DNA of 64,000 bases from Eledone cirrhosa (GCA_964016885.1 OZ024742.1:90458001-90522000); one strand, 5' to 3'; shown: positions 1 to 64,000, counted from the stretch's first letter. Made by a program: numbers and translations. The notes: generated by a model from the letters alone, not told the origin.

Positions 1-420
1 TACGAGGGGGAAAAGTTGCCTTTGAGGCATCACGAATCGCATACGAGAAAGTAAAGCGGGATGTGAGGAAGGGCATTGCTGTTGCACTTCCAGACGGAGA
101 GGGTCCTCCTATGCTGCTGACATGCAGCGTCTGTGCGAGACTCTGCCTAAGCAAAGCTGGACTCGAAAGTCATCTTCGCAGTCATAAAGTAAGACCAGTG
201 GTTGACTACCAGGCTGCGATTGGAGATGCTACTCATCATGCTTGCCAAGCATGTGGTAGAGAATGTAAATCAGCAGGAGAGCTCATAGGACATGCAAAAG
301 TACATGAACTCCAACCACAGCCGGCTATTCCCAATGAATGTTTTGGTTGCTGACTCTGTGCAAGACATTTTAGATCATTGGCTGGGCTAAAAAGCCACAT
401 TCGATCGCAGCGCTGTTAGT
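1..420 (+). pseudogene. 3' end of an RTE-clade LINE ORF with three C2H2-type zinc-finger-like motifs (decayed)
   Basis: ORF 63..353 encodes CSVCARLCLSKAGLESHLRSH and CQACGRECKSAGELIGHAKVH, and a third finger (..FRSLAGLKSHIRS) follows the stop. The spacing is unlike TGEKP-linked host ZNFs. The third finger is shared with the dispersed element at ~19465-19525, and the family's (TATG)n-tailed 3' end lies at 637-686. Confidence 0.6.
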
Positions 421-557
421 TGCTATCGTGTGTGTGTGTGTATAGATATGTTTGTGTGTGCGCGTGTGTGTATATATATATGTATATTATTATTGTTGTT
501 GTTGTCGTTATTATTATTGTTGTTTTTATTATTATTATTGTTATTAATATATATGTG

Positions 558-592
<35 letters not shown>

Positions 593-636
593 GTGTGTGT
601 ATATATATATATATATATATTTTTTTTTCGTGCAAT

Positions 637-972
637 GGCCATACTCGATAACGAGGGGGCAGCCATCATGTATGTATGTATGTATGCGGCTCAGTAGTTA
701 CCGATGATATTGATCTTTTCTTCTTTTCAGATGATAGCTACTGTCGCTCAAAGAGGTGGGATTGGTTCAGTGCACAGTCTTTTCTCACTTTATACAAATC
801 TTCTAACACAGGCATTGCACGGTAGCATTAATTGATAATTATTAATAATGTTATATCGTGCAATAGCCATACCCGATAACGAGGCGGCGCCATGATGTAT
901 GTATGTATGTATGTATGTATGTATGTATGTATGTATGTATGTATGTATGTATGTATGTATGTATGTATGTAT
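637..972 (+). mobile_element. 3' fragments of an RTE-related short element ending in a (TATG)n tail
   Basis: The motif gccatacNcgataacgagg..gccatNatgtatgtatg occurs at ~638 and ~867, and the same terminus recurs at ~19565 and ~20290. Confidence 0.55.
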
Positions 973-2534
973 GACTTCTTCAGGACTAGAATGTCCTAAT
1001 GATTTCATACGAATGAAACTGTTCTACTCCTGTAGAAGTTATTTCTTATATAATAAAGTTGTCTTTACTAACTATGTATTGAGTAACTTATGTAACTGTG
1101 ACAGCTGCAGAATGAAACGTGTAAGATAGGAATTACAGAGAGCTTATGCGAAAGAAATGGTTGCGATGGTTACGCACAAATTCTAGGGAAGAGGAATCGA
1201 ATAAATTACGTGCAACTGAGTTGAAGTGAAATGATATAAGCTAGACCTGAGAAGCCATTGTTGTATCAGTAGAAAAGAAAAAGTGAGATGATAGGGCCTG
1301 ATCCACGGACATCTTTTGTCACGTGTTTTCATTAAACTTCTCAATGGCTATATTCCATAAGAGAACAACATAAGAGAGTATGCCGCGTGTGGATTTGACA
1401 ATATAGATAACGTACAGGTTGTCGTTAAAGGGTAGAACGTATTGGCAAATGAGATGTTAGTGACTGTTTCCACTGTTTCCATCATCTTTGAAATGTTGGA
1501 AAAGTGAAAGAGAGCGAGAGAAAGCGAAAGAGGTGAGGAGAAAAAGATAGATGAAAGGAGTGAAAGGGAGAGATGTGGGGAAAAAAGATAGAAGGGAGAG
1601 AAAAGAGAGAGAGAGAGAGCGAGAGAATGTGAGAGAACATGAAGAGAGAGAGAGAGAGAGTGGGGAAAAAAGATAAAGAAAGATAAAGAAATAGAGAGAG
1701 AGGTGGGGGAGAAAAATAGGGGAAGGGAAAGAGAGAGGGGCCAATACGTTGATATTAGGTGGATTCAAAGCCCTGCTCTTCGTGCGAACGCGATAGACTG
1801 TAGAGATAGCTTCTTGTAGAGGAAGATTAAAAAGTTAAGCAATCACAGTGTGTAGTTCTGGGATCAATTATTTGAGAGTAATAAAAAAAAAGTGTTGCAA
1901 ACATTTTAATTTCACCTCAAGTGATTAATTCAGAGAAGATGTAGGGAGTGATATGGTTAAATGGTTATTAATGATTGGAACAGTGAAGAGAGCAGCTGGG
2001 GTAACTGATGTATTTTCTTATAATCTGGAAAATGAATTTTGATTTTGCTATCGAAAAGTTTGATTAAATTTTTAACAAATATCGATGTAATTTATTCTTA
2101 TTTTGTTTTTAATGTGTGGCTGTTAATTAAATAAATAGACGAAAACAAAATGTTAGTTTCGTATGCCAAATAAAGTTGTTTCCCTTTATTAAAAAAACTT
2201 TAATAATATTTTCGTGTAGCCGCTCGGTATGTGCCGAGCAACGAAATGGTAGTATTGTATTTTGCCTTTCTCCTTTCTAAAGTTCGACTGATGAAATAAA
2301 CATGAGCATCGTACTGGTGTCAATGCACTCGGCATCAACCATCCAACGCTAAATAAAAGAAATCATTTTATTTTCATAAAATGTATGAAAAAAAAAGCAG
2401 TTAAATATCATGGGAGATAACTTGCACACAATTGAGATTATGTCCCTTTGATTATTTGTTTAGATTTTATTGCCCTCCGTAAATTTGACCGAAAACCTTG
2501 AAATTAAAGCGTACTTACATTCATTATTTTAATA

Positions 2535-2660
2535 AAAGGCAAAGTTAACCTCGGCGGGATTTCTACTCCTGCCGAGGTTAACTTTGCCTTTCATCCTTGT
2601 GATAAAATAAAGTACCAGTAATTCACTGGAGTAATTGCTGGCCTTGTACCATTATACACA
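2535..2660 (+). mobile_element. Meta-domain-type SINE fragment with an inverted duplication forming a 25-bp hairpin
   Basis: Arms aaaggcaaagttaacctcggcggga (2535-2559) and tcctgccgaggttaactttgccttt (2567-2591), followed by the SINE body gataaaataaagtaccagt. Confidence 0.7.
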
Positions 2661-2925
2661 TTTTTTCTTCTAACTTGGATTTTTTACCTAATTGTGTATG
2701 GTTGACGATATATCTAATCGATTGACACGTGCTATTAGAAATGCTGGGTAAATATTCTATGGCTGTTGATCGCGGATAGATAGCTATTGTTTATTTATCT
2801 ATTGTTTCTTCATAGGTGCCTTTTAATAACCCTGTTTAATTGTTTTTTTATGTGGTTGATTATGCTGATTGGGAGAGGAAATAATGTATATATTTTATCA
2901 AATGATTCTAAGGACATACTTTACC

Positions 2926-3004
<79 letters not shown>

Positions 3005-3101
3005 TATATATAGATATATATATATACTAGCAGTGTATTTCAGCGTTGCACGGGTAAGAACATTGGTAATAGCACCTCCAATGAGAAACGTTTATTTGTG
3101 A

Positions 3102-3360
3102 GTGCCTGTTAAAAACTCACGAACTGGACATGCTCACCGACATCCAGAGTTGACACTGCACTCAGTGCTCCTGTCGGAGCCCCTGCATGGACACACTGGA
3201 AGAGGAAGACCGAAGTTAACATATGTTGATGCTCTAAGGACTAACACTGGTCTTTTGGAGATGCAGAACATGGCAGCGATAATGAGGGACAGAGACCGCT
3301 GGAGAGAACTCGTCCATGGATCTCGGGAATTTTACCCGCCCTAGATAGATAGATAGATAT
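3102..3360 (+). pseudogene. 3' end of an RTE/RTEX-like LINE with a (TAGA)n tail
   Basis: Encodes GHAHRHPE..VLLSEPLHGHTGRGRPKLTYVDAL..MRDRDRWRELV, a typical RTE-type C-terminus, followed by tagatagataga. The terminal ~45 bp plus tail is duplicated at 4221-4290. Confidence 0.65.
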
Positions 3361-3487
3361 ATTTTTATGTGTATATTTATATATATGTATATGTGTATAT
3401 ATATATATATATATGTGCATATGTGTTTGTATATGTAAAGTGAAATTGTTTCTGTGCGTCTGTGTGTGTGTCCTCATGTATGCACCG

Positions 3488-4225
3488 TCAAGGAAGCACC
3501 AGAGATGTCGCAGCCACAGCGCGTGTTTGCGCATCATCAGCCACGGCATGCCCAGCCCTCCACGCAACGGGTGTTGACAGCAGATGGAGCGTCTGACCAC
3601 GGGAGCACGTCCCTCCATAAAAAGCGAAAGAGGAGGCACTCTCTTTTGTCAGAGTTGGGCCGGGGCAAGGCACAATGATTAGGTGGTAGCAGATGGCGGA
3701 TGGATCAACGCCTTCGCCACCTCTGGCCGACCTTTCAGGGACAGCTTCCTCTCGGCCCATTTCTGGGCGAGAGAGGCCACCCTGTTCATCACCTCGCTCC
3801 AGTTTTTCTCCATCTGGAGGTCCGGACCGAACCAGACCCCGAGCAATTTAACCGGTCCTTCCGTCCAGTACCCCACGACGCTGTCGGGTGACATGGACTT
3901 GCCCCTCCAGGTGCAGAGCTAACAGCCCACCGACTTTTACTGGTTTAACTTTGCTTCTGTCACTGCTTCATATTCCTTGAGAGCAGTGCCGACCATCTGG
4001 ACGTTTCCGGCGCTTGACAAGGTCCGCTCTGATTATGCGCCTGTAGACTGTGGAGTGGAAAACTGAGAGAGGCCACTTGCCCTGGTGGTCAGGGTGGCCG
4101 TGGTCTTTTGTGTGGTTTTCGCCACGAGTGACCCTCAGAAGTTTCCCCCCTATTGCGGAATTTTTGAATTTTTTGATATTTCTATCTTCTTGTTATAACC
4201 TTTTTACACGGCCAAAACCCACGCT
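3488..4225 (-). mobile_element. Tx1/L1-clade LINE fragment: inverted ORF2 piece (3488-4020, minus) joined to a plus-strand 3'UTR-like piece (4021-4225)
   Basis: The minus strand encodes WTEGPVKLLGVWFGPDLQMEKNW..KLSLKGR and ICCQHPLRGGLGMPWL, homologous to 35350-35720. The start at 4021 resembles the ORF2 end/3'UTR start (..gcctgtaga..). Confidence 0.7.
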
Positions 4226-4459
4226 GGAGAGAACTCGCCTATGGATCGCAGGAATTTTACCCGCCCTAGATAGATAGATATATTTTATGTGTATATTTAT
4301 ATATACGTATATGTGTATATATATATATATGTATATCTGTTTGTATATGTATGTATATGTATGTATATGTGTATATATGTGTGTGTATATGTATATATGT
4401 GTATATATATATATATATGTTTATATATGTGTATATATATATGTATATGTATATATATG

Positions 4460-4499
<40 letters not shown>

Positions 4500-4757
4500 G
4501 CGAAGATAAGACGTCAGCAATGACGTGTTGGTCATAATGTCGTTATGCAGACAGCCAGGCATATAGACAGATATTATAACACCCCTTTAACAACAGAAAA
4601 TTGAAAAATAAAAGCTGCAGTTAATATCTTTAGACCGCAAGGAATATATAAATGCAAGTTTGAAGTCAATCGGAGTAGAAATGTAGATTCGTATAGACTT
4701 TGCAAAAAGCAGGACATACACAGAGACAACAACAGTTTTATATATATATATATATAT

Positions 4758-5502
4758 ATATTGTTATATTTGGGGAGGGTCATATTTGCGTAATATTGCC
4801 AGAATTAATAACAGAACACACTCACTGTTTGGTTGGTTTTCGCTTCTCGCTGTCTTTTATATATATATATCTGCGATCTAACTTACTCGGTCCTCAATGT
4901 TGCCATTGACTGACCGGCGGTCAAAAATAATACAGATACAATATAGACAAACACATATATATATAGTTTACATAAATCTTTCGTTGCACATCTGCAACAT
5001 CGTCAGTGGTGTTATATTCATTGTTCCTCCTGTTGTGTTGTATGTCTACGCCATTTTTTTGTTCAGTCTGTCTATATATTTATTTATTTATTTGCTTGTT
5101 TGTTTATCTTATTTTATTTTGTCTTCTTTGCGCATGTGTTTGCGTGTGTGTATAGTGTTATGTGTGATGTGTGACTAGTGTGTATAGTGTTGTGTCTGCT
5201 GGGTGACTAGTGTGTGTTTATGTGCTTGTGTATGTATTTATTTATCTTATTTTATTTAATTTAATTTACTTATTTATTTATACTTCTCTTAGGTCAGTGT
5301 TGTTTGTTTGGGTGTTGTTGTTGTTCCACTCATTCTTTCTGTTTAGCTTTGGTCTTCTAATTTCTATTTCACTGGCCTCTCTGATTTGCCTATCTGCTGG
5401 GTCATTCCTATGTTTAGATATTATTCTAATTTCTATGTTGTCTATGTTACCGTCATGATGTTGTCTAGCATGTTCGTATAGTTCTGTCCGTATAGTACTG
5501 AC
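4758..5502 (-). repeat. Inverted pseudo-LTR (pLTR) of the PLE
   Basis: Reverse complement of 8057-8781 (end of EN coding region, 3'UTR and first 26 nt of the ORF). One visible SNP at 5137 and a complex junction at 5481-5502. Confidence 0.95.
4969..5014 (-). ncRNA. Hammerhead-like motif (inverted pLTR)
   Basis: Reverse complement of 8525-8570. Confidence 0.65.
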
Positions 5503-8261
5503 AGAACAACAACAACCACAATAATAATAATAATAGAAACGTTAACCACAGACACAGCAACAGTGACCACAGTAGTAATAACAGTAACAATACGAACAAC
5601 AACAACAACAATAACCACAGTGGTAATAATGGAAATAGTACATGTAGCAACATCAACAAAAACAAGAAACATAATAATAGTAACAACCACAATGGTAGAA
5701 ATAGCAGTAACAACAACAATAACGGTGAAGTAAACAACAATACATCTAGCAATCATAACAATAATAATATTAATGCTAAGGATAGAAACAACAACAACCA
5801 CCATGATAACAATAATAGCAACACACACAACTATGACGATAGAAATAACGACAACCCCTTAGAGAAACTATTTTTCAACCCAGCTGACAAAACATATAAG
5901 ATGGGTAATATCTATCCTACGAGGTTACCCTTTAATAAAAGAGTTTGCATACCACAACAAATAGATGACGAGACGGAGGCACAGTTCACCATAGCTAGAA
6001 ATAAGATTAGACAAGTAGTAGACAGGTACACTATGAGACAGAGCAGACCAGAGGCCCAACAACTTGGGATAAAACCTGTAGAAGGCTTGGTTAGCCTCAA
6101 GCAGCGCACAAGGGATGGTGAGGTAGTGTGTCTACCCACAGATAAGTCTGGTAGGATGTCAATAGATAGCATGCCGAACTACATCGAGGCAATGCAACCC
6201 CACATCACCAACACGAGCGAAGTTGCACAACTAACACACGATGGGAGAGAAAAAATCCTCAACGCTCACATGATGATGTGGACTGACATCCTAAAGCCAA
6301 GCAGACGCACTGCCAACAACTTCCAGGCGTCTAACAATGGCATACCACCCTTGTATGGGCTCCGCAAAGACCACAAGACAGTCGACGACCCGACAATAGG
6401 ACCACCAACAAGACCTGTATGCGGAGCTAATATAGCTAGCAACTACAGGATCTCCTACTTCCTCTCAATGGTTATACGCCCCATAATCAAGATGTCCCCA
6501 GATGTATGTGAAAGTACAGAGGACCTCCTCAGCAGAATCAGTGAGTGCAACAAAAACAGGAGCCTATCCAACTGCATAATAGGCAGCATGGATGTGGTGT
6601 CACTGTACCCATCCATTAACATTGATTTTGCTGTGAAAAGATGTGTGGAGATGATCATTGAGAGTGAGGTGGAGTTCTGCGACGTCGACACAGACGAACT
6701 GGGCCTCCTACTTAGACTTACCTACGACACTGACTACCTAGACAGCCATGACCTTAGATGTTTCTGCCCTAGTAGACCTATAAGAGGTAGACCCCCCACC
6801 ATAACCTCAATGGCTAAAAAGACTCCCATAGGAAGGTGGATTGGGTGGACCAAAGCTATACGGACCCCCCAAAACACTGATCAGGTAAGAAAAATGGTCG
6901 CACATGCAATAGGGGCTAGTATCAAAACTACCCTAAAGGGCCACATATTTAAGTTCAATGAGAAAATCTACACCCAAAATGAGGGAGCAGCCATCGGCGT
7001 CAGCATAGCTGGCGATGTTGCCAACCTTTTCATGGTATGGTGGGAAAGGAGACTTAAAGATCTCCTTAATGAAAGCTCCATAGACCTCATCATGTACTCT
7101 CGTTATGTAGACGATATCAATATAGTTATAAGAACACCCCCACTAGAGAGCACTAACAAGTTTGATTTAGAACGTAGCACGATGGAAAGCATCCAGCAGA
7201 TAGCTAATTCCATACACCAGAGTATAACTGTAACTATAGACTTCCCTTCCAAACACCCTAACAATAGACTACCTGTATTAGACACAGAACTCTGGATTAA
7301 CACTATAGACGAGAGAGCCCAAATTCTCCACTCACACTATGCTAAACCCATGGCCTCCAAATACCTGATACTCAAAAACTCAGCAATGTCCAGTAGTGCT
7401 AAGTTTAATATTCTGATCGCAGATTTGGTACGAGTGATGAAGAATGTGTCCAGCATGTGCGACCCAACAGAAATGGAAGGACACATCCAACACTTCATCA
7501 ACCGCATGCAGTTCTCTGGCTACAACCAAAGAGACAGAGTCAGAGTATACGAAGGAGCCATGGAAAAGTATAAGACCCTCATAGAACTGGACATGAAAGG
7601 AATTTGCCCACTATACAGGAGCAAATCATGGAATAGCTTAGATAGGGCTAGACATAAGATAGGGAAGGCCACATCATGGTACGACAACCAGAGATATCAG
7701 AGTGTCATGTTTGTGGACGCCACCCCTGGAGGGAAATTAGCTAACCAGTGTAGAAAGGCCCTGAGAAAGACCCACTTAAAAATAAAGGTGGTAGAAAAGC
7801 CAGGAACCACCATAAAATCCCTGATCAGCAAAACCTACCCTTTTAAGAAAACCCACTGTACCAATAGGAAATGTATCATATGTAAGGTGAACCCCCGGAT
7901 AAACTGTAAAACTAGAAACGTAGTCTATAGCATAAGATGTACAGAGGGTACTTGCAGAAACACGACAACAACATACATAGGTGAGACAGCTCGTAGCATA
8001 GGTGAAAGGATAGACCAACACTGGGGGGAACTAAAAGGACGAAAAAACGGGTCAGTACTATACGAACATGCTAGACAACATCATGACGGTAACATAGACA
8101 ACATAGAAATTAGAATAATATCTAAACATAGGAATGACCCAGCAGATAGGCAAATCAGAGAGGCCAGTGAAATAGAAATTAGAAGACCAAAGCTAAACAG
8201 AAAGAATGAGTGGAACAACAACAACACCCAAACAAACAACACTGACCTAAGAGAAGTATAA
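5500..8261 (+). pseudogene. 5'-truncated PLE ORF copy (RT + GIY-YIG still open; 786 aa from the internal Met at 5901)
   Basis: Matches 9624-12385 except for visible differences at 5583 (A vs G) and 7990 (C vs T; GETARS vs GETVRS). Confidence 0.92.
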
Positions 8262-8524
8262 ATAAATAAGTAAATTAAATTAAATAAAATAAGATAAATA
8301 AATACATACACAAGCACATAAACACACACTAGTCACCCAGCAGACACAACACTATACACACTAGTCACACATCACACATAACACTATACACACACGCAAA
8401 CGCATGCGCAAAGAAGACAAAATAAAATAAGATAAACAAACAAGCAAATAAATAAATAAATATATAGACAGACTGAACAAAAAAATGGCGTAGACATACA
8501 ACACAACAGGAGGAACAATGAATA

Positions 8525-8570
8525 TAACACCACTGACGATGTTGCAGATGTGCAACGAAAGATTTATGTA
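8525..8570 (+). ncRNA. Minimal hammerhead-ribozyme-like motif in the PLE pLTR
   Basis: CTGACGA (8533-8539), T, stem II GTTGCA/gatg/TGCAAC, GAAA (8557-8560), then self-complementary AGATTT and A. Stem I is only ~2 bp (CA/TG). PLE pLTRs are known to carry minimal HHRs. Confidence 0.65.
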
Positions 8571-8625
8571 AACTATATATATATGTGTTTGTCTATATTG
8601 TATCTGTATTATTTTTGACCGCCGG

Positions 8626-8658
8626 TCAGTCAATGGCAACATTGAGGACCGAGTAAGT
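8626..8658 (+). promoter_or_regulatory. Putative PLE initiator (TCAGTC), upstream ATG and 5' splice donor (GA|GTAAGT) in the pLTR
   Basis: TCAGTC at 8626-8631 matches Inr TCAGTY, ATG at 8633, GTAAGT at 8653-8658. PLE pLTRs are known to hold the promoter and often an intron. Confidence 0.4.
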
Positions 8659-8755
8659 TAGATCGCAGATATATATATATAAAAGACAGCGAGAAGCGAA
8701 AACCAACCAAACAGTGAGTGTGTTCTGTTATTAATTCTGGCAATATTACGCAAAT

Positions 8756-11700
8756 ATGACCCTCCCCAAATATAACAATATCTGTTTCGACACACGATTT
8801 CATATAAAAAACCTCGCAAAACTAATTCATCGCCGCTATGGCATTAGCTTGTGCCAAGCTGAAAGGTTATTGAAAGACACTGTTTTCTGTTATATAAAAA
8901 CTACAATAACAACAGAACAAATCCGCTTCTTAAAACACTGTGTTTCCTCCAAAACATACACAACAAACATATCAAAACAAGTAAATAATTTATTATTGAA
9001 CAAAACACAAGCTGAACGGCTAAAACACACAATAACAGTTAATATGAAAAGAACAACATACACAAAAGTCAACGCACTCTACAGACAAAAACGCATCAAC
9101 GGTAAGGAAATCCGAAATCTCATCACAGCAAACGAGAGAGATGACTTCATGAGCGTCATCCGACGCGAAACGAAATATGCTCAAAACGAATGCTGTAGGC
9201 ATTTCAAGAAGAAATTAGAATGGATGAATAAGAAAAAACTACAAGAAAGGAAAATCGAATATTCTCAAAAATACCCAGATAACATCGACAACATCCGTAT
9301 GAGTGATGTAAAACTACCGGAAGAATTTACCAATGACCACACAGTAAATATCTATGGGAACACTTTAATCAGTGAACAAGAACAACAAATCCTAAAGTTA
9401 CCACCAAAATTTGCCATCTACAAAAAGATTAATCCTATGGAATGCAAAACGGAGCTGGAAAAGTGTTTCACAAAAATACGTTGGAATGCAAAGGTAAACA
9501 ACAACAACAATAATAACGGTAGTAGTAATATAAACAATAACTCTGGGTATAGAAATAACAGCCATAACCATAACAATGGCAGGAAAGTGAGAAATAGTGA
9601 TAATGGTAATAATACTAGCGATAGACAGAACAACAACAACCACAATAATAATAATAATAGAAACGTTAACCACAGACACAGCAACAGTGACCACAGTAGT
9701 AATAACGGTAACAATACGAACAACAACAACAACAATAACCACAGTGGTAATAATGGAAATAGTACATGTAGCAACATCAACAAAAACAAGAAACATAATA
9801 ATAGTAACAACCACAATGGTAGAAATAGCAGTAACAACAACAATAACGGTGAAGTAAACAACAATACATCTAGCAATCATAACAATAATAATATTAATGC
9901 TAAGGATAGAAACAACAACAACCACCATGATAACAATAATAGCAACACACACAACTATGACGATAGAAATAACGACAACCCCTTAGAGAAACTATTTTTC
10001 AACCCAGCTGACAAAACATATAAGATGGGTAATATCTATCCTACGAGGTTACCCTTTAATAAAAGAGTTTGCATACCACAACAAATAGATGACGAGACGG
10101 AGGCACAGTTCACCATAGCTAGAAATAAGATTAGACAAGTAGTAGACAGGTACACTATGAGACAGAGCAGACCAGAGGCCCAACAACTTGGGATAAAACC
10201 TGTAGAAGGCTTGGTTAGCCTCAAGCAGCGCACAAGGGATGGTGAGGTAGTGTGTCTACCCACAGATAAGTCTGGTAGGATGTCAATAGATAGCATGCCG
10301 AACTACATCGAGGCAATGCAACCCCACATCACCAACACGAGCGAAGTTGCACAACTAACACACGATGGGAGAGAAAAAATCCTCAACGCTCACATGATGA
10401 TGTGGACTGACATCCTAAAGCCAAGCAGACGCACTGCCAACAACTTCCAGGCGTCTAACAATGGCATACCACCCTTGTATGGGCTCCGCAAAGACCACAA
10501 GACAGTCGACGACCCGACAATAGGACCACCAACAAGACCTGTATGCGGAGCTAATATAGCTAGCAACTACAGGATCTCCTACTTCCTCTCAATGGTTATA
10601 CGCCCCATAATCAAGATGTCCCCAGATGTATGTGAAAGTACAGAGGACCTCCTCAGCAGAATCAGTGAGTGCAACAAAAACAGGAGCCTATCCAACTGCA
10701 TAATAGGCAGCATGGATGTGGTGTCACTGTACCCATCCATTAACATTGATTTTGCTGTGAAAAGATGTGTGGAGATGATCATTGAGAGTGAGGTGGAGTT
10801 CTGCGACGTCGACACAGACGAACTGGGCCTCCTACTTAGACTTACCTACGACACTGACTACCTAGACAGCCATGACCTTAGATGTTTCTGCCCTAGTAGA
10901 CCTATAAGAGGTAGACCCCCCACCATAACCTCAATGGCTAAAAAGACTCCCATAGGAAGGTGGATTGGGTGGACCAAAGCTATACGGACCCCCCAAAACA
11001 CTGATCAGGTAAGAAAAATGGTCGCACATGCAATAGGGGCTAGTATCAAAACTACCCTAAAGGGCCACATATTTAAGTTCAATGAGAAAATCTACACCCA
11101 AAATGAGGGAGCAGCCATCGGCGTCAGCATAGCTGGCGATGTTGCCAACCTTTTCATGGTATGGTGGGAAAGGAGACTTAAAGATCTCCTTAATGAAAGC
11201 TCCATAGACCTCATCATGTACTCTCGTTATGTAGACGATATCAATATAGTTATAAGAACACCCCCACTAGAGAGCACTAACAAGTTTGATTTAGAACGTA
11301 GCACGATGGAAAGCATCCAGCAGATAGCTAATTCCATACACCAGAGTATAACTGTAACTATAGACTTCCCTTCCAAACACCCTAACAATAGACTACCTGT
11401 ATTAGACACAGAACTCTGGATTAACACTATAGACGAGAGAGCCCAAATTCTCCACTCACACTATGCTAAACCCATGGCCTCCAAATACCTGATACTCAAA
11501 AACTCAGCAATGTCCAGTAGTGCTAAGTTTAATATTCTGATCGCAGATTTGGTACGAGTGATGAAGAATGTGTCCAGCATGTGCGACCCAACAGAAATGG
11601 AAGGACACATCCAACACTTCATCAACCGCATGCAGTTCTCTGGCTACAACCAAAGAGACAGAGTCAGAGTATACGAAGGAGCCATGGAAAAGTATAAGAC

Positions 11701-12385
11701 CCTCATAGAACTGGACATGAAAGGAATTTGCCCACTATACAGGAGCAAATCATGGAATAGCTTAGATAGGGCTAGACATAAGATAGGGAAGGCCACATCA
11801 TGGTACGACAACCAGAGATATCAGAGTGTCATGTTTGTGGACGCCACCCCTGGAGGGAAATTAGCTAACCAGTGTAGAAAGGCCCTGAGAAAGACCCACT
11901 TAAAAATAAAGGTGGTAGAAAAGCCAGGAACCACCATAAAATCCCTGATCAGCAAAACCTACCCTTTTAAGAAAACCCACTGTACCAATAGGAAATGTAT
12001 CATATGTAAGGTGAACCCCCGGATAAACTGTAAAACTAGAAACGTAGTCTATAGCATAAGATGTACAGAGGGTACTTGCAGAAACACGACAACAACATAC
12101 ATAGGTGAGACAGTTCGTAGCATAGGTGAAAGGATAGACCAACACTGGGGGGAACTAAAAGGACGAAAAAACGGGTCAGTACTATACGAACATGCTAGAC
12201 AACATCATGACGGTAACATAGACAACATAGAAATTAGAATAATATCTAAACATAGGAATGACCCAGCAGATAGGCAAATCAGAGAGGCCAGTGAAATAGA
12301 AATTAGAAGACCAAAGCTAAACAGAAAGAATGAGTGGAACAACAACAACACCCAAACAAACAACACTGACCTAAGAGAAGTATAA
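8756..12385 (+). CDS. PLE polyprotein, 1209 aa: N-terminal domain with Asn-rich insert, reverse transcriptase, Cys-rich linker, C-terminal GIY-YIG endonuclease
   Basis: Motifs TDKSG, PPLYGLRKDHK, RPV, SMDVVSLYPSI, YTQNEGAAIG, RYVDD, LPVLD; linker CTNRKCIIC; endonuclease NVVYSIRC..YIGET.RS..ER..QH..E..I..P.LN. The ORF is uninterrupted. Confidence 0.95.
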   Translation: MTLPKYNNICFDTRFHIKNLAKLIHRRYGISLCQAERLLKDTVFCYIKTTITTEQIRFLKHCVSSKTYTTNISKQVNNLLLNKTQAERLKHTITVNMKRTTYTKVNALYRQKRINGKEIRNLITANERDDFMSVIRRETKYAQNECCRHFKKKLEWMNKKKLQERKIEYSQKYPDNIDNIRMSDVKLPEEFTNDHTVNIYGNTLISEQEQQILKLPPKFAIYKKINPMECKTELEKCFTKIRWNAKVNNNNNNNGSSNINNNSGYRNNSHNHNNGRKVRNSDNGNNTSDRQNNNNHNNNNNRNVNHRHSNSDHSSNNGNNTNNNNNNNHSGNNGNSTCSNINKNKKHNNSNNHNGRNSSNNNNNGEVNNNTSSNHNNNNINAKDRNNNNHHDNNNSNTHNYDDRNNDNPLEKLFFNPADKTYKMGNIYPTRLPFNKRVCIPQQIDDETEAQFTIARNKIRQVVDRYTMRQSRPEAQQLGIKPVEGLVSLKQRTRDGEVVCLPTDKSGRMSIDSMPNYIEAMQPHITNTSEVAQLTHDGREKILNAHMMMWTDILKPSRRTANNFQASNNGIPPLYGLRKDHKTVDDPTIGPPTRPVCGANIASNYRISYFLSMVIRPIIKMSPDVCESTEDLLSRISECNKNRSLSNCIIGSMDVVSLYPSINIDFAVKRCVEMIIESEVEFCDVDTDELGLLLRLTYDTDYLDSHDLRCFCPSRPIRGRPPTITSMAKKTPIGRWIGWTKAIRTPQNTDQVRKMVAHAIGASIKTTLKGHIFKFNEKIYTQNEGAAIGVSIAGDVANLFMVWWERRLKDLLNESSIDLIMYSRYVDDINIVIRTPPLESTNKFDLERSTMESIQQIANSIHQSITVTIDFPSKHPNNRLPVLDTELWINTIDERAQILHSHYAKPMASKYLILKNSAMSSSAKFNILIADLVRVMKNVSSMCDPTEMEGHIQHFINRMQFSGYNQRDRVRVYEGAMEKYKTLIELDMKGICPLYRSKSWNSLDRARHKIGKATSWYDNQRYQSVMFVDATPGGKLANQCRKALRKTHLKIKVVEKPGTTIKSLISKTYPFKKTHCTNRKCIICKVNPRINCKTRNVVYSIRCTEGTCRNTTTTYIGETVRSIGERIDQHWGELKGRKNGSVLYEHARQHHDGNIDNIEIRIISKHRNDPADRQIREASEIEIRRPKLNRKNEWNNNNTQTNNTDLREV

Positions 12386-12648
12386 ATAAATAAGTAAATT
12401 AAATTAAATAAAATAAGATAAATAAATACATACACAAGCACATAAACACACACTAGTCACCCAGCAGACACAACACTATACACACTAGTCACACATCACA
12501 CATAACACTATACACACACGCAAACGCATGCGCAAAGAAGACAAAATAAAATAAGATAAACAAACAAGCAAATAAATAAATAAATATATAGACAGACTGA
12601 ACAAAAAAATGGCGTAGACATACAACACAACAGGAGGAACAATGAATA

Positions 12649-12694
12649 TAACACCACTGACGATGTTGCAGATGTGCAACGAAAGATTTATGTA
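12649..12694 (+). ncRNA. Hammerhead-like motif (second pLTR)
   Basis: Same sequence as 8525-8570, offset +4124. Confidence 0.65.
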
Positions 12695-12879
12695 AACTAT
12701 ATATATATGTGTTTGTCTATATTGTATCTGTATTATTTTTGACCGCCGGTCAGTCAATGGCAACATTGAGGACCGAGTAAGTTAGATCGCAGATATATAT
12801 ATATAAAAGACAGCGAGAAGCGAAAACCAACCAAACAGTGAGTGTGTTCTGTTATTAATTCTGGCAATATTACGCAAAT

Positions 12880-15800
12880 ATGACCCTCCCCAAATATAAC
12901 AATATCTGTTTCGACACACGATTTCATATAAAAAACCTCGCAAAACTAATTCATCGCCGCTATGGCATTAGCTTGTGCCAAGCTGAAAGGTTATTGAAAG
13001 ACACTGTTTTCTGTTATATAAAAACTACAATAACAACAGAACAAATCCGCTTCTTAAAACACTGTGTTTCCTCCAAAACATACACAACAAACATATCAAA
13101 ACAAGTAAATAATTTATTATTGAACAAAACACAAGCTGAACGGCTAAAACACACAATAACAGTTAATATGAAAAGAACAACATACACAAAAGTCAACGCA
13201 CTCTACAGACAAAAACGCATCAACGGTAAGGAAATCCGAAATCTCATCACAGCAAACGAGAGAGATGACTTCATGAGCGTCATCCGACGCGAAACGAAAT
13301 ATGCTCAAAACGAATGCTGTAGGCATTTCAAGAAGAAATTAGAATGGATGAATAAGAAAAAACTACAAGAAAGGAAAATCGAATATTCTCAAAAATACCC
13401 AGATAACATCGACAACATCCGTATGAGTGATGTAAAACTACCGGAAGAATTTACCAATGACCACACAGTAAATATCTATGGGAACACTTTAATCAGTGAA
13501 CAAGAACAACAAATCCTAAAGTTACCACCAAAATTTGCCATCTACAAAAAGATTAATCCTATGGAATGCAAAACGGAGCTGGAAAAGTGTTTCACAAAAA
13601 TACGTTGGAATGCAAAGGTAAACAACAACAACAATAATAACGGTAGTAGTAATATAAACAATAACTCTGGGTATAGAAATAACAGCCATAACCATAACAA
13701 TGGCAGGAAAGTGAGAAATAGTGATAATGGTAATAATACTAGCGATAGACAGAACAACAACAACCACAATAATAATAATAATAGAAACGTTAACCACAGA
13801 CACAGCAACAGTGACCACAGTAGTAATAACGGTAACAATACGAACAACAACAACAACAATAACCACAGTGGTAATAATGGAAATAGTACATGTAGCAACA
13901 TCAACAAAAACAAGAAACATAATAATAGTAACAACCACAATGGTAGAAATAGCAGTAACAACAACAATAACGGTGAAGTAAACAACAATACATCTAGCAA
14001 TCATAACAATAATAATATTAATGCTAAGGATAGAAACAACAACAACCACCATGATAACAATAATAGCAACACACACAACTATGACGATAGAAATAACGAC
14101 AACCCCTTAGAGAAACTATTTTTCAACCCAGCTGACAAAACATATAAGATGGGTAATATCTATCCTACGAGGTTACCCTTTAATAAAAGAGTTTGCATAC
14201 CACAACAAATAGATGACGAGACGGAGGCACAGTTCACCATAGCTAGAAATAAGATTAGACAAGTAGTAGACAGGTACACTATGAGACAGAGCAGACCAGA
14301 GGCCCAACAACTTGGGATAAAACCTGTAGAAGGCTTGGTTAGCCTCAAGCAGCGCACAAGGGATGGTGAGGTAGTGTGTCTACCCACAGATAAGTCTGGT
14401 AGGATGTCAATAGATAGCATGCCGAACTACATCGAGGCAATGCAACCCCACATCACCAACACGAGCGAAGTTGCACAACTAACACACGATGGGAGAGAAA
14501 AAATCCTCAACGCTCACATGATGATGTGGACTGACATCCTAAAGCCAAGCAGACGCACTGCCAACAACTTCCAGGCGTCTAACAATGGCATACCACCCTT
14601 GTATGGGCTCCGCAAAGACCACAAGACAGTCGACGACCCGACAATAGGACCACCAACAAGACCTGTATGCGGAGCTAATATAGCTAGCAACTACAGGATC
14701 TCCTACTTCCTCTCAATGGTTATACGCCCCATAATCAAGATGTCCCCAGATGTATGTGAAAGTACAGAGGACCTCCTCAGCAGAATCAGTGAGTGCAACA
14801 AAAACAGGAGCCTATCCAACTGCATAATAGGCAGCATGGATGTGGTGTCACTGTACCCATCCATTAACATTGATTTTGCTGTGAAAAGATGTGTGGAGAT
14901 GATCATTGAGAGTGAGGTGGAGTTCTGCGACGTCGACACAGACGAACTGGGCCTCCTACTTAGACTTACCTACGACACTGACTACCTAGACAGCCATGAC
15001 CTTAGATGTTTCTGCCCTAGTAGACCTATAAGAGGTAGACCCCCCACCATAACCTCAATGGCTAAAAAGACTCCCATAGGAAGGTGGATTGGGTGGACCA
15101 AAGCTATACGGACCCCCCAAAACACTGATCAGGTAAGAAAAATGGTCGCACATGCAATAGGGGCTAGTATCAAAACTACCCTAAAGGGCCACATATTTAA
15201 GTTCAATGAGAAAATCTACACCCAAAATGAGGGAGCAGCCATCGGCGTCAGCATAGCTGGCGATGTTGCCAACCTTTTCATGGTATGGTGGGAAAGGAGA
15301 CTTAAAGATCTCCTTAATGAAAGCTCCATAGACCTCATCATGTACTCTCGTTATGTAGACGATATCAATATAGTTATAAGAACACCCCCACTAGAGAGCA
15401 CTAACAAGTTTGATTTAGAACGTAGCACGATGGAAAGCATCCAGCAGATAGCTAATTCCATACACCAGAGTATAACTGTAACTATAGACTTCCCTTCCAA
15501 ACACCCTAACAATAGACTACCTGTATTAGACACAGAACTCTGGATTAACACTATAGACGAGAGAGCCCAAATTCTCCACTCACACTATGCTAAACCCATG
15601 GCCTCCAAATACCTGATACTCAAAAACTCAGCAATGTCCAGTAGTGCTAAGTTTAATATTCTGATCGCAGATTTGGTACGAGTGATGAAGAATGTGTCCA
15701 GCATGTGCGACCCAACAGAAATGGAAGGACACATCCAACACTTCATCAACCGCATGCAGTTCTCTGGCTACAACCAAAGAGACAGAGTCAGAGTATACGA

Positions 15801-16509
15801 AGGAGCCATGGAAAAGTATAAGACCCTCATAGAACTGGACATGAAAGGAATTTGCCCACTATACAGGAGCAAATCATGGAATAGCTTAGATAGGGCTAGA
15901 CATAAGATAGGGAAGGCCACATCATGGTACGACAACCAGAGATATCAGAGTGTCATGTTTGTGGACGCCACCCCTGGAGGGAAATTAGCTAACCAGTGTA
16001 GAAAGGCCCTGAGAAAGACCCACTTAAAAATAAAGGTGGTAGAAAAGCCAGGAACCACCATAAAATCCCTGATCAGCAAAACCTACCCTTTTAAGAAAAC
16101 CCACTGTACCAATAGGAAATGTATCATATGTAAGGTGAACCCCCGGATAAACTGTAAAACTAGAAACGTAGTCTATAGCATAAGATGTACAGAGGGTACT
16201 TGCAGAAACACGACAACAACATACATAGGTGAGACAGTTCGTAGCATAGGTGAAAGGATAGACCAACACTGGGGGGAACTAAAAGGACGAAAAAACGGGT
16301 CAGTACTATACGAACATGCTAGACAACATCATGACGGTAACATAGACAACATAGAAATTAGAATAATATCTAAACATAGGAATGACCCAGCAGATAGGCA
16401 AATCAGAGAGGCCAGTGAAATAGAAATTAGAAGACCAAAGCTAAACAGAAAGAATGAGTGGAACAACAACAACACCCAAACAAACAACACTGACCTAAGA
16501 GAAGTATAA
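12880..16509 (+). CDS. PLE polyprotein, 1209 aa (second intact copy)
   Basis: Translation is the same as 8756..12385, offset by exactly 4124 bp. Confidence 0.95.
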   Translation: MTLPKYNNICFDTRFHIKNLAKLIHRRYGISLCQAERLLKDTVFCYIKTTITTEQIRFLKHCVSSKTYTTNISKQVNNLLLNKTQAERLKHTITVNMKRTTYTKVNALYRQKRINGKEIRNLITANERDDFMSVIRRETKYAQNECCRHFKKKLEWMNKKKLQERKIEYSQKYPDNIDNIRMSDVKLPEEFTNDHTVNIYGNTLISEQEQQILKLPPKFAIYKKINPMECKTELEKCFTKIRWNAKVNNNNNNNGSSNINNNSGYRNNSHNHNNGRKVRNSDNGNNTSDRQNNNNHNNNNNRNVNHRHSNSDHSSNNGNNTNNNNNNNHSGNNGNSTCSNINKNKKHNNSNNHNGRNSSNNNNNGEVNNNTSSNHNNNNINAKDRNNNNHHDNNNSNTHNYDDRNNDNPLEKLFFNPADKTYKMGNIYPTRLPFNKRVCIPQQIDDETEAQFTIARNKIRQVVDRYTMRQSRPEAQQLGIKPVEGLVSLKQRTRDGEVVCLPTDKSGRMSIDSMPNYIEAMQPHITNTSEVAQLTHDGREKILNAHMMMWTDILKPSRRTANNFQASNNGIPPLYGLRKDHKTVDDPTIGPPTRPVCGANIASNYRISYFLSMVIRPIIKMSPDVCESTEDLLSRISECNKNRSLSNCIIGSMDVVSLYPSINIDFAVKRCVEMIIESEVEFCDVDTDELGLLLRLTYDTDYLDSHDLRCFCPSRPIRGRPPTITSMAKKTPIGRWIGWTKAIRTPQNTDQVRKMVAHAIGASIKTTLKGHIFKFNEKIYTQNEGAAIGVSIAGDVANLFMVWWERRLKDLLNESSIDLIMYSRYVDDINIVIRTPPLESTNKFDLERSTMESIQQIANSIHQSITVTIDFPSKHPNNRLPVLDTELWINTIDERAQILHSHYAKPMASKYLILKNSAMSSSAKFNILIADLVRVMKNVSSMCDPTEMEGHIQHFINRMQFSGYNQRDRVRVYEGAMEKYKTLIELDMKGICPLYRSKSWNSLDRARHKIGKATSWYDNQRYQSVMFVDATPGGKLANQCRKALRKTHLKIKVVEKPGTTIKSLISKTYPFKKTHCTNRKCIICKVNPRINCKTRNVVYSIRCTEGTCRNTTTTYIGETVRSIGERIDQHWGELKGRKNGSVLYEHARQHHDGNIDNIEIRIISKHRNDPADRQIREASEIEIRRPKLNRKNEWNNNNTQTNNTDLREV

Positions 16510-16772
16510 ATAAATAAGTAAATTAAATTAAATAAAATAAGATAAATAAATACATACACAAGCACATAAACACACACTAGTCACCCAGCAGACACAACAC
16601 TATACACACTAGTCACACATCACACATAACACTATACACACACGCAAACGCATGCGCAAAGAAGACAAAATAAAATAAGATAAACAAACAAGCAAATAAA
16701 TAAATAAATATATAGACAGACTGAACAAAAAAATGGCGTAGACATACAACACAACAGGAGGAACAATGAATA

Positions 16773-16818
16773 TAACACCACTGACGATGTTGCAGATGTG
16801 CAACGAAAGATTTATGTA
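16773..16818 (+). ncRNA. Hammerhead-like motif (terminal pLTR)
   Basis: Same sequence as 8525-8570, offset +8248. Confidence 0.65.
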
Positions 16819-17067
16819 AACTATATATATATGTGTTTGTCTATATTGTATCTGTATTATTTTTGACCGCCGGTCAGTCAATGGCAACATTGAGGACCGA
16901 GTAAGTTAGATCGCAGATATATATATATAAAAGACAGCGAGAAGCGAAAACCAACCAAACAGTGAGTGTGTTCTGTTATTAATTCTGGCAATATTACGCA
17001 AATATGACCCTCCCCAAATATAACAATATCTGTTTCGACACACGATTTCATATAAAAAACCTCGCAA

Positions 17068-17111
<44 letters not shown>

Positions 17112-17114
<3 letters not shown>

Positions 17115-17585
17115 GGCTGCAACTCGATTTCGAGTAATGCTATCGCTTGATACTTAAGATGTTAGATATCAAGCGATGCCTGCGCTGGAAGCTTTTTTAA
17201 GCGAGGGTAGGCTTTGCACGGAGCCAATCCCAGTCTCTGAACACTAAATGTATTTACCCCAAAAGTAGAACTGGTCTACCCCATTAGATGCAAAAGAAGT
17301 CGCAGGTTTTACATCAGAGTAACTTCTTCTAAAGAGATGTCTTAATGAAGACTAGGGATCTCTCATTCCACTGCCTCTTATAAAAAAAACAAGATAAATA
17401 TATAAAGAATAAAAAAAATAAAAAATAGTGGTTGGTCGCTGACTCTCCTGATTTCCTCCGCCCTTTGACAAGTTTTGTTTTTCATCCCACAGGGTGTCCA
17501 AAATCACACTCTTCACCAAGCAACCTTGGTGGTGTTGCCAGTTCAGTCGCCAGCGACCCGATCATGCACAGGTTGTACTGTGTTG
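17112..17585 (-). mobile_element. Bipartite RTE-derived non-autonomous element (minus strand, diverged)
   Basis: Reverse-complement homology to 18988-19600 (cagtacaacctgt..ggtcg..ggcgact.aactggcaac.ccaccaagg) and to the ..gagttgcagccat 3' end. Confidence 0.6.
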
Positions 17586-17747
17586 CTGAAGAGCGAGCTG
17601 ACATAAATATATATAGATATATGTATGTGTGTGTGTTTGTTCTTCTGGTTTTATGTTATAAATGTTATAAATTCTCATCAATGGAGAGTCGATTTCTAAT
17701 ATAGAAACAAGACTATTTTATTGGTATTTAGACATCAACTACTAGGT

Positions 17748-17795
<48 letters not shown>

Positions 17796-17959
17796 GCTTG
17801 TTATTGTATGCGTGGAACAATTATTTTTTAGTTATATATATATACATGCATATGTTTGTGTGTCTATTCTTATGTAAATGCAATTATTACATAGTGAATT
17901 TCTTAAATATTTTACCTATTTTCACAATTCTATTAATGGAATGTACTTGCAATTCCATA

Positions 17960-18002
17960 CTAGCCGTGTTTTTTCTGGTTCTGTGAAGCTCAGCTTCACG
18001 GG
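17960..18002 (-). mobile_element. Helitron-like 3' terminus
   Basis: Hairpin gtgaagct-c-agcttcac (17983-17999) followed on the minus strand by CTAG|T (17960-17963). Confidence 0.35.
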
Positions 18003-18987
18003 ATTTTTACTGAGATAGTTAGTAAGAGCACAAATAATCACATGTACAGGTCTAAAGGTAAGTTATCTAAAGGTAAGTTAGATTCCTCATTAGTTCAGCA
18101 TAAATGTTCCTTTGACTAATCTTTCGCATTATGTTGACATCTGCTGGCCACTACTATGCATGGCTTCCTTTCTCTGTCCCATATCACTACGTCTAGTCAG
18201 TTAGGTCTGCATTTTATTGGCGTTTTGCTTGGAAAATTCCACTAATAGTCTTTCATATTATGTTTATTTACTTATTCTCAGAGCTATCCTTTCTACAGAT
18301 TGCATTGTATCGTGTTTTGGCCACTACATCATACCTCATAGTTTGATGATATCGTGATGACATCGTTCAACAGCTACTTATGATGTGCGAGACAACCTTG
18401 ATGATTATTCTGCACAGTCTGCATCAGTTATCGCATATAGGTGTTTTGTCTGCACCCCCTAACCTTTTTGTGTGTCAGGTATTTCGTTGTCATTTCCTGA
18501 TCTTGGATTACAAAAGCATATCTTTCAAGATAGTTTACTTGGTTTTCCTATAGTACTCTCACTTTGAAGCATTCTGCCGACAAAGACATGAATGACGTTT
18601 TACTGATAAGCATGCAGCTTTCATTCATGGATTCGTTGCGGTATTGCTGTGCAATTTCTCAAGGAGCTCTTTTCCAAGTCGCATCATATTATCTTCCTCA
18701 TTCAGATAGACTTGTTCCATAAATGGGCTTCTACGCTTGTTGTTGGAATTATATGAGACGATTCACAAATGTTGTTTGTTAAGCTTTTGCATTTACGTTT
18801 CAAATAATTTTTCCTCATTTATCCTGGCCAAACTCAATTCTTATATCTTTTGAGAACGTCGTGACCAGGCCAAGATTTTATGTATGTATGTATGTATGTA
18901 TGTATGTATGTATGTATGTATGTATGTATGTATGTATGTATGTATGTATGTATGTATGTATGTATGTCAGGTATGTATGTATGTATG

Positions 18988-19672
18988 TCAGGTCACCAGT
19001 TGGTGCTACTGGTAACATGTATCCCAGTACAACCTGTCTCATGGTCGGGTCGTTGGCGACTAAACTGGCAACTCCACCAAGGTTTCTTGGTGAGGAGGGT
19101 GACTTTGGACATCCTGCAGGACTAAAAACAAAACCTGTCAAAGGGCAAAGGAGCTCTTAAGAGTCAATGGCCATCCAAAATCACCGGGAGAGATGACCCC
19201 TTAGCCTTTGTCAAGGCAGAATTCTAGGAGAAGGAAAACTCTGATATAACACCTGCAACCCTGATGGTATCCAATGATGTTGACTTGTTCTTCTTTTTGG
19301 TACATATCATCTTGTTTAAGAGAGTGGGACTGGCTTTGTGCAGTGCCTTTGCTCACTATAAAAGCTTCACGGCACAGGCATTGCTTTATATCTGGAGATC
19401 TCTCTGCACTTGTCGTCAGATGGTACCATGGGCCCAGCACTATGTGTCAATAATTGTCAAAAGTGTAGTGTTTGTACCAGAGTTTTCAAGTCGCTGGCTG
19501 GACTAAAAAGTCACACTCGTTCAGCGCATCCGTAGGGGTTCTCCTACATGGATATAAAGTAGTGGCCGTACTCGAAAACGAGTTGGCAGCCACCATGTAT
19601 GTATGTATGTATGTATGTATGTATGTATGTATGTATGTATGTATGTATGTATGTATGTATGTATGTATGTAT
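18988..19672 (+). mobile_element. Bipartite RTE-derived non-autonomous element in (TATG)n
   Basis: RTE-like 5'UTR, a remnant C2H2 codon run (CSVCTRVFKSLAGLKSHTRS) and the conserved 3' end, with (TATG)n on both sides. Confidence 0.6.
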
Positions 19673-19680
19673 GCATGCAT

Positions 19681-20345
19681 GTCAGCTCGCTCTCGAGTGC
19701 TACTAGTAACATGTAACCCAGTACATTTGTCTCATGGTCGGGTTGTCGGCGACTAAACCGGCAACAACCCGACCATGAGACAGGTTGTACTGGGTTATAT
19801 GTTACCAGTAGCACTCGAGAGCGACCTGACATACATACATACATACATACATACATAAGTCAGTGACTAAACCGGCAACTCCCACCAAGCTTTCTTGGTG
19901 AGGAGGGTGATATTTGGACACCCTGCGGGATGAACTACACAACCCGGCAAAGGGCGGAGGAACTCAACAGAGTCAACAGCCATCCAAATAGTACTTTTTT
20001 TTTATCTGGGAGTGAAATGCCCCCAGTTGTTGTCGCAACACCTTTCTAGGAGGGGGAAACTCTGAAAAAAAAACACCTGCGGCTTTGGAAGCATTCGATG
20101 ATGTTGACCAGTTCTCCTTTTCGGATAGTCTTTTCGATGCTCAGAGAGTGGGATTGATCGAGTGCCAGGCCTTTCCCTACTTAAAAAAACCTTCAAAGCA
20201 CAGGCATTGCTTGTTCAGGATATGTTACACGTTTGTGTGACTGGCCGTAGCCTAAAAGTGCTCCAAACTCTATAATTTGACAAGCGATTGCAGTATTCTT
20301 AGCAGAGTTTGCAGCCATCTTATAAGTATGTATGTATGCATGCGT
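19681..20345 (+). mobile_element. Another copy of the bipartite RTE-derived element, with an internal inverted duplication of its 5' end
   Basis: 19681-19746 is mirrored by 19764-19830 plus (CATA)n, and the element resumes at gactaaaccggcaac (~19865). Confidence 0.6.
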
Positions 20346-20383
20346 GTATGTATGTGTGTATGTATATATGTATGTATGCAAGT

Positions 20384-20652
20384 GAAGGCGCGTGGCTTTG
20401 TGGTTAGGGAATTCGGCTCACGATGGCAACGTCATGAGTTCGATTCCCAGCTGGCAAAAATGAGTCGTACCTCTAATTCGAAGGGTCAGTCTTGTCACAT
20501 TCTGTGTCATGCGGAATCTACCTGAGAACTACATTAAGGGTACGCGTGTTTGTTGAATGATCAGCCCCTTGCATGTTAATTTCACGAGCAGGCTGTTCCG
20601 TTGATCGGATCAACTGGAACACTCGTCGTCGTAACCGACAGAGTGCCTTCCA
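20384..20652 (+). mobile_element. tRNA-derived SINE
   Basis: A box tggctttgtgg and B box gttcgattcc, followed by a non-tRNA body ending gtcgtcgtaaccgacagagtgcc. Confidence 0.7.
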
Positions 20653-20659
20653 ACTACAT

Positions 20660-21720
20660 ATATTATGCATACATGCATACCTACATAAAACCATGACCTG
20701 GTTACGACGTTTTCAAAAGATGTAAGAATGGAGTTTGGCTCGGTCATATGATCCTATATGATTGTAAAGCGAGGAAAAACTACAAGCCAATCTAGCAACA
20801 TCTTTATCAATGGCCCGACTATTTCATTAACGAGTTCCTGATAACAGGAGTGAGGAGGCACTTCTTATTAGGAAGTCGGCAGATAGACTGCCAGTATACT
20901 TTATTCGTTGATCTAAAGTAAGATTCCATATCATCCGCAAAGTCCCTCTCCGCCTTAACCTTGAACGTCTTTACTGCTGAATTTTCTGTCGATCTTTCGC
21001 GCTTGTTTATATCTCGAGAGCAAGAATGATACCGTTTTTCGGAAGGACTCTTTAACCTTCTTATTGAACTAAGGATTTGTAATGGCACCCGGCGCCACAC
21101 AAAGCTGCTTTCCTCCGCACCATTTAACTGCTGAAGCAGAAACTATGTAGTTGAACAGTCTCAATTTGTTCAGGAAGTTCTCTGAATTTTAATGCAATAG
21201 AAGCTTCCGACCTTTTCATCAATCAGCGTTTTCTTCTTTGTCCTGTACGCCGAGCTGGGTCAGCCAGTTTTATGGGGTTTCTTTACTTTAGATAGTCTCA
21301 GGCTGCAGATGACTAGATGGTGATCAGTTGGTAGCTAAGCGGCTTTTTTAACACGAGCACAGTGTCGAAAATATTAGACAATTTTAAAAAAATCAGTTAC
21401 TCACATTATTACTTTATACCATGTATACTTATGGTTATCTTTGTGTTGGAAAAAAGTTTTCATAATAAAGAGCTCATTATTAGAACAGAGGTCTATTAAG
21501 GACTCTCCGTGCATCAAAGTCTCCCAGTAGGATATATGACTAGTCATAACTACATCTAAAACTGCAACGACTTGGTCACGAAAGGCTCTATATTTGGACT
21601 CTCGGTTCGGCGCATATACATGCATCATTCTCAGAAGCCCTTCGTTCAGCCAAAGTGAATCCTCCTTCCCAATGGGATCCTATATCATTGTTGGATACAT
21701 ACAATCGTGGTAGAGTGCTT
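20660..21720 (-). pseudogene. Decayed RTE-clade LINE (APE endonuclease region joined to a (TGTA)n-tailed 3' end)
   Basis: Minus strand encodes HVYAPN, LCSNNELFIMKTFFQHK..HKYTWY and a DHHLV-like motif. 20690-20745 matches the reverse complement of 18825-18880. Confidence 0.7.
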
Positions 21721-22948
21721 AATACTAACTACAATGTAGTTTAAGGATTGAGAACTTTATGCCAGATACATCAATAATGGCATCGGTGACACCTCCTTCA
21801 CCCGCACCCAACTTACCACCTTTATCAAATATGCCTCGACTTCCACCATCTACTCCAATGTTAATTCCCTCAATATCTGTCACCATCAACCAACCAAATC
21901 TTCCGCCTCTACAAACCCTCTGACATTCACGCTAATTTCCACTGGGCTTCTTCCCGTTCCTACTGCTCTAAATATTTCATTCCTTACTCACAATTGCTAC
22001 GTCTTCGCCATCTTTGCAGCAAAGACCGGGAATTTAAGACATAGTCCCAATAAATCCCAGGTATTTTCTCCGATGTAACTACCCACACCGAATTGATTAC
22101 AAAAACAAAGCGCATATCCCGATTTTTTTTCTTATTTGAAATTCTTTGTTCTCCATTTTAGTTAGTAAGAAAATGGCAGGGCTCATGGTCCTTTCCATGG
22201 TCACTGCATCTGATTAGATATCCACAAATTGGAAACTTGCCCCAAATGCTTGCAGCCTAGTGGACGCTAGTAAATACATCGAAGGACCAGTTTGTTTTAT
22301 TACACCGGCCAAACAATTTCAGTCTTTTCCACATGCAGACCAAATATTGCAACGCATCTCGTCAGACGATACAATAGTTCCGCCAATATATTGTCCTGGA
22401 TTGGTTCTTGATAGTTATTTTTATTTTACTTCTTATTGTAGATAGACAATTTCAATGGCTATTTGAGGTATGTTGTTTTGATATTTGAACGTTTTTTCTT
22501 GAAGTTGCTTATTTTCCTATATTTTTGTATATCTTATGAATTCTCTGAAGTTACAGATTAAGTGAAATTGGTGGTGAGGGGGTAAATTCACCAAGTCAAT
22601 GTTCAGGTTCTAATAATATATAGAAGTATCTCTATATATTAACAAAGGAGCTTGAGCGAGTTTTTCACCATTTTCCTTTTTTCATATCCTTCCTGCTGAA
22701 ACATGTGTAAAAAAAATAAAATATCTTAAATTTCTTCATCTTGCCTTCTAAGAAGCCCATGCATACTGCGAGACATCTTAATCTATTCTGACGGAAATAT
22801 TGTCCGAAAGAAAGTGAGAAAAAATGACCCAAATACAAACATTTCGAAATGGTAATATATATACATATATATGTATATGAAAAATTCGGGACCCCGACGG
22901 CTGAGCTCCTGCCGTTTCAACAGCTAGATTCGAACTTTATCTTTTCTG

Positions 22949-23002
<54 letters not shown>

Positions 23003-23008
<6 letters not shown>

Positions 23009-23148
23009 TAAAATAACAGATTAAGGTTTAAGCAAAGAATCGCTGCTTTCACCCTTAACGGGATATTCTGAAACGCCTTTCAGAAGATTCCGTTATAGTT
23101 ATCCTTATCGAGCCTTCTTTGGATTTTAGTCTTCAAATTTATTATTAT

Positions 23149-23152
<4 letters not shown>
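23003..23152. repeat. Fold-back short insertion in (TA)n (family also at 48068, 49180-49370 and 49697-49795)
   Basis: Shares aagcaaagaatcgctgctttca..ttaacgggat.ttctgaaac with the other copies and contains the hairpin aacgggatattctgaaa/tttcagaagattccgtt. Confidence 0.6.
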
Positions 23153-23222
<70 letters not shown>

Positions 23223-23224
23223 AA

Positions 23225-23610
23225 ATCAGGATTCAGTTATGGCCCTTTACGTTTTGTGTTCAAATCCCGTCATGGCTAACTTTGCCTTTCATCCTTACGG
23301 GTTCGATAAAATAAAGCACCAGTAATGCACTAGAGTAGATTTAATCGAATTGCACCTCAAAATTATCGGCCTTGTGCCTAAATCCGAAAACATTATTTCT
23401 TTCTGCGCAAGGACAGTGGATTGGCAGTATCGATAGAGCGTGGAACATGTGCCGCATATAGCTACGGCCCTTAATGTCCTGAGTTCAAATACTGCCGATG
23501 TTAGCTTTGCCTTTCAGCAATAGGGGGTCAATAAAATATAGTACCAGTAGTGCACTGGGATCGATTAAAAATTGCTGCCCTTGTGCCAAATGTAGAAACA
23601 ATTATTACTT
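23225..23610 (+). mobile_element. Two tandem Meta-domain-type tRNA-derived SINEs
   Basis: gttcaaat.c.g.c..g.t.actttgcctttca....gataaaataaag.accagt..ggccttgtgcc consensus, repeated more than 12 times in the window. Confidence 0.75.
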
Positions 23611-24070
23611 TCGGCGAAACTAACAAGTGCAGGGAGATGTGAGTTGGGGAAGAGAATTCGAGTGGGTTAACGTTTCAAAGAATAAAGGAATGATTGGGCG
23701 TAGCGTTTAAACTGTGATGTGTGTGAGCAGGACAAGTAATTAGCTACGAGAAAAGGAAAGATGGGTGTGTTGAGTTGGGAGGTTCAGCTAAACGGGAATT
23801 ATACAACTTATATTGGTTGTAATGAAAACCAAAACTGAAAATCGGAATAGTGACCTTTTTCGTTGGTTTTTACTGGAATCTTACATTAGGACGGCTGCCA
23901 TATCAATATGCATATTGTGAACATACAGCTATTTAAAGATATAATCTAGATCATAGGTTTATAGATGTGGAAAAATATCTATACGTCGACAACAACATTA
24001 TTTCTAAGAGCCCACACTGCCTCCAAGGAACACTAGAAAGAAACATGCAGAAATATTTCGATACACAAAT

Positions 24071-24121
<51 letters not shown>

Positions 24122-24658
24122 GTGTGTGTGTGTGTTATATACTCTTATATAAACATATAATAGTATATATAATGTGTACTGAAAATATCCTGTCCAGGCA
24201 TATACAGATACATGAAAGTGTGTCTGACTGATTGCCTGCATTTTTATGTACCAACATAATATTCTCTTCCATTCTCTGTTTCATAGATATACGTATAAAC
24301 ACACACACACAGAGCATAACTTATAAACATACACACCCGCACGTAATTACACGAGTACATAAGGCCAATATTCTTTGAAAATGCCATCTAAGACCTCAAA
24401 AAAATAATCGCATACCAGTTAACGTCTCACGATATTTATTCTTTCCCACACTCTGCTCTCTTTTTGTATACAGTAATAGAAACATACATAAAGAACACAG
24501 AGAATGACCCACATGCATACATACTAGGTCCCACAATATAAATCGTCATAATGCCAATGAAGCTTATATCTGCATTTGCAGATACATAGATGTGGTCAAA
24601 GCGAAAATATCACGTGTGCGTGTCTTTATGTCTGAATATATATATATATAAATATATA

Positions 24659-24719
<61 letters not shown>

Positions 24720-24759
24720 ATGCGTGTGTGTGCGTGTGAGTGTGTGTATATATATATTC

Positions 24760-24790
<31 letters not shown>

Positions 24791-25116
24791 CATACAAACA
24801 CACACACACATATATAGATACATATATATTTGAGTGTGTGAATATGCGTGCATGTGTGTGTGCATGTGTGCATGTGTGTGTTTACAATGGTTGATATTAA
24901 TATTCTAAGCCTGTCCATTCTGCTATATAAGCTATATATATATGAAATACACCCTTTTAGTCAAAGTATAAGCAGGAGTCCCAACGGGAGATTTCCATCA
25001 TTTTTCGTCGATCTTATTTTCAACCAACTTTCCAGATGTATTCATGCATGTTTTCTCTCTTTTCAGACTTATGGGGTTTGACTGGCATAGAGTTATGTAC
25101 ATCTATTATATGCACC

Positions 25117-25192
<76 letters not shown>

Positions 25193-25574
25193 TTCAGAGA
25201 GAATCGCATTTCGGCCCGTAGAAAAGGCGAAACGAAACGCAAAAAATCAGATATGATACTGGCAAGCGCTCGATAGTTAAAAAACTAGAGCTAAACAATA
25301 TGTTAAGAGGTCATACAAAACTGAAATAGTGGTCAAGAAGCGACAACCATCTATATACATATATATTCAAATGTACTACTCAATCAACAAAAGAGGAAAA
25401 GTCTAATACTGAGTTTTATATTTATTTAAACAGAATTTCCTATGGTTGGAGTCCATGCCAGTATGATCTTTAGGCGATAACTGAAGATCAAATTGAAGAT
25501 CATATTGGCATGGATTACTGCTTGGAACATTATTGATATACCATTTTTATACATGAATTTTTACTTTTGCGATT

Positions 25575-25612
<38 letters not shown>

Positions 25613-25614
25613 AA

Positions 25615-25646
<32 letters not shown>

Positions 25647-25714
25647 TAAATATATATGTATGTGTATATATATATATGTATGTATTCATCTATGAAAATA
25701 TATATATATATATA

Positions 25715-25788
<74 letters not shown>

Positions 25789-25812
25789 GATGTATGTATA
25801 TATATATACATG

Positions 25813-25883
<71 letters not shown>

Positions 25884-25899
25884 ATATGTACATATATGT

Positions 25900-25944
<45 letters not shown>

Positions 25945-26189
25945 TATGCAATTCTGTATATCGTAACATACTTAAACCCATTTGTGTATAGATCAATCTA
26001 ATATAAACTATGATATACTGTTTCACCAGAAGTGTGTGGTAGGGTTTTATAAAATCAATAACTTTCAACATAATCTCTGTTTTTAGTATGATTTTCCTCA
26101 AATAGCCAAACTCTTCCTATCTACAATTTTCTCTTTATGTCCGAAATATTGGAAGAGAAGAAAACAAGAATTTTAAATACACACGAAAA

Positions 26190-26346
26190 GATACACATAC
26201 ATATATAACTATACACACACACACACACAAATATATATAACTATACACACACACAAACACAAATATATATAACTATACACACACACACACACACACATAT
26301 ATATAACTATACACACACACACACAAACACAAATATATATAACTAT

Positions 26347-26380
<34 letters not shown>
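26190..26380. repeat. Compound minisatellite (tatatataactatacacacacac..), about 5 units
   Basis: atataactatacacac recurs at ~32-42-bp spacing. Confidence 0.8.
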
Positions 26381-26495
26381 GTACGTAAAGTTCCGACCGC
26401 GGCGCCAAGCGGTTTCGGCTTGTGTGTTCAGCAAGCTTTTACTAGTCCGTAGTAGTAATTACGTATCTATCTTTCTCTCTCTCTCGCTCTTTCTC

Positions 26496-26564
<69 letters not shown>

Positions 26565-26592
26565 GTGTGTGTATATATATATATATATACAC

Positions 26593-26659
<67 letters not shown>

Positions 26660-26676
26660 TATATATACAAATATAT

Positions 26677-26895
26677 ATCACCTTGATCACCTTGACCGAC
26701 CAGCCTGACGGGCGCCAATCGGCGCCACTGGTCACAGCACGTCGTGCTGTATTAGCCATAAGATAACGCCATCCTGGCTGGGCGGGCAGGCCAGTACTCA
26801 TTTCTACAGCTGAGTAAACTGGAGCAACGTGAAATAAAGTGCCTTGCTCAAGGAAACAACACATCACCCTGTCCGAGAATTGAACTCACAACCTT
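26677..26895 (-). mobile_element. CORE-type SINE
   Basis: Reverse complement contains ttccttgagcaaggcactttatttcacgttgctccagtttactcagctg (CORE-like) and the B-box remnant gagttcaattc. Confidence 0.7.
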
Positions 26896-27329
26896 ATATA
26901 TATATATATATATATAGTAAAAACACTACAATAGTGATAATCAACCATAAAATAACATTAAACACTCAGCGACAAATTGAATATCAAACTACAAATAAAC
27001 TAAAATAAATCAATAAGTTTTACTTCGCTGTTGAATAGGATGTATGCCTTAACATCCTGTTGATTGACAGTACAGTGTTTAACAAATAAAACTCACATCA
27101 ATAAATAGCGATAAATCCGCTCCTCCGCATGTCGGTGAGGGATTATGACTTAACTAAATTTGGGTATATATTCAAGTATTTACATTCGCTTGTATACAAG
27201 CGTAGGCACGACCATACTTCATGTACACATACGCACACAAATACACACTTAAGTACACACACACACATATATAACCATACGTATCAGCAATCTCTTTCAC
27301 CAACATTTGACGTCCACTTTTCTTTAACA

Positions 27330-27565
<236 letters not shown>

Positions 27566-27751
27566 TATATATATATATGCTATAGAAATGGCTTCTACAG
27601 GATTAGAACTGTTTCATTCTGATTTCTCCCGAATGAAACAGTTCTTGTCCTGTAGAAGCCATTTCTGTATTAAATATTTTTACTTTGCTATGTATTGAGT
27701 ACCTTACTTACTGTGGTTACCCACGATTAAACCCGGAATAAACATATCTAC

Positions 27752-27830
<79 letters not shown>

Positions 27831-27832
<2 letters not shown>

Positions 27833-28440
27833 ATACAGTGCCCGGGCGTCACTGACCTGTGGGGCTATGTAGAACGACTATTGTCGAGGGTGGGACCAAT
27901 CCAGTTGACCACCGAGTCCATTGTCATGATCAAACCGCCACCCTCCTTCAAAAACGAAGGAGAGGCGGTTTTCCTTTGTGTGATAGCTATGGCGAAAGAG
28001 GTTGTATGGTGGACAAGGTTGAAAGGGCTGAGGTCAGACACCTTTCTCTCCGGCCAACAACTGATTCTTTTTTTCAAATACCACTTTGGAAGAAGAATCA
28101 GGATGGAGAGAGAGGTGCTGTACCCCAGCAAGTTTTATGAAAGGTGGGTGAAAGTGGCGAGAATGGCCCGAGTGAATGGGCCTTCTCTCTATATCAGCCT
28201 GTAGATTGAGGAAAAGGAGGAGGAGAGGAAAGGAGTACAAGCTCTTCGTACTCCTGGAGATGAGGGTTGCACATTTTTTTCGGGGGTATGTGTTACCCAT
28301 ATAAACTGTCTCCCTCTATTGGGGAAAATCGACTAACTTTTAAATTCCATCTGTGATAACATTTTACACGTTTTTATTGTATGTAAACTTTCCCCTTTGT
28401 ATTTGTCCCCTTCTTTTGTGCCCCTGTGGCTAATAAAGAA

Positions 28441-28441
<1 letters not shown>
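27831..28441 (+). mobile_element. Tx1/L1-clade LINE, 5'-truncated copy A, flanked by (TATC)n
   Basis: Encodes the ORF2 C-terminus (..KFYERWVKVARM..) and a 3'UTR ending gtggctAATAAAgaaa. (TATC)n at 27745-27832 and 28442-28479. Confidence 0.9.
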
Positions 28442-28477
<36 letters not shown>

Positions 28478-28479
<2 letters not shown>

Positions 28480-29087
28480 ATACAGTGCCCGGGCGTCACT
28501 GACCTGTGGGGCTATGTAGAACGACTATTGTCGAGGGTGGGACCAATCCAGTTGACCACCGAGTCCATTGTCATGATCAAACCGCCACCCTCCTTCAAAA
28601 ACGAAGGAGAGGCGGTTTTCCTTTGTGTGATAGCTATGGCGAAAGAGGTTGTATGGTGGACAAGGTTGAAAGGGCTGAGGTCAGACACCTTTCTCTCCGG
28701 CCAACAACTGATTCTTTTTTTCAAATACCACTTTGGAAGAAGAATCAGGATGGAGAGAGAGGTGCTGTACCCCAGCAAGTTTTATGAAAGGTGGGTGAAA
28801 GTGGCGAGAATGGCCCGAGTGAATGGGCCTTCTCTCTATATCAGCCTGTAGATTGAGGAAAAGGAGGAGGAGAGGAAAGGAGTACAAGCTCTTCGTACTC
28901 CTGGAGATGAGGGTTGCACATTTTTTTCGGGGGTATGTGTTACCCATATAAACTGTCTCCCTCTATTGGGGAAAATCGACTAACTTTTAAATTCCATCTG
29001 TGATAACATTTTACACGTTTTTATTGTATGTAAACTTCCCCCTTTGTATTTGTCCCCTTCTTTTGTGCCCCTGTGGCTAATAAAGAC

Positions 29088-29088
<1 letters not shown>
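28478..29088 (+). mobile_element. Tx1/L1-clade LINE, 5'-truncated copy B
   Basis: Near-identical to copy A (+647) with the same 5' breakpoint tcatacagtgcccggg. Confidence 0.9.
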
Positions 29089-29140
<52 letters not shown>

Positions 29141-29142
<2 letters not shown>

Positions 29143-29750
29143 ATACAGTGCCCGGGCGTCACTGACCCGTGGGGCTATGTAGAACGACTATTGTCGAGGG
29201 TGGGACCAATCCAGTTGACCACCGAGTCCATTGTCATGATCAAACCGCCACCCTCCTTCAAAAACGAAGGAGAGGCGGTTTTCCTTTGTGTGATAGCTAT
29301 GGCGAAAGAGGTTGTATGGTGGACAAGGTTGAAAGGGCTGAGGTCAGACACCTTTCTCTCCGGCCAACAATTGATTCTTTTTTTCAAATACCACTTTGGA
29401 AGAAGAATCAGGATGGAGAGAGGTGCTGTACCCCAGCAAGTTTTATGAAAGGTGGGTGAAAGTGGCGAGAATGGCCCGAGTGAATGGGCCTTCTCTCTAT
29501 ATCAGCCTGTAGGTTGAGGAAAAGGAGGAGGAGAGGAAAGGAGTACAAACTCTTCGTACTCCTGGAGATGAGGGTTGCACATGTTTTTCGGGGGTATGTG
29601 TTACCCATATAAACTGTCTCCCTCTATTGGGGAAAATCGATTAACTTTTTAAATTGCATTTGTGATAACATTTTACACGTTTTTATTGTATGTAAACTTC
29701 CCCCTTTGTATTTGTCCCCTTCTTTTGTGCCCCTGTGGCTAATAAAGAAA
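29141..29750 (+). mobile_element. Tx1/L1-clade LINE, 5'-truncated copy C
   Basis: Same 5' breakpoint as A and B; a few SNPs and a 2-bp deletion in a (GA)n run. Confidence 0.9.
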
Positions 29751-29780
29751 TCTATCTATCTATCTATCTATATATCTATA

Positions 29781-31325
29781 GTAATGGTGTCGAGCACCTC
29801 GCAAATCGGGGAGTTCGGCACCTTACTGAAGGAATACGAAAGGTTCACAGGAGCGAAGCTGAACCGGGACAAATCCGTCGGTTTGCAACTCGGAACGTGG
29901 AGAGGCAAACCGATGCCTTCCGATGGCGTCGTCGGACGCTGGACGGAAGGACCGGTAAAGCTGCTCGGAGTCTGGTTTGGTCCGGACCTTCAGGTGGAGG
30001 AGAATTGGAACGAGCTGACGGCCAAGGTGTTTGCACTCACCCAGGAGTGGGCCGAGTGCAAACTATCCTTGAAAGGTCGAGCAGAGGTGGCGAACACTTT
30101 TATAGCATACGTCATCTACTACCGCTTGACCGTCGTGCCTTGTCCAGCCAAAACGCTCACCAAAATGGAGCACGCGCTCTTCCAATTCCTTTGTAAGAAA
30201 CGGGCTCCTTTGGTGAGAAGATCCATCTGCTGCCAACACCCTTCAAACGGAGGGCTGGAGATGCCGTGGCTGACGATGTGCAAACACGCGCTCAGGCTGC
30301 GGCACCTCCACGTATTCCTCACCAGACAACCGGTGTGGGCCCCGTTCGTGAAGCGAGCCTTCCCACGACTCGTCTCGCTGACCGAGCTGCAGTCCTGGGT
30401 CAAGCAAAGACCGAGGAAAATGAGCGACTGGGACATCGAATGTGCTCAGGCGCTCACAGTCCTCTGGAAAACGGACCCGGCGATCAGTGGAGACTCCACT
30501 TCGACGCTCGGAGAAACTCTAGGCGTAGAAGAGGACGAACTGGCCAGTCTGTTCGGAAGGACCTTCCGCCCGGGACCAATGGACAACTTCCAAAAGTCCC
30601 TAGCCTGGCAGTGCTACCGAGGAGCTCTACTAGTTCGACACAAGCTCTACAGACACGGGCGCCCGGGTAGGGACCCTTCGAAAAAGATCTGCCCGAGATG
30701 CGTGCGCGACGAGGAAACCGTCGCGCACGCATTTGTACACTGCCCGGGCGGTACCGACCTGTGGGGCTATGTAGAACGACTATTGTCGCGGGTGAGACCA
30801 ATCCGGTTGACCACCGAGTCCATTGTCATGATCAAACCGCCACCCTCCTTCAAAAACGAGGGAGAAGCGGTTTTCCTGTGTTATGGCTATGGTGAAAGAG
30901 GTTATATAGTGGACGAGGTTAAAAGGGCTGAGGTCAGACACCTTTCTCTCCGGCGAGCAACTGATTCGTTTTTTCAAATATAATTTTGGAAGAAGAATCA
31001 GGATGGAGAGAGAGGTGCTGTACTTCAGCAAATTTTATAAAAGGTGGGTGAATGTGGCAAAGATGGCCCGAGTGGTTGGGTCTTCTCTCTATATAAGCCT
31101 GTAGGTTGAGGAAAAAGAGGAAGAGAGTACTCACTCTTTGTGCTCCTGGAGATGAGCGTTGTACATTTTTTCGGAGTGTGTACAACCCCTGTGTAACACC
31201 TCCCCCCTATTGGGGATATCAATTGTTATTTCTTATTTTATTAATAGTTTTATTTTCATATACCTCTATGTAAACCCCCATTTGTATTTGTCCCCTTTTT
31301 GTGCCCTTATGGCTAATAAATAAAT
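29781..31325 (+). mobile_element. Tx1/L1-clade LINE, 5'-truncated copy D (~1.5 kb)
   Basis: Starts just after the RT YVDD motif, encodes LLGVWFG, GGLEMP and CPRC..ETVAHAFVHC, and has a more diverged 3'UTR ending ggctaataaa. Confidence 0.9.
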
Positions 31326-31350
31326 TTATCTATCTATCTATCTATCTAAC

Positions 31351-33097
31351 ATGGAAAATTTGAACAACACCAACGAGAACAACAACAACAACAACAACAA
31401 TAATAACAACAAGAACAACATCAACAACAATGATAACAACAAAACCACCACCAACAACAGCAACACAAACAACTCCACAAACAAGGAAAAGATTTCCTTT
31501 GCACAAACCGTCCAAAAGACGGAAATATTTACATATCTTGACATCTCCAATGCTAGGGAGTTGTTAAGAGAAGCAAAGCAATATGTAACCTTTGGTGAGA
31601 GTGGTGCTTTCACATCACTTCTCCTCAACAGTTACGTAGAGAAACTATCCTAAAAACAATAATTTTTAGGACAGTTTCAAATCCGTCTAAAAAACCAGTG
31701 CAATTATCCCAAAACGAAATTGAACTGGTTCTGAAGAATTCAATGAAGGATATTGCCTTCATCCAAAAAGGATGCATTTCGGTGCTGATGAAAGACCAAT
31801 TGACGGCACAAAAATATTCTGCGTCGCCAATTGTGTCCCCCCTTAACACCTTTTTCCCCAAATATATGGGAAAAAGAACCCAGAAAATTAAAATTTCAAA
31901 CATTACACCAAACGTAAACGTCTGGTGGATTTTGACTGACCTCATCGATTTCGATGAAGACACCATAATTTCACTGGGAAAGTCCTCGAGAGGCACATTC
32001 AATGGTACAAGCCTGGAAGTTCTGGTCCAAATGAGGCCAGAACGGATAGCTAAAGTACCCCAACGTGTGCCTCTGGATGGGAATTCATACATAAACAGTT
32101 CTGTTGAGGGTAGGCGGCCTTCATGTTACCACTGTTTAAGCAGTGGTCACCTGAAGGCTTACTGTCCTCAGCTAGCTGCAAGAAAAAAAGAGGCACTACT
32201 GCCAACACCCAAAACAACAACACAACCACCACCACCACCACCACCACCACCACCACCACCACCACCACCACCACCACCACCACCACCACCACAACAACAA
32301 CAACAAACAAACATAACCAAAACAAGAACAAACCAGACCGCAAGCACAGTCCCACCCAACCCCACTCTACCTAAAACCACTGCAAAAACACCCACAAACA
32401 CAACAGCTCCCCAAAACATACCCCTTCCAAATAACACAGACACCACAACGGACGAGGCCCCCCTCATCATCACCAAGTGACGATTAGGGAGAGCCTCTCC
32501 GTTCGAAAAGAAAGAAGAAAAAACACCACAAGAACAAAAAAACCAACAAACATCACTACAAACATACAACCACCAACACAAACAACACAAACATTACAAA
32601 CAAAAACCCCCCGTCCCGGAAACAAAACCACGACATCACTCCAAACACAAACACCTACAACAAAACGAAAGCTTACACAAGAACAACAGACAAAAACCAA
32701 CACAACACAAGAACATTACACATACATAAACAGTGAAAACAAAACTTTAATGGAGGTTATCTCCAACGACCCTTCGGTGAAAACCGAAGGGAAAACTTTT
32801 TCGAACTGTGTAGACAGACCCAATTTAAAGATGATTAGGGTCCCTACGGACATCTATAAGTCTTTAAAGAAAAACTTTCCTAAGGACGTGGGTAATCCTT
32901 GCGTTAAACCCATTAACCGCGTCCTTTTAAAATGTTTCCTCACCCTCACCCCAGACACCCCCACCACAAACACCCCCACCCCACCAGATACCTCCTCCCC
33001 ACCAAACATCTCCGTCCCCACCCCGCCAGAAACCACCACTCCAACACCCCCATGGACATTGTGCAGCCTGGTCTTCAGGAAGCGAAGAGGTGAGTGA
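31351..33097 (+). pseudogene. LINE ORF1 (gag-like, CCHC zinc knuckle; poly-Asn, poly-Pro and Thr-rich tracts), frameshifted
   Basis: Pieces 31351-31653, 31698-32480 (VEGRRPSCYHCLSSGHLKAYC) and 32477-33097. Confidence 0.8.
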
Positions 33098-33134
33098 ATT
33101 CTTTCCTCTTCTTTTCTAACTCTTCCCCACCGAC

Positions 33135-36100
33135 ATGGTAAATGTAAGAGACGGTTGTGTGAATGTGCGCCGCCTGGGGATGCCCTGGAAACAGGGCAAA
33201 CTCTTCAACAACCTCAGGTCGCACAGTATGGATGTAATTGCCATCTGCGAGTCCAGGATCCACAGCAAGCGACAGCTGGCTCCCATGTTCGATGACTATG
33301 ATATCTACGCATCTCTATGTCAGCCGAGAGGTGGGGGCGGGGTTGCCATTTTTCTGAGGAAACACCTGGGCCTCGTAACACAAACGGTACATCTGGATCC
33401 GGAGGGTCGACTGGTGGTCCTAGACGTTGACGATAGTGAAGGTGGAGCCTTCAGGCTGGTGGCCGCATATGCCCCATCCGGGACTCCGCGGCCAGACTTC
33501 TTCAAACGTCTAGAGACTTTTCTGGGAACGTCCTGCTTCTTTCTTTTAGTGGGGGACTGGAATGGAATCCTAGATGCACGTTGGGACTATGTGGGAGCAT
33601 GTCCCGATAAAGAGGGTTTTAACACTCAAACAGTTAATCGGACGATTTGACCTGGCCAATAAATATCGACTAGATTTTCCGACTGTGCCACTGTGGACGA
33701 GGACTAATCTCAGCAGAACATCTAGATCGTACTTAGATGGTTCTAGTTAGAAATAAGGATAGGGAAATGTTAAGCTGTTCACAAATGTTCATGGTTGCCT
33801 ATTCAGATCACAAACTAGTGACCTGCATGGTCAACCTTGATAGAACCCATAGACAGGGACCCGGCTACTGGAAGCTGAACTTGTCGTTACCGACATACAA
33901 AGCCTACAGTAGAAGGATTAGCACTTTAGGTAAACAGCACTTGACAGGGGCCATTGTCAACAACAGATGGTGGTACTCTCTCAAGAGGGCAGTTAGATTA
34001 GACTCGTTAGTTTTAGTAAAGAATTAACGTTAGATAGCAATAGGACTGAGAAGGAACTGGTAGATAAAGTAGAAGAGGCAATTAGAAGTGGCAACGTAGC
34101 CAGCGTGCTAGCGACGAGAACGGCCTTGGACCAGTTCTTCGAAGCAAAGCCCGAGGGCTGCGTTGTTAGAAGCAAAATTCGTGCTCTGGGTAACGAGGGA
34201 GCCAAGGCTGTTAGCTGGGCCCGAGTGACGGAGGTGAAAAATGGCAACAAGTTCACGATTCGGTCTTTGAGGGACCAAGACGGACGCGTGATACGTGAGC
34301 CGAAGCAGATGTGCGCGGCCTTTCAGCGGCACTTTACTCAACTGTTCGGGCAGGGCGGCGCGCCGGGAGGGGCTATGGATTTCGGTCCATACCTCGACGG
34401 CCTGCTGCGACTCTTGGACAGAGAGGCGAAGTTCTGCGAAAGGCCGATTTCGGCTGCTGAGATAGGGGACGCGGCAAACGCAAATCTCCAGGTCTCGACG
34501 GTCTACCCTACGAATTTTACGTAGCAATGCCGGACTTGTTCTCTGTCCTCCTGGAAGCGGTCTACTGAAACTGGAAGCAGAACGGGAGAATTCCCAGTTC
34601 TGTGACCAAGGGCGTAGTCACGTTAGTCAGGAGGGAAGAGAATAAGGGGGATGACAAGGGCAACTTCCGGCCCATAACTCTGCTAAACACAGAGTTACAG
34701 ATTTTGGCCAAAGTATTGGCAAAGAGGCTGGCGCTTGTCGTCAAAAACCTGGTGGGAGAAGCGCAGACATGCGCAATCCCGACCAGGTCCATACACAACA
34801 ACCTCCACCTCATGCAATACATCGTAGAGAGGGTAGGGTGTAAAACCGGCTTCGGTGGGGCCCTGATCAACTTGAATCAGTCTAAGACTTTCGATAGGGT
34901 TGACTATCGTTACCTGGATGCGGTGCTCGAGGTGGCAGGCTTCGGACCCGGGTTCAGGGGCTGGATGGCTGCAATGCACAGCAGCAACATCTGCTCAAGG
35001 GTCAAGGTGAACGGCTACCTCTCGGAGCCGTTCCATATTACGCGATCCATCCGACAGGGATGCCCTCTCTCCTCCCTTCTGTACGTACTGACTCTCGAGC
35101 TACTACTGCAGAAGTTGGAGCTATTGCAGGGCATCCCTCTGGAATCGGGACTGCGGAAAGTGGCATCGGCCTACGTCGACGACGTGACAGTAATGGTGTC
35201 GAGCACCTTGCAGATCGAGGAAGTCGGCACCTTACTGAAGGAATACGAAAGGTTCACAGGAGCGAAGCTGAACCGGGACAAGTCCATCGGTTTGCAACTC
35301 GGATCGTGGAGAGGCAAACCGTTGCCTTCCGATGGCGTCGTCGGACGCTGGACGGAAGGACCGGTAAAGCTGCTCGGGGTCTGGTTTGGTCCGGACCTCC
35401 AGGTGGAGGAGAATTGGAACGAGCTGACGGCCAAGGTGTTTGCACTCACCCAGGAGTGGGCCGAGTGCAAACTATCCTTGAAAGGTCGAGCGGAGGTGGC
35501 GAACACTTTTATAGCGTCCGTCATCTACTACCACTTGACCGTCGTGCCTTGTTCAGCCAAAACGCTCACCAAAATGGAGCACGCGCTCTTCCAATTCCTT
35601 TGGAAAAAGTGGGCTCCTTTGGTGAGAAGATCCATCTGCTGCCAACACCCTTCCAACGAAGGGCTGGGGATGCCGTGGCTGACGATGCGCAAACACGCGC
35701 TCAGGCTGCGGCACCTCCACGTATTCCTCACCGGACAACAGGTGTGGGCCCCGTTCGTGAGCTGCAGTCCTGGGTCAAGCAAAGACCGAGGAAAATGGGT
35801 GACTGGCACATCGAATGTGCTCAGGCGTTCACAGCCCTCTGGCAGGCGGACCCGGCGATCAGTGGAGACTCCACTTCGACATTCTATAGAGGGTTGGTCC
35901 GCAGCAAGTGCGACGACGCGCTCGTAGAAACTCGTAGGCGTAGAGGAAGACGAACTGGCCAGTCTGTTCGGTAGGACCTTCCGCCCGCGACCGATGGACA
36001 ACTTCCAAAAGTCCCTGGCCTGGAAGTGGTACCGAGGAGCTCTACCAGTTCGAGACAAGCTCTACAGACACGGGCGCCCAGGTAGGGACCCTTCGAAAAA

Positions 36101-36521
36101 GATCTGTCCGAGATGCGTACCAGACGAAAAAACCGTGGCGCAAGCATTCGTACACTGCCAGGGCGTTACCGACCTGTGGGGCTATGTAGAACGACTATTG
36201 TTGCGGGTGGGAGCAATCTGGTTGACCACCGAGTCCATTGTCATGTTCAAACCGCCATCCTCCTTCAAAAACGAAGGAGAGGCGGTTTTCCTTTGTGTGA
36301 TAACTATGGCGAAAGAGGTTGTATGGTGGACGAGGTTAAAAGGCCTCAGGTCAGACACCTTTCTCTCCGGCCAACAACTGATTCTTTTTTTCAAATACTA
36401 CTTTAGAAGAAGAATCAGGATGGAGAGAGAGGTATTGTACCCCAGCAAGTTTTATGAAAGGTGGGTGAAAGTGGCGAGAATGGCTCGAGCGGTTGGGCCT
36501 TCTCTCTATATCAGCCTGTAG
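33135..36521 (+). pseudogene. LINE ORF2 (APE endonuclease, reverse transcriptase, C-terminal Cys motif), multiple frameshifts
   Basis: NVRRL, DVIAICES, AYAPS, GDWN, SDH, GPGYWKLN; FRPITLLNTELQILAK, KTFDRV, RQGCPLS, AYVDD; CPRC..FVHC. Confidence 0.9.
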
Positions 36522-36759
36522 GTTGAGGAAAAAGAGGAAGAGAGGAAGTGGGTACTCATTCTTCGTACTCCTGGAGATGAGGGTTGCACATTTTTTCGGG
36601 GGTATGTGTTACCCATACGTAATGTCTTCCCCTATTGGGGAAAATCGATTGATTTTTAAATTGCATTTGTGATAGTATTTTACACGTTTTTATTGTATGA
36701 AAACTTCCCCCTTTGTATTTGTCCCCTTCTTTTGTGCCCCTGTGGCTAATAAAGAAACA

Positions 36760-36804
<45 letters not shown>

Positions 36805-36830
36805 CTCTATTCCCCCCCACCTCTCTCTCT

Positions 36831-36884
<54 letters not shown>

Positions 36885-36938
36885 GATATTAACAAATGGA
36901 AACTATATTTATAAAACCATATTTATTTCATTATACAT

Positions 36939-37119
36939 GTGGATTGGCAGTATCGGTAGAGGGTCAGACACCATGCTTTCCAGCATAGTTACGTCCCTTT
37001 ACGATCTGAGTTCAAATCCCGCCGAGGTTGACTTTGCCTTTCATCCTTACGAGGTCGATAAAATAAAGTACCAGTAATGCACTGGGATAATTGATGGCCT
37101 TGTGCCAAAAGTAGAAACA
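36939..37119 (+). mobile_element. Meta-domain-type SINE with a 9-bp target-site duplication
   Basis: TSD attatacat at 36930-36938 and 37120-37128; full SINE consensus. Confidence 0.85.
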
Positions 37120-37513
37120 ATTATACATATTTCAAGGACACCAAGTTAAATTATGGTGTGCTTTCATCAGATAAAATATAATATAGAGCAGTTTTATAAA
37201 TAAATATTGACATACCCTTAAAGAATGCAACCATTACTGTTGGAAGCTCCCTGATAGTGGAGTTATATCTTTAATTATACTATTAGGTAAGTTAGTATTG
37301 GATATCTTTAAATAAGCCGTTGGGTTACAGAGAAAGAGAGAGAGAGAGAAGAACGAGAGAGAGAAAACCCAACGGCTTATTTAAAAATATCCAATACTAA
37401 CTTATCTAATAGTATAATTAAAGATATAACTCCACTATCCGGGAGCTTCCAACAGTAATGGTTGCATTCTTTAAGGGTATGTCAATATTTATTTATAAAA
37501 CTGCTCTATCTTA

Positions 37514-37578
37514 TATTTTATCTGATGAAAGCACACCATAATTTAACTTGGTGTCCTTGAAATATGTATAATGAAATA
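37514..37578 (+). ncRNA. Hammerhead-like motif (mirror copy at 37121-37177, minus strand)
   Basis: CTGATGA (37522-37528), stem II AAG-c-ACACCA/TGGTGT-c-CTT, GAAA (37559-37562), self-complementary ATATGT then A. Stem I register is imperfect. Confidence 0.6.
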
Positions 37579-37719
37579 AATATGGTTTTATAAATATAGT
37601 TTCCATTAGTTAATATCGTATTTTTACTCCAATTATTTGTTGAGTGCTTTATATCAGTTATAAAAATATTTGCTTGTTGTATCCCAACAATTTAAATAGA
37701 ACTTTTACACATATATATA

Positions 37720-37863
37720 TAACAAAGGAAGTGTGGTAAAGAACCAGGTGGACCATAACGTACCAGAGTACTCAATACTTAGGGTAGTTTTGACGGCTTT
37801 TTCTGGACTAGAAATAGCCGTCGAAACGGCTTGAGCTCTGTCGTCGGGGTCTTGAACATTTCC
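37720..37863. repeat. Short (TA)n-flanked interspersed element (copies at 51073-51180 and, inverted and partial, 22878-22930)
   Basis: aaggaagtgtggtaa.gaaccaggtggaccataacg.accagagtact..tagaaatagccgtcgaaacggcttga.ctctg.cgtcggggtc.tgaac. Confidence 0.75.
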
Positions 37864-37889
37864 ATATATATATATACATAGACAAACAT

Positions 37890-38215
37890 ATGCCATAAAA
37901 GAAAATCGGTAAGTTACTATGGGAGATGGAGCAATGGGTAACACCTGTATCTCCCAAGAAAACTCTTACAACCCAGTGATGTAAGCTATGACGAGGTGAC
38001 CTGTCCTGGGAGGGCTGAGAAGGACGCACAAAGATTGCGCATCCCAAGACCCAAAAGAGGTTTCGGAAGAGAGAAATGCTTGATAATTGGAACCTGGATA
38101 TCACAACACTCACAGGTAAGGAGTAGGAATTAGTGGTGGAGGCTAGATGCTACTGCCTAGATATAGTTGGAGTTTCCTCAACAAAATTCCGTGGCTCTGA
38201 TTTGGTGGAGGAGTC
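37890..38215 (+). pseudogene. RTE-like LINE 5' relic (start of APE domain)
   Basis: Degenerate LIIGTW.ITTLTGKE.ELV.EAR.Y.LDIVGVSSTK. A similar inverted relic lies at 38750-39110. Confidence 0.55.
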
Positions 38216-38353
38216 AATTTACAAAGCTTTTCGCTTGTTAGGTTTTCTTATTCATATTCACACAGACACAGGTACACATACACACACATATACAAGTATA
38301 TGTATATATATATATTGGTGTGCGTGTATGTGCGTGAGTATACGCGCGCGCAC

Positions 38354-38420
<67 letters not shown>

Positions 38421-38547
38421 TGTGTATGTGTGTGTGTGTGCATGTGTGTGTGTAAGTGCATGTATGTATCAATATATTATCAATGAAATTTACTTCTATT
38501 TTAATTTGGCGAGCGCTTGACGGGTAAATTCCAATGACTTCCTGTCT

Positions 38548-38733
38548 TCCATTGGCAGTATTGGTAGAGGGTCGTACGCCATGCTTTGCAGCAAAGAGTT
38601 ACGTCCCTTCATGGTCTGAGTTCAAATCCCGTCGAGGTTAACTTTGCCCTTCATCCTTACGGGGTCGATAAAATAAAGCACCAGTAATACACTGGGATAA
38701 TTGCTGGCCTTGTGCCAAATGTAGAAACAATTA
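38548..38733 (+). mobile_element. Meta-domain-type SINE
   Basis: Matches the 36939-37119 consensus. Confidence 0.8.
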
Positions 38734-40229
38734 ACTTAAGCTGAACCTTTTTATACAACACTTCTCTGTTTGGTGCATAAACGGAGTACTTTTTTCATCC
38801 TAAGCGAATCCTCCCTGCCAATGTGATCCATAACATAACACATTCCGACAATCGAGGACTTGTGAGTTTCCCCAATTCTGCCTGTACACTCATTTCTGGC
38901 AATACAGATGGAAATTTGAATTCCTACCTTCCATCCATATCTGCGGTACCTGATCCAAGGAACCCTATTGAAAAAAAGCTTATCTATTCGGTAACTTCTT
39001 GCTTCCTCCACTTGTCCCTGCTCCTTTTCTCAAAGGGCTGTAATGTACATTTTTCAAGGAGCTGGTGAATTGATGTGCTTCAATTTTGTGTTCGTACTTA
39101 CCTTTTCCTAGTATTACGTGTCTTTGGCAATGACTGAATGAATATGATCGCTAATATAAGCGGTTTTGGAGTACCGTTACTCGATATGGTGCATAGCTAA
39201 GAGTCCAAGATGCCGCTCCAGCTAGAGCCGCTACTTCTCCGAATTGAGAGATTACGACTCCGTTATTACGGACATGTCAAAGGCAAGAGTCATTGGACTG
39301 ATTTTACGTGAAAAGACAACTAACATAAATCCCATGGTATACTACGAGTAAGATGGATGGATAACATTCATGAGCTCGGTTAGACTTCCTGGTGGCTGTC
39401 CACATCCTGACCGAGGCTGGACGACTGGGTTTCTTTGGGTGAATGGAAGAATTTCTGGGAACGTCTCGTCCTTTACTGTTAGCGAGAGACTGGAACAGTA
39501 TCTTAGACACATACAGAGATTGTGTGGGAGTAGTTAATAGGATTGAGGGATGCAAAAGCATCAAGTACCTGATCAGCCAATTCCAACTGTCTGACAGATA
39601 CCGACTGGATTTCCCCAATACACCAGTGTGGACAAGCAGCTATGAAGAATTTAGATCAGTCGAATATTTTCGATTGTGTTGATCATCGATATCTCGAGTC
39701 TATCTTCCCGGCAGTTGGTTTCGATCCCATCTTCAGCGACTGGAGCTGTTGCAAGGCATCCTGCTCTAACCGGGACCTGGAAGAGCTGTGTCGGCATATG
39801 CGCTGAGGCTACGGTATATTCAGATATTCTTAAACGGTGAACAGGTGTGGTCGCTGTTCGTGAGGCAGGTTTTTCCGCAGCTCATCTCTTTGACTGAGCT
39901 GCAGTCCTGGGTCACGAAGATTCCGAGACTGAACGCTTGGCATCTGAATGTTGCCAGGCATTCACTGTCCTCAGACGGGCGGGCAATGCTGTCAGTGGAA
40001 ATTTCATTCTTGAGTTCTATTGAGGATTAATGGTAGGCAAGTGCGACGATATTCCCGGAGAAGCTCTGGGCATCGACGAATTCGACTTTTAAGCCGGAGT
40101 CTAATGATAACTGCCACAAATCTCTTGTTGGCTATGTTACCAGGCACTGAAATGCGATCAGATGTACAAGTCCGAGATGCATGCAAAGCGACGAAACCGT
40201 TCTGCAAGCACTCATCCAGTGTCCGTATG

Positions 40230-41271
40230 AGATGCCATCTAGTGCAGCCTGGCCTCAGACAGGCTCATGCGCCAGCTCCACCAGCACCGCCTTGCCTGTT
40301 TTCGCGCGGCCTCCAAACCCCACAGTGGTGCCTGGCTCCATGCCTTGCCCTCCTTCTACACTGGCACGCAGCTGGATAACGATAACCTGCGCATCGGCGT
40401 TTCCTTGAGGCTTAGACTCCGGATCTGCGAGTCACATAAATATCCCTGTGGATCCAGCGTGGACTCTTTCGGTCTCCACCCGCTTTTCTGTCGCCACATG
40501 CCGGCCGCCTTCCACGCCATGCAGCCCTCAACGAGGTCACTAAGCATGGATTGGACGCTACAAGCTACCCCTCCCAGCTTGAGCCGGTGAGGCTGGACCG
40601 AGGGGATGGCAAAAGGCCAGACTGTATGACCATCTTCCCGTTCCGCGGTGACAAACACCTCATCTGGGATGCCACTTGCAGCGACACTTTCTCCAGCCGC
40701 AACCTGGTGCAGTCTGCGACTCACCCAGGTACTGCTGCACGTCGGGCTGAGGAGGCCAAACTCTCCAAGTATCGGTCGCTCTCCGACAGGCTTGCGGTCG
40801 TGCCCTTGGCAGTGGAGACTTCTGGTGTCCTTGGCCCTTGGGCTACCTCCCTATTCACTACCATACGCGCTGAGCTCGCCAGCCGCAGGTGTGAGCCTCG
40901 CGAGTTGGAATGGCTCTTCCAGCGCATCTCCCTTACCATCCTCCGGGGAAACGCCTTCTCCATCCCGTCCGCCGGGGCTGTGGGGAGGCCAGCACGTGGA
41001 ACCCCATTTGCTCACCATACGGATTAATAGGCAAAGTTATAAACTATTGTAAATAAACAGCAAAGTTATAAACTATTGTAAATAAACAGCAAAGTTATAA
41101 ACTATTGTAAATAAACAGCAAAGTTATAAACTATTGTAAATAAACAGCAAAGTTATAAACTATTGTAAATAAACAGCAAAGTTATAAACTATTGTAAATA
41201 AACAGCAAAGTTATAAACTATTGTAAATAAACAACAAAGTTATAAAGTAAAAAAAATAATAATAATAATAA
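40230..41271 (+). mobile_element. 5'-truncated CRE-clade-like non-LTR retrotransposon (C-terminal zinc motif plus restriction-like endonuclease)
   Basis: SGAWLHALPS...LDNDNLRIGVSLRL..CG..VD..GLHPLFC; EP.RLDRGDGKRPD.MTIFP...LIWDATC.DT; EEAKLSKY, PLAVETSGVLGP, LFQRIS..ILRGNA. Ends in tandem repeats and (TAA)n. Confidence 0.8.
41031..41246 (+). repeat. 29-bp perfect tandem repeat, 7 full units plus a partial (gcaaagttataaactattgtaaataaaca)
   Basis: Units start at 41031, 41060, 41089, 41118, 41147, 41176 and 41205, with a partial at 41234. Confidence 0.95.
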
Positions 41272-42387
41272 TTTGAGGAGTTTTGTCGAACAGCTGTTAT
41301 CGCGTGTGGAACTGATACGGCTATCGACCGAATCTATCGTGAAGATCGCCCCACGCCTTCTATTGTTTGGGTGGACGAGGCTGAAATGACTTGGAAAGGA
41401 AGGTGAGCATGGAAAGGGAAGTGCGGCCCCACAGAACATTTTCTAAAAGGTGGGTGAATGTTGCGAAGATAGCCCATGTGAATGAGCCTACTCTGACCGT
41501 GCTCCTGTTGGCTGGCTGATTTGGAGAGCAGAGGGGTGCCTTCCCCGGGTGCGCTCGGATCGTTGGGTTGTTCATGATTAGTGGGGTTCATTAGTCGCCC
41601 CTGGTCAGTCCTCCCACATATTGCAGAATTTTAATTGTTGTAATTCTATTGTTTATTGTTATTTGATCATTTGTTTTTACTCGATTTTATTGAAAACACC
41701 CACTGTCTCTGTTTATTCTATTGTCCACTATATATAGGTCCTTCGGGCCAATAAAGAAATTATCATTATCATTGCTGTTGCTGTTTTCGTTATAAACACA
41801 CATACAGACAACATACAAACACGCATCCTTACACACTTACAAACACGCACACAAACACACTTACAAGCACGTACACAAACACATACATACACACACACTG
41901 AGGCATACATACGTATTTCTGTCTTTTTCTATGTCATGCTTTCTAATGTAAATTCTTTGAAGCCTGCCGACATTAATTTCTTCGAATTATCCGACTATTT
42001 TCAGCACGTTACACCTGAAGTGATATGGGGTTGACACAAATATATAAACAAATACCAATAATAATAGTCAGAACAGATCCACCTCTCGACTTCATCAAAC
42101 TATATACGACTATATTCATACTTGCGTATCCGCTTAATTAGACACACACATATACACCCTCCCAATTCAACGTCAAGAGTACATAGATTCACACACAGCA
42201 TACGCGCACACAAACACAAGTAGAGAGGCATATATATATAGAGAGTGTCTTTGTGCACAATTTTCATTCTTTTATTAGTTCTAGTATTAGACTGTGGTCA
42301 TGCTGGGGGACTGCTATAAACAACCTAAAATATATGAATATATAAGTACATGCGTGTGTTACCAAACAAGTTACTATTAGTTTGTCT

Positions 42388-42455
<68 letters not shown>

Positions 42456-42457
42456 TG

Positions 42458-43420
42458 ATTCTTTATTAGCCACAGGGGCACAAAAGAAGGTGACAAATAC
42501 AAAGGGGGAAGTTTACATACAATAAGAGCGTGTAAAATATTATCACAAATGCAATTGAAAAATTAGTCAATTTTCCCCAATAGGGGGAGACATTACATAT
42601 GGGTAACATATACCCCCGAAAAAAAAATGTGCAACCCTCATCTCCAGGAGTACGAAGAGTTTGTACACCTTTCCTCTCCTTATCCTTTTTCCTCAACCTA
42701 CAGGCTGATATAGAGAGAAGGCCCATTCACTCGGGCCATTCTCGCCACTTTCACCCACCTTTCATAAAACTTTCTGGGGTACAGCATCTCTCTCTCCATC
42801 CTGATTCTTCTTCCAAAGTGGTATTTGAAAAAAAGAATCAGTTGTTGGCCGGAGAGAAAGTTGTCAACTGTGTCCACGATACAACCTCTTTCGCCATAGC
42901 TATCACACAAAGGAAAACCGCCTCTCCTTCGTTTTTGAAGGGGGTGACGGTTTGATCATGACAATGGTCTCGGTGGTCAACCGGATTGGTCCCACCCGCG
43001 ACAATAGTCGTTCTACATAGCCCCACAGGTCGGTGACGCCCGGGCAGTGTATGAATGCATGTGCGACGGTTTCCTCGTCGCGCACGCATCTCGAACAGAT
43101 CTTTTTCGAAGGGTCCCTACCCGGGCGCCCGTGTCTGTAGAGCTTGTCTCGAACTGGTAGAGATCCTCGGTAGCACTGCCAGGCCAGGGACTTTTGGAAG
43201 TTGTCCATCAGTCCCGGGCGGAAGCTCCTACCGAACAGACTGGCCAGTTCGTCTTCCTCTACGCCTAGAGTTCCCCGAGCGCGTCGTCGCACTTGCTGCG
43301 GATCAACCCTCTATAGAATGACGAAGTGGAGTCTCCACTGATCGCCGGGTCCGCCTGCCAGAGGGCTGTGAACGCCTGAGCACATTCGATGTACCAGTCG
43401 CCCATTTTCCTCGGTCTTTT
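42458..43420 (-). mobile_element. Tx1/L1-clade LINE, 5'-truncated copy F, between (GATA)n tracts
   Basis: Reverse complement of ~35783-36757 with small rearrangements; (GATA)n at 42388-42455 and 43421-43447. Confidence 0.9.
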
Positions 43421-43447
43421 ATAGATAGATAGATAGATAGATAGATA

Positions 43448-43804
43448 TATTTCTTTATTAGCCACAGGGGCACAAAAGAAGGGGACAAATACAAAGGGGG
43501 AAGTTTACATACAATAAAAACGTGTAAAATGTTATCACAGATGGAATTTAAAAGTTAGTCGATTTTCCCCAATAGAGGGAGACAGTTTATATGGGTAACA
43601 CATACCCCCGAAAAAAATGTGCAACCCTCATCTCCAGGAGTACGAAGAGCTTGTACTCCTTTCCTCTCCTCCTCCTTTTCCTCAACCTACAGGCTGATAT
43701 AGAGAGAAGGCCCATTCACTCGGGCCATTCTCGCCACTTTCACCCACCTTTCATAAAACTTGCTGGGGTACAGCACCTCTCTCTCCATCCTGATTCTTCT
43801 TCCA
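43448..43804 (-). mobile_element. Tx1/L1-clade LINE, 5'-truncated copy G
   Basis: Near-identical reverse complement of the 3' part of copies A and B; (GATA)n at 43811-43872. Confidence 0.9.
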
Positions 43805-43810
43805 GTCGCT

Positions 43811-43872
<62 letters not shown>

Positions 43873-44110
43873 CTCTTTATTTACCACAAGGGCGTACAAA
43901 AATGGGATATTACAAGACGTAACGGCGGGGTTTTACATAAAACCTTTAACAATAATGGACGACAATAAACTATATATAAAATAAAAATAAAACAATCGAA
44001 ATCCCCAATAGAGGGGAACGTTACTGCGGGGTTGTTTTACACCCCGTGGATAGTACAACTCTCAACACCAGGAAAACGTTTTGTAGGTGTTCCCGTCTTC
44101 TCTCTGTTTG
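43873..44110 (-). mobile_element. Diverged Tx1-like 3'UTR (copy H) abutting (GATA)n
   Basis: Reverse complement ends gcccttgtggtaaataaagag and contains the cccctctattgggga hairpin seen in the 3'UTRs of A-G. Confidence 0.55.
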
Positions 44111-44414
44111 TCTTATAGACATGCAATATATTTATTTCTGAAAGTATTTAGCAACAAAAGTGAAGCGTAGTGAAGCAAATCAGTACGTAACTAATGGGGT
44201 CCTAGGGAGTCATTAGAGCAGTCAACTCTGTTTCAAACACTTATAAATGTTTCGGAATACAGGATCCATTCCTTCCTTCCCTAATTATAGCGGACTTGAA
44301 TGCATCCATAGCCCCTGTTCGACATTAAAAAATACTATTTTGTTGTATCTAAATAGATGAAATCCAAGATGATATAATGGAAACGAGACTCAAAACGCAA
44401 ATGAATGTAATAAA

Positions 44415-44695
44415 TAATTGTTTCTACTTTTGGCACAAGGCCAGCAATTGCTCAGTACATTACTGGTACTTTATTTTATCGTCCCCGTAAGGATGAAAGG
44501 CAAAGTGAACCTCGGCGGGATTTGAACTCAGACCGTAGAGGGACGTAACTATGCTGGAAAGCATGGCGTCCGACTCTCTACCGATACTGCCAATCCACCG
44601 CCCTTTGAATGAATATAATAAATAATTGTTTCTACTTTAGGCACAAGGCCAGCAATTAACCAGTGCATTACTGGTACTTTATAGGCACAAGACCT
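44415..44695 (-). mobile_element. Meta-domain-type SINE plus a partial second copy
   Basis: Reverse complement of the SINE consensus. Confidence 0.8.
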
Positions 44696-44759
44696 ATAAT
44701 TTTATTCAGTGGGAGGGGGAGGGGACCGACACGCGCAGCCGTGTCGGAAAACGGTATCA

Positions 44760-45335
44760 CGACTGGCGGGTGCAAAACCAGTTGACTGGAATTTGCAGAC
44801 GACATGGTGTTACTTAACTCGACAGAAGGTAATCTCCGATTTACACTTGATAGGTTTGATGCCGCGTGTTGCATGGCTAGAATGAAAATCAGTGCTGCGA
44901 AAACTGAGATAATCGTTATTTCAAGGAAGACTGTGCTGTGCACTCTAGATGTAAATGAAGTTACACTGAAGCAGGTAGACAGGTTCAAGTATCTGGAGGC
45001 CGTGTTCACGAGTGATGGAAGGCAGGAGGCTGAATTTAATGAAAGAATTGCAGGAACAGGCGCAGTAATGTGCCAGCTTCAGCATTCGGTTATCAGAACT
45101 AGGAAGGTAGACGTAAAAGTCAAACTTGCTATCTTTAATTCGGTATTCATGCCAACCCTTACCTATGGTTGAGTAATGACTGAATGAATACGATTGCGAA
45201 TACAAACTGTCGAAATGCGGTTCCTACGAATTGTATTTGGAGTAATGGGAGTTGGGAGTAATGTTACTCTATCGAGTTCGTAGCTCGGTGATCAGATAGT
45301 CACTCCAGGTAGAGCCGCTACTTCTCCGAATTGAC
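44760..45335 (+). pseudogene. RTE-clade LINE reverse-transcriptase relic
   Basis: LEFADDMVLL, MKISAAKTE, LKQVDRFKYL, P.LTYG, and EMRFLR in a shifted frame. Confidence 0.75.
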
Positions 45336-45429
45336 ACAATTGAACACTGCTTTTTTTGGGGGGGGGGGGGGGGGGTGAAGGTTTCAGGTTGAATGGCCGG
45401 CTAATCTAAGGAGTAATGTTGCCGGGGAG

Positions 45430-46570
45430 TATGGAAGAGTCAGGGGATATACCTATACTGGTTGGCGATTCTTCTGCAGTACCAAATGTCACCAATGCTT
45501 ACTCTCCTTTGTCACATTTGTCATGAAATTCAGTTTCCTAAAGTCATTACTTCATCCCATGTCTCCTATGTCTACTTCTTTCACGAGTCATATTCATTTT
45601 GATTTCTTTGCACTTATTTATACTGCTGTCATCCTCTATATGCATCACTTGTCCGATCCAAATTCTCTGATACAGAGTTTTTCTCCCGAGTTGCTTATAC
45701 TATTATGTTCATGCACACTAACATAACATATCCATCGGAACATACTCGATTAATTTCTTCAGCCATCAAGCCTCATGTCCTATTGCCATATAGCATTGCA
45801 GTTCACACGTAATCATCATACAACCAACCGTTCACTCTGAGAGAGAAGCCCTTGGTTGTCAATAGAGATATCCGATCCCTAAATGTCTTCCAATCCATTC
45901 TTACTCTGGCTACTACATTTTCTGAATTCCTCTCACAGCTAATCAGGTCACCTAGGTAACAAAATTCGTCAACAGTTTCTAGGGAGCCACTCTGTCAACT
46001 GAAAAAATCTATTTCACACATGCTCTAAGTGCTTATTTCTCATGTAAACCTGCCACAAACAAAGCCTGTCTTCCCCGTTTACCTGCCTATAATCCCACTA
46101 CATATCTTGTACGTCTATAGATTACACTGTGTGTTCTTTATGGAATCTTCTCTAGCGCCTCTCTTTTGCCCAGGTAACAGTTTTCAATGATAGTGCTGCA
46201 ATAGTCATTTGGTATGACATTATCCTGAACTATTTCATAAATTATGCTTTCAGCTAGCTCATAAACACCCACGTTGATGTTTGTAGCATCACGGCAATTA
46301 TATTTGATGGATCAGCTGCTTACACTACCTTCATATATTTAATTTCTCTTAAATTCGTTATCCCTCAGTTGGGTCTGCTTGGAGCAGGCTGCCACATTCC
46401 CATTCATTTCAATCTTTCTAGCCTCATCCATTTGCATTGTGGCTCTATCTACACTATCATTCCTCTACCATGTCACTTTCTGATTTGCTGGGACCCTGAA
46501 CCAGCCACATACCAAGTCTATGGCCTTCAACAGATTGTCACGTAGAAATTCCCAATTTTCATCTATACTA
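45430..46570 (-). pseudogene. Highly decayed LINE relic (RTE-like)
   Basis: Minus strand has an ETVDEFCYLGDLIS motif (~45940-45978) in otherwise fragmented sequence. Confidence 0.45.
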
Positions 46571-46983
46571 TGAGTCTCCATACACATACACAGATACACA
46601 TGCCTACACATACACAGTGGCGGACTAGCCAAATTGCTAGGTTACCCAATGGAAAATGGGCCCCAGAGGACCCATGGTAGTATTGCAGGGGCCCACAGTA
46701 GCATTCCAGGGCCTACTGTAGTATTTTAGGGGCCAATGATTTGCTTTCAAAAAATACCAGAAATCTAAGTGAAAGAATAAAATAAAAATAAAAAAATTAA
46801 ACAATTAAGCAAAGTATTTGGTCAACCAATTCCCCAGGGAATTACTAGAAACCAAAATATACGATAGTGCAAATAGCTGGAATCGGTAGTTTTACATTCT
46901 ACTAAATATAACTCTTACTGTATTCATTCATGCAAAAATGCATATATAGACACAGACACACAACCATATATATATATATATAT

Positions 46984-47111
<128 letters not shown>

Positions 47112-47392
47112 GTTTATATATATATATATTGAGTGAGTGTGAAAGACCAAAGGTCATTATTGAAAGTCTCTGGATTTCGCAAAATACATAATCTTTTTTT
47201 ATTGGAGAAGGTAAAATATTTTTCCGCAAAAATTTCATTGCACTGTTTTGTTTCCACTTATGTATTTTTCAAAAATCTTATTTATTTATTATACAAATTA
47301 AATTATCGCAACCCAATTATACTATAAAAAGTGCAATGAACATTAAGGGCTAAAAACAAAATATTCAGAGCCTTAATATTAATAAGGTATAA

Positions 47393-47575
47393 TAATTGTG
47401 GCAAAAGGCCACCAATTATCCCAGTGTATTACTGGTACTTTATTTTATCGACCCCGTAAGGATGAAAGGCAAAATTAACCTCGGCGGGATTTGAACTCAA
47501 ATCATAAAGGGCCGTACCTCTTTTGCTGTAAAGCATGGCGTCCGACCCTCTACCGATACTGCCAATCCACCGCAA
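47393..47575 (-). mobile_element. Meta-domain-type SINE
   Basis: Reverse complement of the consensus, with ataaggtataataat-like direct repeats on both flanks. Confidence 0.8.
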
Positions 47576-47607
47576 TAAGGTATAATAATATCTATATTTA
47601 CTTAAAC

Positions 47608-48234
47608 AAAGTATAGTTACATTTTAAAGCCACAAATTCGTTCTTTTTTTTTTTTAAATTAAAATATGTATATTTTTTTACTGTGAAATTAGTCGTCTTC
47701 TTGTGTTTGATACCAACACAAGTCAATTCACTAAATTCCCTTACAAAGTCTTTCTTATCTGTAAGACAATGCTGATAATGATGATTTGTCTTAATTTACT
47801 GATTAGCCATTTTAATAATTATTTCTACTTTTGGCAGAAGGTTAGCAATTATCCCAGTGTATTACTAGTACTTTATTTTATCGACCCCGTAAGGATGACA
47901 GGCACAGTTAAACTCGGCGGGATTTGAACTCAGATCATAAAGGGCCGTAACTATATGCTGCAAAGCATGGCATCCGACCCTCTACCGATACTGCCAATCC
48001 ACCGCCAAATTTAATGTTTTTGTGTATGCAAAAATATCTGTACACGAATATCTATATTACAATAAAATATTAAAGTTTAAGCAAAGAATCGCTGCTTTCA
48101 ACCTTAACGGGATCTTCTGAAACTAAAAAAATCAATCTGTGAACGCAGATGTAAATATTTCGAAAAACGTTGCAGCCGAAGGAAAACAGGAAGACGAAGA
48201 CGATACTTTCGTGAAAACGTTCCCTGGCATAAGA

Positions 48235-48265
<31 letters not shown>

Positions 48266-48689
48266 ATATACATATATACACACACACACTGATCGCGTCA
48301 TAATGTCGTAATGCAGACAACCAGGCATACAGACAGATATTATGAAGGCGCGACGTTATATCTATGTATCTATCTAAAAAGAGAAAGACTAAGAGAAAGA
48401 GAAAGAGATCGCTAAATCGCCCAATGCGGTCCCTAGGGCATTGAAAATATTTTTATTTTTGCTCAGAACACTCAATAGGACCATAAGTATTACATGTGTA
48501 AAGTTTGAAAAAAAAACGGTTGGGTAGTTCTCGAGCTTTAGGGAAACAGATACACAGACATTCTTTGTTTTATATATATATAGATATAGATATTTATACT
48601 TCAATAATGTTATACACACACACACACACATACACACACATACACACACCACACACACACACATATATATATATATATGTATATATACA

Positions 48690-48785
<96 letters not shown>

Positions 48786-49170
48786 TGTGTGTGTGTATAA
48801 CATTATTGAAGTATAAATATATATATATACAGTAAAACAAAGCTTAGTAAGCAAAAATCCAATTGAAAGCACATGCAATTTTACTTAGAGTATTATTAGA
48901 GTATAATAGCTTATATAGCAGTTTCAGGCGACGAAGAAAAAGACGAATTACCATTATTCAGTAAATTAAGTAAATTAATCAGTAAATTAAGACAAATCAT
49001 CATTATCAGCATTGTCTTACGGATAAGAAAGACTTTGTAAGGGAATTTAGTGAATTGACTTGTATTGGTATCAAACACAAGAAGACGACTAATTTCACAG
49101 TAAAAAATATACATATTTTAATAATAAAAAAACAACACGAATTTGTGGCTTTAAAATGTAGCTATACTTT
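47608..49170. repeat. ~200-bp inverted repeat pair (47608-47806 and 48976-49170)
   Basis: tactgtgaaattagtcgtcttcttgtgtttgatacc..aatttactgatt and its reverse complement. Confidence 0.85.
47815..48007 (-). mobile_element. Meta-domain-type SINE
   Basis: Reverse complement of the consensus. Confidence 0.8.
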
Positions 49171-49264
49171 ATATATATAGTAATAATAATAAATTTGAAG
49201 ACTAAAATCCAAAGAGGGCTCGATAAGGATAAATATATATAAAATATATAAGAACCGTAGAGCA

Positions 49265-49795
49265 AATATTTATTAAAATAACAGATTAAAGTTTAAGCAA
49301 AGAATCGCTGCTTTCACTTTTAACGGGATCTTCTGAAACTAAAAAAATCAATCTGTGAACGTAGAAGTAAATATTTCGAAAAACGTTGCAACCGAAGAAA
49401 GACAGGAAGACGATACTTTGGTTCGTTGAGACGTTCCCTGACAAAGAACGGAAAAAAACGAAGATTATACGTCATTATTTGGAACGAGCGAACAATTACA
49501 CGCAAAGACAAAACCACGTTTATGGTATAAATGAAGTCGTAGTCTAATATTCTATTAGGTGGTTCGTGGAGACGTTCCCTGGCAATGAACGTAAAAAACA
49601 AAGATAATGCGTCATTATGTGGAGCGGTGAGAACAATTACGCGCAAAGACAAAACTACGTTTATAGTATAACTGAAGTCGTAGACTAAAATTCTATTCTG
49701 CGTTCACAGATTGATTTTTTTTAGTTTCTGAAGATTAAGGGTGAAAGCAGCGATTCTTTGCTTAAACTTTAATCTGTTATTTTAATAAATAAATA
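49265..49795. repeat. Element with ~100-bp terminal inverted arms and a diverged ~140-bp internal tandem duplication
   Basis: Arms 49268-49366 and 49697-49791; internal units 49420-49558 and 49561-49697. Confidence 0.75.
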
Positions 49796-49862
49796 AATAT
49801 ATATGAGATGCAACCGGTACTAGCAGTGAAACCCATACTAGTGTCGTCAACTTATCATTAAG

Positions 49863-49895
<33 letters not shown>

Positions 49896-50862
49896 GTTGC
49901 ATCTCGTATATATTTATTTATCGGTTGCATGTCAGCGTACTCAATAGGTAATATTAAGTAAATTCCCAGAGTTGACACATAGTTATTCGCATTAACTCAA
50001 CACGCGTAAATGGGTACCTTCAATCAATACCCGTGCTCGGGTTTCGGCCACACTTAATACAGCAATCTGCTTTCTGCATTTATTATGCAACAAAGCACAA
50101 TCAGTGTATGTGACGTCATCAGCGTGTTTCGCCTAATCAATAATCAATCGATCGACAGAATTCGATTTTCGTCCGTGTTGCCTATGACTAAATGCGACGG
50201 CCAGTACATTAAAACATTAGCAACTGAAATCCCTAGGCATATTCAGAATGCCGTCAGTCGATTGGCCATTTGTCTCAAACACAAATTAACAAGCGAGTGA
50301 AAAACGATTATTAAAAAATCAGTCTCCTATCGCTGTACAATAGAATGTTAACATTGGGCTCCAGTTTCCCAGTTCCATGGCGAGAAATAGTGCGACAGTA
50401 ACAATAGTAGGGCCTAAAACCTTTCCGGACATTAAATGCCAACAGGCGATTAGACAACGATATAGAGTTAACGCGCTGGTTAGAATTCGAATTCTAGATA
50501 TTTCGACCAGCCACGTGCGTAAGCCGGTCAATTTCACAACTTGTACGATTCAATACGTTAGTGAGAGAGAAAGATATAACATGTATAAGAGCGCATATTA
50601 AACAAAACAATATATATATATATTTCGTTTCTGAATATATATATATGTGTATGTATGTATGTATGTATGTATGTATGTATGTATGTATGTATGTATGTAT
50701 GTATGTATGTATGTATGTATATATCTATGTATATATGTGTGTGTGTGTGTATGCATATATATAGTTATGTAATAAACAACATAAGATAATTATTTTATTT
50801 ACCAAAGGTTTCACGAAGACAGACGAGCCTGACACAGAGGTCTGACTTCGGTCGTCAGAATG

Positions 50863-50914
<52 letters not shown>

Positions 50915-50920
<6 letters not shown>

Positions 50921-51047
50921 TTAAGTCGTTTGGAAGCCTAGACAATGCAAATGGGTAAATCTCCATTTGCATTGTCGAGGCTTCCAAACGACTTAAAGAT
51001 ATTTACCTATTATTCCACAATGCTTCAAGCAAACTTCAATACTCTCT
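50915..51047. repeat. 40-bp hairpin plus a 45-nt unpaired tail, inserted in (TA)n
   Basis: Arms 50915-50954 and 50963-51002 with one mismatch; tail 51003-51047. Confidence 0.9.
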
Positions 51048-51178
51048 TATATATATATATATATATATATATAACGAAGGAAGTGTGGTAAGGAACCAGG
51101 TGGACCATAACGCACCAGAGTACTTAGAAATAGCCGTCGAAACGGCTTGAACTCTGCCGTCGGGGTCCTGAACCTTTT

Positions 51179-51213
<35 letters not shown>

Positions 51214-51329
51214 CAACATTGATAAAAATGAAATCTAAAGTCTGTCTTAAGCCCGGATTCATTAGGCCGGTTCTTAATCTGATTTCCTTTGCATTAAGCG
51301 ACTGATTTACGAGACAGTACCCTCTGGGA

Positions 51330-51497
51330 AGCACGCTAGTGAATCGCTGGAACTCATTTAGACCTGAGTATACTAGAGCAATGTAAAATGAAGTGTTATG
51401 CTCAAGAATATAACCCACAACCTAGTCCAGGAATCGAACCCACGACATTATGATCATAGGACCAGCATCATAACTACTAGTACACGCGATTTCACAT
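51330..51497 (-). mobile_element. Decayed CORE-type tRNA-derived SINE
   Basis: Minus strand has B box ggttcgattcc and CORE-like cttgagcataacacttcattttacattgctctagt. Confidence 0.6.
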
Positions 51498-52867
51498 GGA
51501 TACTTACACAAAAACTGAGCGAATGAAATTAAATTTGTAACACACCACTTAATAAATAATCTTTAAGAAACGAATTGAAAATAATAAAACAAGGATATGA
51601 ATGAAAGCATATAATCAACTAAATTAATTGTGTTTGTTAAGAATATAATTTACTTGTTATAATTCGCCTATATAATGTTACCTCTTTGATCGTTCCGACA
51701 AGATAATTTCATAAAATCAATCTCATACATCACAGACTTCAGTTAATGACATATAATTGGCGACAAATTGGAGGAATCGATAGAGCACTGGACAAAATAC
51801 ATTGCAATGCTTGGTTACCTAAAACAACCTTAATGGAAGAGTTCACTCACTACCGAGAGAGGACGACATTATCTTCACTTTTCTTTATTCACCATTCACG
51901 AGGAAGAACCCAAAACTGTACACTAACCATTACATTCGCCTATTGCACATATATGTTCTACTAATTTACTTTGGGATTAATTATTCCCGATACATACCTT
52001 TATCAGTCTCTTCTGATATGAATCTTGTTTTTAATGCTTGAAGGTCATTATTGTTTTGCTTATCCAAAGTCAATTCCATAATGGAGCAGACCTTGTGATT
52101 ACAGGCATTCCAGCCTGTCTTTTTTTTATTTATATGTCTAATTTGTACAATATGCTGATTTTTATGAAGGATATTTGGATACTATATATATAGAAACTTG
52201 TTATTTAGCATCAAGTACACCTTCAAAGAGCCGAATTATAATCAAAACTAATCCAAAAATACCCATCCAGTCTTTTGTTGGTAGGTAAAATTCTGTGATT
52301 GCTTGCTTGCTTGTCTGTAATGTAATACAGCCAAAATGGCGCATAACGGAAAAATACTTTGAAAGGAAGTTGACTCTGAAATGGGGATACAGATGAAATA
52401 AACAAATTTCGCGTCAATCGGAGTACGGGTTCCCGAGATATGGAGGTTTTTTATGGTTACCTTCATAAACAGAGAGAAAGAGAGAGAGAGAGAGAGAGAG
52501 TGAGAGAGAGAGAAAGATAGACAGAAAGAGATAGTGGTTGTGAGAGAGTAGATTGAAAGAGAGACATAGAGAGATGGAGAAGAGACAGAGAAGGAGAATG
52601 GAAGAGATAGAGAGAGATGGAGAGCTAGTGGTGTTGTTGTTTATATATATATGTGAGTGTGTGTGTGGGTGTGTGTGTGTGTCTATGACCAGTGTATATA
52701 GATCACAGACACCCACACATACACACACATACACATGTATATACACACACGTATATCTATGGGCCTTCCAGTTTCATTTCACATTATATACATGTCTGTG
52801 TATATTTTAATTAATTAAAAATTGTTTTCAAGTGAATATGATTTAAAAAAAAATATTTTGAAGTGAA

Positions 52868-52897
52868 CGTGACCCAACGGGTCACGGGTGGTCTAGT
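52868..52897 (+). mobile_element. Helitron 3' terminus (non-autonomous element; 5' end not located)
   Basis: GC-rich hairpin cgtgaccc-aac-gggtcacg (52868-52886), then CTAG (52893-52896) followed by T. Confidence 0.65.
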
Positions 52898-53480
52898 ATT
52901 ATCTAATGTATTCTATCCTTATATAGAGGGTAGTGTGTAAATACAGAATGATTTGGTTGCTAATCGAGCAAGTGGAGTGACCAAGTAGAGGCTCTCCTCT
53001 TCAGCTGTACTTATCATTGTTTAATCTAAAATCATCCTTGATCGAACCTATATCATTCCAACCCTAGCCTTCTCGTCTTTCGTTTTGTATATCTAAGAAT
53101 ATATTATTTATTGTGTCTAATTTTTTATGCGGTTAGGGCGTTATTTGAGGAGAATTTATTTGCTAATTCTAAGTGATATAATGAGCACGTAGAAGCTAAT
53201 TTGTTGGTCGGATTATGTTATAGCTGTTGCTTTTGGTGAAATCGTTTTTTGGCCTGGCTCTCTCTGATCGAGTACACCTATGAACAAAGGTGTTTTAATA
53301 ACAACAATTCCATTCCTTTTCTGGCAGAGTTCATTTTACGTAGTACAATGCTTTCTTTTCTATTTGAAGACGGTAAAGTGACTTGAGGGAGATATGATTT
53401 TTTAGTTGAAAGTGAATGTGTTGTACAACATTTCGCATTTGTTTGAATATTTGTTTTAATAATACCCGGGGACGACTGTA

Positions 53481-53566
<86 letters not shown>

Positions 53567-53567
<1 letters not shown>

Positions 53568-54730
53568 GAAGTGCTGACTTGTATTATTTAAGACGCCTTC
53601 TGCATCACGTCAAAGGGCCAGTATCCTTTAACTCTTTGAAAATGTGTGATGGCGAACTTCTGCCATTATTCAAAGACATCTGCAGAGAGAAAGGTTTGCT
53701 TCAGTCGTATGATCATTGGCAGCAGACTCTGGAAGATGCTGAGCGAACACGGCTTCCCAAAGTCATGAGAGATCTATTCATTGCGTTCCTCACAAATACG
53801 GAAATTAACAATTCTTAAATCGAGCCCATAAATCACTAGAAATTAAGAATTCCAGTGATTTATGGGCTTGATTTAAGAATTCGAAGGGCTACCAGAAACT
53901 CTAACCTTTTGATTAGCGAGGGACATTATGATCAATGTCTTCTGTATTTTGAAGACAAACTTAACGACCTGGGAAAAAGTCTTAGTGACTTTAACTTGCC
54001 AAGGCCAAATAATATTGTTGCTAATCAGGATATTGGCAATTTGGAGTTATTGCACGAATTGCAATACAGCAGAGAAGAGCAGCGACGATTTGTAGAAGAG
54101 AGGGAGCCTCTATAGAAAAGTGAACAAAAACATGTGTACGACTTCGTTTGTAATAGTTTAGAGAGGAACACATCTGCATTGATTTTCATTGACACTCCAG
54201 GTGGAACAAAAAAGACAATCCTGGATAACTTAATCCTTTCAAAGGTCAGGGGAAACGGCCACGTGGCTATTGCTGTTGCGTCATTTGGCATTGCCGCAAC
54301 AATGATGCCTGGTGGAAGAACGGCGCATTCTAGCTTCAAAATACCGATAGCAATGAAAGAAAATGGTCTGTGCAACATTGATAAAAACTCAAAGACGGCA
54401 AACCTCTTCCAGCATATAAGTGTGATATGTTTGGGACGAGTGTCCTATGAGTCCGAGGGAAAGCTTCGAAGCTGTTGACCTCACTCTGCGTCAACAATAA
54501 GGCGTTCGGTGGAATTTTGACAATTTGCTGTGGCGATTTCAGTCAGCTTCTTCCGGTAGTGGCGCGGATGTGGAAAACGCCTGCATTAAAAAATCCTACT
54601 TATGGCGAAGCTTCAAAAGATTTCAGTTGAAGACAAACATGCGATTGAGTGAGGGTGCAGGACACTATTCAGAGTTCCTATTGGATATTGGAGAAGATAG
54701 AATCCCAAAAACTGAAAATGAGGAAATTAT
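53567..54730 (+). pseudogene. Helitron Rep-helicase fragment (PIF1-like SF1B helicase), decayed, flanked by (TA)n
   Basis: YYLRRLLHHVKGPVSF..C..KGLL, FIDTPGGTKKT (degenerate Walker A), AVASFGIAATMMPGGRTAHSSFKIP, WDECPMS, FGG..GDF, LKTNMRL, FLLDIGE. Stops and frameshifts present. Confidence 0.85.
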
Positions 54731-55015
54731 ATATATGTATATATATATATACTGTATATATATATACGAGAACCTTTAACGTAATTATCCTGGCTAAACA
54801 GGCTGACAGTTAATTTTAAAGTTGGCCCTTTGATGTACAGTTAATAGCGGTTTCCATAATATGACCGTGTATTCAACTTCACTTCCAAGGCACTTTACTC
54901 CGATACAACTGCAAAAGTCACTGACACAAAATAGCTCGCAGTGAGATAAAATCCGGGACCTTTGGGTTGTGAATTTCGGTCACCACGATCCGACATATAT
55001 GGAACATGTAGGCGC

Positions 55016-55104
<89 letters not shown>

Positions 55105-55754
55105 TGCGTGCGCGTGTGTGTGTGTGAATGTAAGTGTATATATATATATGTTTGCAGGTATTTGTCTCCTTACTCACGTGGAAATAACATTTACGTATTT
55201 ATCGCTTACGTAGGATTACCTGAAATAACTGTTTACAGAGGGACAGTAAATTAATCAACACCATAATTTTATTTGTACCTGATATGATTGATAAAATATG
55301 TCAAAGAGGCCATTTTAATTACTGTACTACAAGGGCCTGTTTCCTAGTTCTTAGAGACACTATGTTCTACTTGAGTAAAGAAAAATAGAAAATGAAACAT
55401 ACATTAAATTGAAATTATAAAATGATGGAAAGAAAAATATATACATAAAAATATAGGAAATTAAAAGAAAGCCAAGAAAATGAAGCAGTAAAGAAAGTCC
55501 TATTAGAAGTTAATCTAGCATAACCGAGGAAGAAACGAGAATGCGTATGTGATTCCTTTGATGTCAAGTATTCGTCAAAGCTGAAGACAGCTGGCATTAA
55601 TAATGACGTTTATAACGATGACAACGACGATGACAATTGTACATAAATACTTTACAAAATACTGTCATTTATTCACTCCGACTCTAGTACTTCTGTCATA
55701 CAATAAGGATGATGATGATGGTGATGATAATGATGATGGTAAGGATAATGGTTT

Positions 55755-55882
55755 CTTATATAGGCACAAGGCTAGCAATTTGGGGAGATCAAATCGACCC
55801 CAGTGCGTGACTGGTACTTTATTTTATCGACCCCGTAAGGATGAAAGGCAAAGCAAACCTCAGCGGGATTTGAACTCAGTGA
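55755..55882 (-). mobile_element. Meta-domain-type SINE (partial)
   Basis: Reverse complement of the consensus. Confidence 0.7.
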
Positions 55883-55899
55883 AACTAGAAAAAGTTGAT

Positions 55900-57870
55900 G
55901 AGGGATTGCCTGAAGAGAAAAGTGTCGGTTTTCAGTTCTTTCGCCCTGGTCTACCATACAACCGCTTTCGCTACTGCCACAAGACAGAGGAAAATTAGCT
56001 GCTCTACCCGGCTAAAAGGAGGCGGCGGGCGATTTTCACTATGGACTCGGCTGATATAACTGTTCGACATAACTCCACAAGTCAGTAATGCATGGACACT
56101 GGACGAGTGCGTGCAGAACGGTTTCGTCGCTCTGCGCACATCTCGGGCAGGTTCGTCTAACAGAACTTCCGTGCCTGTAGAGTTTATCTCTAAACGAGCT
56201 GCGGAAAGGTCTGTCTCACGAACAATGACCACACCAGTTCACCGTTTAAGAATATCTGAAGATGCCAAGCCTCAGCGCATGTTGGCGCATCATCAGCCAC
56301 AGCATACTCAGCCCTCTGCGTAGTGGCTTCTGGTAGCAGAAGGAGCACCTCATCAATGGAAACTTTCCCTTTAACAAGAAGTTGAAATGCAGACGTTCCA
56401 ATTTGATAAGGTGCAAATGGGGGGCAAGGCACGATGGCCAGGCGGTAGTAAATGACTGATGTGATGTACACCTTCACCACATCCACCCGACCTTCCAAGG
56501 ATAGCTTCTTCTCGGCCATGTTTGGATGAGATAGGTCACACTGCTCGTTACCTCGTCTACCCGGAGATCTCGTCCGAACAAGACCCCTAGCAACTTCACC
56601 GGTCCGTTCGTTCAGAGTTCGGCGACGCTGTTGAATGGCATGGATTTGCCTTAGCAGGTGCCGAGCAGCAAACCCAGTGACTTTTTCGGGTTCTGTATTG
56701 CTCCCATCAACCTTTCATATTCTTCTAAGAAGGTGCCGACCACCTCGATTTCCGAGATGTTCGACACCATCACGGTGATATCGTCCGAATATGGTGACAC
56801 AGCCCTTCCACATCGCGGTTCGAGCGGGATGCCCAGCACAGCTGGAGCTTTCGCAGTAACGGCCCGAGAGTCAATATGTACAGAAGGGGGAAGAGAGATG
56901 GCACCATTGACAGACCGATCGCATGATCTGAAACGGTTTCGAAAGATGGCCATTTACTTTGACCACCGATCCAGCCTCTTAAGATGAGGCCGAAACAAGC
57001 AGCTTTGAGGACAGCCTCCAGGTATCGATGGTCAACCCAATCGAAAACCTTTGATTAATCTAAATTGATCATAGTCCCGCTGCAGCCGTTTACACCCTAC
57101 ACCCTCTATGATGTGTCGCATGAAGTGGGGGTTGATGTGTATTGACGTTGTCGGGATTGTTCAAGTTTGCGCTTCCCCTACGGCATGCGCCAACCTCTTC
57201 GTTAACACCTTCGCCAAAATCTTAAACTCTGTATTTAACAGATTTATGGGCCCGATATTGTCTAACGTATCCCTCTTGTTCTCGCTTTCCTCATCAGCGT
57301 TACTTCGCCCCGGCTCACATAACTGGAAATATTCTCGTTGGGCTGCCAGTTGCAGTAGAGCGCTTCGAGTAGATCGGAGAATAAATCTGGCATATCTACG
57401 TAAACCTCGAGGGTTCACATTAAGGAGACATTAAAGACGGTACATGACAATACAGTGTGGGATTTTTTGTGTAAAATAAAGTTTATAACAGAGATTAAAA
57501 AAATAAACATTTAAAGAAAAACACAATAAATTCCCCCAAAGTGAAGAGACTCCATTGTTACTCGTGGAGAAAGCTCACAAAATCCACGGTCAGCCGGACC
57601 TCTCCCAGTTGTCTTCCTTCAATGCTACAGGCACACGCTCAGGGCAGGCCTATTCACATGGGCCATTTTTGCTTCTCTCACCCAGCTTTCAACAAAATGG
57701 CTGGAAAGCACCACTTTCCTCTCCACTCTGATTTTACTTTTTAGGTGAAACCTGAAAGAGTTAATGAGAGCGACTTCGAAGAGGAAAGTGCTAGTTTTCA
57801 ACCCTTTCAGACGCGTTCACAAACGATCTCTTTTACCATGGCCAACAAGCAGATAAAAACTACCTGCCCT
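55900..57870 (-). mobile_element. Old decayed Tx1/L1-like LINE relics
   Basis: Minus strand encodes IGPINLLNTEFKILAKVLTKRL, YSDDITVMVS, AEKKLSLEGR..VIYYRLAIVPCP and CPRCAQSDETVLHA; a second 3' relic lies at 57440-57870. Confidence 0.75.
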
Positions 57871-58611
57871 TCCTGGTTAAAGGAGGGCAGCGGGACTTGT
57901 ATCATAGGCACAATGTCACAAATTATTTCAGGAGAAGGTCTAATAGATTGTATTGACGCGTGCATTTATAAGGTGCTCTAGTTTATCGACCTTAAAATGA
58001 ACAAATCAAAAATTAATCGCCGAGGATTTGAAGTTGGAATATATGAAACGTAACTAAATTCGCTGTAAATATTTTACCTTAAAACTGCCAAATCTGTTAT
58101 TCTCTACTGTTTTTTTTTTAAATAATAACAATTATGATTTTTTAAAATGTACAATGCCTGCCATACCATTTTTAGTAACACTTAAAAAACATTTTAAAAT
58201 TGGTAAATAAAAAAAAATGAATGCATAAGATGTTCCTGTTTCAGGCCGTTATGAAAAGGATGGTAGTTTTTCTTTAACGATAACCCTACTCGATGGCCTC
58301 ACTAGCCTGATTAGCGCATTCTCAATAATGAACCACTTCATTCTATTTCTAATAACTTTTTATTTTCTTCTTTGTAAATAGCGTATCATGTTTTTATACA
58401 CCTTTTTTATATTTTAATTTCATACACGACTTGTCAAATAAATGTTTTAGGGAGGTAATATCTATTGATTCCAGTACTTGACTGGTATTCTATTTCTTCG
58501 ACACCTGAAGGGTGGGAGGCATAGTCGATTCCAGTGAGATTTTAACTCAGTATATAAAACAAAGCAAATAATTACTGCAAAGCATTATTTTTTACCCTCC
58601 TAATTGTTATA

Positions 58612-58803
58612 GATTGGCAGAATTGGTAGAGCATCGGACATCCTGTTTCGCGGCATAGAGTTACGGCCCTTTACATTCTGAGTTCAAATCCCGCCGAGGT
58701 TAGCTTTGCCTTTCATCCTTACGGGGTTGATAAAATAAAGTACCAATCACGCACTGGGGTCAATTTAATCTTGTTGGCCTTGTGCCTAAATCAGAAACCA
58801 TTA
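58612..58803 (+). mobile_element. Meta-domain-type SINE
   Basis: Consensus match; an older inverted copy lies at 58440-58560. Confidence 0.8.
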
Positions 58804-59462
58804 TATCTGACCCCCCTACCAATTTTGTCATCCACCACCTTTATAAATAATATCTTCAGCAACATAAATAACAATCCATCTAAACAAAAAAAAAAATATA
58901 TATATATTAAAATGAGGGGAAAATCTAAAAGCATTGAAAAACAAAATGAAATGAAATTGAACAGAACGGAATGGAAGTTGTCTCCACTCACAAAGGAACT
59001 AACTGACAATACTTTATTAAACAACACCTCCCCAGAAATCTATGTATCTATCTATACCTCTAACTATCTATTTGTCTACTTATCTGCCTTGCTATTCGAG
59101 AAACTTTTCCCGATTGGTCCTGGCTGGCAGTGTCGCCTCTGTGTATTCGGACTTACGTCAAATTTCGACAACCACAAATCCGCTTAAAAAGAAACTTGCA
59201 TTGTCATTTTTATTTCATTCAGCGCTTCTTTCATTCAGTCCGCTTTCTCAAATTTTTCCCTCTTCTCTCTGTTGTCTGCCTATTTCAAACATTTTTTTGT
59301 AATGTATTGCTTTTTTATATTTCATTTTTATCTATTTGTTTGTTTATGTTTTATTTATTTTTTATTTTTCGTGGGGATGGGTGGAATGTCTCCAGGTTCC
59401 ATAATCTTATCTTCTAGTCTTTTACAAATACCAGAATTGCAACCGAGCCTGTCTGATGGTAT

Positions 59463-59577
59463 TTACTTTGATGAAACGAACGTTCTTTCCTTCCAGTGAC
59501 CGTTTTTGGTAGTTGTTCCGTCGTCATTTAAGCTGCTTTCCAACGTCACACAGCAAATGTCCAACTTGGAAGAGAAA
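59463..59577 (-). other. Possible terminal coding exon of a minus-strand host gene (weak)
   Basis: Branch-like tctaat plus tgcttttAG acceptor, then 37 open codons (FSSKLDICCVTLESSLNDDGTTTKNGHWKERTFVSSK*), in sequence not seen repeated elsewhere in the window, with AATAAA downstream. No recognisable homology. Confidence 0.2.
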
Positions 59578-59646
59578 CTAAAAGCATATATTAGAATCTA
59601 TCTTTCTCCATATATTTTCTTTCTCTCGTTTTTTTTTTCGTCATAC

Positions 59647-59677
<31 letters not shown>

Positions 59678-59746
59678 TGTATGTATGTATGTATGTATGT
59701 ATGTATGTATGTATGTATGTATGTATGTATGTATGTAGGTAGATGC

Positions 59747-59818
<72 letters not shown>

Positions 59819-59979
59819 TATATATATATATATATTGAAATACGTAAATATGTACATACCATTCATCAACATATATATTTATACATACAGAGAAAAAGAG
59901 AGAAAGAGAATATATGCAAGTGTGTATCTGTACATGTGTTTGTCTGTGCGTGTGGGCATATGTGTGTGTGTATGCGTGG

Positions 59980-60078
<99 letters not shown>

Positions 60079-60810
60079 ACTGATTCTCCCATCTTTTTCA
60101 AAATGACTGCGAATGTCTTTGGTTAGTGCAGTGTTGCTGTTCCGAATAATATTCTTTAAATTGTTTTATAATTTTGTGGGACTGTTGTCAATTATTCCTA
60201 CAAATGAGTTTTCAGGCCCTTCTATTTACAGTATTTTTTCAGTCGCTTTCTCTCATGAATATATGATTGCTTTCAATCACATATGCACACTAAAATAAGC
60301 ATACACAAACACGCGGGCATACACACATGCTCATATAAATACATATATCATAAATATAGATCAAAATATAATTATTTCAATCATATTACACCATAAATAG
60401 CTCAATTCATATACAGGCGAGAAACCATATTTTGCAGAGCTTCAATTAAACAAATTATATTTAGGTATAATTATATATTAAAAGTTAGTATTGAAAGCAA
60501 AAAAATACATTGTGAAAGAAAAACAATTTTACTTACAATATATATGTACATATAAACCCCTTATGCATACACACGGACATCTTTCCCTAGTTTGAACGAA
60601 TATATAAGGGTGATGATGGAGCGAAGGAAGTACATCACGTGGTCGGTATATCAGGTTCAAAAGAATAAATTCTACATGTATTGAGTACGTTTTCAGGTTT
60701 ATACATACACTGTATAATACACACTCACACAAATATATATGAGTATGTATTGATATATTTATTTACGTGTATGTATGTAAGCGTAATTTATATATATATA
60801 TATATACATA

Positions 60811-60921
<111 letters not shown>

Positions 60922-60963
60922 GGAGAGAGAGAAAGAGATAGATAGATAGGTAGGTAGATAGAT

Positions 60964-61014
<51 letters not shown>

Positions 61015-61473
61015 AAAGAATTCGAAAACGCAATTGTAATCTTTAAGAAGTTTTATTTACAATCATTTATAACTTTACCGGTTTCACTCGCGAGTGGTCA
61101 CACATCTCGCCAACTCTCTTAACGTTTTTAAAATCACGAAACTTGTAAAACCTACAGAATTATAAATTATTGTAAAGAAAACTTCTTATAGAATCCAATT
61201 GCATCTTCAACTTATTTTTCCTATTTTTCCTATTTTTCCTATTTTTCCTATTTTTCCTCTTTTTCCTCTTTTTCCTATTTTTTTCCCCTATATAGTCTCT
61301 ATCTGATCCGGTTGGACGCCCAAGCGTGACCAGCCAAGTTTATGAATATATATATATATATAAAACTTAAAACCAAAACTGAATACTAACCAATACTATT
61401 ACTAATTCTCACTTATTCCTAATTAAACTATTTTCCACTGTGAACAATTTGTCAGCATTTTCTTTTCCGTTTA

Positions 61474-61573
<100 letters not shown>

Positions 61574-61724
61574 TTAGTCTAATTTGCATAACCATCATTT
61601 AAATAATTAGATGGTGTAAACGCTATCAACTATTTCTGAGTAGACAAAAGAATGTAATGAATTATTCTTATGCCTAATGCTATTGAATATTCTTTCGTAC
61701 AGGAATCATATTTGTAGATATTAT

Positions 61725-62280
61725 GTGGATTGGCAGTATCGGTGGAGGGTCGGACGCCATGCTTTCCAGCATAGTTATGTCCCTTTACGATCTGAGTTCA
61801 AATCCCGCCGAGGTTGACTTTGCCTTTCATCCTTACGGGGTCGATAAAATAAAGTACCAGTAATGCACTGGGTAATTGCTGGCCTTGTGCCTAAAGTAGA
61901 AACAATTATATGATGAGCATCAGACACCATGCTTTGCAGCATTGACTTATGGCCCTTTATGTTATGAGTTCAAATCCCGCTGAGCTTAATTTTATCCATC
62001 ATCCTTACGGGATTGATAAAATAATGCACCAGTAATGCACTGAGATAATTGCTGGCCTAGTGCCGAAAGTAGAAACAATTATATGATGAGACAACAATAA
62101 AATTTGAAATGCAGTTATAAAATTAATTCCTTAAGATTTTATTATTATATGTTAACCCAGGGTGGCGGATTGGCAGTAATAAGGCATCGGGCATACTTTG
62201 CTGCATAGACTTACGAGTTCAAATCCCGCCAAGATTATATTTGAGGTTCAATAAAATAAAGATTTGTTGGCCTTGATATA
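61725..62280 (+). mobile_element. Cluster of three tandem Meta-domain-type SINEs
   Basis: Consensus copies at 61725-61910, 61915-62085 and 62161-62275; another at 63140-63275. Confidence 0.8.
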
Positions 62281-62710
62281 ATGACAGGCCATGATTACAT
62301 GTTAGCCTCTCTTTCTGCCGTTGTCGGATCGGATAGGGCAGAAGAAAATACCTGTGTGAGAACGTTAAGTTAACAAAATAAGTGAAAGACATTAAAATTG
62401 AGTCAAAACCTATTGAACTTCAATAGCTTTTCGTGCAATCATCGGTTATTTCGTATTTTTATCTTTGTTTTTATTATGTATGTTATCTGACGATAAGAGC
62501 ACATATGGCATTGAGTCTTTCTTCTTTGTCTCTAAATTAGTTTTCTTTTATTTTTTTCTCAATTCACAATATTTATCTCTAGAGTACTCCAAGCTGTCGA
62601 AGACTATTGAAGCTTACACTGTTAACTTAATCCCTTATGTGTCTAGGAGAAAGCAAGGCCAATGATGTATAATAAAAGCGCGTGCACACACCCACACTCA
62701 CACATATATG

Positions 62711-62771
<61 letters not shown>

Positions 62772-62792
62772 ATATATGCATACACACACTCA

Positions 62793-62862
<70 letters not shown>

Positions 62863-64000
62863 TACCGATTTTAGGAATGCTTATGTCATACAAACAAACC
62901 ACCCTCAATATTCAACATTTACAACTACATTGAAGTGGAAGATGGTATGTCTATCTAAACTAAAGCTATATCATCTTAGCGACGTCTTTCTAAAGCAATT
63001 TAAATTCATGATACCATTAATTTTAGTTCAAATTTATTTGTTTCATACACGAGAATATACGGTATGTTGTCTTTGTCGATTTTGCAAATTATAATCATTA
63101 GCAGTGATTTAGTGATGCTCAAGTTTTGTTCGGTTTGCTATTTGAACATCGGATAGGGTGCTTTCTGGCTTTCTTTCCGGCTCTCTGTTGTCTGAGTTCC
63201 AATCCAACCGAGGTCAACTTTGCCTTTCATCCTTTCGAGGTCGATAAAAAAAGTACCAGTCTAGAACTGGGCTTGATTCTTTCTCTATATATCTTTTCCT
63301 TTATGTCACTTTCTATCATTCTCTGGAAGAAATTTGCTGTACTCAGGTCTGGAAAGGGGTGGGCTCTGTCAAGCTTAAAATGTCCAAGAAACGCCATATG
63401 CTACTATGGCGCCTCTACAAACAAGGTACGGAACTAAAGAAGAAAGAAAAATATTTGTTTGAGTATTCTTGTTGTTTAGCCTCAAGTCAATCTAGATCAA
63501 GTGGAACTATAATCATATGCACTCCAATCTTGAACATTTGGCTTTTTACGGAGAGTCAATATTATTCAAAAACATAAGAATATCATTTCAGAGGGATTTG
63601 TATCTGTTTCGTGGAGATCGATCTTCCACGGAGAGTTGCTTAACTTGGTTTGTGATTTGATATAAAATATTAATGTGAAAGACATGACTTACAAAGGGCA
63701 ACACTGTATGTTGTCGACGGAGTCACAGCGACGACATGATTTAACTGCTACTATTGACGAATACATGTATTGGCAACACTTGGCTGGTTTCTTTTCTTAT
63801 ATATTAATTTACTTATTTAATTACTTATTTATTTATTTATTTCATTTTCTCTCTCACTCTCTCTTCTATTCTCTATCACTCTTTCTATTTCATCCGGTCA
63901 CATATCATGCTTCCCCTTTCCCTCTCATACTACTACAACTAGTTGCAATTTAAATTAACTCTACACAAATACACACACAATCACCCATTCAACCAAGACC

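Follow-up and report, generated by a model that had tools for sequence, protein, structure and literature searches.

The 64-kb window analyzed here, from Eledone cirrhosa, contains a young insertion with two arms, formed by a Neptune-like Penelope retrotransposon; its 2.8 head-to-tail units lie in a (TA)n tract. The locus is real, and its value lies in a family census that bears on the way in which Penelope elements restore their tandem organization. Views on the regeneration of the upstream repeat, or pseudo-LTR, compete: there is no obvious mechanism according to PMC2377424, circles are invoked in PMC4209133, and multi-copy linear mRNA is proposed in PMC11167929. The family is young, numerous, and fully assembled, so that its insertions serve as a natural experiment. 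The census argues against linear multi-copy templates, yields a processivity figure, and reveals a near-strict rule for the pairing of start sites. The circle idea is itself already in print, circular templates for more-than-unit copying having been proposed in 2014 (PMC4209133), and the Eledone family makes it testable by supplying exact predictions: a cut site, a circle size, and two start sites per event.

Architecture of the locus

The direct arm is an exact tandem array. It spans 5500-17072 (11,573 bp, or 2.806 units) without indels and has a period of exactly 4124 bp, a period that a sequence-only reading of this DNA had already given. Units differ only at 5583 and 7990, and unit 2 equals unit 3 over 4124 bp. 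The two intact 1209-aa ORFs and the 5′-truncated third copy described in that reading are likewise present; the truncated copy is unit 1, which retains a 786-aa ORF remnant at 5901-8261. The features are as follows.

4739-4757, no strand: left half of the putative (TA)n target; the TA run spans 4739-4760
4758-5482, minus strand: inverted arm, a short cDNA; its outer end is the +26 start site (ORF numbering)
4973-5006, minus strand: hammerhead-like motif within the inverted arm
5481-5502, no strand: head-to-head junction with templated insert
5500-8824, plus strand: unit 1, truncated at its 5′ end to 0.81 unit; carries a private A at 5583 and the ancestral C at 7990
8533-8566, plus strand: hammerhead-like motif, predicted cut after 8566; numbering set by eye from the description in PMC4209133
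8756-12385, plus strand: intact ORF, 1209 aa
8781-8839, plus strand: three family-wide outer-end sites, probable reverse transcriptase (RT) starts, at +26 (8781), +69 (8824), and about +84 (8839), recurring every 4124 bp
8825-12948, plus strand: unit 2, complete; derived T at 12114
9485-9991, plus strand: Asn-rich in-frame block, aa 244-412, 49% Asn
12880-16509, plus strand: second intact ORF, 1209 aa, same sequence as the first
12949-17072, plus strand: unit 3, complete and the same in sequence as unit 2; its outer end is the +69 site, and it carries the derived T at 16238
17073-17112, no strand: right half of the putative (TA)n target; the TA run spans 17071-17112

TA runs flank both ends of the insertion and are probably two halves of one target that was split, as had been suggested. 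What had been called a single inverted pLTR does form an inverted arm from 4758 to 5482, with one private substitution at 5137, and we prefer to interpret it as a short second arm of cDNA. At its junction with the direct arm (5481-5502), 8 nt from the direct arm's 5′ tip are followed by 14 nt from the inverted arm's tip, with a 3-nt shared end. A templated insert from both arm tips indicates that both tips were present at the moment of joining, and we take this head-to-head join to be polymerase-theta-like end joining. In the raw DNA reads, depth drops beyond 8823-8840, consistent with the outer-end sites; contigs and reduced-representation reads yielded neither a count of units nor an empty target site.

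The third unit is very improbable as an assembly artefact. The exact identity of units 2 and 3 is what such an artefact would produce; however, the locus sits inside a 379-Mb contig, unit 1 is distinguishable, and the private alleles of the locus occur on no second contig. Furthermore, 12 of the 83 young arms described below carry at least two marker copies, and all follow one smooth length law.

The hammerhead-like motif occurs once per unit on the plus strand, as had been noted (from 8533, and at 12657-12690 and 16781-16814), and additionally on the minus strand at 5006. It has the core CUGACGA/GAAA, a 6-bp helix II with paired changes among related families, and a helix I of only 2 bp. From these motifs, we predict that hammerhead cleavage and ligation would make a unit-length RNA circle. 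Folding of the whole region gave no significance (z 0.62), and the motif was unmatched in an Rfam search; the 2-bp helix I and the Rfam result count against a ribozyme-made circle. So does the formation of the same structures by Naiads without canonical hammerheads (PMC8557442). Counting against a circle in general, hammerhead cleavage was dispensable in vitro and RNA-seq ends at the cut site were absent in the experiments described in PMC11167929.

Protein and classification

The motif features set out in PMC8557442 place the element in the Neptune/Nematis type, and we therefore refer to it as “Neptune-like”. Its ORF runs from an N-terminal domain through the Asn-rich block, a telomerase-like RT, and a CX4CxxC linker to a GIY-YIG endonuclease. 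Assignment of the RT draws on both a predicted structure, with a pLDDT of 90 and telomerases as all six best Foldseek matches, and the sequence, with a weak RVT_1 match and the motifs DKSG, DVVSLYPS, and YVDD. The C-terminal GIY-YIG lies in the same ORF as the RT (VYSIRC...YIGET, then R, E, and N), and Y676, C680, Y692, and G694 are invariant across 77 sequences. Pfam GIY-YIG matches 5 of 45 aligned proteins, the query itself being unmatched. The full protein was missed by Pfam, a PDB sequence search gave no significant match, and single-sequence structure prediction produced a poor fold. The closest protein match (69% identity) is from Octopus vulgaris, according to its source label.

Further features are those of endonuclease-bearing (EN+) Penelope-like elements: partial tandems (pLTR), an inverted 5′-truncated copy, a tail at one end, and, at motif level and with predicted activity, a type I hammerhead in the pLTR. 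The CX2-5CxxC linker and CCHH that characterize Neptune/Nematis are represented by CTNRKCIIC at aa 1076, two Cys in the GIY-YIG core, and a His downstream. Asn-rich inserts are also carried by rotifer Penelopes (PMC3846280).

Three other identities were rejected. Naiad/Chlamys elements need an N-terminal endonuclease, whereas the endonuclease motifs here lie at aa 1098-1190. The Hydra clade has DKT, a CxCX5C linker, no CCHH, and a length below 3 kb, whereas this element has DKSG, CX4CxxC, and 4.1 kb. Non-LTR retrozymes have a short non-coding unit, whereas the present unit codes for a 1209-aa protein.

Arm lengths across the family

The locus is one member of a large family. Exact matches in the genome number 5069 for the family's 3′ motif and 382 for its 5′-ORF motif, the matches listed being the first 100 of the 382. 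The young set was defined by a marker of the youngest subfamily, whose 96 exact matches resolve into 83 arms of at least 0.75 unit, all recovered whole and none cut off; the unselected arms of a first round number 30. Collecting the genomic copies and tabulating units per locus had been advised in the sequence-only reading, and the window's direct arm proved to be the longest of the 83 young arms, whose lengths are exponentially distributed. Further long arms elsewhere in the genome measure 3.12, 2.68, 2.45 (with an inverted partner of 1.65), about 2.36, and 2.0 units. Apparent copies of one unit plus 50 bp were an artefact of split search output, with no true ends.

A single exponential fits the 83 lengths (KS p 0.42; simulated p 0.20), with an overall stop rate of about 0.57 per kb. 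Before and after the first unit boundary, the rate is 0.61 and 0.49 per kb, respectively (p 0.36; 76 arms of at least 99% identity). The arms descend from shared masters and are non-independent. Among 83 arms, 0.67 would be expected to reach the length of the window's. Thus, the locus is an ordinary tail member of the family's length distribution, and its length alone is unexceptional.

Long arms continue beyond both the upstream hammerhead cut and a candidate start site, which we presumed to be a TCAGT motif, a putative initiator chosen as a guess. No arm ends within 20 nt of this site or of the upstream hammerhead cut (0/38), and all 38 pass; at the next pass, one of six arms ends near the hammerhead cut and none of six near the candidate start. 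An intact ORF lies behind a pLTR in 33 of the 38 long young arms.

These counts bear on the model of PMC11167929, in which arms would be plain copies of linear read-through transcripts from pre-existing multi-unit masters; the version considered here adds occasional renewal of arrays by DNA-level duplication. Multi-unit loci do exist, a single haploid assembly may lack some masters, and DNA-level amplification is seen in this genome. However, all 38 arms pass, whereas 16% of loci are able to template such arms (p 3e-31, with arms treated as independent). For linear templating of arms past about 1.05 units, two upstream promoters are present in just 6 of 38 competent loci; 17 of the 38 end at +26, so that the +69/+84 sites lie only near their transcript's 5′ end. 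Six arms extend beyond 2.05 units, whereas none of the 83 young arms has the 3.05 or more needed to template them. Whole-unit crossover, moreover, cannot yield arms of 1.1-1.9 units. A linear parent is absent from the assembly for 28 of 38 long arms, a count weakened by missing masters, since for 19 of 38 not even a one-unit parent is found. Together with the roughly 11 separate haplotypes that each have a homogeneous long arm (see below), this makes linear read-through an improbable source of the arms.

Homogeneity within arms

Units of the same arm share their variants. In 37 young multi-unit arms whose units overlap by 300 nt or more, and leaving aside arm tips and the lengths of A-runs, 90 variants are common to all overlapping units and 30 are discordant. 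Eleven of the shared variants, in 6 arms, are absent from every other of 109 loci at 97% identity or more. Thirteen distinct sets of shared variants occur among the 14 arms that reach 1.6 units, or 11 if sets distinguished by coverage alone are pooled. One insertion of 7 nt is found in all covering units of 23 of 24 arms, and in the 3′ unit only at one 1.28-unit locus. A new mutation starts in one unit, and its presence in all units therefore indicates that this unit was re-copied. Internal unit junctions are nearly seamless, with one indel of at least 3 nt in 43 junctions, which is compatible with a ligated circle or homology-guided transfer rather than with rough end-to-end jumps. In our view it is likely that one unit is copied repeatedly, either because its RNA is a circle or because the RT jumps under the guidance of homology. 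The repeated copying of a unit-length RNA suggested by the sequence-only reading is thus backed at the family level, by the length law, homogeneity, seamless junctions, and the 38 passes, far more strongly than by the window's locus taken singly.

The template itself is less certain. We judge it an even call that the RT works on a template with no effective end, most likely an RNA circle of unit length arising from the predicted hammerhead cleavage and ligation. On a linear, terminally redundant RNA, an RT that repeatedly transferred by homology from the 5′ end to the 3′-end repeat, in the manner of retroviruses or DRT2, would produce the same two-armed insertion. If efficient, such transfer gives equally seamless, homogeneous, and memoryless arms, and it permits switches between RNA molecules, which would explain both the window locus and an arm at C3:172.49 Mb. 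Cycling on linear RNA is shown by DRT2 (PMC12039810), and the hammerhead is unneeded in vitro (PMC11167929). Arms under about 200 nt are overrepresented and may mark failed first transfers; however, change-points fit about equally well whether defined by position or by length, and a wall of short arms near the candidate start looks the same as early abortion. Stops at the second and third passes are not raised (0/38 and 0/6 at the candidate start), so that an efficiency of at least 91% would be needed, and the hammerhead is conserved. Transfer on linear RNA is, in our estimation, rather unlikely.

Paired outer ends

Two-armed insertions combine different outer ends. Exact matches of outer ends adjoining (TA)n number 1948 genome-wide for +26, against 800 for +69 and 1099 for about +84. 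Of 116 head-to-head junctions with at least 88% identity, 95 have both outer ends at TA; 7 of these have one end elsewhere and were left out. In 86 of the remaining 88 insertions, +26 is paired with +69 or +84 (p 1e-23), and the +26 arm is the longer of the pair in 39 of 86. The window obeys this pairing, with a +26 inverted arm and a +69 direct arm. A head-to-head partner is present for 65 of the 83 young arms, and 66 head-to-head junctions comprise 42 with an overlap of 1-22 nt, 2 that are blunt, and 22 with an insert. We infer that the other side of a single break primed a second cDNA, which is the “inverted pLTR”. We found no counted start-site pairing rule in the literature searched; the supplements of PMC11167929 and PMC8557442, or older reviews, may contain pairing or long tandems.

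Penelope protein is described as cutting and extending both strands in vitro, starting at two internal sites, and the tail has been linked to two RT starts (PMC11167929); in such elements the tail is frequently at one end only (PMC8557442). In the mechanism that we propose, the endonuclease would cut the TA tract on both strands, and a cDNA would be primed from each of the broken ends, at +26 of the ORF on one side and at +69 or +84 on the other. Each of these cDNAs would continue to a random stop (about 0.57 per kb), across the unit boundary if it reached it, and microhomology-type end joining would then connect the two 5′ tips head to head. In its fullest form, this would be an autonomous animal retrotransposon that moves by way of a 4.1-kb RNA circle, made by the ribozyme and reverse-transcribed in rolling-circle fashion; an asymmetric protein dimer would hold the circle and prime both ends of one break at two different fixed sites of the same RNA. 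This would explain pseudo-LTRs, inverted repeats, one-sided tails, arrays, and homogenized mutations; we hold it tentatively, as possible rather than probable.

The derived base shared by units 2 and 3

The window locus misfits a single pass round one circle. Of the three differences reported earlier (5137, 5583, and 7990), all are true substitutions and they are not equivalent: at 7990, unit 1 has C, the ancestral base found in every covering arm of the first 30 loci, and units 2 and 3 have a derived T at the equivalent positions (12114 and 16238). In a single pass round one circle, errors arise independently in each round, so the shared T needs an extra step, and the single rolling-circle event of the sequence-only reading does not account for this one young array. 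The 8 triple-covered arms have 6 discordant sites, of which this is the only one with the pattern “units 2 and 3 only”; an array at C1:181.3 Mb shows a similar pattern and is omitted from the counts, as its alignment splits at a deletion.

The extra step could have been that the RT changed to a second RNA molecule in its last round, or that duplication or gene conversion followed later at the DNA level. For the latter, compatible with the family model, a 1.8-unit insertion would have gained a full unit by unequal crossover or had the base spread by conversion. Over 4124 bp, unit 2 does not differ from unit 3, and the two have in common a base private to the locus on a young background; two independent identical mutations are very improbable (about 4e-5), and tandem amplification at DNA level occurs elsewhere in the genome, in four copies of a small two-armed insertion. 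However, the length of the arm demands no special cause, other young arrays likewise have identical units (A-run aside), and a crossover would be confined to the last 834 bp of a 3325-bp overlap. Such a later change is a credible history of the locus that falls short of probable, and we lean slightly towards all 2.8 units having been made at insertion.

The suggestion that the locus is an active master copy was not borne out. The derived T allele has 21 other exact matches at 20 loci; all 20 were fetched, and all are older backgrounds (72-99% identity), with no daughter of the locus among them. Nor was a daughter found with the private base of unit 1 among 12 fetched loci, again all on older backgrounds.

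Comparison with known systems

The Eledone family shares features with several systems. DRT2, a bacterial defence RT, likewise makes concatemeric cDNA from one RNA template (PMC12039810); it uses a programmed jump on a short, linear, non-coding RNA, without integration, and is a mechanistic analogue only. Non-LTR retrozymes resemble the family in their tandem units with one type I hammerhead each, and a circular RNA is their proposed tandem-cDNA template (PMC7229834; 10.64898/2026.07.22.740005). However, their units are non-coding and 170-400 nt long, with circles established by experiment, whereas the Eledone unit is autonomous, coding, and 4.1 kb long, with a predicted circle.

Penelope of Drosophila virilis also has a full copy behind a variably truncated one, with inverted repeats (PMC2377424), and its hammerhead is similarly atypical, with a 2-bp helix I and a short palindromic helix III (PMC4209133). 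The Eledone family adds a length law and a haplotype test, which are absent from the examined text of PMC2377424. Poseidon PAc of Anolis carolinensis shares an AT-rich target, cutting and extension of both strands, and internal RT starts in the 5′ part of the ORF that match genomic ends (PMC11167929). In PAc, however, start-site use is described as not differing between the strands, whereas the two Eledone arms use different sites; the hammerhead lies across the ATG in PAc and 190 nt upstream of it in the Eledone element. Furthermore, the multi-copy linear mRNA proposed for PAc is a template against which the Eledone arm lengths argue.

Penelope-like elements have been called “tandem or multi-copy” (PMC6765202), and the closest likeness is to the Neptune/Nematis EN+ elements as described in PMC8557442. 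These have a single ORF with RT followed by C-terminal GIY-YIG, a CX2-5CxxC linker, partial tandems, an inverted 5′-truncated copy, microsatellite targeting, and a 30-40-bp tail that is often one-ended. Compared with that description, the Eledone protein has 128 aa between RT motifs A and B and an Asn-rich block before the RT. The family is further distinguished by three outer-end sites, tails of 43 and about 58 bp, a counted pairing of 86/88, and arms that reach 2.8 units at the window and 3.1 at another locus.

Pairing of outer ends

The two arms of an insertion of this Penelope family (direct and inverted cDNA copies joined head to head) generally end at different sites. Among the two-armed insertions of the E. 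cirrhosa genome examined (G000), 86 of 88 carry the +26 end on one arm and the +69 or +84 end on the other. Genome-wide totals for these inferred reverse transcription starts are nearly equal (+26, 1948; +69/+84, 1899).

We also observe an excess of arms shorter than ~200 nt across the family, at unit positions 3926-4074. This excess may arise from a wall near the candidate start site or from early abortion.

Other arrays

Further multi-unit arms occur in the same genome. At G000:C1:14.38 Mb (L031-L033), the three full units of a 3.12-unit arm all carry an identical one-base frameshift; this array is one defective unit copied three times. At G000:C1:181.30 Mb (L036-L037), every pLTR of the direct arm (~2.4 units) has the same microhomology deletion, which is missing from the inverted arm (1.06 units); one base of the inverted arm recurs in the first unit and in no other. 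The 1.28-unit arm at G000:C3:172485453-172490751 (L178) has a 7-nt insertion confined to its 3' unit, and may have founded the largest young lineage, or may be a chimera of two templates.

At G000:C1:42149100-42150900 (L241), a small insertion with two arms (72 and 175 nt) occurs in four copies, separated by TA tracts. This fourfold repeat is a tandem amplification at the DNA level.

Other features of the window

The window contains further repeats:

27778-29779, tandem repeat after an (ATCT)n run, three copies of a ~650-bp unit
29780-36810, two decayed LINE-like elements with remnants of endonuclease, RT and zf-RVT
41031-41246, minisatellite, 29-bp period, 7.4 near-identical copies

The ~650-bp unit matches LINE-like copies (36148-36810 and 42404-43054) at their 3' end.

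Within the Penelope ORF, an in-frame block that is 49% Asn (9485-9991) precedes the RT. Most homologs lack this block; the closest homolog has part of it.
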